This document shows positions 1 to 64,000 of a stretch of DNA of 64,000 nucleotides, piece by piece. The stretch lies in the NCBI GenBank assembly GCA_041645165.1, contig JBAZQN010000008.1:2374-66373 (forward strand). Reading direction: 5' to 3'. The stretch comes from Patescibacteria group bacterium (GTDB lineage: Bacteria; Patescibacteriota; Patescibacteriia; 2-02-FULL-49-11). The translations under genes were made by a program, and so were the position numbers. The notes under the pieces were generated by a model that saw only the letters and a list, made by a program, of their open reading frames with translations, ran no database searches and had not been told where the DNA came from. The stretch's first letter is position 1. Every line of letters starts with the position of its first letter.

Positions 1-896
1 TCTGGACGCTAAAATGGAAGGCGATAAAAGATGTGCGAAAAGGAGATTATCTGACCATTCCCATACCGCAAGGGACTATGAAACGCACCTCAATCACTTT
101 TCCTATAAAAATGAAAGGTGCCAGAAAAGGAACAATCAAAACGTTGAACAAAACGGTTGCACTCACGCCTGAATTTGTCAGGCTCATCGGATACTATTTG
201 GCAGAAGGCTCGGTTGACCGCGGTTTTTACACAAGTTTTTCGTTTAGCATATATGAAACAAACCTTGTACACGACGTCGAATATTGCCTCAAAGAAGTAT
301 TCGGCATTCGTAAAACATACAAGCCGGTTCATAAAACAAACCATGGCATATCAGTAGTTGTTTCGAGCGCAGAAGTGTCGCGCATATTTGCATATTTCGG
401 CAAGGGCGCACAGAATAAGAAACTTCCTTCATGGGCAATCATTCTGCCCCATCGTCTCCAACAGCAGTTGATTACCGCGTATTTCCGCGGAGACGGCAAT
501 TATTATAATAGAAAAAATAAGCATGGACAGAAGGAAATCTGTCGATTCAGCACTATTTCGGAAACGTTGGCATATCAGGTTCGCGATATTTTGCTGCGTC
601 TTGGCATTGTTGCTACAATAAACGCTCGAAAGCGCGCGCATGAGCAAGGGCGGCATACTATGTATACCGTCGGCATAGGAGGTGCATATCTGAAACAGTT
701 TGGGGAAATAGTGGGCTTGCCGCTCAGCTGCTTCATGTACGGTAAAAATCGCGCCAGTCTCTTCGGCAACAATGAGCTCTATGCATTCGTCCCCGTAAAA
801 AATATTAAGAGGAGAATCGTTAGGAAATTTCCTGTTTTTAATTTTAGCGTAAAAAATTTCGAGAGCTATGCTGCAAGCGGCATTGTAGTACATAAT
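1..896 (+). mobile_element. Intein, partial (HINT plus LAGLIDADG endonuclease), inside sufB.
   Basis: Two LAGLIDADG motifs are present. The segment ends ...GIVVHN followed by Cys, then SufB extein sequence resumes. The N-terminal splice junction lies upstream of the window. Confidence 0.7.
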
Positions 897-1604
897 TGCA
901 CCGCGCCAATTTATACCGCCGACTCCCTTCACGCCGCAGTCGTAGAAATCATCGTCAAGCCTCACGCGCGCGTGCGCTACACCACGATACAAAATTGGAG
1001 TAATAATGTGTATAACCTGGTTACCAAGCGGATGCGTGTTGAAGAAAATGCCGTGGGTGAATGGCTCGACTGCAATTTAGGATCAAAGGTTACTATGAAA
1101 TACCCCAGCTGCTTCCTTGTAGGGCCGCATGCCCACGGGGAAATACTCTCGCTCGCAGTCGCGGGAGAGGCGCAGCATCAGGATGCGGGGGGAAAAATGA
1201 TCCATTGTGCGCCTGACACCACCAGCACGATCATATCAAAATCAGTGAGCCAATCTGGCGGCAGAACTTCGTACCGGGGACTGGTGAGGATTAAAAAGGG
1301 CGCATTGCGCGCACGGTCGAAGGTGGTTTGCGACGCGCTAATTGTTGATGAGCGTTCCAGGTCCGATACGTACCCTAATATGGTTATTGATGAACGCGAG
1401 GTAACCGTCGAGCACGAGGCAAGCGTGTCTAAAATAGGTGAAGAGCAATTGTTTTACCTTCAATCGCGCGGTCTTGACAAGACGGCCGCGGAAGCCATGA
1501 TTGTCAACGGCTTTATTGAACCTGTGGTAAAAGAGCTCCCCATGGAGTACGCCGTTGAGATGAATCGCCTTATTGCGCAGCAAATGGACGGGTCTGTAGG
1601 ATAA
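1..1604 (+). CDS. sufB: Fe-S cluster assembly protein SufB, 5'-truncated by the window edge. It carries an intein with a LAGLIDADG homing-endonuclease domain.
   Basis: The reading frame is open from nt 3. Residues downstream of ...VVHN|C match the SufB C-terminal domain (GEAQHQDAGGKMIHCAPDTTSTIISKS, CDALIVDERSRSDTYP, FYLQSRGL, EPVVKELPMEYAVEMNRL). The upstream part has LAGLIDADG-type blocks (LIGYYLAEGSVD, LITAYFRGDGNYY). The intein C-terminal HN lies at nt 891-896, followed by the +1 Cys at 897-899. Confidence 0.8.
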   Translation, partial: WTLKWKAIKDVRKGDYLTIPIPQGTMKRTSITFPIKMKGARKGTIKTLNKTVALTPEFVRLIGYYLAEGSVDRGFYTSFSFSIYETNLVHDVEYCLKEVFGIRKTYKPVHKTNHGISVVVSSAEVSRIFAYFGKGAQNKKLPSWAIILPHRLQQQLITAYFRGDGNYYNRKNKHGQKEICRFSTISETLAYQVRDILLRLGIVATINARKRAHEQGRHTMYTVGIGGAYLKQFGEIVGLPLSCFMYGKNRASLFGNNELYAFVPVKNIKRRIVRKFPVFNFSVKNFESYAASGIVVHNCTAPIYTADSLHAAVVEIIVKPHARVRYTTIQNWSNNVYNLVTKRMRVEENAVGEWLDCNLGSKVTMKYPSCFLVGPHAHGEILSLAVAGEAQHQDAGGKMIHCAPDTTSTIISKSVSQSGGRTSYRGLVRIKKGALRARSKVVCDALIVDERSRSDTYPNMVIDEREVTVEHEASVSKIGEEQLFYLQSRGLDKTAAEAMIVNGFIEPVVKELPMEYAVEMNRLIAQQMDGSVG

Positions 1605-1789
1605 TCCAGTGAGCAGAGAATTATCCCTATGACCTAGGTGACATAAGGGCGTTTAAAAAAATAACATTTCACTTGTCCCATAGGTTTGTCCTTATTTTGT
1701 TGACGTACGGCGTAGATGGCGGGATATGTTATTTTTTTACGGCACCTAAGCGCATATAGGCATATTATCTTCGGGAATGCTATGGCTAA

Positions 1790-2449
1790 ATGGCTACACT
1801 GTTATATTGTTACTGTGATTGTATGAACCAGGCATTAACATATATTCATCTTACAGAAATTCAAGATGAGCTCACTATTACTGTGCCAGCATATAACAGG
1901 GCATATATTCTTATTTATGGCTTTTGCGATGGTATAAAAAAATTAAGAGTAAATGTGGCGCATGAGGGGGCATACGCATGCATCCTAGGCATGATAATTG
2001 GGCTACGCGGCACTTGCGGCATTTCCACTTTCCAGAATCATAGCGCACCGCATACCACCAGCGATCTTTTGGTAAAAACCATATTATTGGATAATGCCGC
2101 GTTTAATTATGAAGGGACAATACGCATTGAAAAAGCTGCACAAGGGTCGAATGCGTATCAAAGAAATGAAAATATAATGATCAGCCCTTCCGCGCGCGTA
2201 ACTACGCGGCCGTATTTGGAAATTTTGGCTAATGACGTGCGTTGCACCCATGGCGCGACGGTCGGCACTTTTGGAGAGGAAGAATATTTTTATCTGGGAT
2301 CAAGGGGTATTGCGCAGAGGCAAGCCACTTTACTTCTGGCGCAAGGATTTCTGCAAAGTATCATACAGAAGATACCCGAAGAGCTTATTACTGATCGCAT
2401 GAAAACGATAATTAAAGAGCAATTAGCCGTCTTTCAGTATGCCCCGTAA
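1790..2449 (+). CDS. sufD: SufD-like protein (SufBD-family C-terminal domain only; short).
   Basis: Shows SufBD C-terminal signature similarity (TRPYLEILANDVRCTHGATVGTFGEEEYFYLGSRGI...QGFL). Only about 219 aa, so the N-terminal half of a canonical SufD appears missing or the start is mis-set. Confidence 0.55.
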   Translation: MATLLYCYCDCMNQALTYIHLTEIQDELTITVPAYNRAYILIYGFCDGIKKLRVNVAHEGAYACILGMIIGLRGTCGISTFQNHSAPHTTSDLLVKTILLDNAAFNYEGTIRIEKAAQGSNAYQRNENIMISPSARVTTRPYLEILANDVRCTHGATVGTFGEEEYFYLGSRGIAQRQATLLLAQGFLQSIIQKIPEELITDRMKTIIKEQLAVFQYAP

Positions 2450-2638
2450 TACAACATCCAAGAGGGAAGCAAGACCTAAATTTATTGAGAGGTGATTATG
2501 GGGGTGTATAAAGATGTCATGTAAGAATGGTTTAAAGCAGGCTTCCCTAACCGATCGCCACACCCACGATAAACCTTGATATGCATTATTCTATGCCAGT
2601 CGCATTCATTTACCATAATCATCTAACGTCCTCCGTGT

Positions 2639-3934
2639 GTGGCGTTGGATGTTGATATACGGGGTATGAATAATATACTGAGTGATTTTCCGATATTAAA
2701 ACGCACCGTCCATGGGAAACGGCTCGTGTATCTGGATAATGCCGCGAGCACCCAAAAACCTCACGCCGTTATTGATGCGCTTAGCTTTTTTTACGAACAT
2801 ACAAACGCGAACATCCATCGCGGTATCCACACCTTGGCGGAGGAAGCGACCAGGCAATATGAAAAAACAAGGGATGAGGTGGCGCAGTTTTTTGGCGCTT
2901 CCAGCCGCGATGAAATTATTTTTACCAGAAATACCACGGAAGCGCTCAATCTAATAGCGTTTGCGTATGGGCGCACATTCTTGAAGTCGGGTGACGAGAT
3001 AATTGTGTCTATTGCGGAGCATCATGCCAATTTTGTCCCATGGCAGCAATTAGCGCACGAAACTGGCGCAGTCGTGAAAGTGATTGATATTGATAAGGAA
3101 GGGAGGTTATGCATCCATAGCACGAAGAACAAGGAACAAGGAACAAGGAACAAGAGAGAAGTCGAAATCGGTTGTTTAGAATCGTTAATAACAAATCGTA
3201 CGCGCCTTATCGCGCTTTCGCACGCGTCGAACGTTCTGGGGACGCTCCATGATATTGCGGCCGTGGTGGCGCTTGCAAGGCCTCGCGGCATTATCGTTGC
3301 CGTGGATGGCGCGCAAGCAGCGCCTCATATGGAAATAAACGTTAAAAAGCTGGGTGTGGATTTTTATGCCTGCTCTTCGCATAAAATGCTCGGGCCCTTA
3401 GGTGTCGGCGTATTATATGGGCGGAGGGAAATATTGAAGAAATGCCCGCCGTTCCTTACTGGCGGTAATATGATTAAACGAGTAACTCTTGAAAAAACCG
3501 AATGGAATGATCTGCCGTGGAAATTTGAGGCGGGAACCCCGGATATCGCGGGTGTAGTCGCTTTTGGGGCCGCATTGGAATATATCCGCAAGGTGGGATG
3601 GGGGGTCATTGTCCAACATGAGCAGGAATTAGGCGCATACGCGCTCGCACAACTCACACGGCTGCCCGGTCTTACGCTTTATGGCCCGCATTCAATGGAA
3701 CAGCGGTTTGCAGTATTCTCTTTCAATCTTAAGGATATACATGCGCATGACCTAGCCACCATCCTCGACGAGGAAGGCATAGCGATACGTTCAGGGTCAC
3801 ATTGCGCGCATCCCTTGATGGAACGCTTGGGTACTGGTGCGGTGGCACGGGCTAGTTTTTATATTTATAATACTAAAGAAGACGTTGATGCCCTCATCCT
3901 AGGTCTTAAGAAGGCTCAGCAGTTGTTGGGTTGA
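2639..3934 (+). CDS. sufS: Cysteine desulfurase SufS (class V aminotransferase).
   Basis: Motifs HRGIHTLAEEAT, SSHKMLGPLGVGVLYGRRE (PLP-binding Lys) and RSGSHCAHPL (catalytic Cys loop). Located in the suf operon. Confidence 0.85.
   Translation: MALDVDIRGMNNILSDFPILKRTVHGKRLVYLDNAASTQKPHAVIDALSFFYEHTNANIHRGIHTLAEEATRQYEKTRDEVAQFFGASSRDEIIFTRNTTEALNLIAFAYGRTFLKSGDEIIVSIAEHHANFVPWQQLAHETGAVVKVIDIDKEGRLCIHSTKNKEQGTRNKREVEIGCLESLITNRTRLIALSHASNVLGTLHDIAAVVALARPRGIIVAVDGAQAAPHMEINVKKLGVDFYACSSHKMLGPLGVGVLYGRREILKKCPPFLTGGNMIKRVTLEKTEWNDLPWKFEAGTPDIAGVVAFGAALEYIRKVGWGVIVQHEQELGAYALAQLTRLPGLTLYGPHSMEQRFAVFSFNLKDIHAHDLATILDEEGIAIRSGSHCAHPLMERLGTGAVARASFYIYNTKEDVDALILGLKKAQQLLG
3137..3164. repeat. (GAACAAG)x4 heptanucleotide microsatellite inside the sufS CDS.
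   Basis: Direct reading: gaacaaggaacaaggaacaaggaacaag. Encodes NKEQGTRNKEQ in a surface-loop region absent from typical SufS. Confidence 0.9.
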
Positions 3935-3980
3935 TCATTATTCGTAATTAAATTAATATTTATCAACTTGGACAATAAAT

Positions 3981-4760
3981 ATGACAGAAACTAGCAAATT
4001 TGAAAAACTTGGAAAATTAAGCCATAGCGACAGGCAAACGGCTCATTTTGATGGAGAGAAAGTTCAACATTATGAAGAAGTGTACGATTACCGCTCTAAA
4101 ACCTTTAAATGGATGATTGAAATCATTCTACCTTTGTTAAAAAATACTAAATCCATCCTTGATATAGGTACTGGCACTGGTGATTTGGTGAGAGCTATTA
4201 AGACAGAAGGTACTGTTACCGGTTTAGATATTTCTAATGATATGCTAAAAGTAGCAAAAGAAAAAAATCAAGATGGATGTTTTGTGCAAGGAGATGCTTA
4301 TAAATTACCTTTTAATGATAAAACATATGATGCGGTAACCTATAAATATGCCTTGCACCACCTTGATCAGCCCATCAAGGCTCTTACCGAGGCGTTTAGA
4401 GTATTAAAAGATAATGGCTGCATTATTATTGCTGATGTAGCGTCATTTAAAGAGGAAGTCAATCATTTAATTTTTAACAAATTAAATAGCCTTAGAGAAC
4501 CAGCAAATTATGAATATCGAACCATTAAAACTATTGAACAATTATTAAAAGTAGTTAGCTTTAATAATGTAACGGTTGTGCAAAAAGATTTTGATTTAGT
4601 ATTGGAAGATTGGCTTAATAATTTTTATAATCCTCAAGATACTATCAATCTGGTTTTGAATTCATCAGATTCCTTTAAAAATTCAATAAAATTGAAAGAA
4701 TTAAAAGATGGGAAGCATCAAATTACATTATCCTCTTTTATTATTAATGCAGTAAAATAA
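3981..4760 (+). CDS. Class I SAM-dependent methyltransferase. Low-GC (about 30-33%) insert between sufS and sufU.
   Basis: Motif I LDIGTGTGDL, an acidic motif II and Methyltransf_11-like architecture. AT content is much higher than the flanking suf genes. Confidence 0.65.
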   Translation: MTETSKFEKLGKLSHSDRQTAHFDGEKVQHYEEVYDYRSKTFKWMIEIILPLLKNTKSILDIGTGTGDLVRAIKTEGTVTGLDISNDMLKVAKEKNQDGCFVQGDAYKLPFNDKTYDAVTYKYALHHLDQPIKALTEAFRVLKDNGCIIIADVASFKEEVNHLIFNKLNSLREPANYEYRTIKTIEQLLKVVSFNNVTVVQKDFDLVLEDWLNNFYNPQDTINLVLNSSDSFKNSIKLKELKDGKHQITLSSFIINAVK

Positions 4761-4820
4761 ATAATTATATTTTGTATATTTGGATGTTTGTAGTCTATTA
4801 GAAATTACTCAACTTTTAGT

Positions 4821-5429
4821 ATGGCCTCATTATATCGTGAAGAAATTCTGGACCATTATAAGCATCCTCGCAATTTTGGCGTGCTTGATAATCCAACCGT
4901 GACAGTTGATGAAGACAATAGTACCTGCGGTGATCAAATGAAGATCGCGCTAAAGGTACATAATGGAGTGTTGGCTGGAATCCTCTGGTCAGGCAGCGGC
5001 TGTGCGCTTTCTATGGCGGGGGCTTCAATGCTCTCAGAGTATATTAAGGGTAAAAAAATGTATGATATTGAATCAATCACTGAATCTGATATACTGCAAA
5101 TGATGGGCGGAACCATTACGCAAGGGAGGATTAATTGCGCGCTTCTGTGTTTGAGGACACTTCAGAAAGGATTAAAGGTATTGCGCATAAAGCAATCGCA
5201 AAAATCTTCGCCTGTGGTGGTCAATAAAGAAATGAATATTAGCGAACTTGTTGCGCGATGGCCCGAGACTCGCATGGTCCTTTCTGAGTATAATTTGCAT
5301 TGCGTTGGATGCCATGCCTCATCTTTCGACACTCTCGAGGCAGGCGCGAAAGTGCATGGGATGAGTGAGGATGAAATTAATCAAATGATGGATGATCTTA
5401 ATCTAATTATTTCCGATAAAAAACAATAA
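4821..5429 (+). CDS. sufU: SufU/IscU-type Fe-S scaffold fused to a C-terminal DUF1858-like redox-disulfide domain.
   Basis: N-terminal LYREEILDHYKHPRNFG...CGD...GSGCALSMAGASM is the SufU/NifU signature. The C-terminal ~60 aa carries a CVGC motif typical of the DUF1858 / hybrid-cluster-protein-associated domain. Confidence 0.65.
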   Translation: MASLYREEILDHYKHPRNFGVLDNPTVTVDEDNSTCGDQMKIALKVHNGVLAGILWSGSGCALSMAGASMLSEYIKGKKMYDIESITESDILQMMGGTITQGRINCALLCLRTLQKGLKVLRIKQSQKSSPVVVNKEMNISELVARWPETRMVLSEYNLHCVGCHASSFDTLEAGAKVHGMSEDEINQMMDDLNLIISDKKQ

Positions 5430-5430
5430 T

Positions 5431-5652
5431 ATGTCTCCTATAGGAAAAATTGTGGTGGAGCGCGAACTCTGCATCGGTGCGGCGTCATGCGTCGCCATCG
5501 CGCCAGGGGTATTTGAGCTCGATAAGGATAATATCGCCATCATCAAAGATGCGAAGGGCGGCGATGATACGACTATAATGGCGGCGGCAGAATCCTGTCC
5601 CACAAAGGCAATATTCATTTACGATATTGATGGGAAACAGGTATATCCGTAA
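5431..5652 (+). CDS. Small ferredoxin (single Fe-S cluster, CxxAxxC...CP type).
   Basis: 73 aa with CIGAASC...ESCPTKAI, resembling Pyrococcus/Thermotoga-type ferredoxins. Follows sufU directly with a 1-nt gap. Confidence 0.7.
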   Translation: MSPIGKIVVERELCIGAASCVAIAPGVFELDKDNIAIIKDAKGGDDTTIMAAAESCPTKAIFIYDIDGKQVYP

Positions 5653-5674
5653 TAAGGTAAATGTAACAATAAAA

Positions 5675-5693
5675 CCCCCTCACGGGGGTTTTT
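5675..5693. terminator. Bidirectional rho-independent terminator.
   Basis: AAAACCCCCTCACGGGGGTTTTT: a 5-bp GC stem with a 4-nt loop, an A-run on one side and a T-run on the other. It sits between the convergent ferredoxin (+) gene and the pilus-operon (-) gene. Confidence 0.8.
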
Positions 5694-5707
5694 ACGTATA
5701 TGGTATT

Positions 5708-5989
5708 TTATAATGGCATAAACGGGTCACGGAGTTCTGATTCATTTACTTTGTCGTGGACGGTCAATTTGAGGAGACGCTCTTTGATAAGCGTATCCCA
5801 TAATTTCATATTGAGTCGTTCCCGGGCAACGGTCCTTTCGAGTTGCTCCACAGTTTCAACTTGAGCGATAGTAAGATAAAAATTTTTATACAAAAATATC
5901 AATGTAACAACTACAATAATCACCACTATACTAAGATAAGTTATGGGTGCAATGCGCAATATAAGTAAGGAGGGTTTATGGAGGGGCAT
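5708..5989 (-). CDS. Hypothetical single-pass membrane protein with a coiled coil (last gene of the pilus operon; possibly PilP-like).
   Basis: N-terminal hydrophobic helix (ITYLSIVVIIVVVTLIFLY) followed by a charged helical segment. Position after the pilO-like gene. Confidence 0.35.
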   Translation of the reverse strand: MPLHKPSLLILRIAPITYLSIVVIIVVVTLIFLYKNFYLTIAQVETVEQLERTVARERLNMKLWDTLIKERLLKLTVHDKVNESELRDPFMPL

Positions 5990-6001
5990 AACGATTTAAG
6001 G

Positions 6002-6676
6002 TTAAAGCGATGAAGGGCGCCAATAGGTGGCAGCAGTAAGGGAAATTTTTAATAACGGTGCGGTGGGTAAAGAGTTGTCATCGGAAGGGAAATTAATATA
6101 TGAACTGCGGGATGCATTTGCGAGGTAGATAGTAAGAACATTCACATAAGGGTGCATTGCTTCTAATTCATGCAGATATGCAATAAATTGCGCATAGGTG
6201 CCTTCTATATCAAGTCTTAGCAATACTCTTCGTGAGAGAGGTTCAGGGTCTTCTATATCAAGTCTTAGCAATACTCTTCGTGAGAGAGGTTCAGGGGGAG
6301 ATTCTTCTGTAGAAACGTTTTGCGCGGTATCGAGATTTATTATTTGCTGCACGCCTACTTCAGTTGCCGCTGCTTCAAGCGCGGTAATAAATTCAAGCTC
6401 GTTACCTAAGGTAAGGAAAGAGGAGGCTACGAGAGGGATATCCTTTTTTACATTTTCGTATTCAGTCGAGCTTGTGCGAATATTTTGGCCGCGTTGATAA
6501 AGCATTTCCAACGCTTGCCGTTGAGTATGAATGCGTTCATTTAAATTTCGAATATCACGAATGGCAGGAACTATTACTAATATGCCAATAATCGCGGCCA
6601 TAAGCGCGCTTGTCACGATAATAATTATGGGGCGTAAATGGAGCATACTCAGTATATCAACCCAGCAGGAGAGCAA
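6002..6676 (-). CDS. PilO-like type IV pilus assembly protein.
   Basis: Single N-terminal TM, then a coiled-coil region. Position downstream of pilM and the pilN-like gene. Contains an in-frame 48-bp tandem duplication. Confidence 0.5.
   Translation of the reverse strand: MLSCWVDILSMLHLRPIIIIVTSALMAAIIGILVIVPAIRDIRNLNERIHTQRQALEMLYQRGQNIRTSSTEYENVKKDIPLVASSFLTLGNELEFITALEAAATEVGVQQIINLDTAQNVSTEESPPEPLSRRVLLRLDIEDPEPLSRRVLLRLDIEGTYAQFIAYLHELEAMHPYVNVLTIYLANASRSSYINFPSDDNSLPTAPLLKISLTAATYWRPSSL
6203..6298. repeat. Perfect 48-bp tandem duplication (2 copies) inside the pilO-like CDS.
   Basis: TTCTATATCAAGTCTTAGCAATACTCTTCGTGAGAGAGGTTCAGGG(TC/GG) x2; in-frame, encoding a duplicated PEPLSRRVLLRLDIE(D/G) segment. 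Confidence 0.9.
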
Positions 6677-6791
6677 AGCACCCTACTGGGCTTTGCACCC
6701 AACACTGATAAGTGGAATAAATGGTGGTAAGTTTCAATTTAATCATGGATGCGGAGCGACTGATAAGGAGCGGTATAACTGGGCATATAAA

Positions 6792-7355
6792 TTACTCTAA
6801 AGAGGAATTCTGGAGGCGGTTTGTAAGGGATTCGGGATTAATTGTCACAGAAAATTTAAATTTAATATTTTCTTTAAGTAATAAATTTGAAAGCGGGAAT
6901 TGAATTTCCTTAATAAGGGAAGAAGCTTCGAGATTTGCTTTAAATTTAAGAAGGTCATCACGTGTTTTGCTCTTACCATCTATTTGGAGGATACGTTCGT
7001 TTCTTTGCAGATCCATAGTCACTATTTGGTTACCGCGAGGAACGAGTGAAGAAAAAGAAGCAAGCCAGTGAGACCACTCGGTATATTCTTGAGACATGTA
7101 TTCATTACTGTTTAGCTCGTCGTTTAACTCCCTAATCGCTTGCATGATTGGTTGGTTATTGCTGGCGATCACATTTGTCCTTTTCGCGGTTTCATTGAGA
7201 TCATTAGAGAGAATAGATTTGCTTATAGAAAGAAGCATGCCAATCACTGCCACTACGATGAGGGTAATGGCGGTAATATCTTTAAGCAGCAAAAAAACAT
7301 ATTCCTTGAATAATTGTTGCCGGTGCGGTTGGTCGAGAAGATTAAGGGTTATCAT
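6792..7355 (-). CDS. PilN-like type IV pilus assembly protein.
   Basis: Starts with ...LLDQPHRQQL then a TM (ITAITLIVVAVIGMLLSI), as in PilN. Sits immediately downstream of pilM. Confidence 0.55.
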   Translation of the reverse strand: MITLNLLDQPHRQQLFKEYVFLLLKDITAITLIVVAVIGMLLSISKSILSNDLNETAKRTNVIASNNQPIMQAIRELNDELNSNEYMSQEYTEWSHWLASFSSLVPRGNQIVTMDLQRNERILQIDGKSKTRDDLLKFKANLEASSLIKEIQFPLSNLLLKENIKFKFSVTINPESLTNRLQNSSLE

Positions 7356-7369
7356 AAATTAAAAGCGCA

Positions 7370-8506
7370 TTAAAATTTTTCTGCATTATTCCGCAAACCC
7401 AGGCCTATCGCGGTCGCGTACGAAAGTGCTTCATGTTTGGGAAAGCTTGAAGACTTGGAAGCAGCGTTAATATTCACAAGAGGGTTGCCTAATGCCACGG
7501 GTAGAGATAACTGTGTTCCTAAAAATGTTTCAGCCCCCGTTAATTTTGCTCCCCCGCCCGTGAGTAAAATTTTTTGCACCTTATTGCCACGGGGAAAGTG
7601 CGTCTCGTAAAAATGGAGCGCGCGTTCTATTTCTACCGCGCAATTGGTGAGCATGCCTTCGAGTACTCCCGCGACAACCCCTTTGCCTTTTTTCGCATCA
7701 AGCCCACAGATATGTTTAGCCCGTTCTGCTTCTTCAGAGGTGAGTTTTAATCGGTCCGCGATGCGTTGAGTTGCCTCAACCCCTGAAAGCGCAACGCTGG
7801 AAGTAAATTGAATCGCATTCCAGTCTACCATGATAAGGCTCGTGTGTGTCGCTCCGAGATCAACAATCAGTTGTGCTGCGGGAACGGGCGCGGTGGCAGG
7901 TACCGATTCTCTCGTATGGCGGTAAAAACGGAATAGTTTCTGTACGAACTTATTACTAGTCTTTAATTGATTATCACGAGTGAGCGGTGTTATCGCTCTT
8001 AATATGGCCTCGGCCTCAATTTCAAAGGCGATAGGTTTAAGTGAAAGTTCATTAAAAAGGGCAGTGTACGAATACACAATCACTTTAGGAACAGCTCCCA
8101 CGAGAACTAATTTATGATCTTTGAATTCTTTAACTACTTGCCAGTCAATAATAAGTTCATCAAGCGGCAGCGGGATGTGATTTGGCAATTCATTTTCTAC
8201 GCCGTTTGCGATATCAGCTTGCTCGTTTTCCAACTCAATAACTTTGATAAACGTTTTCGATTCAGGAAGGGAGGCCACGACATAGGGAGTGGTGAGGGTA
8301 GTGGATACTTTGTTGAGTATTTCGTGCAATGCACTACGCACTTGTTCTTGCTGTACAATTTCACCTTCCACTATAGCGCCTTGAGGAAAATCACATGATG
8401 CCCAGGAAGAAATTTCCCGTTCATTCCGAATATTATTTTTTATGCACACCAATTTCGCAGATAAGTCAGAAATATCAAGCCCAAATGATTGGAGTAGAGA
8501 GGTGAA
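7370..8506 (-). CDS. pilM: Type IV pilus assembly ATPase-fold protein PilM.
   Basis: Actin-like fold motifs (FGLDISDLSAKLVCI, IVDLGATHTSL, ILLTGGGAKL). The start is probably the Met before FTSLLQSFGLDIS (~8506). The ORF-track start at 8536 would run into the repeat element. Confidence 0.75.
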   Translation of the reverse strand, partial: FTSLLQSFGLDISDLSAKLVCIKNNIRNEREISSWASCDFPQGAIVEGEIVQQEQVRSALHEILNKVSTTLTTPYVVASLPESKTFIKVIELENEQADIANGVENELPNHIPLPLDELIIDWQVVKEFKDHKLVLVGAVPKVIVYSYTALFNELSLKPIAFEIEAEAILRAITPLTRDNQLKTSNKFVQKLFRFYRHTRESVPATAPVPAAQLIVDLGATHTSLIMVDWNAIQFTSSVALSGVEATQRIADRLKLTSEEAERAKHICGLDAKKGKGVVAGVLEGMLTNCAVEIERALHFYETHFPRGNKVQKILLTGGGAKLTGAETFLGTQLSLPVALGNPLVNINAASKSSSFPKHEALSYATAIGLGLRNNAEKF

Positions 8507-8523
8507 CATATTTAATTGAAAAT

Positions 8524-8720
8524 TCCAAATCCTCACCGCTCAGGCGGGATCCCGCATACCTTAGAAAAAAGAATAAATGAGCGGGACAATTTCCAATGAC
8601 CAATTAAATCCCAATCCCAAAAATCCCAATACATTTGGTCATTCATGTTTTTTGAGTATTGATTGGTCATTGGGGTTTGGACATTGGTCATTTGATATTT
8701 GGATTTCTCACTTAACTTCT
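8524..8720 (+). repeat. Composite intergenic repeat element, copy A: ~75-nt conserved core followed by a tandem-repeat palindromic arm region.
   Basis: Core TCCAAATCCTCACCGCTCAGGCGGGATCCCGCATACCTTAGAAAAAAGAATAAATGAGCGGGACAATTTCCAAT, then (AAATCCCAAT)n ... (ATTGG..TTTGGA)n complementary arms. Confidence 0.75.
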
Positions 8721-10171
8721 TCCCATGAGAGTAAGGTGTATTGGTCGGAGGTTAATGGAAATGAGGGGGGCGGCGCATAAAGGAGGCTTGCATCATAGGT
8801 GATATTCCTCGTTTGATAGCCAGTGCCATCGGTATACGCAAAGCCATACCTTTGATTGGTTGCGAGCATGCCCCAAAGGGTTATTACTGACCGTATATAG
8901 GACGATCCGCACGTTATCCAATAATAGTATCGCCCAATTCTGCCATTCTTGGCAACTAACGCGGCATCAATCCGTAAATCATTTTCACTCGCCAATCCCA
9001 CATTTACATTATTTTGCGCAATGAGACCCAAAACCGCAGATCCGTCGTACGCGCCGTAAATAAGGTCATTATTAATGGTGATGCTCGTATTAGTGGAAGG
9101 ATTTTCTGGAAATTTTCCCGAAGCAATAGTAAGCCGCGCACTCGATATTTGCCCGTCAACCCAAATATGATCTTCAAAAAAAAGCACATTCGCGGAAGGA
9201 AACGGATACGTGCCAAGGGTTGTCTGCGCGCTGCCGCCTGTGCCAATACTCCAAGTGCCCCAGCCTGATTGGCTTAATTGGTTCGTGCACCATCTTGGAG
9301 GGGGTTGGAGAGAATTTACGCGCTTTAAAATGAAAGTGTCATTTGATTGCAAAGTGATGTGGTATCCCAAGGCGCCAGAGCTTGAGTAATAACCATTACT
9401 CGCTTGCGCTTGTGCCTTTATATCCGCTAAATCATTAATCATTCCCGTAAAGTCAACTGCGGGAACGGGGAATTGGCGCCCTGCCATAAATATATCAGTC
9501 CGGTTCGGCACCGCAGCGGGCGGGAGGGGGTCTGTGGGCGCGTCATGGGTATGTACGCCAAATTCATTCGCGCCGCTGTGGTCTGGGTCATCATAGGAAG
9601 TGCGCGCGCTTGTGATGAGGTTATGGGCGAGGCCGTCAAAGCGAATGCCGCCGTTTGAATGCGTTGGCCCAAACACTTCCGTGCCTTCTCCGAAACGCAT
9701 GTCCGCATTTGCGGCGATGGCAAATTTTGCCAGAGAAGGAATCGCATAGCGTACGCGTATCACGCGTTCCGCATGCGGCGCTTCGAGCGTAACGCCGCTT
9801 GATTCTACGTTCACCATGGTTGAACCGGTAGGGGGAGGGGTAATAGTGAGGGTAAAGGTGCCGATTTGCTCGCCCGCCCGATTGTTGAATGTATGGACAT
9901 AAGGTCCTGTAGAGCCGGTACCGTCCTGAAAATCATTTGGCGCGTGGGCAAGGTGCCAGCGATAATAGTCAACTCCCGCTTCTGCGATTTCAAACGCCAT
10001 TTCTTTCAAACTTCTTTGCCTTGCGAGGCGGCTTTGGCCTATGGACCACTGCGCTAAACCGCCGATTATGACAATGCCAATGCCCCCAAATACTATAAGG
10101 TGGATCAGCAACGCGCCATGAGCGGCTTGTTTTAAAAATTTAATCAAATAAGTGTGCGTATCCTTAACCAT
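8708..10171 (-). CDS. PilX-N-like minor pilin / pilus-associated protein (no canonical prepilin cleavage motif).
   Basis: N-terminal hydrophobic helix followed by QSRLARQRSLKEMAFEIAEAGVDYY, resembling the PilX_N domain. Large Gly/Ser/Thr-rich extracellular part. Confidence 0.45.
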   Translation of the reverse strand: MVKDTHTYLIKFLKQAAHGALLIHLIVFGGIGIVIIGGLAQWSIGQSRLARQRSLKEMAFEIAEAGVDYYRWHLAHAPNDFQDGTGSTGPYVHTFNNRAGEQIGTFTLTITPPPTGSTMVNVESSGVTLEAPHAERVIRVRYAIPSLAKFAIAANADMRFGEGTEVFGPTHSNGGIRFDGLAHNLITSARTSYDDPDHSGANEFGVHTHDAPTDPLPPAAVPNRTDIFMAGRQFPVPAVDFTGMINDLADIKAQAQASNGYYSSSGALGYHITLQSNDTFILKRVNSLQPPPRWCTNQLSQSGWGTWSIGTGGSAQTTLGTYPFPSANVLFFEDHIWVDGQISSARLTIASGKFPENPSTNTSITINNDLIYGAYDGSAVLGLIAQNNVNVGLASENDLRIDAALVAKNGRIGRYYYWITCGSSYIRSVITLWGMLATNQRYGFAYTDGTGYQTRNITYDASLLYAPPPSFPLTSDQYTLLSWEEVK

Positions 10172-10185
10172 ATTGTTAAGAGGTC

Positions 10186-10815
10186 TTATAAATTATCTTT
10201 CAGATTTCTAAGGTTTATGCCGCTGCGCGTTTGCAATGCTGCGGGAGGACGAGTGAGGTCTTTGTCAACGATAAGAGTTACTGTGAGAAAACGCACCACG
10301 CGCGCATCAACGGGCTGTGAGAGAGGCGCTTCAATCCCGGAATAATTTGTGTTGTAGTAAGAAAATACCGGCGTCGCGCCATTCACGAGGTTGTTAAGAA
10401 TAGTCGTTATGGTTTCATTTGCGCTCGGATACGTGACAGGGCTGCCCACCGGCTCGATGATGCCGCGCCGCAAGGTCGTTCCCGACACAAAGTAACGTAT
10501 CCTCTCTATGCCTGTATCACTGTCAACATTGCTGTAAAAGATTAACGACGAATCTAATACTGATTCAAGCGGGTAGGCGCCGTTGCCCGCGGTGGCGGCG
10601 ACTCTGGCTTCTGCAATAATTTTTTCAATTGCCTGCCTGCTCTCGAATTGCCCTGTCAATTGATTATTTAAAGTAGTATTAAATCTGAAAATATTCCCCT
10701 GAAATAGGCCAACCGCTAGAATTATTAACCCTAATATCGCGATTGCGATAACAGTCTCCAGCAGGGAAAATCCCTGATATCTGCACGAATAGAATCGTCT
10801 CACATAGCGAAGCAT
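10186..10815 (-). CDS. Type IV pseudopilin (prepilin-type N-terminal cleavage/methylation domain).
   Basis: Leader ...YQG|FSLLETVIAIAILGLIILAV matches the class III signal peptide G|F(S/T)L(L/I)E. Confidence 0.75.
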   Translation of the reverse strand: MLRYVRRFYSCRYQGFSLLETVIAIAILGLIILAVGLFQGNIFRFNTTLNNQLTGQFESRQAIEKIIAEARVAATAGNGAYPLESVLDSSLIFYSNVDSDTGIERIRYFVSGTTLRRGIIEPVGSPVTYPSANETITTILNNLVNGATPVFSYYNTNYSGIEAPLSQPVDARVVRFLTVTLIVDKDLTRPPAALQTRSGINLRNLKDNL

Positions 10816-10830
10816 AAAGTGCGTAATGTT

Positions 10831-12609
10831 TTAGGGCGACAATATGACTGAATACGCGTTGTTTCCTGTTATGTTGAGGCTGTCAGTAGACGTGGCATAC
10901 CCATCATGGTTCACCTCCACGGTATAATCATTTGCAGTGAGATTGGAAAAAAATGCCTGGCCCGGCGGCACGCAGCCGTTTACAAATGTAATGCCGATAT
11001 CAGAAACATTCGGCGATACCGTCGGATCAAGAGTGCTTAAGTAAATTTTGTACCTCATATAACGATTATTATTGTGGCTTGCATGCACGGAAGAGATACC
11101 CGGCGTATAAAAGCTGGATGAGGTGCCATCAGGGCCCGAGAAGCTCCATGTCGTATTGTCATTATTCGAGGCAAGCTGCATGCGCACGCTGTTAGCGCCT
11201 GTTTGAGGCAATTGGTCTGTAGGTTTCCAAAAGACTGACACATAATTAGTGCCGTTTCCAGTGTCTAGTGTTGATGAAATGAGTGTTCCGTTTGATTGGT
11301 AATTGCTTCCGCTGTGCGCAAGGAACAGATCGCCCGGCGTGGTAGTGGCATCAATACCGCCGTCATTATCATAATAACGGGTTTCGTCGGTAAACTGTTC
11401 CTGGCTCCCGCCTCCTGACCAATCGGTTTGCCATGCATAGCCGCGATTCGTTATTAAAGTAAGGTCGTAACCGCTGCGGGAAATATGCACTTGGCTATCA
11501 AGCAATGGTAGTTGCGTAGCGTTGTCGAGCACCGTGACGAGCAGCGAGTAAGAGGTATGGCTTTTGAGTACTAGCGTGATAGGCAATACGGCATCAGGCG
11601 ATACTATAACTGGCGATAAAGGGATGGAGCCGGCAAGATCATACCCTGTGTCGGTTAAGGTAAAAGTATACGTATCCCATTCAAGATTGGTCAGTTCGCG
11701 CACGCCATTGCCGTCAGTAAAAAAATTTTCAGAATATTTCAGCAATGTTGGGTTGGTGCCTATAAGTTTTGTCCCCTCGCTATGCAAATCGACAAAAGTA
11801 AGAGGATTGCAGAGTTGGTTTGTGGTCGTAAGGTGGATCGTGCTCACCTTATCAATCGAAAAGCTTACCTGCGTTACTTGTTGAGTAAGCACGGAAGCGT
11901 GCGGCTTTACCGGGTTTGGATTGCCAGGCGCTTCAGGCAGATATGTTTGTTCTGTCGAATACCCGTCTTTGGTGGCCCTGATGGCATACGATTCGTCTGA
12001 AGGCGGCACGTCAATGAGTTGCAATAACCCCTCGTTATTCGTCACATCATCAATCGCTATGGAAGGCGATACGATAGAATTTTCGACATGCACGGACGCT
12101 TGGGGCACGGCATGTCCGTTTGCGTCAAAAACGCGAATAAAAAGTGATCCGTTATTGGTCGAGACTTCTAAATTTTTTGGGGAAATGGTTGTGGTGAAGA
12201 CGAGGGGAGGGTTTCCCGTGCATGAGGCACAACTGACAGAAATTTCAACCAGCTTGTAATCAGCGGGGGCAGTATCATTGGGAGTCCCGCCGATTGTTCC
12301 GTCAAAAGGATCATCCACATTGCGGATCGTGGTATTCACGTTAAAAGAAATGCCATCACGCAGCAATGTCTGGGTTTGCGGTAAGGAACCGGCAGGGATT
12401 CCGCCGGAAGTGCCTACCGATGCGTAGGGTAAATTACGTATAATCTCTATTTGTTCATTCACGAGCGCGGTTGCCGCAACTCGCGCGCGTGAGGCATGGA
12501 TTAATTTGGTTGTTTGCGTGACGACTGAATAGATGCCAATCGCGATGAGAGTGAATACTGCCACGCCGACTATAGTTTCGATAAGAGTAAAGCCGTTCTT
12601 TTTTTTCAC
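10831..12609 (-). CDS. Giant type IV pilin/pseudopilin (about 590 aa mature protein).
   Basis: Prepilin motif KKKNG|FTLIETIVGVAVFTLIAIGIY. The most plausible start is GTG at 12609, giving the leader M-K-K-K-N-G. The ORF track extends the start to 12741 through a repeat element. Thr/Ser/Asn-rich beta-like body. Confidence 0.7.
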   Translation of the reverse strand: MKKKNGFTLIETIVGVAVFTLIAIGIYSVVTQTTKLIHASRARVAATALVNEQIEIIRNLPYASVGTSGGIPAGSLPQTQTLLRDGISFNVNTTIRNVDDPFDGTIGGTPNDTAPADYKLVEISVSCASCTGNPPLVFTTTISPKNLEVSTNNGSLFIRVFDANGHAVPQASVHVENSIVSPSIAIDDVTNNEGLLQLIDVPPSDESYAIRATKDGYSTEQTYLPEAPGNPNPVKPHASVLTQQVTQVSFSIDKVSTIHLTTTNQLCNPLTFVDLHSEGTKLIGTNPTLLKYSENFFTDGNGVRELTNLEWDTYTFTLTDTGYDLAGSIPLSPVIVSPDAVLPITLVLKSHTSYSLLVTVLDNATQLPLLDSQVHISRSGYDLTLITNRGYAWQTDWSGGGSQEQFTDETRYYDNDGGIDATTTPGDLFLAHSGSNYQSNGTLISSTLDTGNGTNYVSVFWKPTDQLPQTGANSVRMQLASNNDNTTWSFSGPDGTSSSFYTPGISSVHASHNNNRYMRYKIYLSTLDPTVSPNVSDIGITFVNGCVPPGQAFFSNLTANDYTVEVNHDGYATSTDSLNITGNNAYSVILSP

Positions 12610-12737
12610 TGTTGAAATTTTCAAATTACAATTTCTAATTTTCAAATAATTTTCAATGTCCCAATTTTCAAACATCTGCGGCTTATGAAATTGTGACATT
12701 GATTGAAAATTGAAAATTGAAAATTGATAATTTTGAT
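12610..12737. repeat. Palindromic tandem-arm element: (AATTTTCAA)x4 ... (TTGAAAATT)x3.
   Basis: The left arm is tandem copies of a 9-10-mer and the right arm is tandem copies of its reverse complement. Lies between pilC and the giant pilin gene. Confidence 0.7.
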
Positions 12738-13835
12738 TCATATCGTCTGGGTGAGTGAATACATCGGCATGATGATAGCGACAGCCATAGCACCCACACC
12801 CGCGCCAAGGATTAAAATCAGCAGCGGTTCTATGATGGAAGGGAGGTTTTTCATTATCTGATCAACTTCCTCTTCATAAAAAAGCGCAAGTTGGGAAAGG
12901 ACATTGTCAAGTGCTCCTGATTCTTCACCCACGCGCGTGAGCTGGCTGACCACCGGCGGGAAAAGGTGGGGATATGATGAAAACACCACATGTACCGGTG
13001 ATCCTTTTTTGAGGCGTTCTGCAAGATCAAGCAGTGCTTCGCGGTAATAGATATTTTTTATTGTGCGGGACGTAATTATTGACGCCTGTACGATGGGAAT
13101 GTCTGTCGTGAGGAGCGATGAAAAGGTACGGCTTATGCGAGCTAAGTTTACTTTATGGATGATAGGACCGAAAATGGGCAAACGAAGTAACAATGTATGT
13201 AGTATATGTGTACCTAAAGCAGTTTTAGCAAAAGCACGGAAGGCGACAATAAGCAACACCAATCCAATAAGTACAAAGGGACCATTTTTCGTAGTGAAGT
13301 TACTCGTGGCGATAAGAATTCTGGTAGGGAGCGGCAGCGTCGCTTTAAATTCTGCAAAAACACTTATAAGTCTCGGGATCACAAATATCATCATGGCAGT
13401 TCCAATGCCGATCATGGCAATTATGACAATAGAAGGGTAGAGCATGGCGCCGCGCACCTTGGAGATAAGTTCGTGGTCTTTTTTCATCTGTTCGGTTACG
13501 TGCTGCAGCACTTCGTCGAGTTTTCCTGAAAGTTCTCCGCTCTCAATCATGCTGACAGTAAGATCAGGAAAAACTGAAGGATGCATCGAGAGTGCCCGTG
13601 CGAATGGCGTTCCTTTCTCTACTTGTTCGTAAATGTTGTGTATTACATAATGGAATCGTTTATGCGTAGATTGATCTGCAAGGGTCCGCAATGCCATAGC
13701 AAGAGAGAGGCCTGCCTTCACCATTACCTGGAGATTTTGTATGAAAAAGATTTTTTCTGTAAGTGAAATCGGATGATGGCGGCTTATCCACGATAAAGTG
13801 TTTTGGGGAGTTTTGTTGTAATTTTGTTCTGGCAT
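12738..13835 (-). CDS. pilC: Type IV pilus inner-membrane platform protein PilC (GspF family).
   Basis: Two T2SSF-like repeats with membrane helices. Located between pilB and the pilin genes. Confidence 0.8.
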   Translation of the reverse strand: MPEQNYNKTPQNTLSWISRHHPISLTEKIFFIQNLQVMVKAGLSLAMALRTLADQSTHKRFHYVIHNIYEQVEKGTPFARALSMHPSVFPDLTVSMIESGELSGKLDEVLQHVTEQMKKDHELISKVRGAMLYPSIVIIAMIGIGTAMMIFVIPRLISVFAEFKATLPLPTRILIATSNFTTKNGPFVLIGLVLLIVAFRAFAKTALGTHILHTLLLRLPIFGPIIHKVNLARISRTFSSLLTTDIPIVQASIITSRTIKNIYYREALLDLAERLKKGSPVHVVFSSYPHLFPPVVSQLTRVGEESGALDNVLSQLALFYEEEVDQIMKNLPSIIEPLLILILGAGVGAMAVAIIMPMYSLTQTI

Positions 13836-13856
13836 GGCGCGTCAAAATTAACAATA

Positions 13857-15590
13857 TCAATCTTTGGCAACACGGAGAAGCTCCTCGATGGTAGTGATGC
13901 CTTGCTTTGCCTTAATAAACCCGTCTTGGAACATGGTGTACATGCCTTCTTTTTTTGCGCATGCGTTTATTTCTTCAGCAGATGCCCGTTTTAAAATAAG
14001 CTCAGTGATCGCAGGTGTTATGGAGAGAACCTCATAAATGCCTATACGCCCTTTATACCCTTCCTGGTTGCATTGTTTACAGCCCTTTCCTTTCCAGAAT
14101 TCCAGCGATTCGAATCGGGTTTTAGGGGAATCAACCAATTTTTCTTTTGCAAATATTTCAATTATCGCGGAAAGGTCAAATTGGTTATTTAATTCTTGCA
14201 CCGTATTGCGATCGAGTTTTATCGGTTGTTTGCAATTTTGACAAATTTTACGCGTAAGCCGCTGCGCGAGCACCAGATTAACAGTTGAGGTAATGAGGAA
14301 AGAAGCGACTTGCATATCCTGCAGTCGTGGAAACGCGGTGGCGGCGTCGTTCGTGTGGAGTGTAGAGAGCACTAAGTGTCCTGTCATAGCTGCATTTACC
14401 GCTATATCTGCAGTTTCTGAATCTCGTATTTCACCGACCATGATGACATTGGGATCTTGGCGCAAAAAAGACCTTAATCCTGCAGCGAAGGTATAGCCTA
14501 TTTTCGGGTTTACCTGGCTCTGGTTCACTCTAGGCATCCGATATTCTATGGGGTCTTCAATGGTAGTGATATTTACATTTGGCGTATTTATAATATTGAG
14601 AATGGTATAGAGTGTTGTCGTTTTTCCGGAACCGGTAGGGCCGGTTATTAATATCATCCCATGGGGTTTGGTGATGTTGAATTTGATTTTATCAAGAGAT
14701 TTTCCGTAAAACCCGAGCTGTTCGAGCGTGAGTATCTGTGCGGATTCGTTTAAGAGCCGCAATACTATTTTTTCACCGTCAAACACGGGAATGACCGAGA
14801 CACGGAATGAAATACGGTATTCATTGGTGCTTATTTTGAATCTGCCATCCTGCGGCATTCGGTGTTCGTCGAGTTTTAAATTAGCAAGAATTTTTATGCG
14901 CGCGACTATGCCTGATTGGGTTTTTTTTGGCAATGTCATGACATCGCGCAATATGCCGTCTACGCGATATCTGACTACCACTTCTTTTTCTGTGGGTTCA
15001 ATATGGATATCAGATGCGCCTTCAAAAATGGCATATTCGAGCAGGGTATCCACAATGCGAATGATGGGAAGGTCCTGCGCGAGCTCTTTTAGTTTTTCGT
15101 GATCTTCATCATTTATTACTTCAGCTTTTGTGATTTCCTCAAATTCAGCCTTTAATGATTTATGGTATTGTTTCAGTATTTCGTGTATGTCGGTAGGCGT
15201 GGTGATGTATATTTCAATATCCAGCCCTGTGCGTTTTTTTATAAATTCAAAAGTTTGAAGATCGTCGGGGTCAAGGGTCGCCACTTTCAATGCGGTATCC
15301 GTGCGGTTGAACGCGACAATGAGATGGGAAGAAGCAATCGGTTCAGGAATGAGATTAAGAATATCTTTTCGGATATTGAGCGCGTTGAGCTTCACATAAG
15401 GATATCCTAAAAGTTCTGCCTGAATTTCAGCCAGCTGATCCTCGGTGATCAATTTTTTTTCAAGCAAAACCTGCTCTAACTGCTTATGGGATGATTCTGC
15501 CTCCTTTAATGCCGCATCCAGTTCTTTTTTTGAAGCAATTTTTCCCTTTATTATCGCTTCAAAGAGATTTTTAGATTGAGAGAGGGGCAT
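13857..15590 (-). CDS. pilB: Type IV pilus assembly ATPase PilB (GspE family).
   Basis: Walker A GPTGSGKTTTLY, Asp/His boxes, a tetracysteine motif (CKQCNQEGYKGRIGIYEV) and an N-terminal GspII_E domain. Confidence 0.9.
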   Translation of the reverse strand: MPLSQSKNLFEAIIKGKIASKKELDAALKEAESSHKQLEQVLLEKKLITEDQLAEIQAELLGYPYVKLNALNIRKDILNLIPEPIASSHLIVAFNRTDTALKVATLDPDDLQTFEFIKKRTGLDIEIYITTPTDIHEILKQYHKSLKAEFEEITKAEVINDEDHEKLKELAQDLPIIRIVDTLLEYAIFEGASDIHIEPTEKEVVVRYRVDGILRDVMTLPKKTQSGIVARIKILANLKLDEHRMPQDGRFKISTNEYRISFRVSVIPVFDGEKIVLRLLNESAQILTLEQLGFYGKSLDKIKFNITKPHGMILITGPTGSGKTTTLYTILNIINTPNVNITTIEDPIEYRMPRVNQSQVNPKIGYTFAAGLRSFLRQDPNVIMVGEIRDSETADIAVNAAMTGHLVLSTLHTNDAATAFPRLQDMQVASFLITSTVNLVLAQRLTRKICQNCKQPIKLDRNTVQELNNQFDLSAIIEIFAKEKLVDSPKTRFESLEFWKGKGCKQCNQEGYKGRIGIYEVLSITPAITELILKRASAEEINACAKKEGMYTMFQDGFIKAKQGITTIEELLRVAKD

Positions 15591-15651
15591 GGGTTTGGTA
15601 TAGACGTTATGTTGTATATATTATACCATAGAATATGACGTTGCGCATGAG

Positions 15652-16038
15652 ATGCTAGTAAAACTCCCATTTATGCCACTTTTCCCCTCATTACGAAAGG
15701 ATTTATACCACCGGCTTCCATGGGTTATATGGAATGTGGCGATTTCGTTTGTTTTAAATGCGGCAACCTGGGTCTATGTGTATTTTACCATTGAGCCATC
15801 GGTAGATCCGATCCCGCTGCATATCACCGTGTATTTCGGAATAGATTTTATAGGCCCTTTTTGGTATTTTTACCTGCTTGCGGCATCAGGCACCCTCATG
15901 ACCATATTCAATGGCGGTGTGGGAAGGATGCTTTATCGCGATGAGCCAAGGCTTGCTGCGGCATTACTTACGTTCACAACGGTAATGAATGCGTTTTTGT
16001 GCGCCATCACGGTTTACCTTTCAACATTTGTGTTATGA
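15652..16038 (+). CDS. Hypothetical integral membrane protein (4 predicted TM).
   Basis: Hydrophobic profile only. Confidence 0.3.
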   Translation: MLVKLPFMPLFPSLRKDLYHRLPWVIWNVAISFVLNAATWVYVYFTIEPSVDPIPLHITVYFGIDFIGPFWYFYLLAASGTLMTIFNGGVGRMLYRDEPRLAAALLTFTTVMNAFLCAITVYLSTFVL

Positions 16039-16724
16039 GCGATCATGAGCCGTATCATTATTTTAATGAAATTTCGATTGGCCACGACTCAAGCGTTATG
16101 ATAGGGCGCAAATATGAGGAAGGTTATGTTTTTACGAGACGGGGGCCGCACATTATGCGACAGGTGCGCTCGGTAAGAGTTTCCATAGGCTCCTTTCAAT
16201 TATCAAGCGAGAATCGTCGGATCTTGAAAAACTATGCTTTCCTTAATCTCCATTATGAAGCACTGCCTTATCCAGGCTATCATTGGACAATTGGAAAAAT
16301 TGCAGTTGATTTTTATAAAAAGAAAACGGGCTCACGCGCCATGAGCGCCCAGAAAATAAAGACCCTATTCACCTCGCCTCATGAAAGCATGAATGGCGTT
16401 TTTATATATCAATGGAAACAAGTAGAACGCCCTCTCGGCTACAGCCTTCTTTTTTCATCTGCGCGTATGCTTCATTATGCGTATCCTTTTTACGACGTGG
16501 CACATGCACGCGCATTAACGCTTCCTTCCTTGGGAATGGCAATGATGCTCAAGGCGATCCTTTGGGCGCAAGAAAAAAATATGGACTATGTATATCTGGG
16601 AAGTATCCACAATGAACGCTCACTCTATAAATTTCAGTTTAAAGGAGTGGAGTGGTTTAATGGTAAAAAATGGCAGCAGGGGAAACCTGAAAAATCCCAA
16701 ATCCAAATTTCAAAGTTCAAATAA
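16035..16724 (+). CDS. Arginyl/leucyl-tRNA--protein transferase-like protein (ATE1/Bpt family, ATE_C-like).
   Basis: C-terminal DYVYLGSIHNERSLYKFQFKGVEWF resembles the ATE_C motif (YLGYYI...YK..F.P.E.L). The start is probably the internal Met at 16035. The last ~11 codons are read from a repeat element. Confidence 0.4.
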   Translation: MSDHEPYHYFNEISIGHDSSVMIGRKYEEGYVFTRRGPHIMRQVRSVRVSIGSFQLSSENRRILKNYAFLNLHYEALPYPGYHWTIGKIAVDFYKKKTGSRAMSAQKIKTLFTSPHESMNGVFIYQWKQVERPLGYSLLFSSARMLHYAYPFYDVAHARALTLPSLGMAMMLKAILWAQEKNMDYVYLGSIHNERSLYKFQFKGVEWFNGKKWQQGKPEKSQIQISKFK

Positions 16725-16810
16725 AATCCAAAATCCCAATGTCAAATTTGATATTGGACATTTGAACTTGAGATTTTATTTGATATTTGGATTTTGACAT
16801 TGGGATTTAA
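16691..16810. repeat. Palindromic tandem-arm element (AAATCCCAAT / ATTGGGATTT type).
   Basis: aaatcccaaatccaaa...atccaaaatcccaatgtcaaatttgatat | atatttggattttgacattgggattt. Long imperfect palindrome. Confidence 0.7.
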
Positions 16811-16847
16811 GCAAATAATGTAGAGAATTTTCGAGAGGATAGTTTTC

Positions 16848-18257
16848 ATGCTTATGATCGCAAAAAGACACATTCATTTTATAGGAATATGCGGCACTGC
16901 CATGGCGCCAGTCGCTAAAATGTTTTGGGATTTGGGATGGCGCGTAACTGGTTCTGACAAAGGCATTTATCCCCCTATATCGGATTATTTAAAACAGAAT
17001 AAGATTGCATATTATGTTGGATTTCATCCTGAGCGGATAGGGAATCCTGATAAGGTAGTGGTGGGGAATTATATCAGCCTTGTAAATCCTGAATTTTCTG
17101 CGATAAGGGAGCGCGGTATTCCTTATCAGTCCTACCCTGAGGCATTACGGGAATACGTAATAAAATCAAACTCAATCGTGGTTGCGGGAAGTTTTGGAAA
17201 AACCACCACGACCGCACTTCTTGCGTGGATTTGGGAATGCGCGGGGAGACGCCCTTCATTCATGGCAGGCGGAATGATGCGCAATTTTCCTAATAGCGTG
17301 CGATCAAATGATTCGTTATGGAGCATTGTAGAAGGTGACGAGTATCCGGCATGCCGATGGAATCCTGTCCCAAAATTTTCATTTTATGACCCGCATTTTT
17401 TAGTGTTAACCGGCGTGCAGTGGGATCACGCAGATATCTATACGACAGAAGAATCCTACATTGAAATGTTTAAAAAGTTGGTTGCATCGATGCCTCCCAA
17501 TGGACTCATCTGCGCGGCTTTGGACCGACCACATATGCGCGATGTTCTCAACAAGGCATCTGCACCGGTGGTATGGTACGGAAGGACTGGGAGCGGTGCA
17601 GATTGGAGCACAGAGGTGTTATATCAAAAAAAAGCAACCAAAATGACATTTTACGGACCTTCAAATGAAACAATAGGCCCGGTGAGTGTGCCTCTTTTGG
17701 GCAGTATTGCATTCGATCACTTTACCGGTGCAGTAGCGCTTGCGCGTGCTTCCGGCATTGATCAAACTGCCATCATGCAAGCGCTCACCTCGTTCCAGGG
17801 AGTATGCAGGCGGCTTGAAGTAAGGGGTGTGGTGAACAAGGTGAGCATAATAGACGACTTCGCCCATTCACCGAGCAAGGCAAAATCTGCTATTGATGCG
17901 GTGAAGCAAACATTTAATCGCGGACGCGTCATAGTCGTTTTTGAACCGAACGTAGGGAATCGGCTTCGTTCGTTAGCGCCCTCATATAGAGATGCGTTTA
18001 ATTCCGCGAATACCGTTATTGTGCCGCGTTTATCAGCAACGAAACACAATGAAAATACAGAGGCAAGGTTGGATGGCGCACAACTTGCGCAAATTATCAG
18101 TTCATCGAATACTCATATAGAGGAAGTCGTTTATATCGATGATGATATTCAGGTTGTCCAAAAGCTGCAAAAAATCGCCCAACCGGGCGACTGCATACTT
18201 TTTCTCGGCTCGCATGGATTCAGAGGGATGATCGAACAGACACTAGAGTGTCTGTAA
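16848..18257 (+). CDS. Mur ligase family protein (Mpl/MurC-like; UDP-N-acetylmuramate-peptide or L-Ala ligase).
   Basis: N-terminal HIHFIGICGTAMAPVA...VTGSD, P-loop VVAGSFGKTTTTAL and a Mur ligase middle/C-terminal domain. The ICGT motif favours Mpl. Confidence 0.7.
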   Translation: MLMIAKRHIHFIGICGTAMAPVAKMFWDLGWRVTGSDKGIYPPISDYLKQNKIAYYVGFHPERIGNPDKVVVGNYISLVNPEFSAIRERGIPYQSYPEALREYVIKSNSIVVAGSFGKTTTTALLAWIWECAGRRPSFMAGGMMRNFPNSVRSNDSLWSIVEGDEYPACRWNPVPKFSFYDPHFLVLTGVQWDHADIYTTEESYIEMFKKLVASMPPNGLICAALDRPHMRDVLNKASAPVVWYGRTGSGADWSTEVLYQKKATKMTFYGPSNETIGPVSVPLLGSIAFDHFTGAVALARASGIDQTAIMQALTSFQGVCRRLEVRGVVNKVSIIDDFAHSPSKAKSAIDAVKQTFNRGRVIVVFEPNVGNRLRSLAPSYRDAFNSANTVIVPRLSATKHNENTEARLDGAQLAQIISSSNTHIEEVVYIDDDIQVVQKLQKIAQPGDCILFLGSHGFRGMIEQTLECL

Positions 18258-18367
18258 TGCCAAAGTTCAAATTTCCAATTTCAAATTGACATGTGACATT
18301 TGTCCCGCTCCTTGAATTTGGTTATCTAAAGTATGCGGGATCCCGCTGAAGCGGGAAATTTTGAGCT
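18258..18367 (-). repeat. Same repeat family, copy B (reverse orientation).
   Basis: Reverse complement reads TCAAAATTTCCCGCTTCAGCGGGATCCCGCATACTTTAGATAACCAAATTCAAGGAGCGGGACAAATGTCAC..., collinear with copy A. Confidence 0.75.
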
Positions 18368-18386
18368 TTGTCATTCCCCGTAGGGG

Positions 18387-18557
18387 CTATTTCTCCTCTT
18401 CCACGATGACCGTAGTAAAATTTCCTTGCGCGTCAATTCCAGTCACTTCTAGTGTCATGCCGCACTGTTCGCATTCAACAACTTCGCCTTTGCTTAAAGC
18501 GCCACGCTCATAATCAAGCTCATTTTTGCATTCAGGGCATGTGGTATGGTAATCCAT
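18387..18557 (-). CDS. LysW-like small zinc-ribbon protein (56 aa; absent from the ORF track because it is under 60 aa).
   Basis: MDYHTTCPECKNELDYERGALSKGEVVECEQCGMTLEVTGIDAQGNFTTVIVEEEK. The CPEC...CEQC spacing and the ...LEV.G.D... pattern resemble the alpha-aminoadipate carrier protein LysW. Acidic C-terminal tail ending in EEEK (LysW ends in Glu). Confidence 0.5.
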   Translation of the reverse strand: MDYHTTCPECKNELDYERGALSKGEVVECEQCGMTLEVTGIDAQGNFTTVIVEEEK

Positions 18558-18638
18558 ATGAAATATTGTTAAATTGTTACATTGCTGTACTGTTAAGCAA
18601 TAACAGTGTAGCCATATTACAGTGTATCAATCAATCCA

Positions 18639-19586
18639 ATGAAATTGCAACCCACCCCCCTTCAGAAATGCATTTTTCCTCTCCTCCCGGAAAACTGTAT
18701 GGGTAGAATAATATATATCAAGCGAGAGGACTTGAATCCTTCCGGTTCCCATAAAGATAGGGCGCTTTTTCCCTATGTCGATAAATTAGTGAAGAAGGGG
18801 GAGGAGGCATTTTGCCTAAGCTCTTCGGGCAACTTTGCCGTTTCTGCCGCGTATTATGCGCACCATCATACACAGGTTCAATTCCATCTTTTTCTTCCTC
18901 CAACGATTTCCCAAGAAAAAAAAGACAGATTAAACGAATACAAGACTGACAACGTAATTATTCACTGGTCAAAATTGGCAAAAAGCGAAGCAGGTCAATT
19001 TAGCCGTAAAACACATATACGTCTATTACGAGGGTCGAAGGACGATTGCTTACTTGAAGGGTACTATGAGTTAGTAAGAGAATTAGTAGAACAGACTAAA
19101 GGTAAAGGAGGGAGTGTTTTTATGGCTGTATCTTCAGGAACAATGTTGGTAGGGTTATGGGAGGGATTTCAAAATAATCCAAAATCCAAAATCTCCCGCC
19201 ATAGCGGGATCTCGCATATCTTAGAGAATCAGATTCAAGGTGCGGGACAAATACCCAATTTTTATATTGTGCAATCGACGAGGGTGCATCCTATCGCGAG
19301 TGAGTTTGATAGCGATTTTACGCCAACAAAATCTTCCATAGCATCAGCCATTGTGGATCGCGTCGCAAATCGTAAAGATCAGGTGGTCAACGCGGTTAAA
19401 GAAAGCCACGGATCGGGATGGATCGTATCTGATGAAGAAATTACAATTGCGATGAAAAAGTTAGCCGGAGTTCTGCATGAAAACGTGAGTCCGGAAAGCG
19501 CCATGTCGCTCGCGGGTTTACAAAAGGCTTGTTCAAAAGGTTTTCATGTAAAGAAACCGATTGTATTAATTTTTACTGGGAAATAG
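18639..19586 (+). CDS. Fold-type II PLP-dependent enzyme (Trp-synthase-beta / Cys-synthase / Thr-synthase superfamily).
   Basis: TPL...IYIKREDLNPSGSHKDRA (PLP-Lys motif) and the glycine loop AVSSGTMLVGL. Contains an in-frame ~69-nt repeat-element insertion after the NNPKSKI segment. Confidence 0.7.
   Translation: MKLQPTPLQKCIFPLLPENCMGRIIYIKREDLNPSGSHKDRALFPYVDKLVKKGEEAFCLSSSGNFAVSAAYYAHHHTQVQFHLFLPPTISQEKKDRLNEYKTDNVIIHWSKLAKSEAGQFSRKTHIRLLRGSKDDCLLEGYYELVRELVEQTKGKGGSVFMAVSSGTMLVGLWEGFQNNPKSKISRHSGISHILENQIQGAGQIPNFYIVQSTRVHPIASEFDSDFTPTKSSIASAIVDRVANRKDQVVNAVKESHGSGWIVSDEEITIAMKKLAGVLHENVSPESAMSLAGLQKACSKGFHVKKPIVLIFTGK
19182..19262 (+). repeat. Same repeat family, copy C, located inside the PLP-enzyme CDS and read in-frame.
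   Basis: TCCAAAATCTCCCGCCATAGCGGGATCTCGCATATCTTAGAGAATCAGATTCAAGGTGCGGGACAAATACCCAAT is collinear with copies A and B. Encodes ...SKISRHSGISHILENQIQGAGQIPN. Confidence 0.7.
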
Positions 19587-19771
19587 TATGCCCAGTTATA
19601 CAATATCCAAGAGGGAGGCTCATACCTTTAGATGGGAAATTAATAGATTTCTAAGAATCAGTTTGAGAGCATCGAAAAACGCTTTCATTGCCTCCCTCAT
19701 CAAACGCCAAACGTGATCTTCAAGCTTTGTTATGAATCAATTCTCCAAGGTCGCATTTATTTCATGGATTT

Positions 19772-21163
19772 ATGCAATGCCAGCCCCGTTTGGCGTTGGA
19801 TATTGATATTCTGGGTATGGCGTTTTTCTATATTACTCGCGACATTGAGCGCGCAGCAGGATTTTTGGGCATACGTAATGATTATTATGTGATTACCTAT
19901 CCAAGTCCGCTGGCAGAGGCAATAAAGCACAAATTTAGTAAGCAAATCATTTTAATAAATCAAGTTACAAGCAACAAGAAACAAGTTACAAAATTGAGAG
20001 TGCGAAGTACGCTCGCATTGATAAGGAGTGAATATGTGCAGGAAAAGGTTCATGAGTTGCCAGATAAAGAGCAACCGAATATTTTAGTGTTTAAAAATTC
20101 TCATCAGATTGAAGAAGAGTGCGAAAAATTAAATTGGAAGCTGCTAAATCCTTCCGCAGAACTTTCTGGGAAGATTGAAAATAAGATTAGTCAATATAGT
20201 TGGCTTAGAGAAGAAAAGAGCGCTTCACTTGAGGTATTGACTCCTATAAGCATTATTGGCGAGGTTGGTCAATTTGAATATGAAGATTTAATGCGCCAGT
20301 TTGGAAAAGATTTTATTATGCAATATAACATCGGCCATACTGGGTCTGGAACGAAACGTATTATCAATGAACAATTGTGGAAAAATGAGGTTGTAAGGTT
20401 TCCCAAACGTATAGTAAAGATTTCGGAGTATATTAAGGGTAGGATGTATACTATCAATGCATGTGTGATAGGGGATAATAATGTAGTATGTGGAGGCACT
20501 AGCGAACAGATCACAGGTTTGAAGGAGCTCACAGGCAATCAGCTAGCGACAGTTGGGAATGATTGGAACAGCGTGAGCGAAGAGACGCATAATAAGGTAA
20601 AAAAAATTGCCGTGGAAATAGGCAAATATATGATGCAGAACGGATGGAGGGGATTATTTGGCATTGACGTGATCATTGATGCGGCCGCAGACCGGGCATA
20701 TCTTATAGAAATAAACGCACGGCAGCCGGCATCGGTTAGCTTAGAGTCGCAATTACAAAATGAAAACGACGAAATAAATATTATGGAATGGCATGTAAAT
20801 ACGTTATGTGGTAATAACGCCCCCCAACCCCCTCTTATATTAAGAGGGAGAGATTGGAGAGTTACAGGATCTCAATTATTTTTCCGCAATATTGAAAATC
20901 ATCCAGTTTCGTTGCAAAATGAATTTTTGCCGGGTCGCTACAAGGCAGACAAACAAGGACATGAGTTTATTGAAAAAGCAACAAGTGTGGCTGAAACGCA
21001 AAAAGGTGAAATATTTGCTTTTTCGGTTTCTCAAAATGAAAAGGTAAAACCAGGCGGAGAACTCTTGAGAATACAGTCAAAACAAGGTATAGTTGACACG
21101 TTTGGTAAAAATTATCTCGATGTTATGAGAAGTATTCGTAAAGAAATACAGATTGAAATATGA
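19772..21163 (+). CDS. ATP-grasp family ligase.
   Basis: GWRGLFGIDVIIDAAADRAYLIEINARQ is the ATP-grasp C-terminal signature. The upstream central domain carries a Lys-rich ATP-binding region. The start codon is uncertain (the ORF track gives the longest version). Confidence 0.65.
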   Translation: MQCQPRLALDIDILGMAFFYITRDIERAAGFLGIRNDYYVITYPSPLAEAIKHKFSKQIILINQVTSNKKQVTKLRVRSTLALIRSEYVQEKVHELPDKEQPNILVFKNSHQIEEECEKLNWKLLNPSAELSGKIENKISQYSWLREEKSASLEVLTPISIIGEVGQFEYEDLMRQFGKDFIMQYNIGHTGSGTKRIINEQLWKNEVVRFPKRIVKISEYIKGRMYTINACVIGDNNVVCGGTSEQITGLKELTGNQLATVGNDWNSVSEETHNKVKKIAVEIGKYMMQNGWRGLFGIDVIIDAAADRAYLIEINARQPASVSLESQLQNENDEINIMEWHVNTLCGNNAPQPPLILRGRDWRVTGSQLFFRNIENHPVSLQNEFLPGRYKADKQGHEFIEKATSVAETQKGEIFAFSVSQNEKVKPGGELLRIQSKQGIVDTFGKNYLDVMRSIRKEIQIEI

Positions 21164-21912
21164 TCTTCACATTGCCAGAATTCTGCCAAAATGTAATGAA
21201 CGCCTATGAATCTCTTGATTTCGGTCTTAGGCGTCATGTGAGGTGTCCTTATTACATGAATGCAGGGGTTCGGAAACGCGCAGCATCTGCGGTCGAATCG
21301 GGAAAGGGATCGCCGGAAGAGATTATAAAAGAAGTGAAATCATGCGCGCTGATTAAGAAAATTGATTTAGCCAAACTTTCAGGAAATGAAATTAGGCAAT
21401 TGATGGTTGACGAACGCATAGGCATTGATTGTTCGGGATTGGTCTCCCATATTCTTGATCCATGGGTAAAGGAAGCATCCCATACCACACTTGGACAGTC
21501 ATTGCTGCGCACGCAATATTCATTAAAAAGAAAATTATTATTACATTTTCGCCCTTTTCAGAATATTGACGTCACATTGCTTACCTCCCTGGAAAATGCG
21601 CATGGTGTTTTGCTCACTGATATTAAGCCTGGCGATTTGATACGCACGCGCGGGGGGAAACACGTGCTTCTTATTTATGAAGTTGAAAAAGACCAAGAGC
21701 GTATCATTTCCTTTTCCTTTGTTCATTCAAGCGACCGTTTTGGAGATAACTCGGGAATACAGCGAGGAAAAGTTCTCTTTACGAATTCCAGGGGTGAGCT
21801 TCATGAACAACAATGGCAGGAATCATTGCCAGACCAGAAACCTGCGTTAGAAGGTTGGCTTGAAGAAAGAGAAAAAAACGGGATTTTTAGACTGAAATGC
21901 GTGGCTTTATGA
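21160..21912 (+). CDS. Papain-fold (NlpC/P60- or CHAP-like) cysteine peptidase/amidase.
   Basis: IGIDCSGLVSHIL (catalytic Cys context) and a downstream GDLIRTRGGKHVLLIYEV (His). Overlaps the ATP-grasp stop by 4 nt and mraY by 16 nt (operon). Confidence 0.45.
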   Translation: MIFTLPEFCQNVMNAYESLDFGLRRHVRCPYYMNAGVRKRAASAVESGKGSPEEIIKEVKSCALIKKIDLAKLSGNEIRQLMVDERIGIDCSGLVSHILDPWVKEASHTTLGQSLLRTQYSLKRKLLLHFRPFQNIDVTLLTSLENAHGVLLTDIKPGDLIRTRGGKHVLLIYEVEKDQERIISFSFVHSSDRFGDNSGIQRGKVLFTNSRGELHEQQWQESLPDQKPALEGWLEEREKNGIFRLKCVAL

Positions 21913-23027
21913 CATCTTTGAATATTATTGTAATAAGTTTAGGTTATCTCATTCTTGCCTGCGTCGTCGCGTTTGCGTGGGCGCCGTTGTTAACCACGAT
22001 CCTGTACCGTTGGAAAATATTGCGTACAGGCGACCACAGGTTTGCCATCCCGCTTCCCGGACGCCAAGCAAAACACGGGACTCCTATCATGGGAGGATTA
22101 TTGGTGGTGGTCACCGTGGCGGCGTTAAGCTTCTTATTTAATTGGAACCAGCGTTTCACGTGGGTTCCTATTGGCGTGATGCTTCTCTCTAGCGCGCTGG
22201 GAGGCATTGATGACATATTGAATATTTATGGAAGCAAACGGCTCATGCGATCCCTTGAGCATACGATGACTCTCGCGCGCGTCCATCGTGATTGGTGGAT
22301 GAGATGGTATTACCGCCTTTCCATCCCATGGGTTGCCTATAAGCGTTTCTTTTTTCACATGGGCTCTTATCCGGGGAAGGGGATACAAGCGCATGAAAAA
22401 ATATTGTTTCAATTCATTGCAGGTGCGATTACTGCATGGTGGATCTACGCAAAGCTTGGTCCTGAATGGAAAGCCATTTGGTTGCCATGGAGCGGAGAGC
22501 TTTCATTGGGGATACTTCTCGTTCCCCTCATCATTCTTACGGTTATGGCAACGGCTAATGCGGTTAATATTGCCGATGGGCTTGACGGTTTGGCGGGAGG
22601 TACGCTGCTCACTGCGTTTGGCGGCTTGCTTATGCTCTCATGGATACAAGGGAACGTGGCATTCGCCATCCTCAATGCCACGGTGATAGGAAGCCTCTTT
22701 ACGTATACCTATTTTAATATCAAACCTGCGCGGTTCCAGATGGGTGACGTGGGATCATTGGGCCTTGGTGCGCTGTTGGCAGTTATGAGTATCGCGCAAA
22801 ACCGCATTGCGGTGCTGCCGTTGTTCGGATTTATTTTTTTTATAGAGCTCGCAAGTGTTATTATCCAATCAATTGGCAAGCGCATTCTCAACAAACGGAT
22901 ATTTATTCTTGCCCCTCTCCATCATCATTTTGAAGCACGCGGCTGGAGCGAAGAAAAAATTGTGATGCGCGCATGGGTGCTGAATGCCATCGCAGTTATG
23001 ATCGGGATATGGGTAGCGTTACATTGA
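21897..23027 (+). CDS. mraY: Phospho-N-acetylmuramoyl-pentapeptide transferase MraY.
   Basis: NAVNIADGLDGLAGG, FQMGDVGSLGLGALLA and HHHFE are GT4 MraY/WecA motifs. About 10 TM helices. Ends with tandem stops TGA-TAA. Confidence 0.85.
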   Translation: MRGFMTSLNIIVISLGYLILACVVAFAWAPLLTTILYRWKILRTGDHRFAIPLPGRQAKHGTPIMGGLLVVVTVAALSFLFNWNQRFTWVPIGVMLLSSALGGIDDILNIYGSKRLMRSLEHTMTLARVHRDWWMRWYYRLSIPWVAYKRFFFHMGSYPGKGIQAHEKILFQFIAGAITAWWIYAKLGPEWKAIWLPWSGELSLGILLVPLIILTVMATANAVNIADGLDGLAGGTLLTAFGGLLMLSWIQGNVAFAILNATVIGSLFTYTYFNIKPARFQMGDVGSLGLGALLAVMSIAQNRIAVLPLFGFIFFIELASVIIQSIGKRILNKRIFILAPLHHHFEARGWSEEKIVMRAWVLNAIAVMIGIWVALH

Positions 23028-23029
23028 TA

Positions 23030-23133
23030 AATTCCAAATCCCAATATCCAATTCCCAATAAAGCTCCAAGCCCCAATTTCCAAAATTGATTATTTGACAT
23101 TTGGATTTTGAAATTGGGATTTATTCACGAAAT
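23030..23133. repeat. Palindromic tandem-arm element (AAATCCCAAT / ATTGGGATTT type) between mraY and ftsW.
   Basis: ccaaatcccaatatccaattcccaat...ccaaaattgattatttgacatttggattttgaaattgggattt. The 3' end is nearly identical to the 16691-16810 element. Confidence 0.7.
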
Positions 23134-24237
23134 ATGCCTCTCTCCTCAACCGTGCATGCCGTTGATTACAAACTCCTAGGACTTATATTATTACTGACCA
23201 TTTTTGGCCTCGTGATGCTCGCCTCTGCTTCAAACGTGCTTGGTTTTGAACGTTTTGGCGATACTTACTATTTCACCAAACAGCAGCTTTTACATGTAGG
23301 TGTTGGGTTGATCGCGATGCTGGTAAGCATAAAAATTTCACCTGCGCTATGGCAAAAATTGGCTTTCCCCGCATTTGCGGTGACGTTAGTATTGCTCGTA
23401 TTAGTGTTCATCCCCGGTATTGGCATCACCATAAATAATGCAAAAAGCTGGATCAATGTCGGCGTGAGTACCTTACAGCCGTCAGAAATTGCCAAACTTA
23501 CGTTTCTCCTCTACATATGCGTCTGGTTTAAAAAACGTAAAACACATCTTACCAGCACGCTCTACGGCCTTTTGCCTTTTTTGACCCTTCTGGGGCTGCT
23601 TGCAGGATTGGTGTTCCTGCAACCAGATCCAGGCACGGTAGCAATAATCATTATTATGTCACTCGGAGTATTTTATGGCGCAGGAGCCAAATATACCCAT
23701 ATATTTTCTCTTACAATTATTGCAGTTATGCTTATTGGTTCTGCTATCCTTATTTCACCTTATCGTAAAGACAGGGTTGCGGTGTTTTTAAACCCTGAGA
23801 GAGACCCTACCGGCGTTGGGTACCACGTAAATCAATCCATGATTGCGATTGGCTCCGGCGGTTGGTGGGGTTTGGGATTAGGAAAATCTCGCCAAAAATT
23901 CAGCTATTTGCCGGAATCAGCAGGCGACTCGATTTTTGCGGTTATTGGTGAAGAAGGCGGATTTATCGTATCTGTGGGATTGATAATTCTTTTAGGGATA
24001 TTGATCTATAGACTATTTGATATAGCATCAAGGGTGCCGGATGAATTTAGCCGTTACTTTGTGTTGGGCGTTATTTTTTGGATTGGGGTCCAGTCATTTG
24101 TAAATATGGCCGCGATGATAGGAATTGTTCCGCTCACCGGTCTTCCTTTGCCCCTGGTGAGTTTTGGGGGGACCGCGGTACTCAGTACACTTACTGCGTT
24201 GGGTGTTTGTCTAAGCATATCTCGCACTACTGCATAA
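23101..24237 (+). CDS. ftsW: SEDS-family peptidoglycan polymerase FtsW/RodA.
   Basis: GSGGWWGLGLGKSRQKFSYLPESAGDSIFAVIGEEGGF is the SEDS signature. The real start is probably around 23134 (MPLSSTV...). Confidence 0.85.
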   Translation: MDFEIGIYSRNMPLSSTVHAVDYKLLGLILLLTIFGLVMLASASNVLGFERFGDTYYFTKQQLLHVGVGLIAMLVSIKISPALWQKLAFPAFAVTLVLLVLVFIPGIGITINNAKSWINVGVSTLQPSEIAKLTFLLYICVWFKKRKTHLTSTLYGLLPFLTLLGLLAGLVFLQPDPGTVAIIIIMSLGVFYGAGAKYTHIFSLTIIAVMLIGSAILISPYRKDRVAVFLNPERDPTGVGYHVNQSMIAIGSGGWWGLGLGKSRQKFSYLPESAGDSIFAVIGEEGGFIVSVGLIILLGILIYRLFDIASRVPDEFSRYFVLGVIFWIGVQSFVNMAAMIGIVPLTGLPLPLVSFGGTAVLSTLTALGVCLSISRTTA

Positions 24238-24244
24238 TAATATT

Positions 24245-25324
24245 ATGAAGATACGTCCAATTATTTTTTCAGGAGGAGGAACCCTTGGATCAGTCATGCC
24301 GTTGGTCAGCGTTATCGAACAATTCAAAAAGCGCTATTCAAATGAAATATGTTGGTGCGGCACGTATAAAGGGCCTGAGCGAAACGTGCTTCGTTCGCTG
24401 TCAATCCATTATACGCCTTTTTTAGGCGGTAAATTCCGCAGGTATATTTCATGGAAAACATTCATTGATCCGCTCTTCATAGTAATGGGGTTTTTCCAAT
24501 CGGTGTTTTTTTTCTTATTCAAAAAACCTGTTGCGATAGTTTCTGCGGGAAGCTTTATTTCAGTGCCCCTCCTGTGGGTAGCGTGGTTTTTTCAAATCCC
24601 CACCATTGCATTACAGCTTGACGTTAAGCTTGGTTTGGCGAATCGTCTGGTACTCCCATTCCTTTCGCAATTTGGGTCTCTGTTCCCTTTGCCCCAACAT
24701 TCCGTCCCCATAGCATGCCCTGTGCGGAGTGCCATTCTCGCACTATCCAGTGAGAGGGATAAAATGAAAAAGGAAGCCCTGCTCCGATTTTCATTTGCCA
24801 CAAAGCCCACCATTCTCGTCTTAGGCGGAGGAATTGGCGCTGAACCGCTGAACGCACTTGTGCAGGAATCAATCCATAGCCTCCTTCTCACGTTTAACGT
24901 TTTACACAGTACAGGAACATCAATTAGCCAGAAGGGTAAGCAATTATCCGGATATCGAGCACAGCCATTTTTTGGCGATGATCTGATCTTTGCTTACGCG
25001 GCCGCAGACATAATTATCAGCCGTGCGGGCATGGGCACCATTACTGAAGCCGCCGCTCTCAAAGCGCCGCTCATCCTTATACCGCTTCCACATTCTCCAC
25101 AGGAGCACAATGCTGTACTGCTTGCCAAGTCCGGCGCTGCAGTGGTCCTGCATCAAAATAATTTGACATCTTCCATGTTTATTAATACCCTCACGAAACT
25201 ATTAGCTGATCAAGTTTCCCTTAATGCGCTAGGTGCTTCTCTTCACAGAGCTATTCCGGTCGATGACGGTTCATCGGTGATTTCACTGATAAATAATTGT
25301 TCACCAAAACTTATAACACGATAA
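24245..25324 (+). CDS. murG: UDP-GlcNAc:undecaprenyl-PP-MurNAc-pentapeptide GlcNAc transferase MurG.
   Basis: GGGTLGSVMPL N-terminal G-loop and the C-terminal GT28 domain (RAGMGTITEAAALKAPLILIPLPHS). Confidence 0.85.
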   Translation: MKIRPIIFSGGGTLGSVMPLVSVIEQFKKRYSNEICWCGTYKGPERNVLRSLSIHYTPFLGGKFRRYISWKTFIDPLFIVMGFFQSVFFFLFKKPVAIVSAGSFISVPLLWVAWFFQIPTIALQLDVKLGLANRLVLPFLSQFGSLFPLPQHSVPIACPVRSAILALSSERDKMKKEALLRFSFATKPTILVLGGGIGAEPLNALVQESIHSLLLTFNVLHSTGTSISQKGKQLSGYRAQPFFGDDLIFAYAAADIIISRAGMGTITEAAALKAPLILIPLPHSPQEHNAVLLAKSGAAVVLHQNNLTSSMFINTLTKLLADQVSLNALGASLHRAIPVDDGSSVISLINNCSPKLITR

Positions 25325-25441
25325 TTCACAATATTGGAACTTCAATCTTTCGCGTTATTCTGCGTCATCATCAGCGTTCTTCCGCATCTATGAGGCATAG
25401 AAGCAGATGCACGCAGAAGTAAACTAAAGTATGTAATTTAT

Positions 25442-26854
25442 ATGGTAATGCATAAAAAACAAGTTGATTTTTCTAAAGTGTCCAACATATATTTTATCGG
25501 CATAGGCGACGAATTTTGTGCTGCAATAGCCGAATGTCTGCATCATTGGGGGAAAAAAGTCAGCGGTTCCGATACAGTGGCAAACGCGCGCACTGCGCAT
25601 CTTTCCCAAATAGGAATAATGTGCCATATTAGTCCGTCACAATCCTTTGTCCCCGTACACACTGATATGGTCATTTTTTCACCGCGTGCGCATACGCACC
25701 CTGATGTCCTTAACGCCAAGCACTGGGGATTGCCTTTACACACTCCCTATGAATGTATCGGATTCATGAGTACGATCCGCACCACCATAGCAGTATCCGG
25801 CTGCCATGGCAAAACTACGGTGGCGGCTTACATAGGTTCGCTGCTTGAAAAAGCGGGTCGCGACCCAAGCGTCGTGGTAAGGACCGATGTTGACGCCTGG
25901 AAAAGCAATGTGCGCACCGGTTTCGGCAGTTATTTTGTGGTAGAAGCCGATGAGAATAAGAAGCATTTCCTTTCGCTCGTTCCCTCGATAGCGTTGTTCC
26001 TGAACATAGAACCGGATCATTTGGACTATTTTGAAAATATACAAAATATCATCAATGCATACCACGCCTTTGCGAAAAATGTAAAACGCGATGGCGCGGT
26101 TATCGCCAATGGCGATGATGAAAATATCATAGCTGCACTTAAAAAAGTTAATAACCGCATTATTTGGTTTGGCCGGCGTGAAGGCGTCGACGTGCGAGCG
26201 TTGAACGTGCAGTCGACGCGAGGACGCACTTCTTTTTCCGTGCACATCAAAAAGGGTGAGCACGATGAAGAATACCATATGGAACTGCCAGGCGAACACC
26301 AGCTTACTAATGCGCTTGCCGTTATTGCCACCGCTCATTATCTGGAGATTCCTTTTAATCTTGCACGTGAAATACTCCTTTCCTACCATGGCGCCAATAG
26401 GCATGTAAGCCTTATAGGAAAGGCAAATGGCATCGATGTTATAGATGACGCAGCAGATTATCCATCAACCATTAAAACTGTTCTTAAAGGCATTAAAGAA
26501 CAATACCCGGATAAGCCTCTTTGGTGCATATTCCAAGCCTATGGCAAAAAACGCACAGACTTTATGCAGGATGAGCTCGCACAAGCTTTTACCCATGCAG
26601 ACCATGTGATTCTTCGCCCTGTGAAAATGAACGATGAGGAAAGAGGCGGGGTTTCGTCTTCTCATAACCTAATCCACGCGGTCAAGGCGTATCATCCATT
26701 GGTAACCGACGGTCAAAATGACTATACATTGGCAAAAATTCTGGCTCAAATTCCTTCTAGTGCCGTATTGGTAACCATGGGCGCAGAACCGGTGAGAAGC
26801 GTAGGCGAGCATTTCTTAAAGCTTAGGCAGAAAAAACACAGTGTAGATACTTGA
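25442..26854 (+). CDS. murC: UDP-N-acetylmuramate--L-alanine ligase MurC (Mur ligase family).
   Basis: IYFIGIGDEF...SGSD N-terminal domain and P-loop AVSGCHGKTTVAAY. Position after murG. Confidence 0.75.
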   Translation: MVMHKKQVDFSKVSNIYFIGIGDEFCAAIAECLHHWGKKVSGSDTVANARTAHLSQIGIMCHISPSQSFVPVHTDMVIFSPRAHTHPDVLNAKHWGLPLHTPYECIGFMSTIRTTIAVSGCHGKTTVAAYIGSLLEKAGRDPSVVVRTDVDAWKSNVRTGFGSYFVVEADENKKHFLSLVPSIALFLNIEPDHLDYFENIQNIINAYHAFAKNVKRDGAVIANGDDENIIAALKKVNNRIIWFGRREGVDVRALNVQSTRGRTSFSVHIKKGEHDEEYHMELPGEHQLTNALAVIATAHYLEIPFNLAREILLSYHGANRHVSLIGKANGIDVIDDAADYPSTIKTVLKGIKEQYPDKPLWCIFQAYGKKRTDFMQDELAQAFTHADHVILRPVKMNDEERGGVSSSHNLIHAVKAYHPLVTDGQNDYTLAKILAQIPSSAVLVTMGAEPVRSVGEHFLKLRQKKHSVDT

Positions 26855-26891
26855 ATATCGCATTAAAAGGTGTACACTATTTATTATTAAC

Positions 26892-28301
26892 TTGTCGAAT
26901 CATAACTTATACGATATGAAAAAAAGAAATTTGCGGAAATTTTGGAAATTGGGGAATGCCGACTATGCCACGAAGCATTTTGACGTGAATAAAGATGGCG
27001 AGCTTATCGTGCGCGAGGGTAACTATCAATATAATGTCAAAGATTTGTGCGATCGTTTTGGCACATCATTGGAGCTGTTATTTCCCCACGTGATTGAAGA
27101 GCGTCTTAACGAAACATTTGACGCGTTCCATGCGGCGATGCGAGCGCAGCGCTATCGGGGAAAATTTTTTTTCCATTACCCTATGAAGGCGAACCAAACG
27201 AAAGAATTTATACTTCCCGCTGTTTCAGAAGGCGCCCATCTTGAAACGAGCTCGGCGAATGAGCTCTGGATTGTCAAACGTATGTGGGAACAGGAGCAAT
27301 TTTCCACTAAAATAAAGGTATTGTGCAACGGTCCGAAAACCAATAAATATTTATCTTTGATTGAGGAATTGAAGCTCAAGAATTTGGATATTGTTCCCAT
27401 CGTAGAAAATTATTGGGAGTTTGAATATCTCCGTAGCTACCGCGGCGATATTGGCATCCGATGGGCACCTACCACCCGTATACGCTCACATTGGGACAAG
27501 CCGACCGATCAATTCGGTTTTCCCACTAAGGATTTGATCGGGCTTGGGAAGATAAGAAATCTCAAATTAATGAGTTACCACGCTGCCTCACAGGTAACGA
27601 GCGCACAAGATTTGATTACGCTTGCACGCGAGGCAATGGGGGTATACCTGCGGGTGAAGAAGAATAATCCAATGCTCGATGCGCTGAATATTGGAGGAGG
27701 GTTTGCCGTGCCGTATGAAAAGAAGAAAAAAATATACACTGTACAACAAGTAGCTCCGCGTATCGTACGGACGATTAAGTCTGCCGCAGAGCGCGGTGGG
27801 GTGCCACATCCGGATATCATTGTCGAGTGGGGACGGTATCTTATGGCACCAGCACAAATCACTGTTTATAAAATCATCGCCGAGAAAGAGATAGCCATCA
27901 ACGGTCATTCCAGGGATTCAAAACACTGGTACTTTATTGACGGAAGCATTATGAATGATTTACCGGATACCTGGGGAGTAAACCAGCGTTGGCATGTAAT
28001 TCCGATTAATTATATGGATGCAGTAAAATTATCACGCGTCTGGCTATCCGGATCAAGCTGTGATTCGGACGATAAGTACACCAATGGCGGTGAATGCGTT
28101 CGTTTACCGCGCCTGCAGGATCTGCGAGAAGGTGAGCCATTGTATGTAGCGGTGCTTGATACGGGAGCCTACCAGGATGCACTGGCGAGCCTTCATTGTA
28201 TGCTTTCAAGCCCTGAAAAACTCGTAATCCAAAACGGGGTTATCACTGTTGCGTGCAAACGCGATACGCCAGAAGAAGTGGGGATGAAATTTGGGTGGTA
28301 G
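26892..28301 (+). CDS. Fold-type III PLP-dependent decarboxylase (Orn/DAP/Arg decarboxylase family); arginine decarboxylase suspected from context.
   Basis: HYPMKANQ (PLP-Lys, cf. YAVKAN), NIGGGF and SGSSCDSDD (cf. the CGPTCDSxD substrate loop). Neighbours are agmatine-pathway genes. Confidence 0.6.
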   Translation: MSNHNLYDMKKRNLRKFWKLGNADYATKHFDVNKDGELIVREGNYQYNVKDLCDRFGTSLELLFPHVIEERLNETFDAFHAAMRAQRYRGKFFFHYPMKANQTKEFILPAVSEGAHLETSSANELWIVKRMWEQEQFSTKIKVLCNGPKTNKYLSLIEELKLKNLDIVPIVENYWEFEYLRSYRGDIGIRWAPTTRIRSHWDKPTDQFGFPTKDLIGLGKIRNLKLMSYHAASQVTSAQDLITLAREAMGVYLRVKKNNPMLDALNIGGGFAVPYEKKKKIYTVQQVAPRIVRTIKSAAERGGVPHPDIIVEWGRYLMAPAQITVYKIIAEKEIAINGHSRDSKHWYFIDGSIMNDLPDTWGVNQRWHVIPINYMDAVKLSRVWLSGSSCDSDDKYTNGGECVRLPRLQDLREGEPLYVAVLDTGAYQDALASLHCMLSSPEKLVIQNGVITVACKRDTPEEVGMKFGW

Positions 28302-28357
28302 TGCGCTCGGTTTTCATACCATCATGGCGTGTCATAAAAAAGAACAGTAGAGGAAAT

Positions 28358-29014
28358 TTATGAAGTTATGGACTTAATAACCGAAAAAGCTTGGTCTACA
28401 TCAGTATTCATGAAAAACATGTTTAATTCCCAGCCAATTGATATGACTTCGATGACACCTATTCCATTCCAGGCCAATGCTTTCAGTATTAAATAATACA
28501 CATCTGGTGGAGAAGTAAGGGTCATTTTTGTTGATAGTTTTATGGTGATTGAGGATAGATCTTTTACTTTTACTACATTCTTCTGATTTTTTAAGATTTT
28601 TTCTACATCTTTTTCTAATTCACTGCTTACGATAATAGTCGCTTCAGTAAGCCCTACTGATATATTGAAAAATGTATCTTTTTTATTCTCTGTCTTTTTC
28701 AGAATCTCTTGGTGTATATTGATAACACTCGGAGAATTGAGAAACATAAATTCGACAAGATTTGAGCGTACGGTAATGTTCTTTGAATCCTTCAATACTT
28801 CTACATTGGAAGTTGGCGGCTTTAATTTTCTTTTGATTCGGTGGAGGGCCATAGCTACCGCCTCCTCGGAAATTTCTTCGAGCAGTTTTTTCTCTATTTG
28901 AGGGCGCAGTTGCCTCGCTACTCCGGAAATATTTACCATATCTGCATACAGCACCTCCGACAAAAAGGGCGAACGGTCGATAAGGTCTTGTACAACTTGG
29001 GAAATGGTTGTCAT
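28358..29014 (-). CDS. Hypothetical protein (possible tandem ACT-like regulatory domains).
   Basis: No firm motif. A beta-alpha-beta-beta-alpha-beta pattern is suggested by alternating hydrophobic stretches. Confidence 0.25.
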   Translation of the reverse strand: MTTISQVVQDLIDRSPFLSEVLYADMVNISGVARQLRPQIEKKLLEEISEEAVAMALHRIKRKLKPPTSNVEVLKDSKNITVRSNLVEFMFLNSPSVINIHQEILKKTENKKDTFFNISVGLTEATIIVSSELEKDVEKILKNQKNVVKVKDLSSITIKLSTKMTLTSPPDVYYLILKALAWNGIGVIEVISIGWELNMFFMNTDVDQAFSVIKSITS

Positions 29015-29134
29015 GTTGGAATTATAACAATGTGTGATAATTTTGTCAATATTGTTATAAAATTTGCTTAATATAGTGAATCCTTATAAACTGTGCGTAG
29101 TTCTTTAAAATATGTTTAATTTAAGGAGATTTTC

Positions 29135-29737
29135 ATGGAAGGTTTCAGAGCGATCGTAGGCCCACTAGCGGGCGCGTTAGCAGCATTCGCAATCGCCCGA
29201 TATATATGGGCGATTTTCCAGACGATGAGGCTACCGTCTGGACAGAGAGTCACGCCGAACCGCGTGACGTGGGGAGTAATCTCTGTTATTGGCTGGACCT
29301 TTCTAGCCAATAACGTAGCTATGGGGGCGACCTACACTCTGTGGCTACCCATGGTGTACGCCATGGGACCAACAATAGTCGCTCTGATCTCAATCCGACA
29401 TGGGGTTGGAGGGCGAGATAAGAATGACATCGTTGCCGGAACCATCGCAGTATTAAGCCTTATACTGTGGTGGTGGCTAGGCCTTTCGGCGGGATTCGCC
29501 GCCAACTTGATGGCCGACATTGCGGCGATCTACCCGACCATCAGGAAGGCCTACCGTCAACCCGGAACGGAAGACCGCACAGCATGGGTGTGCACAACCA
29601 TTGGCTGCGTGATCAACCTGATGGCGGTTCCTGCTCCCTGGTCGGGAGTAGGTGCCTACGCTGCCTATCAGGTGGTCGCAAACGGGACCATCGCGGTTCT
29701 CGCGTTGCGACGCAAAAACGTGAAAAATACCAGCTAA
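29135..29737 (+). CDS. Hypothetical polytopic membrane protein; GC-rich (high-50s %) compositional outlier.
   Basis: About 6 hydrophobic helices. GC is clearly above the window average. Confidence 0.4.
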   Translation: MEGFRAIVGPLAGALAAFAIARYIWAIFQTMRLPSGQRVTPNRVTWGVISVIGWTFLANNVAMGATYTLWLPMVYAMGPTIVALISIRHGVGGRDKNDIVAGTIAVLSLILWWWLGLSAGFAANLMADIAAIYPTIRKAYRQPGTEDRTAWVCTTIGCVINLMAVPAPWSGVGAYAAYQVVANGTIAVLALRRKNVKNTS

Positions 29738-29859
29738 GTCTTTTAGACCTCGCTGGTATTACATTTTCAGGTAAGCAATTTTCCCCTAGATTTTGAAATT
29801 GATGAAGATTTTTGTTATACTGAGACTATCATTTGTTTAAACAATAATACAGAGGCCAT

Positions 29860-31119
29860 ATGAGATTAGGCGAATATCCAGCGCAAGATGTGAGAGATAT
29901 TCTTCTGCGTGCTCAGCAGGGGACTGAAGTCGTACTCACCCCTGATTCGAGATCATTAGTAGATTTTCACGCTCTCCTCATAAAAAAATTTAGACCCGGT
30001 GAAGTTGAGCCTCTTGAAGTTTTTCAGGATGAGATGAGCCGCAATCAAAATCAGGATTCAAATGTGCGCTTTATCGGTGTTGTAGCAAGAGATCCTTTAA
30101 ATAACGAGGTAATAAGCGGCGCGTATGGTTCTGTGCAAGACGGTATTTTGGCAATACGTTTTACTTTAACTGAAGGAGACGAGTATCTTGGTACCCCTGC
30201 TACTGAACAAGCGGAAAAACAAGGATACCAAGGCTTCAGTGCATATCGTAGTACTGGAGTAAGTCAGTGGGTGGATGAGCTTCTTGTAGAAGTAGCACGG
30301 GAGCAACAGAAACTAATGAATCCTGAAAAGGATTTAGTTGCGTTGGTGTGTGAAGCGGTACCAAAATCTCAACATTATTGGAATAAGTTAGAAATAGAGC
30401 CGGGTAATGGGATGAGAAGACTGTACAAGCCAGAGTCAGGAGAAGAAGTGCATTATGAATTGCCTCCACTTGCTTGGAATAAAGATGGTACGCCTGCTCA
30501 GGAAGGTATTACTGAGCATCTTCAAATCGCAGTAAAAGGCCACCAAGACAGTGTTCTCGTGTCAGAATTAGAAAAAATTCTGAAAGATTGGTGGAAAGCG
30601 TGGTATATTCGCCCACGAGACCAGTTTGAGAGCAATGAGGCGTGGGAGCTTCACAAAAGAACAGTCTGGAATATTCTTGAAAATAATATTATTGCTCCAA
30701 TACGCGACGCCGGAGAATTAAAATTAATAGCAAATGCAATTACAAGAAGCGAGCTCCCAAAATCAAGGCGTATTAATAGTTTAGATAAAGTTGTAGTTGG
30801 CGAAATTCTCTCAATCTCAAATCACCCGTATGCAAAAAGAATTCGAATTGCTCGAGTTAATGTCGGTGAGGAGACATTGCAAATAATATTTGGCGGACCC
30901 AATATTGGGAAAGTGGGTGACAAGGTGGCTGTGGCCTTGCCGGGAACTATGACTGACCATGGCAAATTAAAACCACAACATTTCCGACAAGAAGCTTCCG
31001 AAGCAATGATATGTTCTGCGGTTGAATTAGGATTTGTTGAAGGGGGTCCTGATGAGATTTTGATTCTTTCACATGATTCAAAGCCTGGTGCGTCCATATC
31101 AAAGCCGGAAAATGGATAA
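29860..31119 (+). CDS. Hypothetical protein with a C-terminal tRNA-binding OB-fold domain (CsaA/Trbp111/EMAPII-like).
   Basis: C-terminal VVVGEILSISNHPYAKRIRIARVNVGEETLQIIFGGPNIGKVGDKVAVALPGT matches the tRNA_bind domain found in MetRS/PheT/CsaA. The N-terminal ~300 aa has no recognisable family. Confidence 0.5.
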   Translation: MRLGEYPAQDVRDILLRAQQGTEVVLTPDSRSLVDFHALLIKKFRPGEVEPLEVFQDEMSRNQNQDSNVRFIGVVARDPLNNEVISGAYGSVQDGILAIRFTLTEGDEYLGTPATEQAEKQGYQGFSAYRSTGVSQWVDELLVEVAREQQKLMNPEKDLVALVCEAVPKSQHYWNKLEIEPGNGMRRLYKPESGEEVHYELPPLAWNKDGTPAQEGITEHLQIAVKGHQDSVLVSELEKILKDWWKAWYIRPRDQFESNEAWELHKRTVWNILENNIIAPIRDAGELKLIANAITRSELPKSRRINSLDKVVVGEILSISNHPYAKRIRIARVNVGEETLQIIFGGPNIGKVGDKVAVALPGTMTDHGKLKPQHFRQEASEAMICSAVELGFVEGGPDEILILSHDSKPGASISKPENG

Positions 31120-31191
31120 GAAACCCTAAAATAATGTTATGTCTATTTCTCTTGACCTTTCACCACCGCAATATTCCGACAGAAGTGGATT

Positions 31192-32337
31192 GTGATCACA
31201 AGCGATTTAATTCTAAACTTATGCTATATGAATAAAGCAAAACTCAATAAACTATCTCATGGGCTCAAACAGTTGATTATCCAGGAATCAGGTGCTGGAA
31301 AAGTCGCTAAAGGCACATTAAGCGATTATATAAAACGAAGCAAAACGCCGGTAGTGGCATTAGCCGAGCGAACCTTAAATCATTGCAACGCAGGCGCCAC
31401 GCTCCAGGCTGCCCAATGGTTGAAGCAACATGTGGAAAATGGAGGCAAAATAGTAGTAACAATTGCAGGCGCACTTAGTTCATTTCAAATCGGCGTTATG
31501 CTCGCGGAGCTTATCCGGAAAGATAAAGTGCATCTTATATCAGCCACCGCCGCCAATCACGAAGAGTCTTATTATCGCTATGTCGCGCATTCGCACTATG
31601 CGTATATTCCTCGTTATACGGAATTAACCCCAGAGCAGGAAGCAGAATTGCGCGATGCGGGATTGCGGCGCATTACCGACACGTTTCTTCCGGAAGACGA
31701 GAGCGTCCGCATCATGGAGCCGCATTTGGTGAAAATGTGGAAAGAAGCGCAGGCGAAGGGCGAGCGTTATTTCCCCCACGAATATTTCCGTCGGTTGTTT
31801 GAGAAAAATCTTATTAAACCCGATACAGGCGCGAACCCTGACGATTGCTGGGCGTATGCGGCGTATAAAAAAAATATTCCCATTGTTATTCCGGGATTCG
31901 AAGATTCCACCATGGGTAATATTTTTGCGAGTTATACTTATGGCGGTAAATACCGTTTGAACAAAGATCCGCTTTTTGACCCCCACATCATCAAGACCGG
32001 CCTTGAATACTTTACCTGGCTCTACGAATGGTACATGGCGACTGCCAAAAAAAGCTCTCTCGCGTTTCTTCAGTTAGGCGGAGGCATTGCGGCTGATTTC
32101 CCCATCTGTGTCGTGCCGTCATTGATACATGACCTTCAGCTGCACGGGAAAGTCCGCCCCTGGGCGGGATTTATTGAAATTGGCTCTTCCCCAATGTCCT
32201 ACGGTTCGTACTCCGGCGCCGGTGGCAAGGAGAAAATCACCTGGGACAAACTTACTCCTGAAAGTTATTATCAGATCATCCAGAGCGACGCCACGGTCGT
32301 CTTCCCCTGGATTGCCGCAGTCTTGCTGGATTTATAG
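31192..32337 (+). CDS. Deoxyhypusine synthase-like (DHS-like) protein.
   Basis: Blocks align by eye to eukaryotic DHS: VVTIAGALSS...ISATAANHEES (cf. VTTAGGVEED), IPIVIPGFEDSTMGNIFASYTY (cf. [22 protein letters not shown]), LGGGIAADF (cf. LGGGVVKHH), GSYSGAGGKEKITWDKL (cf. GSDSGARPDEAVSWGKI). Confidence 0.6.
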   Translation: MITSDLILNLCYMNKAKLNKLSHGLKQLIIQESGAGKVAKGTLSDYIKRSKTPVVALAERTLNHCNAGATLQAAQWLKQHVENGGKIVVTIAGALSSFQIGVMLAELIRKDKVHLISATAANHEESYYRYVAHSHYAYIPRYTELTPEQEAELRDAGLRRITDTFLPEDESVRIMEPHLVKMWKEAQAKGERYFPHEYFRRLFEKNLIKPDTGANPDDCWAYAAYKKNIPIVIPGFEDSTMGNIFASYTYGGKYRLNKDPLFDPHIIKTGLEYFTWLYEWYMATAKKSSLAFLQLGGGIAADFPICVVPSLIHDLQLHGKVRPWAGFIEIGSSPMSYGSYSGAGGKEKITWDKLTPESYYQIIQSDATVVFPWIAAVLLDL

Positions 32338-32422
32338 ACTTTGAATTACCCAAAGTAATGCACTTATTTGTATAAAATACCAATTCGACTCAGCTCACTA
32401 TGACATGAATCGCGAAACGTAA

Positions 32423-32758
32423 ATGACATCAGAAATCGCTTTAAAATTTATTTTCTTTGGCTTAATCGTCCTAGCGGTTGCTCTCGAAGTGACCGGTGAT
32501 ATTTTTTTCAAAAAATGGTCTATTGACAGTAGAAACGTTTTACTTTATTTTGGCCTTTTGATTTATTTTATTGGAACCATTTTTTGGGCGATTTCGCTGA
32601 AATATGAATATTTATCAAAAGCAATCTCTGTATTTACTGTTTTGAATTTAGTTATTGTTGCTCTTGTGGGCGTTCTCTATTTCAAAGAAGATTTGTCTTT
32701 GATAAATAAAATTGGAATCGGGTTAGGAATTTTGAGTGTTGTTCTTATTGAAATTTAA
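32423..32758 (+). CDS. SMR-family (EmrE/MdtI/MdtJ-like) small multidrug/spermidine exporter; low GC.
   Basis: 111 aa with 4 TM helices and a conserved Glu in TM1 (LAVALEVTGDIFFKKW). Confidence 0.6.
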   Translation: MTSEIALKFIFFGLIVLAVALEVTGDIFFKKWSIDSRNVLLYFGLLIYFIGTIFWAISLKYEYLSKAISVFTVLNLVIVALVGVLYFKEDLSLINKIGIGLGILSVVLIEI

Positions 32759-32768
32759 TGTGACAAAC

Positions 32769-33623
32769 ATGAGCAGTCAAAAAATTAAAATAGGCCTTGT
32801 GCAGATGCGCTGCAGTGAAAATAGCGTTAAAAATCTGGCTCATGCGATCGAGGAGATTAAGAAAACAGCGGACAGTGGCGCACAAATAGTATGTTTGCCA
32901 GAATTTTTTTTATCGAAATATTTTTGCCAAGGGCCGAAAGATGATAAAAATTTCAAACTAGCGGAACCGATTCCCGGACCGACCACTGAAGTGCTGGGGA
33001 AGCTCGCGCTTCAATATAAAATAGTCATACTCTGCTCATTGTTTGAACAAGCTGACAGAGGCAAATATTTTAATTCCATTGCGGTTATTGATACGCAAGG
33101 CAAAATCGCTGGTGTTTACCATAAAATGCACATTCCTTCAATCCCGTCGGGGCTTTACTCGGAGGATTATTATTTTCATAAAGGCGATAAAGGAGTCATC
33201 GTAGTTGATACGCCTTACGGTAAAATCGCGCCGTTGATTTGTTACGACCAATGGTTTCCCGAACTTGCGCGCATTGCAGCGGTGAAGGGAGCTCAAATCA
33301 TTTTTTATCCGACTGCCATTGGATGGCCGCACGATAATCCAAAATGGAAAAGACAAGCCGAACATGAAGCCTGGCAGATAATCCAACGCAGCCATGCAAT
33401 TGCCAATAATGTGTTTGTAGCGGCGGTCAATAGAATTGGCGTAGAGGGGGATCTGAAATTTTGGGGAACGTCGTTTGTAAGCGACCCGTATGGAAGAGTG
33501 ATTACTATGGCCGCAACAGACAAAGAAGAAAATGTGGTAGTGGAATGTGACTTAACTTTAATAGACAAAATGAGAAAAGATTGGCCCTTTTTGAAGGAAA
33601 GGAGAATTATGTGTGAAATTTAA
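32769..33623 (+). CDS. aguB: Carbon-nitrogen hydrolase; N-carbamoylputrescine amidase (AguB)-like.
   Basis: IKIGLVQMRCSENSVKNL...GAQIVCLPEFFLSKYFCQ closely resembles AguB N-termini. CN-hydrolase Glu/Lys/Cys (ICYDQWFPE) triad context. Confidence 0.7.
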   Translation: MSSQKIKIGLVQMRCSENSVKNLAHAIEEIKKTADSGAQIVCLPEFFLSKYFCQGPKDDKNFKLAEPIPGPTTEVLGKLALQYKIVILCSLFEQADRGKYFNSIAVIDTQGKIAGVYHKMHIPSIPSGLYSEDYYFHKGDKGVIVVDTPYGKIAPLICYDQWFPELARIAAVKGAQIIFYPTAIGWPHDNPKWKRQAEHEAWQIIQRSHAIANNVFVAAVNRIGVEGDLKFWGTSFVSDPYGRVITMAATDKEENVVVECDLTLIDKMRKDWPFLKERRIMCEI

Positions 33624-33696
33624 TTGTCAAATAAAGGTACATTATTTTCACGATCGTGAAAATAATTGCTCTTGTTAAAAATAACTCAATACCGAT

Positions 33697-34710
33697 ATGA
33701 GATATTTTATGCCGGCGGAATGGGAGCCTCATAAGGGTACGTGGATTGCCTGGCCGCATAACCGCGATCATTGGCCCGGTAAGTTCGATTCCATCCCTGG
33801 AGTTTTCGCTGAAATAATACAAAAACTTACAAAAAGTGAGAAAGTTTTTTTATTGGTGAACGACGATGCAATGGAACAAGAAGCTCGCCGTATATTAAAT
33901 GAAAAGAATACTTTAATGTCGCAGGTTGAATTTGTACAGATTCCCACGAATACCTCTTGGACGCGCGATTACGGTCCAATTTTTATCCGCGATACGCAGG
34001 GTAAATTAAGCGTTATGGATTGGATCTTTACTTCATGGGGAAATAAATATCCGCCGTTCGATCTTGATGATATAGTCCCGAAAAAAATATGTCAGCAATT
34101 CGAATTTTCGCTTATAGAGCCGGGCATAGTACTGGAAGGCGGGTCCATAGACGTAAACGGGAAGGGATCGTTATTGACTACCGAACAATGCCTTTTAAAT
34201 AAAAATCGCAATCCGCAGCTCAACCGCACTCAAATTGAAGTTAATTTAAAAAAATATCTCGGCGCTTCGAATATTTTGTGGCTAAAGCGGGGGATTGCGG
34301 GAGACGATACGGATGGACACATAGATGATTCAGCGCGATTTACAGATCCGTCGACTATTGTATGCGCCGTGGCGGAAAGCACAGATGATCCCGATTATGA
34401 TGTATTGCGGCATAATTATGAAGATTTAAATAAATTTCGTGATCAAGATGGAGAACCTTTTAGAGTAATTCCATTTCCAACCCCTGACCCCGTGATATAT
34501 GAAGGTCAAAGGCTTCCGGCGAGTTACATAAATTTTTACATCGCAAATAAGAGTGTACTTTTACCTACCTTTAGGTGTAAAAAAGATCAAGAAGCGCAGC
34601 GTATACTTCAAGAGCTTTTCTCCACTCGTTCCGTTATTGGTATAGATTGTACTGATCTTATCTGGGGTCTGGGGGCCATACATTGTTCAACGCAGCAGCA
34701 GCCTTTATGA
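33697..34710 (+). CDS. aguA: Agmatine deiminase (AguA; PAD_porph family).
   Basis: MPAEWEPHKGTWIAWPHN N-terminal hallmark and the C-terminal GLGAIHCSTQQQP catalytic Cys motif. Confidence 0.85.
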   Translation: MRYFMPAEWEPHKGTWIAWPHNRDHWPGKFDSIPGVFAEIIQKLTKSEKVFLLVNDDAMEQEARRILNEKNTLMSQVEFVQIPTNTSWTRDYGPIFIRDTQGKLSVMDWIFTSWGNKYPPFDLDDIVPKKICQQFEFSLIEPGIVLEGGSIDVNGKGSLLTTEQCLLNKNRNPQLNRTQIEVNLKKYLGASNILWLKRGIAGDDTDGHIDDSARFTDPSTIVCAVAESTDDPDYDVLRHNYEDLNKFRDQDGEPFRVIPFPTPDPVIYEGQRLPASYINFYIANKSVLLPTFRCKKDQEAQRILQELFSTRSVIGIDCTDLIWGLGAIHCSTQQQPL

Positions 34711-34861
34711 GCCATTTTGTCTGAAACGGCTCGAATGAATAGCTTAAATAATGAAATATAAATTACCTATCGTACATGGCGGTTTTTTTGTTTTTATGGT
34801 ACTCTGTGAGTGAAATTATTGATTAATGAGCCATTTGGCGCGAAATGGCTTGATTATAAAT

Positions 34862-37624
34862 ATGTCACTATTAACTAAAATTTTTGGCGACCCAAACGAG
34901 CGTTTTATTAAGGAAGTAACCCCACAGGTTGAACGGATTAATTCGCTTGAAGCAGAAAATAAAAAGCTCTCTGACGACGCGCTGAAGGCAAAGACGCAGG
35001 AATTTAAGGGCCGCGTTGAACAGGGCACCACGCTTGATGATTTATTACCAGAAGCCTTCGCCGCCGTGCGGGAAGCGGCGGGACGCACTATCGAACAACG
35101 CCATTTTGACGTGCAGCTCATTGGAGGCATGGCGCTTCACCGTGGCATGATCGCGGAAATGAGGACAGGAGAAGGAAAAACATTGACTGCCACGCTGCCT
35201 TTATATCTCAATGCGCTCGCAGGGAAAGGCGCTCATTTGGTCACAGTCAACGATTATCTTGCGCGTCTGCATGCGTCTTGGATGGGAAGGGTATATCATG
35301 CGCTTGGTCTTACCGTAGGCTGCACACAGCAGCAGTTAGTGTCGTATATTTATGATCCGGAAGCAAAAAAACAGGAAATCCCGAAAGACGGATCTGATGC
35401 CGAGGAAAAAGAAATTGCACGATATACCGTTGACATGGATTTTCTACGTCCCGTCACCCGTAAAGAGGCTTATGCGGCGGATATCACCTATGGCACGAAT
35501 AATGAATTCGGATTCGATTACCTGCGGGATAACATGGTAGGGGATCTTGCGGAAATGGCGCAGAGAGAATTGTGCTATGCCATTGTCGACGAGGTGGACT
35601 CTATCCTTATTGATGAGGCGCGCACGCCTCTTATTATTTCCGCTCCCGCGGAGGAGTCCGGTGATTTATATTATAAATTTGCCGATCTGGTTACGACGCT
35701 TTCCGAAGGCCCTGATTATAACGTGGATGAAAAAATGCGCACTGCAACGCTTACCGAGGAAGGCGTTCATAAAATGGAACGCGCGCTTAATATCACCAAT
35801 CTGTACGCGGAAGGAGGCTTAAATCTCGTGCATCATCTGGAGCAGGCGCTCCGTGCGCATGCGCTCTTTAAGCGCGACCGTGATTATGTGGTAAAAGACA
35901 ATGAAGTCATCATTGTGGATGAATTCACCGGCCGGCTCATGTTTGGGCGCCGTTATTCAGAAGGGCTCCATCAGGCCATTGAGGCAAAGGAAAAAGTGGA
36001 GATACAGCGCGAATCGCGTACGCTTGCCACGGTGACCTTCCAAAACTATTTTAGGCTTTATAAAAAACTCGCGGGCATGACAGGCACTGCAGTGACAGAA
36101 GCGGAAGAATTCCATAAAATATATAACCTTGATGTGGTATCGATCCCTACCCACCGCCCGATGATCCGCAAAGATTTGCCAGACCGGATTTACAAATCGG
36201 CAAATGGTAAATGGCAGTCAATAGTACAGGAGGTTAAAGTGCGCCATGAATCTGGACAACCAATTCTCATTGGCACGGTCTCCATTGAAAAAAACGAGCA
36301 TTTGTCGCATTTGCTTTCACTCGAGGGCATTCCTCATAACGTATTAAATGCTAAACGCCATGAAGAAGAGGCAAGATTCATCGCGCAAGCGGGAAAACGC
36401 GGTAGCGTGACGGTCGCTACAAATATGGCAGGGCGCGGCGTAGACATTATTTTGGGCGGCAACCCGCCGGCGGCAGATGAGGCGGCGCTCATTAAAAGCT
36501 TGGGAGGACTCCATGTGATCGGCACTGAGCGGCATGAAGCGCGGCGTATTGATAACCAACTGCGCGGACGTGCGGGACGCCAAGGCGATCCGGGATCGAG
36601 CCAATTTTTCCTTTCCATGGAAGACGACCTTATGCGCATTTTCGGTTCAGACCGCATGAAAGGGCTGATGGAGCGCATGGGTATGCCTGAGGACATGCCC
36701 ATTGAGAACCGCATGGTCTCCAAATCAATCGAATCAGCACAGAGGAAGGTGGAGGGACATAATTTCGACATCCGTAAACATTTAGTGGAATATGACGACA
36801 TTATCAATAAACACCGCGAAGTTATTTATAAAAAAAGAAGGGAAATACTCAACACTACCCAATCGCCTGACCCTTCCGCAATATCAAAAATACTGCTGAA
36901 TATGATCGAAGAAGAAATAAGCGCCGTGGTACTGTTTCATACCTCCGCACAAGCGACAGACGAATGGAATCTTGATGAGATTTATGAAACGGTTGATAGC
37001 ATTGTGCCCTTGCCGTTACAATCAAGGATTAAGATAGATGAGATACATGACGTTAAAAGTGAAAAAATGGGCGATGCGCCAAAACGAACGGCCATTGTGG
37101 GCTACCTCATGGGGTATGTTGAATCGCATTTTAAGGAATTAGAGACAAGCATAAATATCGCACTAAAATCTCCTGTATTCATAAATATCGAACGGGGCAT
37201 TCTCTTGCGCGCGATTGACACGCTTTGGATCGAGCATTTGGATGCCATGGATCACTTACGTACCGGTATTGGCCTGCGCGGGTATGGCCAGCGTGATCCT
37301 TTGGTGGAATATAAGCGGGAGTCATACCGTATGTTTACTGAATTGCTCACCGCCATTAGAAAAGAAGTGGTGTACTCTATTTTCAAAATCGGCGCTGCCC
37401 AGCGATTTGCGCAAAGCACGCTAGCGCGCGAACAGCCAATGATACTTTCAGGGCCTGCAAAAGAAATGGAACGGGCGCGCGCGGCCTCACAAGCGCAAAA
37501 CGCCGCCATATCAAAAACCACTTCATTTAATGGCAAAAAGGTGGGACGCAACGATCCCTGCCCATGCGGAGCAAAAAAACTAGATGGTACTCCGATAAAG
37601 TATAAGCACTGCCATGGGAAGTAG
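34862..37624 (+). CDS. secA: Preprotein translocase ATPase SecA.
   Basis: Start MSLLTKIFGDPNERFIKE, DEAD motor motifs (MRTGEGKTLTATLP, VDEVDSILIDEARTPLIIS) and a C-terminal Zn finger CPCGAKK...HCHGK. Confidence 0.95.
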   Translation: MSLLTKIFGDPNERFIKEVTPQVERINSLEAENKKLSDDALKAKTQEFKGRVEQGTTLDDLLPEAFAAVREAAGRTIEQRHFDVQLIGGMALHRGMIAEMRTGEGKTLTATLPLYLNALAGKGAHLVTVNDYLARLHASWMGRVYHALGLTVGCTQQQLVSYIYDPEAKKQEIPKDGSDAEEKEIARYTVDMDFLRPVTRKEAYAADITYGTNNEFGFDYLRDNMVGDLAEMAQRELCYAIVDEVDSILIDEARTPLIISAPAEESGDLYYKFADLVTTLSEGPDYNVDEKMRTATLTEEGVHKMERALNITNLYAEGGLNLVHHLEQALRAHALFKRDRDYVVKDNEVIIVDEFTGRLMFGRRYSEGLHQAIEAKEKVEIQRESRTLATVTFQNYFRLYKKLAGMTGTAVTEAEEFHKIYNLDVVSIPTHRPMIRKDLPDRIYKSANGKWQSIVQEVKVRHESGQPILIGTVSIEKNEHLSHLLSLEGIPHNVLNAKRHEEEARFIAQAGKRGSVTVATNMAGRGVDIILGGNPPAADEAALIKSLGGLHVIGTERHEARRIDNQLRGRAGRQGDPGSSQFFLSMEDDLMRIFGSDRMKGLMERMGMPEDMPIENRMVSKSIESAQRKVEGHNFDIRKHLVEYDDIINKHREVIYKKRREILNTTQSPDPSAISKILLNMIEEEISAVVLFHTSAQATDEWNLDEIYETVDSIVPLPLQSRIKIDEIHDVKSEKMGDAPKRTAIVGYLMGYVESHFKELETSINIALKSPVFINIERGILLRAIDTLWIEHLDAMDHLRTGIGLRGYGQRDPLVEYKRESYRMFTELLTAIRKEVVYSIFKIGAAQRFAQSTLAREQPMILSGPAKEMERARAASQAQNAAISKTTSFNGKKVGRNDPCPCGAKKLDGTPIKYKHCHGK

Positions 37625-38093
37625 AAGTATCACAAAACTACTAACACTCTGTATAATTCATCAGCATCCGAAAATATTGCTTGCAATGAAAAAGCGTGGA
37701 TTTGGAGCAGGAAGATGGAATGGTTTTGGTGGTAAGGTTTCTGCGGGGGAAACGATAAAAGATGCGGCGAGAAGAGAAATGCGAGAAGAAGCTGGGATAG
37801 AAACTAAAAACATGGATAAGGTTGGAATTTTAGAGTTTGAATACAGGGGTAACCCTGAAATTCTAGAAGTTCATATTTTTAAATCGGATAATTTTTCAGG
37901 AGTACCAGTTGAAACGGAAGAAATGAAACCGCAATGGTTTCACTTTGATGAGATTCCATTCAATGAAATGTGGCCAGATGATATACATTGGATGCCATTA
38001 TTATTGAGCGGAAAGAAATTCAAAGGAAAATTTCTTTTCGGAGAATCCGATAATATTCTTGAGCAAGAATTAATGGAGGTTAAAGAGATATAA
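37614..38093 (+). CDS. NUDIX hydrolase (MutT-like).
   Basis: Nudix box GGKVSAGETIKDAARREMREEAGI. Confidence 0.8.
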   Translation: MGSRSITKLLTLCIIHQHPKILLAMKKRGFGAGRWNGFGGKVSAGETIKDAARREMREEAGIETKNMDKVGILEFEYRGNPEILEVHIFKSDNFSGVPVETEEMKPQWFHFDEIPFNEMWPDDIHWMPLLLSGKKFKGKFLFGESDNILEQELMEVKEI

Positions 38094-38103
38094 TTCCTTA
38101 GAG

Positions 38104-38670
38104 ATGACTAAAGAATTACCAAAAAAATTTTATCAAAAAGGTGCAATTGAATTAGCTCCAAAATTTCTTGGAAAGTACTTGGTGCACAAGACAACTAAAG
38201 GAATCATTTCAGGTATGATCACGGATGTTGAAGCTTATCCTGCATATATAGACAAAGTATCGCATGGGAACATCAGGACGAAAAGAACTGAGGTAATGTA
38301 TCGTGAGGGTGGTTATGGCTATGTATATAAGATTTACGGTATCCATTATCAATTTGCAATAGTAGTAAATCAAAAAGATATTCCTGAAGTAGTCTTCATA
38401 AGAGCGGTGAAACCAGAAGAAGGGATTGATATGATGAGAAAGAATTTCGGCAAAGAGGTTGACACGACGACCCTTACGAAATCCCCGGGAAATCTATGTA
38501 AATCATTCGGAATTACTGATGCTTTTTATGGCATTGATTTAACTGGCGATATACTTTGGCTGGAAGATCGAAATGTGGTTATAGACAAAAAGGATATTTT
38601 GACCGATCAGAGAGTTGGGATAAATAAAAAACTTCAAGGGAGTGAAAAGAAGTTTAGATTTTTCCTGTAA
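38104..38670 (+). CDS. mpg: DNA-3-methyladenine glycosylase (Mpg/AAG family).
   Basis: FYQKGAIELAPKFLGKYLV...ITDVEAY...MYREGGYGYVY.IYGIHYQF pattern is typical of PF02245. Confidence 0.7.
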   Translation: MTKELPKKFYQKGAIELAPKFLGKYLVHKTTKGIISGMITDVEAYPAYIDKVSHGNIRTKRTEVMYREGGYGYVYKIYGIHYQFAIVVNQKDIPEVVFIRAVKPEEGIDMMRKNFGKEVDTTTLTKSPGNLCKSFGITDAFYGIDLTGDILWLEDRNVVIDKKDILTDQRVGINKKLQGSEKKFRFFL

Positions 38671-38693
38671 AAAAAGATATTTCGATATGTCTA

Positions 38694-39014
38694 TATTTCG
38701 AAATGTCGAAATTCTCGTATATGGCTACGATACAAAAGTTTGAAGATTTGATTTGCTGGCAACGGGCTCGAGGATTGGCGAATTTCATATTTGATATAAC
38801 GGACAACGTTTCTTTTAAAGATTTCGACTTGAAACGACAAATCCGCCGAGCAGCAATTTCGCCGATGTCCAACATTGCAGAAGGTTTTGATCGCGGCACA
38901 CAGGCTGAATTCATTGACGCACTTTTTATTGCCAAAGGCGAGACAGGAGAAGTGGGGAGTCAATTGTATATTGCCCACGATTGAAGATATATCGACATTT
39001 CGACATTTCAAAAT
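38694..39014. repeat. Inverted repeat pair flanking the 5' two-thirds of the four-helix-bundle gene.
   Basis: Left ATATTTCGAAATGTCGAAAT (38694-38713, contains the ATG at 38703) versus right ATTTCGACATTTCAAAAT (38997-39014, immediately after the in-frame TGA). About 17/20 complementary. Confidence 0.6.
38721..38984 (+). pseudogene. Four-helix-bundle protein (TIGR02436 / '23S rRNA intervening-sequence protein' family) interrupted by an in-frame TGA. The conserved C-terminal third continues in the same frame to 39188.
   Basis: FEDLICWQRARGLANFIF...LKRQIRRAAISPMSNIAEGFDRGTQAEFIDALFIAKGE...LYIAHD-TGA-RYIDISTFQNGLRLTDECSRLIQSFADKV. The post-TGA peptide matches the family C-terminus (...YI..eey..L.e.ceev.kmLngLIksl). 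Confidence 0.6.
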
Positions 39015-39215
39015 GGTCTTCGTCTGACGGACGAGTGTTCGCGCTTGATCCAAAGTTTCGCCGACAAGGTGAAGGGCGGCTCTTGTCGAGGTATGCAATT
39101 CAAACGTGTTCTCCCGCCTGATCCGGGCAAAGCAATTTTGAAACACTATAATCCAGAACTTTTTAAGAAATGGTATCCAGATGAAACATGATGAATATTT
39201 TTAAATGCTGTAAAT

Positions 39216-39644
39216 ATGAAAAATAAGATTCCTCAATGGATTGTGGTATCGGCTTGCATTACTGATACACAAGGCCGTATTTTCATGCAACGCCGTTTTG
39301 ATCCTCAAATACCTCTTGCTCATGGCAAATGGGAGTTTCCGGGAGGAAAGATTGAATCTGGAGAAAACCCCACTAAGGCCCTTAAGAGAGAATGCAAAGA
39401 AGAAATTGGTTGTGATATTACGATAAAACGCCTTATTCCGTATGTGTGGACCAATATTTGGAAAGAACGACACGGTAAACAAATACAAGCATTTCTTCTC
39501 TGCTATCATTGCTCCATAAAAAAAGGCAAACCACACCCTACAAATCCAGAAGTTTCGGAAATCCGCTGGTGTTCCCAAAAAGAAATAAAGAAATTAAAAG
39601 TGCTTCCCGGTACTCATGAATTTATTCAGCATGCGCATTTATAA
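39216..39644 (+). CDS. NUDIX hydrolase (NudG/MutT-like).
   Basis: Nudix box GGKIESGENPTKALKRECKEEIG. Confidence 0.8.
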   Translation: MKNKIPQWIVVSACITDTQGRIFMQRRFDPQIPLAHGKWEFPGGKIESGENPTKALKRECKEEIGCDITIKRLIPYVWTNIWKERHGKQIQAFLLCYHCSIKKGKPHPTNPEVSEIRWCSQKEIKKLKVLPGTHEFIQHAHL

Positions 39645-40968
39645 AGTCATCATTTTCATAATCGTTTTTGCAACACCTTTCACACTTCATGCCGAGGATG
39701 TACAGCAGCCCTTGCAGGCTGTTTTTGTTTCAAGTTCATCATTGAGTGCACTGCAGCGAATTACAGTACCCATACCCGAAGGATTGGGAAATGAATGGGA
39801 TGTAACTGCAATTGATCGCACTCTATTTTTTACCGCTACCCATGGCAATATTTACGCCTGGAGTCTTGATGAAAAGACGTTTAGCACGTTTCCGACCTAT
39901 GGGAAAGGATTCGATAATCCAATAGCCTATACCGCTTGCCGAAAACAAAACAGCACCTTTATTGCGGTAGTGCCGAGTTATGGGAATGCCCATGTGCTTA
40001 CCTTCGCACCCTCGGGAAGACTGTTGAATCCCGGTTTCTTTTTTGCGTCAAAGCCAAAATCGTATCGCACTATAACATGCGTTGATATAAATAATGATCA
40101 GAATGATGAATTAGTGATAGGGGAGAGGATAGGCAGCGCACTCACCATCACTATTTTGAATTTTATTGATGGAAAGCCAATTCAAACATTTAATATCAAC
40201 GATTGGGGACCGTTTGATTTTGAACTTAATCGTATTGATTTAGGAGGCGACGGCATTGATGAAATTCTTATCGGAAGCGGGGGATTGCGAGATCCTGAAA
40301 TTCGGATTTATCGCAGTGACGGTTCATTGATAAATTCTCTCATGGCGTTTCCAAATGAATTTAAGGGCGGCATCTACGTGCAAAGCGGCGATTTGGATTA
40401 TGACGGGAAAGAAGAATTAATCGTTGGATCGGGCCCGGGAAGCGGGCAGCTCCGCGTACTGGATGGATTTGGCAATGAAAAGATGACGAATAAATTCTTC
40501 CCCTTAGGAGCAAATTTTCGGGGCGGTGTAATTCCATTAAAGGTGAATGATGAAATCATAGCTTTGCAGTCATCACGGCTCATAGAGGATAGTTCACTTT
40601 CTAAATCCATATCTATTAACACTACAGACCAAACATTATCTGTGCTTGCGTATGGCTACTTATTTGCCTCTTTTCCCATCTCTACAGGCACATGGGATTA
40701 TCCCACTCCTCTTGGGAATCACAAGGTAATCAATAAAATCCCACGCGCGTATTCGCGCCGTTGGGGGCTTTTCATGCCGTGGTGGATGGCAATCGTGCCA
40801 TCCGGCACCTATGGCATCCACGAGCTGCCAGAGTGGCCTAATGGAACAAAAGAGGGCGAAGACCACCTTGGGAGCCGCCGTTCCCACGGCTGTATACGGG
40901 TGGGGGTAGGAGTTGCAAAAGCGCTCTACGATTGGACTCCAATTGGCACTCCCATTATAGTTAAATAA
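39616..40968 (+). CDS. Secreted L,D-transpeptidase (YkuD domain) with N-terminal FG-GAP/VCBS-like repeats.
   Basis: Signal peptide. Repeats DGIDEILIGSGG / DYDGKEELIVGSGPG. C-terminal catalytic motif YGIHE...GSRRSHGCIRV. Confidence 0.75.
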   Translation: MNLFSMRIYKVIIFIIVFATPFTLHAEDVQQPLQAVFVSSSSLSALQRITVPIPEGLGNEWDVTAIDRTLFFTATHGNIYAWSLDEKTFSTFPTYGKGFDNPIAYTACRKQNSTFIAVVPSYGNAHVLTFAPSGRLLNPGFFFASKPKSYRTITCVDINNDQNDELVIGERIGSALTITILNFIDGKPIQTFNINDWGPFDFELNRIDLGGDGIDEILIGSGGLRDPEIRIYRSDGSLINSLMAFPNEFKGGIYVQSGDLDYDGKEELIVGSGPGSGQLRVLDGFGNEKMTNKFFPLGANFRGGVIPLKVNDEIIALQSSRLIEDSSLSKSISINTTDQTLSVLAYGYLFASFPISTGTWDYPTPLGNHKVINKIPRAYSRRWGLFMPWWMAIVPSGTYGIHELPEWPNGTKEGEDHLGSRRSHGCIRVGVGVAKALYDWTPIGTPIIVK

Positions 40969-41024
40969 TAAATTGAGGTGCCGTAACTATTCAATGTTCC
41001 AAAATAAACGAATTATGGACACCA

Positions 41025-41047
41025 CCCCTTGTCCCCTCCTTAGCAAG
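41025..41047. promoter_or_regulatory. Perfect 9-bp stem hairpin (CCCCTCCTT-agc-AAGGAGGGG) in the leader ~50 nt upstream of secD.
   Basis: Direct reading. The 3' arm contains an AAGGAGG Shine-Dalgarno-like sequence, so the hairpin could sequester an SD or act as a terminator for the upstream gene. Confidence 0.4.
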
Positions 41048-41139
41048 GAGGGGATGGGGAGGTCTCCTTTGGAAAAAGGTGAACTCTAGGTACTTTTTTG
41101 ACTTTTTTAGAGATTTTGATACAATGCGTAAGGATTTCT

Positions 41140-42858
41140 ATGACTAATAAACAAAGGCTTTGGATGTATGTAGGGCTCATCATAGCGCTCTTTTTAATTG
41201 CACTTATTTTTGCCGCGCCTAAACTCCCCACTGCGGTTCCCGCGGCTTCTTTTTTTGCTAAATTTCCTTATAAATTAGGCTTGGATCTCAAGGGAGGCGC
41301 CCACCTTATTTACCAAGCAGACACCTCGCAAGTGCCCTTTGCAGACAAACAATCCGCAATCAACGGCGTCCGCGATGTAATCGAACGGCGGGTCAATGCG
41401 TTCGGCATTTCAGAACCTCTGGTGCAAACTAACCAATCAGGCGATGAATACCGCGTCATTGTGGAGCTTGCAGGCGTATTTAATGTTGATGAGGCGATAA
41501 AACTTATCGGAGAAACTCCGTTGCTTGAATTTAAAACGCAAAACCCCGTAGCGGATGCACCGCTTACTGAAGAACAAAAGCAACAGCTTATAAAAGATAA
41601 TGAAACAGTCCTGAAGAGCGCTCAAGAAGTACTCGTGCAATCACATGCACCCAATGCTGATTTTAGCGCATTGGCAAAACAATATTCAGAAGACCCTGGA
41701 TCCAAAGAGCAGGGAGGGGATTTAGGATGGGCAAAAAAGGGAGTATTTGTGCCTGAATTCGATAAGGCGATTTTTGAAACCCTTAAAGCAGGGGAAACCA
41801 CCAAAGAATTAGTGCAAACCCAATTCGGCTACCATATTATCAAAAAGATTGAAGAGCGCGAGGTGGAAGGCGCGGCGAAAGGTGAACCGGAAAAGGAAGT
41901 CCATGCCGCGCATATACTCCTCCGCACCATCGCTGAACAAGATATCTCATCTCAAGTTGACCCGTGGGTTAATACCGCGCTCTCGGGAAAACAACTTAAG
42001 CGCGCCAGTGTTCAATTCAACTCACAAACAGGGGAACCGAATGTCAATCTGGAATTCAATGATGAGGGATCGAAACTTTTTGCGGAGCTCACCGGCGCCA
42101 ACATCGGCAAACCTATTGCTATATTTCTTGACGGGCAGGCAATTTCAGTGCCTACGGTTCAGGAAAAAATTGAAGGCGGCAGCGCAGTCATCACCGGGAG
42201 GTTTAATATAAAAGAAGCCCGCACGCTCGCAGAACGCCTCAATGCGGGCGCGCTGCCCGTCCCCATTCATTTGATTGCGCAAACCACCGTAGGCCCCACC
42301 CTCGGTTCTTTGTCTTTAAACCAGAGCCTGCGCGCAGGTATGATAGGAATACTTATCGTAATGTTATTCATGATATTGTACTATCGTTTACCCGGCATCA
42401 TCGCTTCGTTCGCGTTATTGCTCTATGCGAGCATCGTACTTGTTCTTTTTAAACTCATACCCGTGACACTCACGCTCGCAGGCATAGCCGGCTTTATCCT
42501 TTCAGTGGGCATGGCAGTTGACGCGAATATCCTTATTTTTGAGCGTCTCAAAGAAGAGCTAAAAGCGGGAAGGGACCTGCCCACGGCCGTTGAAGAAGGC
42601 TTTAAACGCGCGTGGACCTCCATCCGAGATTCGAATTTTTCGTCTCTCATCACCTGTGCGGTCCTTATGTGGTTTGGCAGCTCTGTCATCAAAGGTTTTG
42701 CAGTTACCCTGATCATCGGTATTCTTTCATCCATGTTTACCGCCATTACCGTAAGCAGAACCATTTTAAAGGCAATCGCCTTAACCGGAGCGAAGAGGCA
42801 TTTATGGATGTTTGGTTACCACCGCATTGAGACTAAGAGTGGCGATATGAAAATGTAA
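41140..42858 (+). CDS. secD: Protein-export membrane protein SecD with an embedded PpiC/parvulin-type PPIase domain.
   Basis: SecD blocks (LGLDLKGGAHLIYQAD; ...GKPIAIFLDGQAISVPTVQEKIEGGSAVITG; 6 C-terminal TM). The inserted ~90 aa carry ...FSALAKQYSEDPGSKEQGGDLGWAKKGVFVPEFDKAIFETLKAGE...FGYHIIKKIE, the parvulin signature. Confidence 0.75.
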   Translation: MTNKQRLWMYVGLIIALFLIALIFAAPKLPTAVPAASFFAKFPYKLGLDLKGGAHLIYQADTSQVPFADKQSAINGVRDVIERRVNAFGISEPLVQTNQSGDEYRVIVELAGVFNVDEAIKLIGETPLLEFKTQNPVADAPLTEEQKQQLIKDNETVLKSAQEVLVQSHAPNADFSALAKQYSEDPGSKEQGGDLGWAKKGVFVPEFDKAIFETLKAGETTKELVQTQFGYHIIKKIEEREVEGAAKGEPEKEVHAAHILLRTIAEQDISSQVDPWVNTALSGKQLKRASVQFNSQTGEPNVNLEFNDEGSKLFAELTGANIGKPIAIFLDGQAISVPTVQEKIEGGSAVITGRFNIKEARTLAERLNAGALPVPIHLIAQTTVGPTLGSLSLNQSLRAGMIGILIVMLFMILYYRLPGIIASFALLLYASIVLVLFKLIPVTLTLAGIAGFILSVGMAVDANILIFERLKEELKAGRDLPTAVEEGFKRAWTSIRDSNFSSLITCAVLMWFGSSVIKGFAVTLIIGILSSMFTAITVSRTILKAIALTGAKRHLWMFGYHRIETKSGDMKM

Positions 42859-42981
42859 AGATATGATTTTTCTGAGTCGTTTCAGTGTATATTTCAGTGT
42901 ACTTCCAGTGTGAAAAGGCTCACTCACAGAAAAATCTGAATCCTAAACGGAAAACACTGAAGTCGCAAATTTCTTAAATAA

Positions 42982-43920
42982 ATGACTATGCTTGCTATAA
43001 TCCCTAATAGAAAATACAATCTTGGATTCTCAGCGCTGCTCATAGTGCTGTCCGCTACGGCATTATTTGTGTGGGGATTAAAATTTGGCATTGATTTTAC
43101 CGGCGGTGCCATGGTAGAGCTTGAGTCTACATTAATAAATCCGCCTGCATCGTATGAAATTCAACAGAAGCTCATAAGTGATGGATTTGATGTTGCTTCA
43201 ATCCAAATGAGCAATCAAAATACGTATCTCATACGGTTAGGCATCATGGATGAAGGCGAACACCAGCGATTTACAAAGAGCATGGAGGAGAATTTTAATT
43301 CGCTGCAAAAAAGCGAGGGAGCTGACAAGGCCTATATTGAAAAGCGTTTTGAATCAATCGGTCCGACCATCAGTAATGAATTCCGACAAAAATCATATTT
43401 GGCAATCATTATTGCGCTTCTCGCAATCATCGCGTATATCGGATACTCCTTCAGGAAGGTTTCAAAGCCCGTGGCGAGCTGGAAATACGGGGTATGCGCG
43501 GTGATCGCGCTCATGCACGATGTTGCCATCCCCACAGGCATTTTTGCAGTGCTTGGACATTATGCGGGCTGGGAAGTGGATCTGCTATTCATCACGGCGC
43601 TGCTTACCGTCTTAGGGTTCTCTGTACACGATACTATCGTCGTATATGACAGGATCAGGGAAAATTTGCTAAAGATCGGAGGTCGAAATTTCGCGGAAAT
43701 AGCGAACATAAGCGTCAATCAAACCCTCGCCCGATCCATCAATACTTCCTTGGTGACTATTATCGTGCTTGCGGCTCTTTTTGTGCTTGGCGGCGAGACC
43801 ACAAGGCATTTCGTGCTTGTGCTTATCACCGGCATCGTATTCGGCACCTATTCTTCCATATTTATCGCTTCGCCTCTTTTGGTTATCTGGAACAATATAA
43901 GTCAAAAAAATAAAAAATAG
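42982..43920 (+). CDS. secF: Protein-export membrane protein SecF.
   Basis: LKFGIDFTGGAMVEL start and 6 TM helices of the SecDF family. Position after secD. Confidence 0.85.
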   Translation: MTMLAIIPNRKYNLGFSALLIVLSATALFVWGLKFGIDFTGGAMVELESTLINPPASYEIQQKLISDGFDVASIQMSNQNTYLIRLGIMDEGEHQRFTKSMEENFNSLQKSEGADKAYIEKRFESIGPTISNEFRQKSYLAIIIALLAIIAYIGYSFRKVSKPVASWKYGVCAVIALMHDVAIPTGIFAVLGHYAGWEVDLLFITALLTVLGFSVHDTIVVYDRIRENLLKIGGRNFAEIANISVNQTLARSINTSLVTIIVLAALFVLGGETTRHFVLVLITGIVFGTYSSIFIASPLLVIWNNISQKNKK

Positions 43921-43962
43921 TGCGATTGAGCACTACAACATACCAAGAAGATGCGTTGATTT

Positions 43963-44880
43963 TTATTCTGCGATTCCTCTCCATGCAATGCGTTGCGCAT
44001 TGCCGCCGACAGGATAGCAGGTGACCAGAGTAAGGGTAGGCGTATCACTAATGGCAAATAATCTTTTATCATCAGGATACACAACCATGGATTCAGTGAG
44101 AATATAGCGGACGAACCGCTTTTTTTTATTCTGGTAGGTATACGTAAATTCCACCGCATCTCCTTTTTTAAGATCAGGAAGATCCTTGAAGATATCAGTA
44201 TACGGGCCTTGCTGCCATACATAGTCTGAAGAATGCCCTGTGATAAAGCTGTTTCCGCGCTCACCCGGGCTGGCAGTCCCGGGATAATGGATAGCACCTC
44301 TTTTGAGATCTTGCTCTATGCGTTTAACATCATCAGATTCAGACCAAACCACAGGAGCGAGTACCCTAAGCGAGGGGATGGATATCGTAAGCGCGGGCCT
44401 CCCTTTCCCCGTGGGATCAAATCCATTTTCCACCTCAAGCCCGTCAGGAAATGTGTCTCCATCGCTGTCGGCAATGTCACTCCCTGTGCCTATAATTTGT
44501 TCTAATGCGTCACTCAAGCCGTCACTATCCTTGTCAGAGACCTTTGTGTTTTTCACTGCAAATTCAGCAGGAAGAGAACCAGCGCCCAATGGATTTTGAT
44601 TGCGTAAAATCTCATCGCCGTCATGCGTCCCATCAGCGTCAGAGTCGGGCAAATAAGTATTAGTGCCATAAAGTCGCTCTTCAGGATCCGATAAGCCGTC
44701 ATGATCACTGTCGCTCATGAATGATTCCACCCTTTCAAATGATCCTACATACGCGCGCACCGTTGACCAATTCATGATGAAAGTGGCGATGAGTCCGGTA
44801 AAGAGGGAACAGAAGATCGCAAATGTCGTTCGCGACATTTGCGGAAGTGGCAATGATGGCGTCTGTTTTAACGTTAACAT
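43963..44880 (-). CDS. Sortase-family transpeptidase with N-terminal TM and Asp-rich calcium-binding-like repeats.
   Basis: C-terminal catalytic TLTLVTCYP (TLxTC) preceded by His and Arg contexts. Four DxDxDG-type repeats (SDSDHDGLSD, DSDADGTHDGDE, DKDSDGLSD, DSDGDTFPDG). Confidence 0.65.
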   Translation of the reverse strand: MLTLKQTPSLPLPQMSRTTFAIFCSLFTGLIATFIMNWSTVRAYVGSFERVESFMSDSDHDGLSDPEERLYGTNTYLPDSDADGTHDGDEILRNQNPLGAGSLPAEFAVKNTKVSDKDSDGLSDALEQIIGTGSDIADSDGDTFPDGLEVENGFDPTGKGRPALTISIPSLRVLAPVVWSESDDVKRIEQDLKRGAIHYPGTASPGERGNSFITGHSSDYVWQQGPYTDIFKDLPDLKKGDAVEFTYTYQNKKKRFVRYILTESMVVYPDDKRLFAISDTPTLTLVTCYPVGGNAQRIAWRGIAE

Positions 44881-44890
44881 GCCTGTATAT

Positions 44891-46243
44891 TTAGACTAAC
44901 GAATTATTTTTAGTCTTGTAGAGGAAACCCAGCACACCGGCGAATATGCTGAATACCAGGATAGAGAGAAGCGCTGAAGGGCCTGTCCTTGGCGATTCTT
45001 GAATAGCTGCTCTGACACGGGGCGTACCGGAAAGGATAGTAGTAATAATCTCCGTGCTATCGATTTGATAATTCTTAGCGCTTGCACTCACGGTAAGCGC
45101 GACAGGCGTTTGATAGGGAGCATTTGAGGTCACTTGAAATACTGGATTCCATGTCCTCACTTCCCCATTATCGAGCTGATCGATTTCCCAATAAAGCGTA
45201 TTTTTTTCTTTAATCCCGCCTTGAGAATCAAGAATGTCAAAATATAAAGGGTCAAAATGAAGTGACACTAAAATACCTTCTGCGCGCGACCCTGAATAAT
45301 TAGTTACTATGATCTCGCTATTGACCCTTTCGCCACGATAAGCAGTATGCGAAGTTACTCGATATTCATTTTCGTCACTCACGAGCATGCGAACTGACAA
45401 TGAGTCATTCCCCTCAATGGCATCAAGCAGTGTTGTGCTGGTAAGGTAATCAAACCTCGTGGCATTATCCGCAGTAATAGTGACCATATTCGTCAGCTTG
45501 TCCAGTGTGGATGATCCGCGCACCCTCACCGTAACCGTCTGAATGGCTTTTTGTCCCGGATAAAAATTTCCCACACTCCAGCGCACTTCACCGGCCTGCA
45601 CCGAACCGCCTGTGCTTGTCTGAATAATATCAGCATTTTGTTCGTCAAAATCGTCTGTAAGGATCGTATTGCGTGCTATGGTATTTCCATCATTCCGGTA
45701 GGAGATGGTATAGGCAATTAAATCACCCTGCCTTACTGTATCCTTGTCTGCGCTTACGGTGGCAACCAGCACCGGCTTAGCCTGCGCAGATATATTAACA
45801 GTAGGTGTGGTAAGTGATGACACATTATCCGCGCTTAATCGCGCGAAGGCTGAAATAGTCGTAGTGCCGCTGGGCAACTGCTCTTTTATGGTGAACCAAA
45901 ACACTCTCACTTCTGTGGTTTTTTGCGTTAAACGCTCCTGAGTATATATAACCGTTCCCAAACTTTGCACCGCACTGCCAATATCATGGGGAGTAAGCAG
46001 GTGCTCGTCATAGTCCAAAATAATGCGTATGTTGTCAGCGTTTTCAAACGCGGTATTTGCATAGGTAACAGTATAACCAATTATATCACCCGGCGATGCT
46101 TCATTTTTTGTCACTGAGAGCCCCAGAGAAAGAATCGCATTCGCTGATGCGTTCGATACGAATAAAGTACTAGTGAATGCGGTTGAAATTACGGCAAACA
46201 TAGCTGCGTAAGAGAATGCCTTGTGAATAGGTATTAATTTCAT
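44891..46243 (-). CDS. Cell-surface protein with signal peptide and C-terminal sorting signal (likely substrate of the adjacent sortase).
   Basis: N-terminal signal peptide (...FVSNASA). C-terminal ...QESPRTGPSALLSILVFSIFAGVLGFLYKTKNN: xPxTG-like motif, then a hydrophobic helix and a basic tail. Repetitive beta-rich body. Confidence 0.6.
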   Translation of the reverse strand: MKLIPIHKAFSYAAMFAVISTAFTSTLFVSNASANAILSLGLSVTKNEASPGDIIGYTVTYANTAFENADNIRIILDYDEHLLTPHDIGSAVQSLGTVIYTQERLTQKTTEVRVFWFTIKEQLPSGTTTISAFARLSADNVSSLTTPTVNISAQAKPVLVATVSADKDTVRQGDLIAYTISYRNDGNTIARNTILTDDFDEQNADIIQTSTGGSVQAGEVRWSVGNFYPGQKAIQTVTVRVRGSSTLDKLTNMVTITADNATRFDYLTSTTLLDAIEGNDSLSVRMLVSDENEYRVTSHTAYRGERVNSEIIVTNYSGSRAEGILVSLHFDPLYFDILDSQGGIKEKNTLYWEIDQLDNGEVRTWNPVFQVTSNAPYQTPVALTVSASAKNYQIDSTEIITTILSGTPRVRAAIQESPRTGPSALLSILVFSIFAGVLGFLYKTKNNSLV

Positions 46244-46498
46244 AATAAATGGTTAAGGTTATAAAACAGAGTATTATTACTGATATTTCAATATTTGTCA
46301 ATATGGACGCAAGTTGACAAAAAGTTAATAATATGCTACTTTTGAACTTAGAATCCAAGGTAAGGATAGGGATATTTATGAGATAGCAGAAGTATATCTG
46401 CGTTGACCTGCGTTCGGCCGCATAACGCACTGTACTACTATTCTTAAAACCAGGTTGTTACGGTCGATTATCCGTTATATATTCTACGTTCATAATAT

Positions 46499-47698
46499 AT
46501 GAATTCGATTCTTGAAAAAGTTCTCCTTTCTCAAGAGATTACAGAGCGGCAGAAGTTGAGCCCTGTAGATATCTGCACCCAGTTATTAAAACTGCTTACC
46601 AATCGCGAGGCAGATGTGCTTCGTTTGCGTTTTGGCCTAGACGGAAATGGCACACATACGCTTGAGATTATCGGCAAAAGGTACACAATTACAAGGGAAC
46701 GCGTACGGCAGATTGAGCATCAAAGCATCCAAAAACTTAAACAATCCAAACAGTTCCAGGAAATTTCAGAAGGCATTTCCACGCTTGTTACACATAACCT
46801 TACGCAGCACGGCGGCATGCGCCGCCAAGACGTGCTTCTTAATGACTTACTCTCGCTCTCGGGCGATTCGTCTGTTAACCGCAACTGCTTATCATTTATC
46901 ATCGAACAGCTTTTAAATACGGCCATTGAAGAAATAAAATCTGAAGCAATTCTGCCAAGCTGGAAACTGAAAGAATTTTCCTCGCAGCTTTTCACGGAAA
47001 CAATTGCATCTATCGAATCATTGTTGGAATCAAAAGGACAGCCGGTCAGCTTTGATGCGTTGCTTAATGAATTTTTGCGCAGCAATTTTTATCAGGAACA
47101 TGCGCAGGAGTACCAATCATTTGTACTCTTCTCATCATCCCCCGAACAAGATGAGCGCTCGATGGTTGAGCGCGTGCTTAATACCTACCTTGAATGCTCC
47201 ACCTCAGTGCTGCAAAATCCCTTCAATGAATGGGGAATGTCCCGCTGGCATAGCATTAAGCCAAAAAGAATGAGTGATAAAATTTATCTCGTGCTTAAGA
47301 AATACGGCAAGCCAATGCATTTTACCGAGATCACGGAGCAAATTAATAAGACTCGCTTCGACCACAAAGTGGCGCATGCGCCAACCGTACATAATGAACT
47401 TATTCTCGACAAGCGTTTTGTTCTTGTCGGAAGAGGAATATACGCGCTTCAAGAATGGGGATATAAGCCGGGCGTAGTTGCTGATGTGATCGCTTCCATC
47501 CTGAGTCGTGCGCCAAACCCTTTAAGCCGTGAGGAAATTATCGATGAAGTGCTCAAACAACGGTTTGTGAAAAAAGGCACCATTTTACTTGCATTGACGT
47601 CACATGATACTTTTTTACACCTTCCGGACGGTCGTTTTATGTTCAAAAAAATTGTCTCTCAAGCTCCGGAAACCGTCCACACAGAACAAAATAAATAA
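46499..47698 (+). CDS. Hypothetical protein with an N-terminal sigma-70 region-4-like HTH.
   Basis: EADVLRLRFGLDGNGTHTLEIIGKRYTITRERVRQIEHQSIQKLK matches sigma70_r4. The rest has no recognised family. Confidence 0.5.
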   Translation: MNSILEKVLLSQEITERQKLSPVDICTQLLKLLTNREADVLRLRFGLDGNGTHTLEIIGKRYTITRERVRQIEHQSIQKLKQSKQFQEISEGISTLVTHNLTQHGGMRRQDVLLNDLLSLSGDSSVNRNCLSFIIEQLLNTAIEEIKSEAILPSWKLKEFSSQLFTETIASIESLLESKGQPVSFDALLNEFLRSNFYQEHAQEYQSFVLFSSSPEQDERSMVERVLNTYLECSTSVLQNPFNEWGMSRWHSIKPKRMSDKIYLVLKKYGKPMHFTEITEQINKTRFDHKVAHAPTVHNELILDKRFVLVGRGIYALQEWGYKPGVVADVIASILSRAPNPLSREEIIDEVLKQRFVKKGTILLALTSHDTFLHLPDGRFMFKKIVSQAPETVHTEQNK

Positions 47699-47707
47699 AC
47701 ATTCGTT

Positions 47708-49096
47708 GTGGATATCACTATCAATCTCGCGCCTTTTTTCGATGCGGCCGCAAATAACCCACTCACGGTAGGGTGGTTTCTTCTTATCCACGGGGGATGG
47801 ATGCCTGTTCTTGTGGTAATATTGAGCACATTTTGGCATGTACGATTGCGTAATATCAGAGCAGCATACCTCCATCATCTTAACTATACAATTTTTGCAA
47901 TCGATGTTCCGAAGTTAAACGAACAATCTACCAGAGCAGTAGAGCAAATATTCGCGCAATTAGCAGGAGCGTTCTCCGGCGTTAACCTGATTGAGAAATA
48001 TATCCAGGGCAAAAATCAGGAAAGTTTCTCATTTGAAATAGTTTCTCTCGGAGGCTATATCCAATTTTTAGTGCGTACCCCAACCCATTTTCGCGATCTC
48101 ATTGAGGCGGCAATTTATGCACAATATCCTGATGCAGAAATTACCGAGGTGGAAGACTACACAGGCATGATTCCCCGGCAATACCCCTCTGATGAATTTA
48201 ATTTATGGGGCACTGAGCTCAAGCTTAACCGTAAAAGCGTGTATCCCATTCGAACCTATCCGCTCTTCGAGCACACCCTTACACAAAAATTTGCCGACCC
48301 AATGGCTGCGCTCCTGGAAATTATGAGCCATATGCACCCAGGTGAAAATATTTGGATCCAATGGGTAATTACGCCCATTGGAGACGGGTGGAAAGAAAAA
48401 GGCATCAATGAAGCGAAAAAATTGATTGGCGCACATGTAAAACAGGCGCCCACGCTTACTGCACGGGCGCTGCAACCGGTTCGCATAGTAACTGGAGGGG
48501 CAAGCGAAGTGCTCCTCCATGGATTGGGTATTTCTCCATATCATGTTGAAGGTGCGGCAGCGAAAGACATGCCAAGTCACATACAATATCTGTCTCCTGG
48601 AGAACGCGCGATCGTTGAGGCCATTGAAGCAAAAATTTCTAAAGTCGGTTTCCACGCTAAATGCCGCATTATTTATGTCGCGAAAAAAGAAATATTCGAT
48701 AAAGCGCGCGGTGTTGCGGGTATTTTGGGCGCCTTTAGCCAATTTAGCGCATTGAATCTCAACAGTTTTGAACCCGCAGGCAAGGTGACCACAAAAGCAA
48801 ATTATTTCTTCACTAAACGCAGAATCGCCAAACGCCAAAAAAAAATAGCGCGCGCATTCCGCCAACGAAGCAAAGAATTAGGATGGGGTCATGGCATGAT
48901 ATTGAATACCGAGGAATTGGCAACGGTGTGGCATTTCCCCGTTGCAGAGGTGAAAGCCCCGTTAGTGAAGATGACTGAAGCGAAAAAAGGAGAGCCCCCG
49001 GCTGAGTTGCCGATAGAAATTATGGAGCCTGCCGCAAGTGATGCACAGACATCCAAAATACAAGAAGCGGAAACGCCGGAAAATTTACCCGTATAA
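47708..49096 (+). CDS. Hypothetical membrane-anchored protein (possible partner or N-terminal module of the downstream coupling-protein-like ATPase).
   Basis: N-terminal TM (VGWFLLIHGGWMPVLVVILSTFW). Otherwise unassigned. Confidence 0.3.
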   Translation: MDITINLAPFFDAAANNPLTVGWFLLIHGGWMPVLVVILSTFWHVRLRNIRAAYLHHLNYTIFAIDVPKLNEQSTRAVEQIFAQLAGAFSGVNLIEKYIQGKNQESFSFEIVSLGGYIQFLVRTPTHFRDLIEAAIYAQYPDAEITEVEDYTGMIPRQYPSDEFNLWGTELKLNRKSVYPIRTYPLFEHTLTQKFADPMAALLEIMSHMHPGENIWIQWVITPIGDGWKEKGINEAKKLIGAHVKQAPTLTARALQPVRIVTGGASEVLLHGLGISPYHVEGAAAKDMPSHIQYLSPGERAIVEAIEAKISKVGFHAKCRIIYVAKKEIFDKARGVAGILGAFSQFSALNLNSFEPAGKVTTKANYFFTKRRIAKRQKKIARAFRQRSKELGWGHGMILNTEELATVWHFPVAEVKAPLVKMTEAKKGEPPAELPIEIMEPAASDAQTSKIQEAETPENLPV

Positions 49097-49200
49097 TCCA
49101 AAATTTAAAGTCCAAAAATCAAAATGCGAGATCAAAATGCAAAAATTTTTGATTATTAATTTTCATTTTTAGATTTTAGGTTTTACATTTTGCATTTTTA
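49085..49200. repeat. Palindromic A-rich / T-rich arm element (CAAAATGCAAAAA / TTTTTGCATTTTG type).
   Basis: tccaaaatttaaagtccaaaaatcaaaatgcgagatcaaaatgcaaaaattttt...ttttacattttgcatttttac. Confidence 0.55.
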
Positions 49201-49221
49201 CTGAATAAGAGAGGGTTCAAC

Positions 49222-51207
49222 ATGAATAACACTATGACTGATCAAATTTCCCAAAACAATGACATCTGCTACTTTGCGATGACTAATTTTCGCGGCCAAA
49301 ATCGCAAATTTGGCATACGCACTGATGACCGCCGCAAACACATGTACCTCATTGGTAAAACCGGCATGGGGAAATCAACGACCCTCGAGAATATGATCAT
49401 ACAGGATATACGCGAAGGAAGGGGAGTGGGAGTAGTGGATCCTCATGGCGATTTGGTTGAAAAAATATTGGACTATATCCCCCCGCACCGCATCAACGAT
49501 GTCATATATTTTAATCCCGCTGACATTGATTACCCTATTGCATTCAATATTCTTGAAAACGTAGATCCCCGCTATAAGCACCTTGTCGCGTCCGGACTTA
49601 TGGGAGTATTCACAAAAATTTGGGCAAATGTTTGGTCAGCACGAATGGAATATATCATGAATAATTGCATCCTCGCCCTGCTTGATTCTCCCGGCAATAC
49701 CCTTCTAGGGATCAACCGCATATTAGTTGATAAGGAATACCGGCATAAAATTGTAAGCCGCATTTTAGATCCTGTCGTGCGGTCGTTCTGGGTGAATGAA
49801 TACGCGAATTACAACGACCGATTCCGCACTGAAGCAATCGCGCCAATCCAAAATAAGGTTGGGCAATTTCTTTCGACCGCAATTGTGAGAAATATTGTCG
49901 GGCAGACGCAATCGACCATAGATATGCGGGAAATCATGGATACCAAAAAAATCCTCATCCTCAATCTTGCGAAAGGACGCATAGGCGAGGACAATTCGTC
50001 GCTTTTGGGCGCGATGATGATTACCAAGCTGCAGCTTGCAGTCATGAGCAGGGTAGATATTCCTGAAAAAGAAAGGAATGATTTCTTCCTTTATGTGGAT
50101 GAATTTCAAAATTTTGCGACGACCTCATTTTCAGACATCCTCTCTGAAGCAAGAAAATATCGCCTCTCGCTCATTATGGCGCACCAATACATAGAACAAC
50201 TTGAGGAAGAGGTGGCTGCGGCGGTATTTGGCAACGTCGGCACTATCGCCTGTTTCCGCGTGGGCGCCACCGATGCGGAAGAGCTGGTAAAGGAATTTAC
50301 CCCTTATTTCACTGAAGAAGATTTGGTAAATCTCACTAAATATGACATTTATCTGCGGCTTATGATCAACGGCGTGGCGTCAAGGCCATTTTCGGCCACG
50401 TCGCTCCCGCCGCTTCGCACCGATGAAATGACAGGGAATCGTGAAAAAGTAATCGCGGTGTCAAGAGAGCGGTATACGAAACCGCGAGAGGAAGTTGAAG
50501 AGAAAATTATCAGATGGACCGGTATAGAAGATATGTATTCCACCACTGCTGAATTGGATAATATCGCTGGTATTGCCGAGGATGAGCAGCGGTATCGCGA
50601 ACTTCCCGCAGCTCCTCTACCTACTGAAAAACCGACAAATGAACCTGCCGTTTCTCAAGGGCCAGAACCAAAAAATGCCACATGTGACAATTGCGGTCGC
50701 GGTACGCTTATCACATTTACCCCGGATGAAAAACGCAACGTATTTTGCAAAAGCTGTCTGAAAAAATTTCGTCAGGGCCTTATCGACATCACCACTTTAA
50801 AAAAACGCAATATCCCTGAAGTGTATGATGCTCCTCCTGCGCACACACAAGCCGCTCCCACAGACAATACTGCTCATAAGACACAAAGCGCCCCTGTTTC
50901 CGCAAGCCCTAATTTTGTCATACTGAAACCACCGCCCAAACTCTCTCCATCGCAGCATGATGAGCAAGTGCGAAAGATACCCATACTTCCCGTATCCTAT
51001 CCTAGTGAGTTATCGCTGCGAGACGCCCTTCAAACCGAGCCAATTCCTTTCCATAAATTACGCGGCAATAAATTAAAAAGGCGCCTTACGACAGAAACCA
51101 CGCCCTTTGAAACACAAAAAGAACCCGCTGAATATGCTCCGCCCATGCCTAAACCGCGCCATTATGTCATCAAAGGGATTCCTCCCAAAAAAGTGGTTCC
51201 ATTATAA
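49222..51207 (+). CDS. VirD4/TraD/TraG-like (type IV coupling protein-like; FtsK/HerA superfamily) P-loop ATPase with a C-terminal zinc ribbon and a Pro-rich tail.
   Basis: Walker A LIGKTGMGKST, a downstream VVDPHGDL box, Walker B FLYVDEFQNF and SLIMAHQYIEQL (T4CP-like sensor). C-terminal CDNCGRG...CKSC. Confidence 0.55.
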   Translation: MNNTMTDQISQNNDICYFAMTNFRGQNRKFGIRTDDRRKHMYLIGKTGMGKSTTLENMIIQDIREGRGVGVVDPHGDLVEKILDYIPPHRINDVIYFNPADIDYPIAFNILENVDPRYKHLVASGLMGVFTKIWANVWSARMEYIMNNCILALLDSPGNTLLGINRILVDKEYRHKIVSRILDPVVRSFWVNEYANYNDRFRTEAIAPIQNKVGQFLSTAIVRNIVGQTQSTIDMREIMDTKKILILNLAKGRIGEDNSSLLGAMMITKLQLAVMSRVDIPEKERNDFFLYVDEFQNFATTSFSDILSEARKYRLSLIMAHQYIEQLEEEVAAAVFGNVGTIACFRVGATDAEELVKEFTPYFTEEDLVNLTKYDIYLRLMINGVASRPFSATSLPPLRTDEMTGNREKVIAVSRERYTKPREEVEEKIIRWTGIEDMYSTTAELDNIAGIAEDEQRYRELPAAPLPTEKPTNEPAVSQGPEPKNATCDNCGRGTLITFTPDEKRNVFCKSCLKKFRQGLIDITTLKKRNIPEVYDAPPAHTQAAPTDNTAHKTQSAPVSASPNFVILKPPPKLSPSQHDEQVRKIPILPVSYPSELSLRDALQTEPIPFHKLRGNKLKRRLTTETTPFETQKEPAEYAPPMPKPRHYVIKGIPPKKVVPL

Positions 51208-51241
51208 TAATATTGAGGATATGATATACTATATATAAGTA

Positions 51242-51553
51242 TTGATATATATCTTATTACCTCTTAAATGTATGCCTGAATCACAGACAGAATACCAAAA
51301 TCTACTTACCGAACTAATACAGAAACAAATAGTTATCCTGGGACCCGATATTGCCATAATGAAAGCGCGTAACGTATCAGGATTATCTGTGGCAGGTGAT
51401 GGAACGGTAACTCAAATGAACGGCAATCCTCCCGACCTTATCAATCAGCTTATAGAACAATATGTCTCCCTTTCAGGCCTTATTGTAAAAAAGGCAATGG
51501 AGCCGTTATTGGCAAAATATCCTTCATTAACTATTGGGAAAAACAACTCATAG
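51242..51553 (+). CDS. Hypothetical protein.
   Basis: ORF only. The start is possibly the internal Met (MPESQTEY). Confidence 0.25.
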   Translation: MIYILLPLKCMPESQTEYQNLLTELIQKQIVILGPDIAIMKARNVSGLSVAGDGTVTQMNGNPPDLINQLIEQYVSLSGLIVKKAMEPLLAKYPSLTIGKNNS

Positions 51554-51558
51554 CGTTT

Positions 51559-51882
51559 TTGGATTTTTTAATTTATAGCATATTTTATATGACTTCAACG
51601 CTTTCGCTTATTACATTTATTTTTTGGGTTATTGCAGGAATTACGACTTTTATAGTATGCATAATGAATGCATATAAAACACGGGGAGGAAGGTTTTCGG
51701 CCGCATTTATATCGCTCGGATTCGGTACGCTTCTCCTTGCGACTTCTGCCATAATCGCTACGTTTTTTAATTCCCAGTTTGGGCAGGGTATCACGCAACT
51801 ACTGCACGATGGTGGATTTGTCATCGGATTCATCCTCGTGCTTTCCGCTTCCAATCGCTTCTTAAAGGCAATGACAGGATAA
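51559..51882 (+). CDS. Hypothetical small membrane protein (3 TM).
   Basis: Hydrophobicity. Directly upstream of the histidine kinase. Confidence 0.3.
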   Translation: MDFLIYSIFYMTSTLSLITFIFWVIAGITTFIVCIMNAYKTRGGRFSAAFISLGFGTLLLATSAIIATFFNSQFGQGITQLLHDGGFVIGFILVLSASNRFLKAMTG

Positions 51883-51892
51883 TTTCCCTTCA

Positions 51893-53632
51893 GTGTCCCT
51901 TTGGATTCCCATTCTTTTACTCCTTTTTATTCTTGCTTTAGGCGCGAGTATTTTTGAGTTGCTGGCCTTACGTAAGGCAAGAACATATCTCACAAAACGC
52001 GAATCAGATCTTGAGGCGAAAATTTATGAAATCGCCATACTCAAGGAGCTAGGCGAGAGGATTGGTTATTCGCTCAATACGCGAAAAATTGTTGAGATTA
52101 TTACCGGAAGTCTTGGCCAATTCATCGACTACTCGGCAGTATCTTATCTGCTTATAGAGCCGCAGTTATTGCTTTTCCATTGCAATTTGGAATCATCTGT
52201 TGATGCCACGTTTGTCAGTACCATTCGCGACAGGATGCGCGCGGCGCTCAATGCCCTTACGAATGACGAATATATAAAATTTCGCATTGAGGAGACGGTC
52301 ACCGGCGCCATTATTACAGAATCATTGCACCAACCAGTCCGGTCGTTTTTTAACATCCCGCTCGTTATCCGAAATCGCACGGTAGGCATCATCACCGTCG
52401 CAAGCACAAAATCAGACCTCTACCACGAGGATGAAATGACCCTTCTTTACAAAATAACCTCGCAAGCGTCACAAGCAGTATCGCGTTTGGAGGAAGTGCT
52501 TGCTGTCGAGGAAGAAAAATTAAACGCAATGGTTGCCAGTATGCCAGATGGTCTTCTCATGACAGATCCTGAATTTCGGATAGTGGTCATCAATCCCGCG
52601 CTCCAGCGCACGTTAGGCCTTGAAGGGAATTCAACAGTTTCTATCTTTAACATCATTGACTGTCTGGGCGGTGTGCTTGATATCAGGGGAAAACTGGATG
52701 AAGCGATAAACCTTGATAAACTTATAGTGGCTGAAAATGTTTCATTCCGCCAAAAAACTTATCAAGTCCTTATTTCCCCGGTAAAACCATTGGCTCCGTC
52801 CGATATCCCGGGCAAACAAAACACCTTCGGTTCAGTTGCCCTTTTCCATGATATCACCCACGAAAGGGAGCTTGAAAAAATGCGGGAAGATTTCACTTCC
52901 ATGATGGTGCACGAGCTCCGGTCACCGCTTGACGGCATATGTAAAATAACGGAATTACTGACGTCAAAGCAACGGAAAGGGAAATCATACCATGAATTCA
53001 CCCACATGATCCATCAGAGCGCGTCTGAAATGCTCACGCTGGTATCCACATTACTGGATATTGCAAAAATCGATGCGGGTAAATTTGAAATTCTTCCTGT
53101 GGTAAGCAACACTCGGACGCTGCTGGAGGAAAAGCTGAAATTTTATCGACCGCTTGCCGCTGACCGCCATATACAAATGAGCGACTCTCTCGATCCTGCA
53201 CTTCCTGACATCTTGTTAGACCCCCATCGTATTGGCCAAGTGATTAATAACCTTCTTTCTAACGCGATAAAGTTTTCACCTGTCGCGGGAACGATACATG
53301 TGAGCGCCTTTCGCCATGCCTCGGGTGGAAATATTAATCAAGAAGGAAAAACCGCAGATCCCTTATGGCATGCTATCTCGACGCCACTTCCGCTCACAGA
53401 TGCGCTCGTGGTCGCGGTATCAGATATGGGCATTGGCATTACGCACGATGAAATACCGCAATTATTTACTAAATTCCAGAGATTGAGTGCAGGCAAACTT
53501 TCCCAAAAAGGCACAGGACTGGGCCTGGTCATTGCGCGTGGCATTATCGAGGCGCATCATGGTATAATGACACTAGGATCCACAGAAAGCAAGGGCACGA
53601 CTTTTGTCTTTACCATACCTTTATCACATTAA
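51893..53632 (+). CDS. Sensor histidine kinase (TM, GAF/PAS-like, HisKA, HATPase_c).
   Basis: H-box MVHELRSPLDGI. N/G boxes (NLLSNAIKFS, SDMGIGI, GTGLGL). Confidence 0.85.
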   Translation: MSLWIPILLLLFILALGASIFELLALRKARTYLTKRESDLEAKIYEIAILKELGERIGYSLNTRKIVEIITGSLGQFIDYSAVSYLLIEPQLLLFHCNLESSVDATFVSTIRDRMRAALNALTNDEYIKFRIEETVTGAIITESLHQPVRSFFNIPLVIRNRTVGIITVASTKSDLYHEDEMTLLYKITSQASQAVSRLEEVLAVEEEKLNAMVASMPDGLLMTDPEFRIVVINPALQRTLGLEGNSTVSIFNIIDCLGGVLDIRGKLDEAINLDKLIVAENVSFRQKTYQVLISPVKPLAPSDIPGKQNTFGSVALFHDITHERELEKMREDFTSMMVHELRSPLDGICKITELLTSKQRKGKSYHEFTHMIHQSASEMLTLVSTLLDIAKIDAGKFEILPVVSNTRTLLEEKLKFYRPLAADRHIQMSDSLDPALPDILLDPHRIGQVINNLLSNAIKFSPVAGTIHVSAFRHASGGNINQEGKTADPLWHAISTPLPLTDALVVAVSDMGIGITHDEIPQLFTKFQRLSAGKLSQKGTGLGLVIARGIIEAHHGIMTLGSTESKGTTFVFTIPLSH

Positions 53633-53655
53633 TAATTAACCCTCATTCATCACGT

Positions 53656-54039
53656 ATGCCTAAATTACAAACAATTTTAGTTATCGAAGACGAACAAACA
53701 ATATTAAAAGCTATTTCCATTGCACTAGAGGAAGCGGGATTTAAAGTGCTGTCGGCAATTGACGGGGAAACCGGCGAACAAATGGCGGTCACACACGCGC
53801 CAGATCTTATACTTCTCGATATTATACTTCCGCGTAAAAATGGATTGGACGTGCTTAAAGGCCTGAAAGGCAACGAGGCGACAAACGCAATTCCTGTCAT
53901 CCTCCTTACCAACCTTTCAGATACTGAAACAGTAAGCCAAGGCGTAGCGCTGGGCGCGCGAGGATATCTAGTGAAAGCAAACTACAGCCTTGACGAGGTA
54001 GTGACGAAAGTAAAAGATGTGTTGAAAAAGAGTAAGTAA
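53656..54039 (+). CDS. Single-domain response regulator (CheY-like receiver).
   Basis: ILVIEDE...DLILLDIILPRKNGLDV (phospho-Asp context) and a conserved Thr/Lys downstream. Confidence 0.85.
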   Translation: MPKLQTILVIEDEQTILKAISIALEEAGFKVLSAIDGETGEQMAVTHAPDLILLDIILPRKNGLDVLKGLKGNEATNAIPVILLTNLSDTETVSQGVALGARGYLVKANYSLDEVVTKVKDVLKKSK

Positions 54040-54063
54040 TCCTTCCATAATCAACTAGTTTTT

Positions 54064-54100
54064 TACACCGGTGTAACGTTCATCGGTGTTTTTTGTATGC
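54064..54100 (+). terminator. Rho-independent terminator after the two-component pair.
   Basis: ACACCGgtgtaacgttcatCGGTGT hairpin followed by TTTTTTG. Confidence 0.6.
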
Positions 54101-54141
54101 TATACTGAGAACGTAGAACAATACAGTAGAAAGGTATTCAC

Positions 54142-54285
54142 GCGGATTCACGCAAATAGCCGGCCGTATGTAGCGTCGGAGCTTGTCTCCGACCAATCAA
54201 TAGCTGTGATCCGTTGGTGGTTGGTGGCAGATGAACTGCCACGCTACAATTGATACCGTAACGGGACCGGACGCGGATTAACGCG
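54142..54285 (+). ncRNA. Candidate structured RNA element (three hairpins closed by a 7-bp helix) flanked by direct repeats ACGCGGATT(C/A)ACGC, in a 276-bp non-coding gap.
   Basis: GTAGCGT / ACGCTAC closing helix. Internal hairpins CGGAG-cttgt-CTCCG, ACCAA-(17 nt)-TTGGT and GGCAG-atgaa-CTGCC. Not a canonical tRNA (wrong loop sizes). Confidence 0.3.
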
Positions 54286-54315
54286 GATATTCTTCTACTA
54301 TCTCATACTGTAATC

Positions 54316-55917
54316 ATGATTCATAAAAAACAAGCGATTATTTACGGGTGCGTGGTATTGCTTGCGTTTGCATTGCGCGCGTATTCTCCTACTCCTATAG
54401 ACCTGATAGGCGATGACGCAACGTATGCGTTTCGAAGCGTAGGATATTTTGACCATATGGCATCACAGCTGCAAACCACACCTTACCAGTGGTTTGAAGC
54501 AGTACCCTGGTGGGCAAAACTTTCATTCCATGACCATCCGCCCGTCGCATTTCTTGCTTTCCATATTATTTTTGGCATTTTCGGAATGACCACGCTGGTG
54601 GCACACAGCATTCCGATTCTCTTAGGCACCTTGAGCGTGGCGCTTTGCATTGCGGTCGGCGCAAGGTTAAGTTCGCCGCGCGTAGGAATTATTGCAGGAT
54701 TCCTTTTTGCGGTCACCAGCCTGTCAATATGGATATCCCGCGTCTTGTATTTGGAAACTATACTGATCCCTTTATTGTTATTCACTATCTATTGCGCGCT
54801 TCGCGCGCGTCTATCGCCTTCATGGTGGATTATTACAGGATTCTCATTTGGTTTATCCATAGCTACCAAATATACTGCAATATTTCTTTTACCCGCGTTG
54901 TGTTATCTCGCGTATCCTTTGTGGCATACGAAAAAACAGATCAGGTTCGGCATTTTTGTGGCAATAGCTGCCCTCACCCCCGTCATAATCTATAACATTT
55001 TTCTCTACCAGACGCGAGGTCATTTTGATTATCAGCTTACACGCCTTTTCCGCATAACGACGCAAGATTGGCCCCGATTAGCCGTCACTTCAAGTCCTGC
55101 GTCTTTAATCAGTATTTTTTCCAGCATCCAAGACGCGGTTTCGTGGCCAGCTGCCATTCTTTTCCTTCTCGCCGCATGGTGGTCCTTTTTCCGTTGGATA
55201 CGGAATAAAAATAATGAACAAGGCGTTATTGCGCTCTTGCTTCTTTTTTTTAACCTAGAAATTATTTTTTTAGGAAATGCAGTTCGTTTCTTAAGCCCTA
55301 TAATTCCGTTTCTTTGCCTTAGCGCAGGAATACTTTTGGATGATATATGGAAAGGTGCGTTAGGTTTTACAAAAATCGCACTTCTCGCCGGAGCATCTTT
55401 TGCAGTAATTGCAATGTGCGCATATAGCATTAATACTCATTTCTTGGCACAACCTTGGGGGCGTGCGGGCCTTGCGTTCTCCTCGACCAGAGGAGAAAAT
55501 TATGGATATGAACAATTAGACCAATACTTGCTTACTCTCTACCAAGAACGAGATTCAGTTGATGATTTATGGGACGTCGCAGCGGTTGAAAAAACATTGT
55601 ATATATTTGATTCTAATATAAATTACTTCCCCAAAATGTGGTATGTCCAGAGACGCGTGACGTACCAGGGCATACCCTTCACTTCATCACTTGAATTCCG
55701 CAAACTTATTCAGGAAAACGGTGAAAGTTATTTCCCTCAAAAAGGCTATACCTATTATGTGCTTATTCATGCGCTGTCGGGAACGTTAATGGTTCCTGCA
55801 GACATTCGAAATAAAGTCGCCGATCAGATGGCCCTCACTCTAGAGGAACAAAGTATGCAAAACGTGACGATACAAAGAAGCGATGGGGAGCCTGCATTCC
55901 GCGTCTACTTTTTTTAA
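54316..55917 (+). CDS. GT-C membrane glycosyltransferase (ArnT/PMT, GT39/GT83-like).
   Basis: About 11 TM helices with an N-terminal loop motif (DDATYAF...DHPP). A periplasmic C-terminal domain. Confidence 0.55.
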   Translation: MIHKKQAIIYGCVVLLAFALRAYSPTPIDLIGDDATYAFRSVGYFDHMASQLQTTPYQWFEAVPWWAKLSFHDHPPVAFLAFHIIFGIFGMTTLVAHSIPILLGTLSVALCIAVGARLSSPRVGIIAGFLFAVTSLSIWISRVLYLETILIPLLLFTIYCALRARLSPSWWIITGFSFGLSIATKYTAIFLLPALCYLAYPLWHTKKQIRFGIFVAIAALTPVIIYNIFLYQTRGHFDYQLTRLFRITTQDWPRLAVTSSPASLISIFSSIQDAVSWPAAILFLLAAWWSFFRWIRNKNNEQGVIALLLLFFNLEIIFLGNAVRFLSPIIPFLCLSAGILLDDIWKGALGFTKIALLAGASFAVIAMCAYSINTHFLAQPWGRAGLAFSSTRGENYGYEQLDQYLLTLYQERDSVDDLWDVAAVEKTLYIFDSNINYFPKMWYVQRRVTYQGIPFTSSLEFRKLIQENGESYFPQKGYTYYVLIHALSGTLMVPADIRNKVADQMALTLEEQSMQNVTIQRSDGEPAFRVYFF

Positions 55918-55928
55918 TTAAACATGAC

Positions 55929-57014
55929 ATGAAAAATAAAATAATAGTTGGGCTGTCCGGGGGGGTAGACTCTGCGGTTGCCGCATTACTCTTAAAATTA
56001 TCAGGCTACGCGGTCAAGGGTATTTTTATGAGGAATTGGACTGAAACGACCCCTTCGTGCAATTGGGAATGGGATTATGAATCCGCAAAAATGGCCGCAC
56101 AGCATCTCGCTATCCCGCTGGAACTCTGGGATTTTGAACAGGAATATCGTACGCAGGTATTCGAGCCTGCGCTCGCGTCCTTTTCTGAAGGCTTCACGCC
56201 CAATCCTGACATTGTCTGCAATAAACTAATTAAATTTGGAATATTTTCTGACCGCGCGCGTAATGAAGGCGCTGCCTGGATCGCCACGGGCCACTATGCC
56301 AGAATTAAACTGCGAATAGGAAAAATAGGTTCTACCCTGTCCCTGCTGTCCGGGAGAGATACCACTAAAGACCAAAGTTATTTCTTGAGCACGCTTACTC
56401 AACCGCAGCTTGCTCAATGCCTGTTTCCACTGGGTAATCTTACAAAACGCACAGTGCGCGCTATCGCGCAAAGCGCCAAACTGCCGAATGCCGATAGAAA
56501 AGACAGCTACGGAATCTGCTTTATTGGCGAACAGCCATTAAAAACTTTCCTGCGCTCACGCGTGCAAAGCAAACCCGGTCCTATCCAAACTGCGGAAGGG
56601 GAGACACTCGGCGCTCATGAGGGACTTGCCTTTTATACTATAGGGCAGCGGAAAGGCACCCAAATTGGCGGTAAAGGCCCGTTCTATGTGGTAGCGAAGG
56701 ATATCGCACATAATAAGCTTATAGTCGCACACGGACCGAATCATCCCTCACTTTTTACCCAAAGCCTTACCTTGCCTGAAGTGCATTGGATTGAAGGCCC
56801 TCCATCATTTCCTTTCTCCTGTTTCATCCGGCATCGTCATCTCCAACCGCTGCAAGCGGCTACCATAACCTATGATATAAATAGCAATATTATGATACAA
56901 TTCAATCAGCCTCAACGCGCCGTCACCCCCGGTCAATTTTTAGCCATATACGGCCAGGATAAAGAAACATGTTTCGGCGGAGGCACTATCGTAGAAATTT
57001 CGCAATATGAATAA
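55929..57014 (+). CDS. mnmA: tRNA-specific 2-thiouridylase MnmA.
   Basis: PP-loop IIVGLSGGVDSAVAA and catalytic Cys contexts (CNWEWDY..., YGICFIGE). Confidence 0.85.
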   Translation: MKNKIIVGLSGGVDSAVAALLLKLSGYAVKGIFMRNWTETTPSCNWEWDYESAKMAAQHLAIPLELWDFEQEYRTQVFEPALASFSEGFTPNPDIVCNKLIKFGIFSDRARNEGAAWIATGHYARIKLRIGKIGSTLSLLSGRDTTKDQSYFLSTLTQPQLAQCLFPLGNLTKRTVRAIAQSAKLPNADRKDSYGICFIGEQPLKTFLRSRVQSKPGPIQTAEGETLGAHEGLAFYTIGQRKGTQIGGKGPFYVVAKDIAHNKLIVAHGPNHPSLFTQSLTLPEVHWIEGPPSFPFSCFIRHRHLQPLQAATITYDINSNIMIQFNQPQRAVTPGQFLAIYGQDKETCFGGGTIVEISQYE

Positions 57015-57276
57015 AGTGATAATAACATTTTACGGACGCGTACAAGGGGTTGGTCTTCGCGTGTTTATCGCACAATGCGCTGGCGAACATAATGTCACAG
57101 GCACTGTGCAGAATAAGCCTGACGGGACAGTGCAAGCGGAACTCTGGGGCGATAAAGATCAATTAGCAAAATATATTGAAATATCTGCGCGCGGTTCACG
57201 CTTCTCCCGCATTGAAAATATCACGACCGTCTGGGGTGTAGCTGATCACGCACCTAATAATTTTAGAATCCTATGA
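57007..57276 (+). CDS. acyP: Acylphosphatase.
   Basis: VIITFYGRVQGVGLRVF...GTVQNKPDGTVQAELWG signature. Confidence 0.8.
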   Translation: MNKVIITFYGRVQGVGLRVFIAQCAGEHNVTGTVQNKPDGTVQAELWGDKDQLAKYIEISARGSRFSRIENITTVWGVADHAPNNFRIL

Positions 57277-58766
57277 GATACGGCACGAACAGGGTAGTAG
57301 AAATTTTACCTGGCGCACTTACCTGGACCACCCTTATCGCAGTGGTCACTTTATCTTTTGTCAAACCTGTTTGGGTAATCGTATTTGTCATTTTATTTGA
57401 TTTATATTGGCTGATACGCGTCTTGTATTTCGTCACATGGCTTTTTGTATCATGGATGCGGTATAGGCAAGAGGTAAAAATATCTTGGTTAGACAAACTG
57501 AAGACAATTCCTTTATGGCACGATCTGTGGCATATCGTATTCCTCCCCACTTATAAAGACACAGAAGAGGTGCTCGAAACCACATTCCGCGCCCTTGATG
57601 AAAGCAATTACCCTCATGACCGCATTATTATCGTATTGGCGGGCGAAGAGCGTGACCAAGAGCGATTTGAACACATTTCCCAATCAATCATACATCGTTA
57701 TGAAAACCGGTTTGCCCAAATCATCACCACGCTCCATCCTTCAGATCTTCCTGATGAGATTCCCGGGAAGGGATCGAACCTCTACTGGGCGGGAAAGCGC
57801 ACACAAGAATTTATTGATGCAAAACAAATTCCATATGACCGTATTGTAGTATCAGCTTTTGATATAGACACTGTCGTACATCCGCAATATTTTGCCAGAT
57901 TGAGTTATGCATTTCTCACGCACCCCACTCCATTAAGAACAAGCTATCAGCCTCTCGCGCTTTTTAATAATAACATCTGGGACACTCCATCCTTCAGCCG
58001 GGTAGTCGCAAATTCAACTACCTTTTGGCTTATGACGGAACTCGCGCGCCCTGAGCGCCTGCTCACCTTTTCCTCGCATGCGATGCCGTGGCAAGCCCTT
58101 GTAGACGTGGGATTTTGGCAAAAAGACATTGTCAATGAAGATGCGCGCATTTCCATGCAATGTCTCGTGCACTACCATGGCGACTACCGCGTGACGCCAC
58201 TTTATATACCGGTATCTATGGATACCTGTTACGGTGGAAGCGTATTAAAAACTATTACCAACCAATATAAACAAATGAGGCGCTGGGCATGGTCTGTGGA
58301 ACATCTGCCCTATTTGGTTTCCAGTTTTAAAAACGATTCTCTCACGCCGTTAAGAATAAAATTTAAATATATCTGGATCATTGGGGAGGGGACCTACTCG
58401 TGGGCCACCGCGGCAATGCTCATTACCCTAAGTCGACTCCCTTTATGGGTAGCAGCCCACGTATCATCCACTTCGCTCCTTGTGCAAAATGCGCCCTTTG
58501 TACTTGAATGGCTTATGCGTCTGGCGATGCTTGGCATTGCGGTCAGCGCATTCGTGAGTGTAAGTATGCTTCCTCCTGCGCCTCGCCATAAAACATACAA
58601 AATTCTTACTATGGTGGCGCAGTGGTTTCTTTTGCCAATTACCCTTCTCGTATTTGGTTCCATCCCCGCCATAGATGCGCAAACCCGCCTTATGTTCGGC
58701 AAATACCTAGGTTTCTGGTCAACAGAAAAAGTGAGAACAAAAAATCGTGTACCACACGTGTCATAG
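57273..58766 (+). CDS. Membrane GT2 family glycosyltransferase (processive, cellulose/chitin-synthase-like).
   Basis: DID / DED motifs and QYKQMRRWAWS (QxxRW) flanked by TM helices. Confidence 0.65.
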   Translation: MRYGTNRVVEILPGALTWTTLIAVVTLSFVKPVWVIVFVILFDLYWLIRVLYFVTWLFVSWMRYRQEVKISWLDKLKTIPLWHDLWHIVFLPTYKDTEEVLETTFRALDESNYPHDRIIIVLAGEERDQERFEHISQSIIHRYENRFAQIITTLHPSDLPDEIPGKGSNLYWAGKRTQEFIDAKQIPYDRIVVSAFDIDTVVHPQYFARLSYAFLTHPTPLRTSYQPLALFNNNIWDTPSFSRVVANSTTFWLMTELARPERLLTFSSHAMPWQALVDVGFWQKDIVNEDARISMQCLVHYHGDYRVTPLYIPVSMDTCYGGSVLKTITNQYKQMRRWAWSVEHLPYLVSSFKNDSLTPLRIKFKYIWIIGEGTYSWATAAMLITLSRLPLWVAAHVSSTSLLVQNAPFVLEWLMRLAMLGIAVSAFVSVSMLPPAPRHKTYKILTMVAQWFLLPITLLVFGSIPAIDAQTRLMFGKYLGFWSTEKVRTKNRVPHVS

Positions 58767-58919
58767 TGAGCCGAGTCGAGTGGTGAGCTTGTCGAACCAT
58801 CCGTTTGCGCTTTTCTTCACGGGTGGTAGGATAAAGGTATCATTGCGGAGGGATTATTTCTACCCTCATGCGCTCTTCAATCCTTAAACGCATCGCTTCC
58901 ATTCTCATTGACATAACCG

Positions 58920-59117
58920 ATGTGTGGGTGTTGCTCGCCTATGTCCCTCAAGCATGTTGCCCGCCATGCCCGTGTGAGCGGTCTTAAAGGCGTCGTCGCG
59001 GAGACGGAAGCCGAGAACATCCCTGCGCAGAGACTCTACAAGAGATGCAGTTTTCAGCGGATCAAAAATCCGAGGTTTGAAGGGCATACTTACCGGCTTA
59101 AGTTTCAACGGGGCTAA
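58920..59117 (+). pseudogene. Remnant of a GNAT N-acetyltransferase (C-terminal fragment only).
   Basis: ...VVAETEAENIPAQRLYKRCSFQRI is a GNAT motif C/D fragment. No N-terminal acetyl-CoA binding region. Confidence 0.45.
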
Positions 59118-59180
59118 AATCCTCAGTAATTTCCTTCGTAGACGAAATGAGACGTCACCATTGGTGAAAGGAGATAAGGT

Positions 59181-60167
59181 ATGAATATTGATCATGTATC
59201 ATCGGCGGTCGCCGAGCATTTTGGTGGTTTGTGGGAAATCACGGCTCAGCAACGAACGCTTAATGGCGTGATATTTTTCCTCCGCAGCGGCAGTCGTGAG
59301 ATGGTGGCGAAAGCGCCCGCTCTTCGTTTGTTCGCGCAGACGCCGATAGCCGATCGTATTCAAACAGCATATCGCATAAATCAAGATGCGGCTCGTTACC
59401 GCGAGCTCCTAAAAAAATATAATGTTCCTTTAGCCCATGAATTTAAGGCGATAATCTTGCCGGGAGGGGAAGCGTTGCATGTCGTTTCACACGAAGGACC
59501 CAACTGTTTGGCAATTCTTGAGAGTCAGCCTACCCTCGAGATTGTACGTACTGTCATCCGAGGCATCCTGGAAGCCGTTATGGGAGTGCTGCATCAACCT
59601 GATCCTCCTGAAGTGGGGATCGACTTGAAGCTCGATAATTTTACCAAGAACGGAGGGATATTTTATGTCGATCAATTCCCGCCGTTGTATTATGACGCCG
59701 CGCGTGGCGCGTACATTGTGCATGAACCGCAGCCGGAAGATCCCAATGAAGTAGCAAGACAGGTTCAACGCAAATTCACCGTAAACGGTAATTTGCGCAG
59801 ATTCCGGTCTTTTATTCTTAAGGTTTCCCGCGTTTTTGAAAATGTATGGCTTGAAGAGGTCGAGCGAGTGCTGGATCCGTCGCTCTGGCGGGAAGTGCGG
59901 GCATTCTTCGAAAATCTCCCCGGTCAACAATTACGCCCGCCAGTGCGGCGGGCTGATTTCTTGATGGCGATGGAGTCGTTGAAGCCTGACGATTATGACG
60001 GGATGCGCGATGTTGCGCTTCGGGTCGTTCCAGGTGGTTCACAACGAAAGGAGTTGCTGGACCAGGTCTTTCTTGCCGCTCGTTTCCGCGGACCTGACGG
60101 AAACCAGTTAGATGACCCAAAGTCATCTGTCATCAGGCTTCTCGTTCCTTTTTGCCGCAGCAGGTAG
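59181..60167 (+). CDS. Hypothetical protein-kinase-like-fold (APH/choline-kinase-like) enzyme.
   Basis: Catalytic-loop-like GIDLKLDNF and a downstream DQF. No Gly-rich P-loop seen. Confidence 0.3.
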   Translation: MNIDHVSSAVAEHFGGLWEITAQQRTLNGVIFFLRSGSREMVAKAPALRLFAQTPIADRIQTAYRINQDAARYRELLKKYNVPLAHEFKAIILPGGEALHVVSHEGPNCLAILESQPTLEIVRTVIRGILEAVMGVLHQPDPPEVGIDLKLDNFTKNGGIFYVDQFPPLYYDAARGAYIVHEPQPEDPNEVARQVQRKFTVNGNLRRFRSFILKVSRVFENVWLEEVERVLDPSLWREVRAFFENLPGQQLRPPVRRADFLMAMESLKPDDYDGMRDVALRVVPGGSQRKELLDQVFLAARFRGPDGNQLDDPKSSVIRLLVPFCRSR

Positions 60168-60170
60168 GTA

Positions 60171-60857
60171 TCAATTGTGAATATGTTTGATACCAAATTC
60201 TGGCACCACTATCGTATCGTCGAATTGCAGAATGAATTGAACCGCTTTTGCTACCTCCTCCGGATCGATGGCGTTGCGCATATTTTTTTCAATACCCGCT
60301 TTCTGGAAGAGGCGCGTGTTCAGCTTGCCGGGATAGACTCCGGTTACGCGAATATTGTGTTCTGCAAGTTCTGCCTGGATTGACTTCGTGAAACCAGTGA
60401 TCGCCCATTTGGAAGCAAAGTACACGGACATATTGGGTTTCGCGTACAAACCGGCTTGAGAAATAATGTTTACTATGGTTCCGCTCCTTCGTTTTTTCAT
60501 AAAGGGGATAACCGCTTTGGTCAAATATATCGTGCCCAAAGTATTTACTTCTATCGTTTTTTTGATATCCCGAAGGCTGTGGTCTTCCAAATTGCCTTGC
60601 GCCCAAACACCTGCGCAATTGATCAGGTAGTCTATGCGTTTATATTTTTTTAGAATGTTGCGTACGGCGCGTTGTACGCTGGGATACGCAGTGACATCGC
60701 CTATTTCATAGGCACATCCCAATTCTTGCGCAGTTGTGCGGAGTTTTTCTTTATGGGGTGACATGATGACTACCATGGAGGCGTCCCCCGTCAATTTGCG
60801 CGCGATTGCTTTACCCAGACCATCACTCCCGCCGGATATCACGATGACGTTTTTCAT
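60171..60857 (-). CDS. Short-chain dehydrogenase/reductase (SDR).
   Basis: VIVISGGSDGLGKAIA (TGxxxGxG-like) and the YASK catalytic motif (SVYFASKWA). Confidence 0.8.
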   Translation of the reverse strand: MKNVIVISGGSDGLGKAIARKLTGDASMVVIMSPHKEKLRTTAQELGCAYEIGDVTAYPSVQRAVRNILKKYKRIDYLINCAGVWAQGNLEDHSLRDIKKTIEVNTLGTIYLTKAVIPFMKKRRSGTIVNIISQAGLYAKPNMSVYFASKWAITGFTKSIQAELAEHNIRVTGVYPGKLNTRLFQKAGIEKNMRNAIDPEEVAKAVQFILQFDDTIVVPEFGIKHIHN

Positions 60858-61067
60858 AATGTCGCATTATTGTGAGTATTCACACGCTAAACCAAGTGTA
60901 AGCGATTCGGTGTATAAAAGCAATTTTCTTTTACCCATCACGTTCCCGCATAGCGTTATACATCGGCTAGTGTTGCGGGGAGCATTTTGGGGAATGCGTT
61001 GACAGAGTGAAATCGTATGGTAAGATGACAAACTATTTTTGTCGCCCCAACTTTACTTCGCGACCAT

Positions 61068-62612
61068 ATGGACATCGATCAGAGTAACTCCTCGACACGT
61101 GAGCCGGTCATAGTTTTTGATATCGGAGGGACATGGTTTCGAAGCGGGATCCTTCTTTCTAATAGTCGATTGATCGATGTTACAAAAACTCCGGCAGTCA
61201 ATTACAGAACTCATCCGAATCAGAAAGTATCCGAGCTACAAACTTCGCTCATGGTGTATCTCACGAAGGAAGCTCGTCGTTTAAGATCCGATTTTTCGGG
61301 AACGCGTTTGCGGACGGTGGGAGTTTCTATGGGTGCGGCGTTGAACGCCCACACAGGTCTCATTTTGAATTCTGGCCCACTCTGGGGGCCGGAATGTAAA
61401 CCATTTGATCTTAAGAGGAATCTCGCGAAGAGAGACCCTTCATTTAATTGGCTTATTCTGAACGATATTTCCGCTGCACTTATAAGGCATGTCGCGGATA
61501 TAAATTGTGAGCAGTATAAGAAAGTATCTCTCGTCACAGTGAGTACGGGGATCGGCGCACGCGCTATTGACGTGCGTACGCATGTTATGCCGCTTGATCC
61601 GCGTCACGGCATACAAGGAGAAATCGGTCACATTCCGATCGAATTTACCTTTCGTGGCGCACGCATTGAACGCGTATGCGACTGCGGCGGGCGCAACCAT
61701 CTTAACGCATTTTGTTCAGGGAGGGGGATTGAATCGCTGTTGGAGACTCTGCCCAGGAAATACCCGAATGCATCCAGGAGAATCACTCCCTCTCGCTTCT
61801 TGAAGGGAAAAACGCCGTTATCATTTTCCTCTTTCGCCCATGCAGTGAAACGGGAGGATGAATGGGCGAGGGAATTGCTCGATGCAGTAACGCTTCCGCT
61901 CGCAAGGTTACTCGTCACGGCTTTTACCTTTGATCCTGAGATGAGCGTTGTATTTGTGACCGGAGGTGTGGTTGATACTTTGGGCGAACATTATCGACGA
62001 AGCCTCCTTAAGAACCTCAATGCCATAGGACTCTATCAAATCACCGGACGCGAGCCTTCGTTTTTTGGAAAACGAGTACGCACCGGAATACACGATGACC
62101 GTTCCGGGTTGATTGGCGCCGGTCTCTATGCGCGCATGCACGACATTGCTGCACATCCTGATGCGCGTGACCATAAACAATGGACTGTTTCCGCTCAATC
62201 ACCCGTTCGTTACGACGTGAGAGAGGTGGACGGTCTTTTCGTCTCAGATCAATCGCCGTTATTTGCCTATCGGGGACCGAAAGCGAATCACTCAACCCGC
62301 AGATTTGTGGTAGTCGATCGCAGGGTACATCAATACTACGGCGCAGATATGAAACGGTTTTTCTCCCGACATGGCTTCCAGGCTCACCTCATGATTATGT
62401 CCATATCCGAACGACAAAAAACGATGGCGACCGTTTTGAAAATTGTGGCATCGTTCAGTACATTCGGACTTTCCCGCCGTAGCGAACCAGTGATCGCAGT
62501 TGGTGGGGGTGTTCTCCTCGATATCGTCGGTCTTGCCGCGAGTCTCTATAAGAGAGGCGTGCCCTATATTCGCGTTCCTACTACGCTCTCTCATTGGTGG
62601 ACGCGGGCGTAG
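61068..62612 (+). CDS. ROK-family sugar kinase domain fused to the N-terminal part of a DHQS-like sugar-phosphate cyclase. The 5' part of a frameshifted fusion gene.
   Basis: ROK features: VIVFDIGGTWFRSGIL and Zn motif CDCGGRNHLNAFCSG. The C-terminus ...VIAVGGGVLLDIVGLAASLYKRGVPYIRVPTTL is the DHQS NAD-binding block. The frame breaks at ~62590. Confidence 0.6.
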   Translation: MDIDQSNSSTREPVIVFDIGGTWFRSGILLSNSRLIDVTKTPAVNYRTHPNQKVSELQTSLMVYLTKEARRLRSDFSGTRLRTVGVSMGAALNAHTGLILNSGPLWGPECKPFDLKRNLAKRDPSFNWLILNDISAALIRHVADINCEQYKKVSLVTVSTGIGARAIDVRTHVMPLDPRHGIQGEIGHIPIEFTFRGARIERVCDCGGRNHLNAFCSGRGIESLLETLPRKYPNASRRITPSRFLKGKTPLSFSSFAHAVKREDEWARELLDAVTLPLARLLVTAFTFDPEMSVVFVTGGVVDTLGEHYRRSLLKNLNAIGLYQITGREPSFFGKRVRTGIHDDRSGLIGAGLYARMHDIAAHPDARDHKQWTVSAQSPVRYDVREVDGLFVSDQSPLFAYRGPKANHSTRRFVVVDRRVHQYYGADMKRFFSRHGFQAHLMIMSISERQKTMATVLKIVASFSTFGLSRRSEPVIAVGGGVLLDIVGLAASLYKRGVPYIRVPTTLSHWWTRA

Positions 62613-63304
62613 GGGTTAAAATAGGGGTGAATTTTAATGGTCACAAGAGTTGTCTTGGCGATTATTACGTACCTCTTGCCGTTTTTCTTGATGTCGGATT
62701 TTTGAAAACATTGCCCAGGCGTCATATACGTAATGGTGCGGCGGAAATCATTAAGATGGGGGTGATAAAGGATAAGGAGCTTTTTGAATTGCTCGAATCG
62801 CATGGAGAGGAACTTCAGCACAATAGATTTCAGAACAGCGCAATCGCTCGCCACGTCATACGACGTGCCATACAGGGAATACTTGAGGAATTGGAGCCGA
62901 ATCTCCAGGAAGAACGATTGGAACGCCTCGTTGATTTTGGGCATACCTTCAGTCCTCAAATTGAAATGCAAGCATTGCCTGCGCTTCTTCACGGTGAAGC
63001 GGTGGCGATCGATATGGCATTATCCACATGTATCGCGTATGAGCGAAATTTACTTTCTGAGAGCGAGAGAGACCGCATCATACGGCTGATACGTTTGTTC
63101 GGTCTGCCGGTGTTCCACCGCGTATGTACGTCTGCACTGCTCTCGCGCGCGTTACAGAAATCAACGCAGCACCGCGACGGACTGCAACGTTGTCCTCTTC
63201 CGATCCGTATAGGTATGACAACGTTTGTTAATGACATCACGGACGAGGAATTAAAAAATGCATTGAGAATATTAAAAAAGTATGCAAGATCAAGCGATAC
63301 GTGA
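62594..63304 (+). CDS. C-terminal part of the DHQS-like sugar-phosphate cyclase (continuation of the previous CDS in the +1 frame).
   Basis: VDAGVGVKIGVN (cf. VDSSVGGKTGIN), ...GAAEIIKMGVI... and HGEAVAIDMAL (metal-binding His block). Confidence 0.6.
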   Translation: MVDAGVGVKIGVNFNGHKSCLGDYYVPLAVFLDVGFLKTLPRRHIRNGAAEIIKMGVIKDKELFELLESHGEELQHNRFQNSAIARHVIRRAIQGILEELEPNLQEERLERLVDFGHTFSPQIEMQALPALLHGEAVAIDMALSTCIAYERNLLSESERDRIIRLIRLFGLPVFHRVCTSALLSRALQKSTQHRDGLQRCPLPIRIGMTTFVNDITDEELKNALRILKKYARSSDT

Positions 63305-64000
63305 GGCACCCGCGTGGCATGAGGGGCTTATCATCGCCGCAAGCGGAGAAGTGGTATGTGCACGAGTCCCTACGGCAAAGCCGCAAGAGGGAGAGCTATT
63401 AGTTTCAATTCTGCGCGCGGGAGTGTGTGGAACTGACGTGCAGATTCTCAAGGGCGAGCGGCACGATCGTACCAAAATCTTGGGGCATGAGGGATTGGGT
63501 GTGGTGATAGGTGCAGGATCCAAAGCAGATGAATCGTGGATGGGGAAATATGTGGTGTTCAATCCCGTTGATCCATGCGATCAAGAGCGGATTCTTGGGC
63601 ACAGCTACGACGGAATTTTTCAACAGTACTTTCTTGTTTCTCGTGACGCGCGGCGACGGGGGCTGCTCGTTCCCTATGATGTAGAATTACCGTATATATA
63701 CGGTCCCTTGGTCGAGCCGCTTGCTACCGTAGTGTATGCACATTCCCTCGTGGAGAGGAAAGTCAAGCCGAAAGCGGTCGCGGTGGTAGGAGCAGGTCCT
63801 ATAGGTATCATCCATGCGCTCGTTAGTAAGATATGCGACGATGCTTGTATATTCCTTATTAATAGGTCACCCGCACGCCTCCATTGGGCCATCGAGCATA
63901 GGATCATAACTCATGGAGAGGCAATTCAAGACATCGGTCATCTCGCTGAAGAAATGTTGCGTCGCACAGGCGGAATGGGGGTAGATGCGGTGTATTTGTG
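63282..64000 (+). CDS. Zn-dependent medium-chain dehydrogenase/reductase (ADH/sorbitol/threonine-dehydrogenase-like), 3'-truncated by the window edge.
   Basis: The frame from ATG 63282 (not in the ORF track because no stop falls within the window) carries GHEGLGVV (Zn-binding GHE), a Cys-rich structural-Zn region and the Rossmann motif VVGAGPIGII. Confidence 0.6.
   Translation, partial: MQDQAIREAPAWHEGLIIAASGEVVCARVPTAKPQEGELLVSILRAGVCGTDVQILKGERHDRTKILGHEGLGVVIGAGSKADESWMGKYVVFNPVDPCDQERILGHSYDGIFQQYFLVSRDARRRGLLVPYDVELPYIYGPLVEPLATVVYAHSLVERKVKPKAVAVVGAGPIGIIHALVSKICDDACIFLINRSPARLHWAIEHRIITHGEAIQDIGHLAEEMLRRTGGMGVDAVYL

Follow-up and report, generated by a model that had tools for sequence, protein, structure and literature searches.

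Three open reading frames for proteins of 399, 462 and 661 aa, all on the plus strand, were found in the second half of the window, by which we mean the whole analysed stretch of 64,000 nucleotides from a Patescibacteria bacterium (Table 1). They are the three genes described in an earlier note on this DNA; the genes are real and most of the domains assigned to them there were right. Upstream of them lie secD and secF, and in the window a minus-strand pair of a sortase and a surface-protein gene separates secDF from the module. Type IV pilus genes are located at 6792-15590. Among the larger ORFs of the window that were scanned, neither VirB4 nor a relaxase or any other T4SS gene was detected, as had been noted before. 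Flanking integrase or relaxase genes or repeats were likewise not found around the module, and its composition is unremarkable.

Table 1. Features of the locus and its upstream neighbourhood (positions in the window)
Feature	Position	Strand	Description
secD (41098-42858) and secF (42982-43920)	41098-43920	+	Assigned with Pfam; synteny partners
Sortase and surface-protein gene pair	43963-46243	-	Between secF and the module in the window
Gene 1	46499-47698	+	399 aa; primary-sigma region 4 and HARE-HTH
Gene 2	47708-49096	+	462 aa; GTG start; DUF8128 family (assigned via homologues)
AT-rich imperfect palindrome	49095-49189		Intergenic, between genes 2 and 3
Gene 3	49222-51207	+	661 aa; soluble T4CP-type ATPase (from sequence and model)

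By its sequence and its AF2 model, the product of gene 3 is a VirD4/TrwB-type ATPase without a membrane anchor. The Walker A motif GKTGMGKS (residues 45-52, nt 49354-49377), the DPHGD box (residues 73-77), the Walker B motif DEFQNF (residues 293-298, nt 50098-50115) and the AHQ triplet (residues 320-322) belong to a core of about residues 11-440 of the type found in type IV coupling proteins (T4CPs), and both Walker motifs are invariant across alignment A2. Besides this P-loop domain, the all-alpha insertion of T4CPs is present (about residues 110-235), modelled as helices (116-219) that lie between the strands carrying the two Walker motifs. The Pfam family TrwB_AAD_bind matched residues 35-351 with 48 bits (cut-off 20.5), while DUF87, TraG-D_C and T4SS-DNA_transf scored 31, 30 and 24 bits, respectively. 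TrwB and DotL were the top PDB matches by sequence. A Foldseek search with the AF2 model also returned TrwB first (E = 1e-12, TMt about 0.6), followed by DotL, Cag-beta and HerA. Thus, of the two families considered in the earlier note, T4CP and HerA, the former is favoured both by the scores and by the best PDB matches.

The core is followed by a treble-clef zinc ribbon, CxxC-x17-CxxC, at residues 488-512 (nt 50683-50757; zf_Tbcl_2, 35 bits, cut-off 27, in agreement with TIGR04272). Behind it lies a disordered tail of 144 residues (nt 50773-51204) with 17% proline versus 3% in the core, which terminates in the PGxxVxL-type motif of the family. All ATPase motifs, the ribbon and the Pro-rich tail described before could therefore be located. 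The missing N-terminal anchor was also seen in the hydropathy plot: no hydrophobic segment was detected in gene 3, the best 19-residue window (1.5) lies inside the core at residue 331, and Walker A begins as early as residue 45. Relaxase and mating-pair-formation genes are not co-encoded in the scanned ORFs of the window or in the flanks of the related loci L001-L003 and L088; in the window and in L001-L003, for which domain lists were available, comEC and T4SS genes were not found either.

Membership in neighbouring ATPase families was examined as well. The NCBIfam HerA models reached 13 bits at cut-offs of 850-970, HerA ranked below the T4CPs by fold, and neither a nuclease neighbour nor a NurA-type partner was found, so gene 3 was rejected as a HerA/DUF87 helicase. 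The VirB4/CagE/TrbE model TIGR00929 gave 14.4 bits (cut-off 643), and the CedD model NF053655 gave 30.9 bits (cut-off 600) with a match limited to residues 5-87. We regard it as very unlikely that the module works as a DNA pump of the FtsK/SpoIIIE kind, in chromosome segregation or at the septum, assembled from a separate anchor, motor and DNA-recognition HTH. Gene 3 shares the ATPase superfamily, the series of anchor, motor and winged helix resembles the succession of TM, alpha/beta and gamma domains in FtsK, and the housekeeping context and high conservation described below would suit such a role. However, FtsK_SpoIIIE (PF01580) scored only 13.6 bits against a cut-off of 24, a gamma-domain match is absent, and S. 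epibionticum has an essential FtsK of the canonical kind, gamma domain included, while it can dispense with its protein of the gene 3 type.

Gene 2 had been described as encoding a membrane protein. One N-terminal TM helix is indeed present, but most of the protein is soluble and consists of a DUF8128 domain. The single hydrophobic segment (residues 18-44 approximately, nt 47759-47839) contains the conserved residues P18, W23, GGW29-31, G41 and W43. Hydropathy and charge asymmetry were used for the orientation: no lysine or arginine precedes the helix and three follow it, and for this reason the large domain should be cytoplasmic and the short N-terminus outside. The soluble alpha/beta domain of about 370 residues closes with the motif ILNxEELAxxxHFP (alignment A1) and is followed by a disordered tail with an EPPxxLP motif and a terminal PPxNLP motif. 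The assignment to DUF8128 (PF26449) is strong, although indirect. It was made via homologues that are 42-85% identical at full length and carry a precomputed PF26449 match; the Pfam copy used gave no match for gene 2 or for these homologues and may lack the model. The AF2 model of gene 2 (pLDDT 77, pTM 0.71) was compared with the PDB by Foldseek, and each of the 12 highest-ranking matches was a TrwK/VirB4 chain from R388 (best E = 2.3e-5, TMq 0.35). With hhalign, no signal was obtained for DUF8128 against TrwK or against TrsD. A weak link to the N-terminal domain of VirB4 is therefore suggested by the predicted fold only.

The earlier note proposed that genes 2 and 3 represent a split coupling protein. 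Fused homologues and the tight coupling of the genes support this, and the two genes appear to encode the halves of one coupling-protein-type ATPase. In the uncultured contig L089, one open frame matches the end of gene 2 (its residues 27-66 with residues 398-437, 48% identity, E = 4e-10) and then the start of gene 3 (its residues 69-153 with residues 17-101, 54% identity, E = 2e-30). Fused relatives were also identified on Bacillus plasmids, where they are annotated as 'DUF87 domain-containing' proteins: LIT25_27705 of CP085711 with 869 aa and KJP42_RS21280 of B. subtilis NZ_OX419568 with 913 aa. The 869-aa protein matches gene 2 with its residues 54-160 (E = 3e-9; hhalign probability 95.6%) and gene 3 with its residues 327-737 (E = 6e-39), and is encoded next to a Replic_Relax protein and TcpC. 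On related 64-kb plasmids, the counterpart adjoins TcpE and a VirB4-like ATPase. The genomic position of these 869-913-aa proteins is that of the T4CP.

As separate genes, the two halves are closely linked. The ATPase gene is adjacent to the DUF8128 gene in 53 of 71 evaluable loci and non-adjacent in the other 18 (Magasanik- and Falkowbacteria types). Between the stop of gene 2 and the start of gene 3, the median distance in 58 other genomes is 3.5 nt, with at most 30 nt in 47 of these loci and an overlap in nine. Genes 2 and 3 are thus translationally coupled in most genomes, and from fusion and gene coupling we infer that their products interact physically.

With 125 nt, the gap between genes 2 and 3 is unusually long in the host of the window. 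It contains the palindrome mentioned in the earlier note, which is real but weak: the arms of 43 nt each (49095-49137 and 49147-49189) are 72% complementary and composed of short A-rich and T-rich repeats, and the RNA fold reaches -25.2 kcal/mol (z = -2.15). Similar elements occur elsewhere in the window (16692-16808 and 12629-12726). In L088, a close relative, an AT-rich hairpin is located at the corresponding position, but it is a different one (z = -1.77). The palindrome is a generic element of intergenic DNA, specific to the lineage, and does not belong to the conserved module: in most relatives, either 1-9 nt separate genes 2 and 3 or the two genes overlap.

Relatives of DUF8128 were found in at least 596 species genomes. 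Across orders of the ultra-small Patescibacteria the module is flanked by housekeeping genes, with YkuD, SecD and SecF on one side and MnmA on the other. SecF lies directly upstream, at most 2.2 kb from the DUF8128 gene, in 38 of 60 evaluable loci; the order secD-secF-module also occurs in L001, L002 and L088, and often the module directly follows secDF. secDF is thus its synteny partner. The ATPase is the best conserved protein of the neighbourhood, with a median identity of 68% to the protein of the window, compared with 54% for SecD, 47% for SecF and 43% for MnmA. The pair of genes 2 and 3 is widespread, vertically conserved and fixed in Patescibacteria chromosomes; its arrangement is conserved and not scattered or absent in relatives. 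Neither this arrangement nor the search for a NurA-type partner gave the outcome that the earlier note had named as refuting its reading. The context agrees with a survey of 3,035 Patescibacteria genomes that counted T4CP homologues in 2,918, with virB4 nearby in only 148, and VirB4 in 2,417; VirD4-like genes were thus present in about 96% of the genomes, almost never beside a T4SS, and exaptation was left possible (PMC12102498).

Two suggestions of the earlier note do not fit this context. The first, a remnant of an integrated element, here taken as a conjugative one in decay, could be supported by the conjugative or mobilisable Bacillus plasmids that carry the nearest fused relatives and by related ATPases on plasmids of Streptomyces, Staphylococcus, Sulfolobus and haloarchaea. 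However, the ORFs are intact, every catalytic motif is present, and the flanks lack the marks of such an element, as described above. Since the same secF-mnmA locus recurs across orders with 60-75% protein identity, synteny effectively refutes this explanation. The second, a defence ATPase, here considered as an anti-phage enzyme of either HerA or MADS type, is extremely unlikely. PADLOC reported a mad8 match (E = 4e-16), weak HerA matches exist, region 4 of gene 1 resembles MzaA, and the homologue of S. epibionticum adjoins a CRISPR-Cas9 locus. But nuclease, Sir2 and methylase partners are absent, the similarity to MzaA is that of a generic sigma region 4 only, and a near-universal, highly conserved module in a fixed housekeeping context is unlike patchy, fast-moving defence islands.

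In gene 1 a sigma-70 region-4 HTH had been seen as the only recognisable part. Besides Sigma70_r4 at residues 30-82 (nt 46586-46744, 52.5 bits), Pfam detected a HARE-HTH at residues 262-320 (nt 47282-47458, 43.7 bits), so this description was incomplete. Compared with the PDB, the family profile matched region 4 of RpoD/SigA (E = 1e-18), and the combination of the two domains recurs in more than 7000 homologues. Gene 1 is not a sigma factor, because region 2 is absent; matches to NCBIfam sigma models covered the last 60-80 model positions and stayed far below the cut-offs. The RNA polymerase delta subunit of Firmicutes (RpoE) has an N-terminal HARE-HTH followed by a long acidic tail. The corresponding NCBIfam model, TIGR04567, matched gene 1 with 45.8 bits (cut-off 42), but at residues 256-320 of 399, and the sequence behind is not an acidic tail; another winged helix is possible there.

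Gene 1 is a looser neighbour than the word triad suggested: it was adjacent in 39 of 70 evaluable loci (median gap 101 nt) and missing from the locus in 31. It adjoins the ATPase-type gene in Kuenen-, Kerfeld- and Buchananbacteria, among others, and also in a Saccharibacterium. This recurrence, the RNA polymerase-associated type of both its recognisable domains and the frequent position of SecD-SecF upstream could indicate a transcription-linked machine, in which gene 1 binds RNA polymerase or -35-like DNA and the tethered ATPase acts on DNA-RNA polymerase complexes, or else an adjunct of Sec export. We consider this improbable. Gene 1 is essential in S. epibionticum and the ATPase is not, hence gene 1 works without the ATPase; its absence from many loci, the loose spacing and the two minus-strand genes between secDF and the module in the window also argue against it. 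To our knowledge, no T4CP acts on RNA polymerase or the Sec system.

The only member-like locus with genetic data is that of the Saccharibacterium S. epibionticum ML1. By Tn-seq, SEML1_0293 (921 aa, TrwB_AAD_bind at 402-719) was non-essential and the adjacent SEML1_0294 (Sigma70_r4 and HARE-HTH) essential (PMC10633639, supplements). These data also bear on the idea that the ATPase serves the chromosomal T4SS of Patescibacteria, encoded elsewhere and often near dnaA, as its coupling protein and recruits effector proteins or other cargo that is injected into the host of the epibiont or extracted from it. In favour of this idea, the ATPase is a T4CP family member, gene 2 has a predicted fold similar to that of VirB4, an inner-membrane component of the T4SS, T4CP genes often lie apart from virB4, and the T4SS is near-universal in the phylum (PMC12102498). 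Nevertheless, this role appears rather unlikely. The T4SS genes of S. epibionticum are essential and the 921-aa ATPase is not; another T4CP-like protein, SEML1_0142, is essential and thus a better candidate. Moreover, T4CP homologues occur in more genomes than VirB4 (see above), and the conservation of the ATPase is far above that usual for secretion components.

Our best guess is that an old part of a conjugation system is in new use as a membrane-tethered DNA-handling motor. In full, this reading holds that genes 2 and 3 encode the two halves of a VirD4/TrwB-like ATPase, fixed as a pair in Patescibacteria, docked at the membrane, probably DNA-handling and accessory; we give it even chances. 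Anchored in the membrane through the conserved helix at its N-terminus, the DUF8128 subunit would dock the ATPase at the inner membrane face, by analogy with VirB3 and the VirB4 N-terminal domain for VirB4 or the TM domain of classical T4CPs. The docked ATPase would assemble into a ring able to bind a polymer, most likely DNA, and to pump it. The DNA could be passed to or from an envelope conduit, either the relaxase-less Patescibacteria T4SS or a pilus/ComEC uptake route. T4CPs recruit proteins too, which counts against DNA as substrate, and the conserved linkage to secDF may point to a function in the membrane or in secretion more than to one in DNA handling. The earlier note suggested a cooperation with the pilus genes, which lie some 31-40 kb from the module, but evidence for such a tie was not found. 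An analogous hand-over of DNA is known from the Sulfolobales, where CedD, a chromosomal VirD4-like ATPase with some orthologues lacking a TM domain, is needed for DNA import (PMC11823120). The activity of the motor would be accessory, because SEML1_0293 is non-essential. Gene 1 would be a frequently linked DNA- or RNA polymerase-binding protein with a wider essential role, and might control the motor or direct it to DNA.

A farther-reaching version, which we put forward tentatively and consider unlikely as a whole, is that the DUF8128-ATPase pair forms a phylum-wide, T4SS-independent machine. An ancient conjugative coupling protein, since domesticated, would now serve as a membrane-docked DNA motor and could be the missing cytoplasmic pulling motor for DNA uptake in organisms that are unable to make nucleotides, with the essential sigma-region-4/delta-like protein marking DNA or RNA polymerase. 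If true, coupling-protein ATPases would gain a new functional class.

Patescibacteria account for a large share of bacterial diversity, yet the majority of their conserved genes cannot be given a function. Here, an orphan VirD4-like ATPase gains a defined anatomy, as its obligatory DUF8128 partner appears to be the other half of the ancestral protein; the plasmid-borne fused relative fixes the origin of the ATPase in monoderm conjugation systems, and the recurrent neighbour gene 1 is essential in the only species amenable to genetics. A vague annotation is thus turned into testable hypotheses, in an organism for which knock-outs and transformation assays exist.

In comparison with known systems, gene 3 resembles the T4CPs VirD4, TrwB, TraD, DotL and Cag-beta in its P-loop core, Walker motifs and all-alpha insertion. 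It differs in that a separate DUF8128 protein takes the place of the N-terminal TM domain, in the added C-terminal zinc ribbon and Pro-rich tail, and in its conserved chromosomal housekeeping context without adjacent relaxase or T4SS genes. The locus of S. epibionticum ML1 likewise has a Sigma70_r4 and HARE-HTH gene directly upstream of the TrwB_AAD_bind ATPase gene. There, however, the ATPase carries at its N-terminus some 360-400 residues that lack annotation, presumably a DUF8128 domain fused to it, and secDF is absent from the genome tables. In the Bacillus plasmid proteins, both modules are present and their order is the same; the first is homologous to DUF8128, with the motif EE(L/M)A..(H/R)(F/L)P, and the ATPase behind it is 28% identical to gene 3 across about 410 residues. 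In contrast to the Patescibacteria pair, they are single polypeptides without N-terminal TM helix and zinc ribbon, and they are plasmid-borne beside conjugation genes.

CedD and TedD of the crenarchaeal Ced import system are chromosomal VirD4-like ATPases outside conjugative elements as well, with partners encoded elsewhere (PMC11823120). Gene 3 shows a weak NCBIfam match to CedD at the Walker A region, but the score given above makes it a non-member. The Ced system is archaeal, UV-induced and imports DNA rather than exporting it. We know of no report of a DUF8128 partner for CedD. A membrane-associated N-terminal module combined with an ATPase of the FtsK/HerA superfamily also characterizes VirB4 with VirB3 and TrsD with TrsE of pGO1. 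On pGO1, a small separate trsD, reportedly remotely related to the VirB4 N-terminus, lies directly upstream of the VirB4-like ATPase gene (PMC12102498). Neither gene 2 nor gene 3 is similar to VirB4 by sequence, however, and gene 3 has the T4CP-type all-alpha domain. The DUF8128-ATPase pair may be an evolutionary bridge between the T4CP and VirB4 architectures.

The plus-strand ORFs of the three-gene observation in the earlier note were confirmed, and their positions are listed in the table. Gene 3 encodes an ATPase with Walker A at residues 45-52, DPHGD at 73-77, Walker B (DEFQNF) at 293-298 and AHQ at 320-322, followed by a CxxC-x17-CxxC motif (residues 488-512) and a tail of 144 residues with 17% Pro. 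The Pfam model TrwB_AAD_bind was passed with 48 bits (cut-off 20.5), as were zf_Tbcl_2 (35 bits), DUF87 (31), TraG-D_C (30) and T4SS-DNA_transf (24); FtsK_SpoIIIE failed. With NCBIfam solely partial, sub-threshold matches were obtained, to TraD, CD1115-type VirD4, CedD, VirB4 and HerA models. The AlphaFold2 model, computed from 28 sequences (pLDDT about 80-90 across most of residues 11-440), comprises a RecA-like core into which an all-helical segment is inserted at about residues 116-219. Foldseek against the PDB ranked TrwB on top (E = 1e-12, TM about 0.6 on the target), then DotL, Cag-beta and, close behind, HerA. TrwB and DotL were the sole matches of the PDB sequence search. Thus, fold and motifs are those of a type IV coupling protein (T4CP), and by sequence and model the enzyme is assigned to this type, without a transmembrane (TM) domain.

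Features of the module and its surroundings (window positions)
Feature	Position	Strand	Description
SufB ORF	33-1604		LAGLIDADG_3 homing-endonuclease domain (residues 146-228) before SufBD core
A-rich/T-rich repeat palindrome	12629-12726		39-nt arms, 77%
A-rich/T-rich repeat palindrome	16692-16808		56-nt arms, 77%
Agmatine/polyamine-type run	26892-37624		Orn/Arg decarboxylase, deoxyhypusine-synthase-like gene, CN hydrolase, agmatine deiminase; stretch includes the SecA gene that follows them
SecA	34826-37624		after the polyamine-type genes
Sortase and surface-protein pair	43963-46243	-	sortase with TSP3 repeats; DUF11/CLIPPER-type surface protein
Gene 1	46499-47698	+	399 aa ORF
Gene 2 (DUF8128 protein)	47708-49096	+	462 aa ORF, GTG start
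TM helix of gene 2	47759-47839		residues 18-44
Disordered tail of gene 2	48935-49096		residues about 410-462
Palindrome	125-nt gap between genes 2 and 3		AT-rich hairpin of short repeats, z = -2.15
Gene 3 (ATPase)	49222-51207	+	661 aa ORF
C-terminus of gene 3	about 51160-51204		PPKKVVPL
Small ORF	51242-51553		103 aa
Small ORF	51559-51882		107 aa, hydrophobic segments

Homologues of gene 2 bear PF26449 (DUF8128). A Pfam scan of gene 2 and 31 homologues gave nothing meaningful; the DUF8128 model was possibly missing from the copy used. A profile search of 1.8 billion representatives yielded 3,289 DUF8128 relatives, the best 150 of which span 343-691 aa. The protein carries a single TM helix, and hydropathy and charge distribution predict a short N-terminus outside and a large cytoplasmic DUF8128 domain. 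In 31 diverse homologues P18, W23, G29-G30-W31, G41 and W43 of the helix are near-invariant, which is unusual for a mere anchor; the helix may thus have a function beyond anchoring. The AF2 model (pLDDT 77, pTM 0.71) consists of a long N-terminal helix and alpha/beta domains, and its best 12 PDB matches were all TrwK/VirB4 chains of the R388 T4SS (best E = 2.3e-5, TMq 0.35). Since gene 2 has no P-loop, this modest likeness is read as one to the N-terminal domain of VirB4. The likeness is one of predicted fold, as hhalign of the DUF8128 profile gave no signal against TrwK/VirB4 or pGO1 TrsD; the profile also had no PDB match even at E = 10. The disordered tail contains a conserved KAPLVKKTExKKxEPPxxLP and ends in PPxNLP[IV], and most relatives of the ATPase end in PGxxVxL. 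These tail motifs look like docking peptides for some partner.

The relation between genes 2 and 3 was clarified by fused homologues. When plasmids were searched by tblastn for gene 2, an 869-aa gene of Bacillus sp. F19 emerged, residues 54-160 of which match DUF8128 residues 104-223 (E = 3e-9). The DUF8128 motif EELATVWHFP is retained in this protein as well, as EEMAAMMRLP. Profile-profile comparison of this N-terminal region with DUF8128 gave a probability of 95.6% (E = 1.2e-8). Residues 327-737 match gene 3 residues 25-412 (28% identity, E = 6e-39). Immediately after this gene come a Replic_Relax and a TcpC gene, and on 64-kb B. subtilis plasmids a 913-aa version is followed by Replic_Relax, TcpC-like, TcpE and a VirB4-like ATPase. 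By gene order, the fused gene fills the position of the coupling protein in a Gram-positive conjugation module. In a scan of viral contigs the single, partial match was a fused ORF in the uncultured IMG/VR contig L089. Here one frame reads ILNSEELATIYHFP, the DUF8128 end (48% identity, E = 4e-10), and about 30 residues on RHMYIIGKTGTGKS...DPHGD, the ATPase start (54% identity, E = 2e-30); in the fusion, position 66 is the equivalent of residue 437 of gene 2, and position 69 that of residue 17 of gene 3. The L089 match (3-482, onward) ends past translated residue 153, just beyond DPHGD, where the sequence changes character; an assembly chimera or a gene-disrupting insertion could account for this break. 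The two genes are also tightly coupled: in 58 related genomes with the ATPase after DUF8128 the median gap is 3.5 nt, with at most 30 nt in 47 and an overlap in nine. The fused homologues and this coupling support, and sharpen, the former proposal of a split coupling protein, and we regard the origin of genes 2 and 3 as halves of one ancestral protein as established at the sequence level.

The window's 125-nt gap is an outlier among related loci. In the close relative L088 the gap measures 136 nt and contains an AT-rich hairpin unlike that of the window (z = -1.77); more distant relatives have no gap. No canonical terminator was detected in the gap by the terminator scan, and Rfam found nothing over the whole window. 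Because two further palindromes of the same style occur in the window (table), the element looks like a generic intergenic one recurring in this genome or lineage; possibly it modulates read-through into gene 3.

For gene 1, Pfam identified Sigma70_r4 (residues 30-82) and HARE-HTH (262-320), the latter also passing the RNAP-delta domain model TIGR04567. Its family profile matched primary sigma factor region 4 in the PDB (E = 1e-18), and domain searches revealed no sigma region 2. The assignment to sigma region 4 was right; that this was the only recognisable part was not, the HARE-HTH domain having been missed. Gene 1 is loosely spaced, with a median gap of 101 nt, and 31 of 70 loci lack it. 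It is frequently linked; a role as motor subunit goes beyond the evidence.

More than 8,000 relatives of the ATPase are present in the database; the best are 57-88% identical and come from Kuenenbacteria, Kerfeldbacteria and other Patescibacteria, among others. A DUF8128 profile scan with one genome per species confirmed at least 596 matches. Among the best 80 are Kerfeld-, Kuenen-, Buchanan-, Uhr-, Falkow- and Magasanikbacteria, Paceibacter and Parcubacteria. At evaluable loci of these 80, the ATPase lies immediately downstream of DUF8128 in 53 of 71, the sigma4/HARE gene immediately upstream in 39 of 70, and secF at most 2.2 kb upstream in 38 of 60. In the Falkow- and Magasanikbacteria loci L061 and L078, DUF8128 is followed by glycosyltransferases, DUF4012/DUF11 proteins or minus-strand genes instead of the ATPase; the pair can thus be unlinked with the ATPase elsewhere, or DUF8128 may serve a further function. 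The order YkuD-SecD-SecF-(sigma4/HARE)-DUF8128-ATPase-...-MnmA is shared by L088 and the related loci L001 and L002. It recurs in the window, with the minus-strand sortase and DUF11 surface-protein pair inserted after secF; this pair is also present in L088 and absent from L001 and L002. Median identity to the window protein is 68% for the ATPase, 54% for SecD, 47% for SecF, 43% for MnmA, 42% for DUF8128 and 40% for gene 1. Given the recurring housekeeping frame, an unremarkable nucleotide composition and scanned window ORFs with no integrase, relaxase, VirB4 or other T4SS gene, the module is core chromosomal and not the island remnant considered in the earlier note. The nearest plasmid ATPase (Sulfitobacter, 40% identity) stands alone next to transposases and has neither DUF8128 nor a sigma-like gene as neighbour; the module was thus not found there. 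A defence ATPase, suggested before and considered in view of hits to mad8, HerA and MzaA, is not supported, as the genomic context speaks against it; neither is cooperation with the nearby pilus genes.

Further observations concern the surroundings. The two small ORFs downstream of the ATPase are retained in L088 (93 and 97 aa), not in more distant loci, and are followed by a GAF/PAS histidine kinase and a response regulator. The genes secA, secD and secF are all located no more than about 9 kb upstream of the module. The SufB ORF suggests an intein-type insertion.

Quiñonero-Coronel et al. (2025) reported 5,713 VirD4-type homologues, spread over 2,918 of 3,035 Patescibacteria genomes; no more than 148 of the homologues were near virB4, a gene present in 2,417 genomes (PMC12102498). 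Relaxases were almost absent, T4CP exaptation could not be excluded according to the authors, and the neighbours of the homologues were left undescribed (PMC12102498). Our literature search found no paper describing this operon or mentioning DUF8128. In the Saccharibacterium S. epibionticum ML1, Tn-seq showed SEML1_0294 (349 aa, Sigma70_r4 27-72, HARE-HTH 225-283; one tri-helical and three winged domains) to be essential (Wang et al. 2023; PMC10633639). The next gene downstream, SEML1_0293 (921 aa, TrwB_AAD_bind 402-719), is non-essential, and its product has about 360-400 unannotated N-terminal residues; SEML1_0289-0298 comprise Saccharibacterial homologues between a type II CRISPR-Cas9 locus and topA/dprA (PMC10633639). 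From this adjacency, gene 1 and an ATPase of this type are paired in Saccharimonadia as well, there probably with the fused form. Gene 1 is best seen as a factor binding DNA or RNAP that is often linked to the pair and essential in its own right. The Tn-seq tables also class a second T4CP-like protein, SEML1_0142, and a canonical FtsK as essential; ComEC and DprA are non-essential in them, and ComFA is not listed (PMC10633639). The presence of this FtsK weakens the reading of the ATPase as an FtsK replacement.

The identity as a split, domesticated T4CP is considered highly probable. DUF8128 would tether, perhaps gate, the ATPase ring at the membrane. As the S. epibionticum gene can be lost, like comEC and dprA, the role would be an accessory one, for instance in uptake or exchange of DNA. 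The overall picture of a membrane-tethered, domesticated T4CP as accessory DNA motor is held with even confidence: the locus has no linked conduit, the secDF synteny is unexplained, and T4CPs can handle proteins too. For the near-universal orphan T4CP of Patescibacteria, the locus provides a partner and an origin, together with a hypothesis that can be tested. DNA as substrate is much less certain than the split-T4CP identity. It would be in line with the function of the family, relatives beside relaxase-type genes, the zinc ribbon and the HTH partner, and with the precedent of CedD, a chromosomal VirD4-like DNA importer.

Follow-up and report, generated by a model that had tools for sequence, protein, structure and literature searches.

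Analysis of a 64,000-nucleotide stretch of a MAG contig from an ultra-small Patescibacteria bacterium (the window) revealed that positions 58,964 to 64,000 form the left half of an island of approximately 12 kb (~11.8 kb) that was acquired horizontally. The island probably encoded a C7-cyclitol (carbasugar) pathway, brought in by horizontal transfer and containing a kinase-cyclase fusion, which has only recently died. Every gene that the first-pass annotation had listed for this block was found where it had been placed, and the claim that the fusion was split by a single frameshift was confirmed by alignment with a close relative (L095). The features were as follows:

58,920–59,117, plus strand: 3′ remnant of a GNAT acetyltransferase gene, ~52 codons (Pfam Acetyltransf_1, E 8e-4)
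59,181–60,167, plus strand: protein-kinase-like protein of 328 aa, DUF6206-like, with kinase-type motifs
60,171–60,857, minus strand: SDR of 228 aa, oriented divergently to the fusion gene (adh_short, E 1e-51)
61,068–62,612, then in the -1 frame to 63,304, plus strand: ROK and DHQS-like fusion, 745 aa when repaired
61,068–62,162, plus strand: ROK-family kinase domain, aa 1–365 of the fusion (Pfam ROK, E 2.7e-19)
62,181–62,586, plus strand: cyclase domain, 5′ portion, read in frame 0 and following on from the ROK domain without a break
62,586–62,588, plus strand: frameshift, one T missing from GCTTCTC in the alignment with L095
62,587–63,304, plus strand: cyclase domain, 3′ portion, read in the -1 frame (DHQS_C, E 6.6e-28; ORF 62,594–63,304)
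63,282–64,000, ending at the window-equivalent position 64,424, plus strand: Zn-dependent dehydrogenase MDR-A, 380 aa (ADH_N, E 5e-13)
Beyond 64 kb: NUDIX hydrolase, MDR-B, DmpG-like aldolase::APH fusion, ThDP acetolactate-synthase-like enzyme and HAD phosphatase

The part of the island beyond 64 kb was taken from the independent Logan assembly of SRR8449827, which was 100% identical to the window DNA across 9,831 nt. Between 58,964 and 70,761 (the approximate right end, in extended-contig coordinates) the gene order was GNAT remnant, kinase-like, SDR, fusion, MDR, NUDIX, MDR, aldolase::APH, ThDP enzyme and HAD. The 91.7% identity between the island and L095 was confined to this interval; the flanks differed on both sides, and the left flank of L095 encoded resolvase and transposase genes. 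The previously noted rise in GC from ~58.8 kb was real and modest, at 0.493 (58,780–64,000) and 0.496 (island) compared to 0.440 upstream, where 5.2-kb windows used as the reference had a mean of 0.439, a standard deviation of 0.013 and a maximum of 0.468.

Judged by its sequence, the cyclase is EEVS-type (ValA/AcbC family), a class that is not separated here from EVS (2-epi-valiolone synthase). Pfam DHQ_synthase matched aa 443–555 of the repaired fusion (E 3.9e-32), giving with DHQS_C a two-domain DHQS-like fold. The domain matched ValA (4p53) with 375 bits (E 4e-111, ~55% identity across the aligned domain), compared to 259 bits for DDGS (5tpr), at most 141 bits for AroB structures and 100 bits for DOIS (2d2x), and identity as DOIS was rejected on these scores. 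An alignment of ValA, DDGS and the cyclase showed that the EEVS fingerprint Asp (LVDFGH) and His (TQHRDG) aligned with the D and H of ValA, whereas DDGS has A and T, respectively, at these positions. Among 39 aligned fusions the Asp (D623) was invariant and the His (H702) was conserved in at least 90%. We take these residues to be Asp281 and His360 of ValA, with Ala and Thr in DDGS, a numbering that reportedly goes back to Kean et al. 2014. That EEVS and DDGS can be told apart by such a fingerprint is described in PMC4426668. A neighbour-joining tree of the cyclase did not resolve the groups. The ValA-like scores and the fingerprint bear out the proposal of a non-shikimate DHQS-like sugar-phosphate cyclase and a cyclitol pathway, but the suggested hexokinase supplying hexose-6-phosphate did not hold, as an EEVS-type cyclase would be expected to use sedoheptulose 7-phosphate and not a hexose phosphate. 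AroB and DOIS share the DHQS fold and NAD/metal-dependent cyclisation chemistry with the island cyclase; their substrates, DAHP and glucose-6-phosphate, are unlike that of the island cyclase and their match scores were much lower.

The ROK domain retained the ATP-binding DxGGT, the catalytic Asp and the Cys/His zinc motif. The motifs D18-G20-G21-T22, N132-D133, G184-E185-x-G187-H188 and C204-x-C206-G207...H211 were invariant or nearly so in the alignment of 39 fusions. Its best matches were ROKs encoded next to EEVS genes, in Streptomyces clavuligerus (252 bits) and Agrobacterium vitis (192 bits). The ROKs of the ValABC-like loci L058 and L075 scored 84–95 bits (26–30% identity) and sugar kinases from PDB and NCBIfam only 33–43 bits; none of the NCBIfam sugar-kinase models came near its cutoff, the best scoring 43 bits against 253.

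Intact ROK::cyclase fusions of 650–810 aa (at least 78, with 35–51% identity) were found in Saccharibacteria, Terriglobales, Dehalococcoidales, Streptomyces, Kitasatospora and Terrabacter genomes. An MDR-A homologue lay directly downstream in all 14 of the 14 fused genome loci, and also downstream of ROK/EEVS genes in L091–L094 and on both plasmids described below, while L093 had the gene order of the island (SDR, fusion, MDR, NUDIX, MDR). The first-pass annotation had allowed that the fusion might prove to be two independent genes lacking pathway neighbours; neighbours were in fact conserved in many genomes. A megaplasmid of S. clavuligerus encodes an unfused ROK-cyclase-MDR-MDR cassette in the same order as the island, with 41% (ROK), 47% (cyclase), 39% (MDR-A) and 32% (MDR-B) identity. 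Like the island, this cluster also has HAD, GNAT and NUDIX genes, to which it adds a DegT aminotransferase, pgl, rpe and a GHMP kinase. The plasmid cassette of A. vitis differs from the island in that its genes are separate and ordered cyclase-ROK-MDR-SDR-epimerase. The records of the two cassettes carried no functional annotation, and a literature search found no paper on them. Additionally, ROK::MDR fusions were found beside stand-alone EEVS genes, and homologous clusters hold the pentose-phosphate-pathway genes pgl, rpe, transaldolase and glpX, which would supply sedoheptulose 7-phosphate.

These data bear on two other readings of the fusion. It is barely conceivable that it belongs to primary metabolism, as a shikimate AroB joined to a glucokinase, the dehydrogenases around it having nothing to do with it. 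An NCBIfam aroB model did match the cyclase with an E of 4e-65, and JGI labels the homologues '3-dehydroquinate synthetase/sugar kinase'; however, the aroB scores were below the family cutoffs (TIGR01357, 220 bits against 305; NF004852, 220 against 333) with ValA far ahead, and the cyclase motif is DAGVGVK and not the DSSVGGK of AroB. No aroA, aroK or other shikimate genes were present in the upstream flank within the window or in the 6.8 kb past the window's end, where the first-pass annotation had asked whether an AroB-like cyclase might be followed by aroK/aroA, and the neighbours that are conserved encode dehydrogenases, NUDIX and HAD proteins. AroB identity was rejected on these grounds. 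It is unlikely, if less far-fetched, that the ROK domain acts as a sugar kinase feeding the fused cyclase, either with hexose-6-phosphate or with sedoheptulose 7-phosphate produced from the free sugar. Sugar kinases are typical of the ROK family, and the kinase is N-terminal of the cyclase in every fusion, which is compatible with a kinase-then-cyclase order. Patescibacteria have a limited central metabolism, which a salvage kinase could suit. The ValA/EEVS-like type of the cyclase, far from DOIS, rules out hexose-6-phosphate. Against the sedoheptulose version stand the characterised EEVS-associated ROKs AcbM and ValC, ROK-family kinases that act on cyclitols (PMC9200736), the sedoheptulose 7-phosphate supply genes of the homologous clusters, the ROK::MDR fusions, which link the kinase with an enzyme acting after the cyclase, and the low sugar-kinase model scores. 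The earlier view of the ROK domain as a substrate supplier was not borne out, for the first three of these reasons. The parallel between the module and AcbC/AcbM/AcbL/AcbN makes the cyclitol product the most likely substrate of the ROK kinase. This correspondence is based on family, gene order and the ValA/ValB/ValC-like locus L058, whose ROK shares only 30% identity.

MDR-A carries the zinc motifs GVCGTD and GHEGLG; its gene begins within the end of the cyclase gene, in a 23-nt overlap that includes the cyclase stop, and runs off the window. The 328-aa protein had no Pfam or NCBIfam match at E 0.01 or better (weak DUF6206, E 0.077), but VAK44, D148-L-K-L-D-N153 and D164 were invariant in four sequences; these correspond to the strand-3 Lys, the DxKxxN catalytic loop and the metal-binding Asp of a protein-kinase-like fold. 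A Foldseek search with its AF2 model (pLDDT 68.6, below 50 at residues 156–170) gave kinases for all of the top matches (CTR1, fructosamine-3-kinase and APH(3′)-Ia; E ~1e-3, TM ~0.3). It had been proposed as an APH-like self-resistance kinase, for which there was neither an APH Pfam match nor a profile likeness to the island's own APH domain (hhalign probability 0.2%). Its only distant homologues (40% identity) are encoded directly after NTP_transferase genes, which suggests sugar/cyclitol activation rather than resistance and makes it a candidate sugar/cyclitol kinase. Only the close relative conserves it, and both it and the SDR are tied to the pathway mainly by adjacency; an SDR adjoins the fusion in L093, L007 and L092, and an SDR is also present in the A. 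vitis cassette. None of the island genes between 58,964 and 70,761 encoded an aminotransferase, nucleotidyltransferase, glycosyltransferase or pseudoglycosyltransferase; the aminotransferase or glycosyltransferase genes that the first-pass annotation had suggested looking for past 64 kb were absent from the island extension.

Alignment of the fusion with L095 placed the loss of a single T at 62,587. At this site L095 reads ACG CTT CTC TCA TTG GTG (TLLSLVD) and the window ACGC-TCTCTCATTGG. The deletion splits the cyclase domain between PTT and LLSLVDAG so that no intact ORF remains, and the frame-0 ORF continues past it only as far as a TAG at 62,610–62,612. When repaired, PTTLLSLVDAGVGVK aligned without gaps to PTTLIGMIDAGIGAK of ValA. 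Two other genes of the island are also damaged. The ThDP gene has a CAA to TAA nonsense codon where L095 has CAA and an intact 548-aa ORF; this stop falls 7 codons ahead of an ATG, in a variable linker between domains, so that two working subunits might still be made from the gene. The Acetyltransf_1 match of the GNAT remnant covers the last 36 residues only (profile positions 81–116), whereas the GNAT that L095 encodes here is intact, with 156 aa (Pfam E 1.9e-16). With the loss of T from the fusion, the ThDP nonsense codon and the GNAT gene truncated at the island edge, the pathway in this genome is recently dead; that the decay is recent is indicated by dN/dS values against the relative of 0.15–0.30 across all ten genes (0.15–0.24 in both halves of the fusion). 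The repaired fusion departed from 2 of 113 highly conserved columns, compared to a median of 3 for the homologues.

The fusion gene is best read as a pseudogene rather than a sequencing artefact, because the same lesion occurs in an independent assembly and the ThDP stop and truncated GNAT accompany it. Of the alternatives left by the first-pass annotation, inactive or mis-sequenced, the former is therefore favoured and the latter is not. A sequencing or assembly error, which would leave the fusion and the pathway intact and functional, is improbable. Such an error would equally be expected to go with low dN/dS in both halves and with the 111 of 113 highly conserved residues that are kept, the frame is intact at the site in L095, and the assemblies carrying the deletion may all stem from one read set. 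However, the deletion was base-for-base identical in the Logan assembly of SRR8449827 and the truncated 514-aa product was recorded in JGI, ENA, Logan and GEM sources. The site is merely a TT dinucleotide and not a long homopolymer, and 92% of the window is otherwise coding sequence, the median ORF having 349 aa, which shows that the assembly is not indel-ridden. Moreover, the sister lineage, L095 (91% identical), broke the same gene by insertion of a transposable element 185 nt upstream of the site. A programmed frameshift, by -1 ribosomal frameshifting or transcriptional slippage, that gives a regulated full-length fusion is scarcely credible. Slippage by -1 at CTC would give precisely PTTLLSLVDAG, but the site lacks a slippery heptamer of the form X XXY YYZ, L095 and all 38 aligned homologues use a single frame across the region, and the break falls inside the nucleotide-binding domain and not in a domain linker.

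Inactivated cyclases of this type are known from Burkholderia leaf symbionts, in whose reduced genomes EEVS genes are flanked by IS elements and inactivated by nonsense or frameshift mutations, and in which the kirkamide (K) and streptol (S) clusters show signs of horizontal transfer (bioRxiv 10.1101/2022.09.27.509721). Compared by description, the island resembles the K and S clusters in having a mutationally broken cyclase and in being mobile; unlike the island, those clusters have aminotransferases and unfused genes. The early acarbose/validamycin pathway comprises AcbC/ValA, AcbM/ValC, the Zn-dependent 'cyclitol dehydrogenase' AcbL, which works as a dehydratase, the SDR AcbN and the kinase/HAD phosphatase pair AcbU/AcbJ (PMC9200736, PMC7081202). 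The island shares with it an EEVS-type cyclase, ROK, Zn-MDR and SDR, together with another candidate kinase and a HAD phosphatase. It differs in that its kinase and cyclase form one polypeptide, its ROK is distant from those of the ValABC-like loci, its host is a Patescibacterium and not an actinomycete, and it adds NUDIX, a second MDR, a ThDP enzyme and the DmpG-like aldolase::APH fusion. It also differs in the four transferase classes missing from 58,964–70,761; with no transferase to install a nitrogen bridge or a sugar, it departs from C7N-aminocyclitol clusters of the acarbose/validamycin/kirkamide type.

The sequence data show directly which domains are present, the lesions, the limits of the island and how far the module is conserved; from the comparisons we infer an order of steps, a kinase substrate and a product for the pathway. 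The C-terminal EEVS-type cyclase of the fusion would cyclise sedoheptulose 7-phosphate, giving 2-epi-5-epi-valiolone or an epimer close to it, and the N-terminal ROK domain would phosphorylate the resulting cyclitol, in the role of AcbM/ValC. In acarbose biosynthesis AcbL removes water from 5-epi-valiolone-7-P, while valienone-7-P is reduced by the SDR AcbN (PMC9200736, PMC7081202); MDR-A, MDR-B and the SDR may take these roles in dehydration and ketoreduction, on the way to a cyclitol phosphate resembling valienol/streptol. Phosphate position and nucleotide activation could be the task of the kinase-like protein together with the HAD phosphatase and NUDIX hydrolase, and the ThDP enzyme and aldolase::APH fusion could add further tailoring. 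On the genomes compared, the ROK kinase, cyclase and MDR dehydrogenase at the core of this putative pathway are a widespread module.

Translation and listing of the ORFs in 58780-64000 bore out every item that the first-pass annotation had named for this block, as well as the GC rise that it placed at about 58.8 kb (0.493 in 58780-64000 versus 0.440 upstream, where the highest 5.2-kb window reached 0.468). An independent Logan assembly of run SRR8449827 was used to extend the sequence past the window, to window-equivalent 70,789. The genes encoded were:

58920-59117: 65-codon ORF, a GNAT remnant that matches the GNAT profile over its last third only
59181-60167: 328-aa ORF (accession MFA4873078.1)
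60171-60857, minus strand: SDR (Pfam adh_short, 1e-51)
61068-62612, plus strand: 514-aa 5′ ORF of the ROK-kinase::cyclase fusion, which resumes in the -1 frame as 62594-63304
63282 to beyond the window end, plus strand: Zn-dependent alcohol dehydrogenase (Zn-MDR), 380 aa in full (Pfam ADH_N, 5e-13)
Past 64 kb: NUDIX protein, NDP-sugar-pyrophosphatase-like, 208 aa
Past 64 kb, minus strand: second MDR-like dehydrogenase, 347 aa
Past 64 kb: DmpG-like aldolase::APH-family kinase fusion, 700 aa
Past 64 kb: acetolactate-synthase-like ThDP enzyme, broken by an in-frame TAA
Past 64 kb: HAD phosphatase

The start of the Zn-MDR gene overlaps the cyclase stop by 23 nt. Pfam analysis of the 745-aa fusion, repaired by one base, revealed ROK (E 2.7e-19), DHQ_synthase (3.9e-32) and DHQS_C (6.6e-28) domains. 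Exact look-up identified the MnmA of the window contig as MFA4873074.1 and found no NCBI protein accession for the 514-aa truncated fusion product. The aminotransferase or glycosyltransferase genes for which a search past 64 kb had been proposed were absent up to window-equivalent 70,789, as were shikimate genes.

A related lineage, with approximately 91% DNA identity, was found in over 20 metagenome assemblies, from groundwater and other sources. It matched only across 58964-70761 (91.7% identity), and the flanks on both sides were unlike; its left flank encoded a serine recombinase, a DDE transposase and defence-like genes. The confined similarity, the differing flanks and the GC offset together indicate that the segment is a mobile island of approximately 11.8 kb.

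Directly left of the island, 57273-58766 encoded a hydrophobic 497-aa protein with no Pfam or NCBIfam match. A 661-aa ORF at 49222-51207, whose 90% cluster has the NCBI name 'type IV secretion system DNA-binding domain-containing protein', represents a mobility-related gene about 8 kb upstream of the island. Three same-strand ORF pairs that overlap by 23-40 nt in different frames (15652-16724, 32423-33623 and 39216-40968) could be ordinary overlapping genes or split genes. An Rfam scan of all 64 kb gave no match at the gathering threshold, and hence no tRNA, rRNA or riboswitch.

The single frameshift reported in the fusion proved to be real. Adding one base after ACG gave PTTLLSLVDAGVGVK, which aligned without gaps to PTTLIGMIDAGIGAK of the EEVS reference ValA (4p53). 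The relative reads ACG CTT CTC TCA TTG GTG at this site, in one frame, and its CTT shows that the window has lost one T. Over 9,831 nt the Logan assembly of SRR8449827 did not differ from the window, frameshift included. An exact DNA pattern spanning the site had no match in metagenome_contigs. Across the whole window, 92% of the sequence was coding and the median ORF length was 349 aa, so the frameshift cannot be put down to an assembly prone to errors throughout. Programmed frameshifting was ruled out by the lack of a slippery heptamer at the site and by the in-frame relative. A natural split into two cyclase subunits was also ruled out, since the break lies in the interior of the N-terminal nucleotide-binding domain, away from the domain linker.

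Comparison of the cyclase domain with solved structures gave 375 bits to ValA, 259 bits to the cyanobacterial DDGS, at most 141 to AroB and 100 to DOIS. Against the NCBIfam aroB model it scored 220, below the cutoff of 305. The window cyclase carries an Asp (in LVDFGH) and a His (in TQHRDG) that aligned with Asp and His in ValA; DDGS has Ala and Thr at these positions. The numbering of the Asp/His positions that separate EEVS from DDGS is reportedly that of Kean et al. 2014. Residue positions discriminating the two enzymes have been described (PMC4426668). The structure-match scores, the sub-cutoff aroB score and the Asp/His pair identify the domain, on sequence grounds, as an EEVS-kind sedoheptulose-7-phosphate cyclase, a class within which EEVS and EVS were not told apart. 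Subfamily placement by a neighbour-joining tree of 127 cyclase domains was discarded; the tree was comb-like, and DDGS fell among the fusions, evidently through a long-branch effect. The suggestion of a cyclitol pathway outside the shikimate route was right in kind, and the hexose phosphate named as the substrate of the cyclase was wrong: an EEVS-kind enzyme would use sedoheptulose 7-phosphate.

A protein search revealed at least 78 full-length ROK::cyclase proteins with 35-51% identity, variously named 'ROK family protein', 'iron-containing alcohol dehydrogenase' or '3-dehydroquinate synthetase/sugar kinase'. A genome scan, which worked only with an alignment as query (the single repaired protein found no relatives), located them in Candidatus Saccharibacteria, Terriglobales, Dehalococcoidales, Streptomyces, Kitasatospora and Terrabacter. 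A Zn-MDR homologue directly followed the fusion in all 14 fused genome loci, often with a homologue of the second MDR next. One metagenome contig shared the window gene order (SDR, fusion, MDR, NUDIX, MDR), and one Saccharibacteria locus added a ThDP enzyme, aldolase, APH kinase, NUDIX, nucleotidyltransferase and RmlD-like gene. In this Saccharibacteria genome (L029, 9986-12173 and 6267-8274) the ROK and cyclase genes were separate and overlapping, with TAA then GTG at the linker, and the aldolase and APH kinase were also separate genes; the island fusions are thus fission/fusion variants within Patescibacteria.

Unfused versions, with 30-47% identity to the window proteins, were encoded by the Streptomyces clavuligerus megaplasmid (pgl-ROK-cyclase-MDR-MDR-aminotransferase-rpe-HAD-GNAT-GHMP kinase-NUDIX) and an Agrobacterium vitis plasmid (cyclase-ROK-MDR-SDR-epimerase-MFS-MDR). 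ROK::Zn-MDR fusions of 733-762 aa (proteins P0111 and P0115; locus L094, 6781-10202) lay beside a stand-alone EEVS, giving another Rosetta-stone combination of these three enzymes; in one Streptomyces genome a stand-alone EEVS was followed by ROK::MDR, with transaldolase and glpX nearby. The megaplasmid Zn-MDR homologue (L099, 9119-10201; 39% identity) is a 'hypothetical protein' in RefSeq and barely touches the Pfam dehydrogenase models; current profiles cover this MDR subfamily poorly.

The acarbose and validamycin pathways offer a template for the order of reactions. AcbM and ValC are ROK-family kinases acting on C7-cyclitols, AcbL dehydrates 5-epi-valiolone-7-phosphate, the SDR AcbN converts valienone-7-phosphate to valienol-7-phosphate, and the kinase AcbU with the HAD phosphatase AcbJ shifts the phosphate from C7 onto C1 ahead of nucleotidylation (PMC9200736, PMC7081202). 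The island holds the same enzyme families. Most genomes have the ROK kinase fused to the cyclase and a few have it joined to the MDR, as would be expected of an enzyme acting between the two. We therefore favour an order in which the cyclase would act first and the ROK kinase second, after which the MDR and SDR steps would yield a valienol- or streptol-like cyclitol phosphate. The remaining island genes would serve phosphate position, nucleotide activation and tailoring; for the ThDP enzyme, one possibility is a ThDP-dependent C-C ligation onto a keto-cyclitol. Pentose-phosphate genes in related clusters account for substrate supply. The proposal that the ROK domain supplies the cyclase with its substrate is probably wrong, as the EEVS-linked AcbM and ValC phosphorylate cyclitols and the fusion pattern fits such a role.

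The 328-aa protein had been read as an APH-like kinase, typical of tailoring or self-resistance; we found no support for the APH self-resistance idea. It had no family match in Pfam or NCBIfam, and hhalign showed no similarity to the APH domain of the island, both alignments being very thin. A large protein search found homologues in three other clusters only. An invariant lysine (in VAK), a D-L-K-L-D-N loop and an Asp further downstream are present in the protein, and its AF2 model, of moderate quality (pLDDT 68.6), gave weak structural matches, all to kinases. The only distant homologues, with 40% identity (weak DUF6206), lay directly downstream of sugar-phosphate nucleotidyltransferase genes on four contigs (L087, 634-2698; L088; L089; L090, 540-2498), a placement more suggestive of a 1-kinase for a sugar or cyclitol than of resistance. 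L090 also carries a second DUF6206-like paralogue. Its adjacency to the other genes in two close lineages is the basis for placing the 328-aa protein in the pathway.

Further lesions were found in both lineages. In the extended contig (L002, 15161-15163; window-equivalent 69330-69332) the ThDP gene has TAA where the relative has CAA; the ORF is intact in the relative (548 aa), as is the Saccharibacteria homologue (553 aa). As this stop falls in the linker joining the N domain to the middle domain, seven codons before an in-frame ATG, the gene would be either dead or split into two subunits. The GNAT upstream of the 328-aa gene is complete in the relative (156 aa, Pfam E 1.9e-16); homology in the window starts only at 58964, leaving about 52 codons. 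The fusion of the relative is itself interrupted in the cyclase, at window-equivalent 62401/62402, by a transposable element. Its terminal inverted repeats (GGCTATCTTTGCAATAAAAGCGTACACC / GGCTAACTTTGCTATGAAACCGTACACC) are 28 bp long and match at 24 of 28 positions, and 6 bp of the target (CGTAGC) are duplicated. All left contigs of the relative end about 144 nt into the element and all right contigs begin about 139 nt before the far end; the interior is unassembled, and more than 20 assemblies break within it. The SDR of the relative carried a 1-nt A insertion, causing a frameshift, in two assemblies (L004, 9103-9790, and L005) and was intact in two others (L003 and L006), reflecting either strain polymorphism or homopolymer error.

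The dN/dS between the two lineages was 0.15-0.30 for all ten genes, and the repaired fusion departed from consensus at 2 of the 113 columns conserved at ≥90% (homologue median 3). Purifying selection therefore acted on the island over most of the period after the lineages diverged, and its lesions are recent. What the window carries is a recently inactivated representative of an EEVS-based cyclitol cluster variant that is widespread but unstudied.

Among characterised systems, the nearest are the early acarbose/validamycin pathway and the clusters for kirkamide and streptol in Burkholderia leaf symbionts; the latter share the EEVS, ROK and HAD core and likewise show EEVS pseudogenisation and flanking IS elements (bioRxiv 10.1101/2022.09.27.509721). 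The island differs from these systems in its fused kinase-cyclase, two dedicated MDRs, added ThDP/aldolase-kinase set, Patescibacteria host and lack of a nitrogen-installing or glycosylating enzyme. Our literature search found no description of a ROK-EEVS fusion, a Patescibacteria EEVS or the S. clavuligerus cluster, which is absence of evidence only. The ROK::EEVS-MDR-MDR core often occurred with NUDIX, SDR and HAD genes and, in Patescibacteria, also with a ThDP carboligase-like enzyme and an aldolase/APH kinase. Tentatively, and with considerable doubt, this core might represent a widespread, uncharacterised C7-cyclitol pathway, set apart by its lack of an aminotransferase, glycosyltransferase or methyltransferase-oxidase from the routes to acarbose, validamycin, kirkamide and gadusol.

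The C7-cyclitols, among them acarbose, validamycin, kirkamide and gadusol, include drugs, agrochemicals, sunscreens and symbiosis factors, and to our knowledge every known route to them begins with a stand-alone EEVS-type cyclase. The kinase-cyclase fusion with two dedicated dehydrogenases is common in at least five bacterial phyla, annotated merely as 'ROK family protein' or '3-dehydroquinate synthase', and the paired ROK::EEVS and ROK::MDR pattern supports the order cyclase, kinase, dehydrogenase. As the window copy is broken, its chief value is as a pointer to intact, expressible homologues. Genome-reduced Patescibacteria are thought to be nearly without secondary metabolism; here they carry C7-cyclitol clusters on a mobile island that purifying selection maintained until very recently. 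If the pathway is as tentatively proposed, these ultra-small episymbionts would make a carbasugar, possibly branched or nucleotide-activated, that serves against or with their hosts, and the window copy would be a freshly inactivated case of pathway loss.
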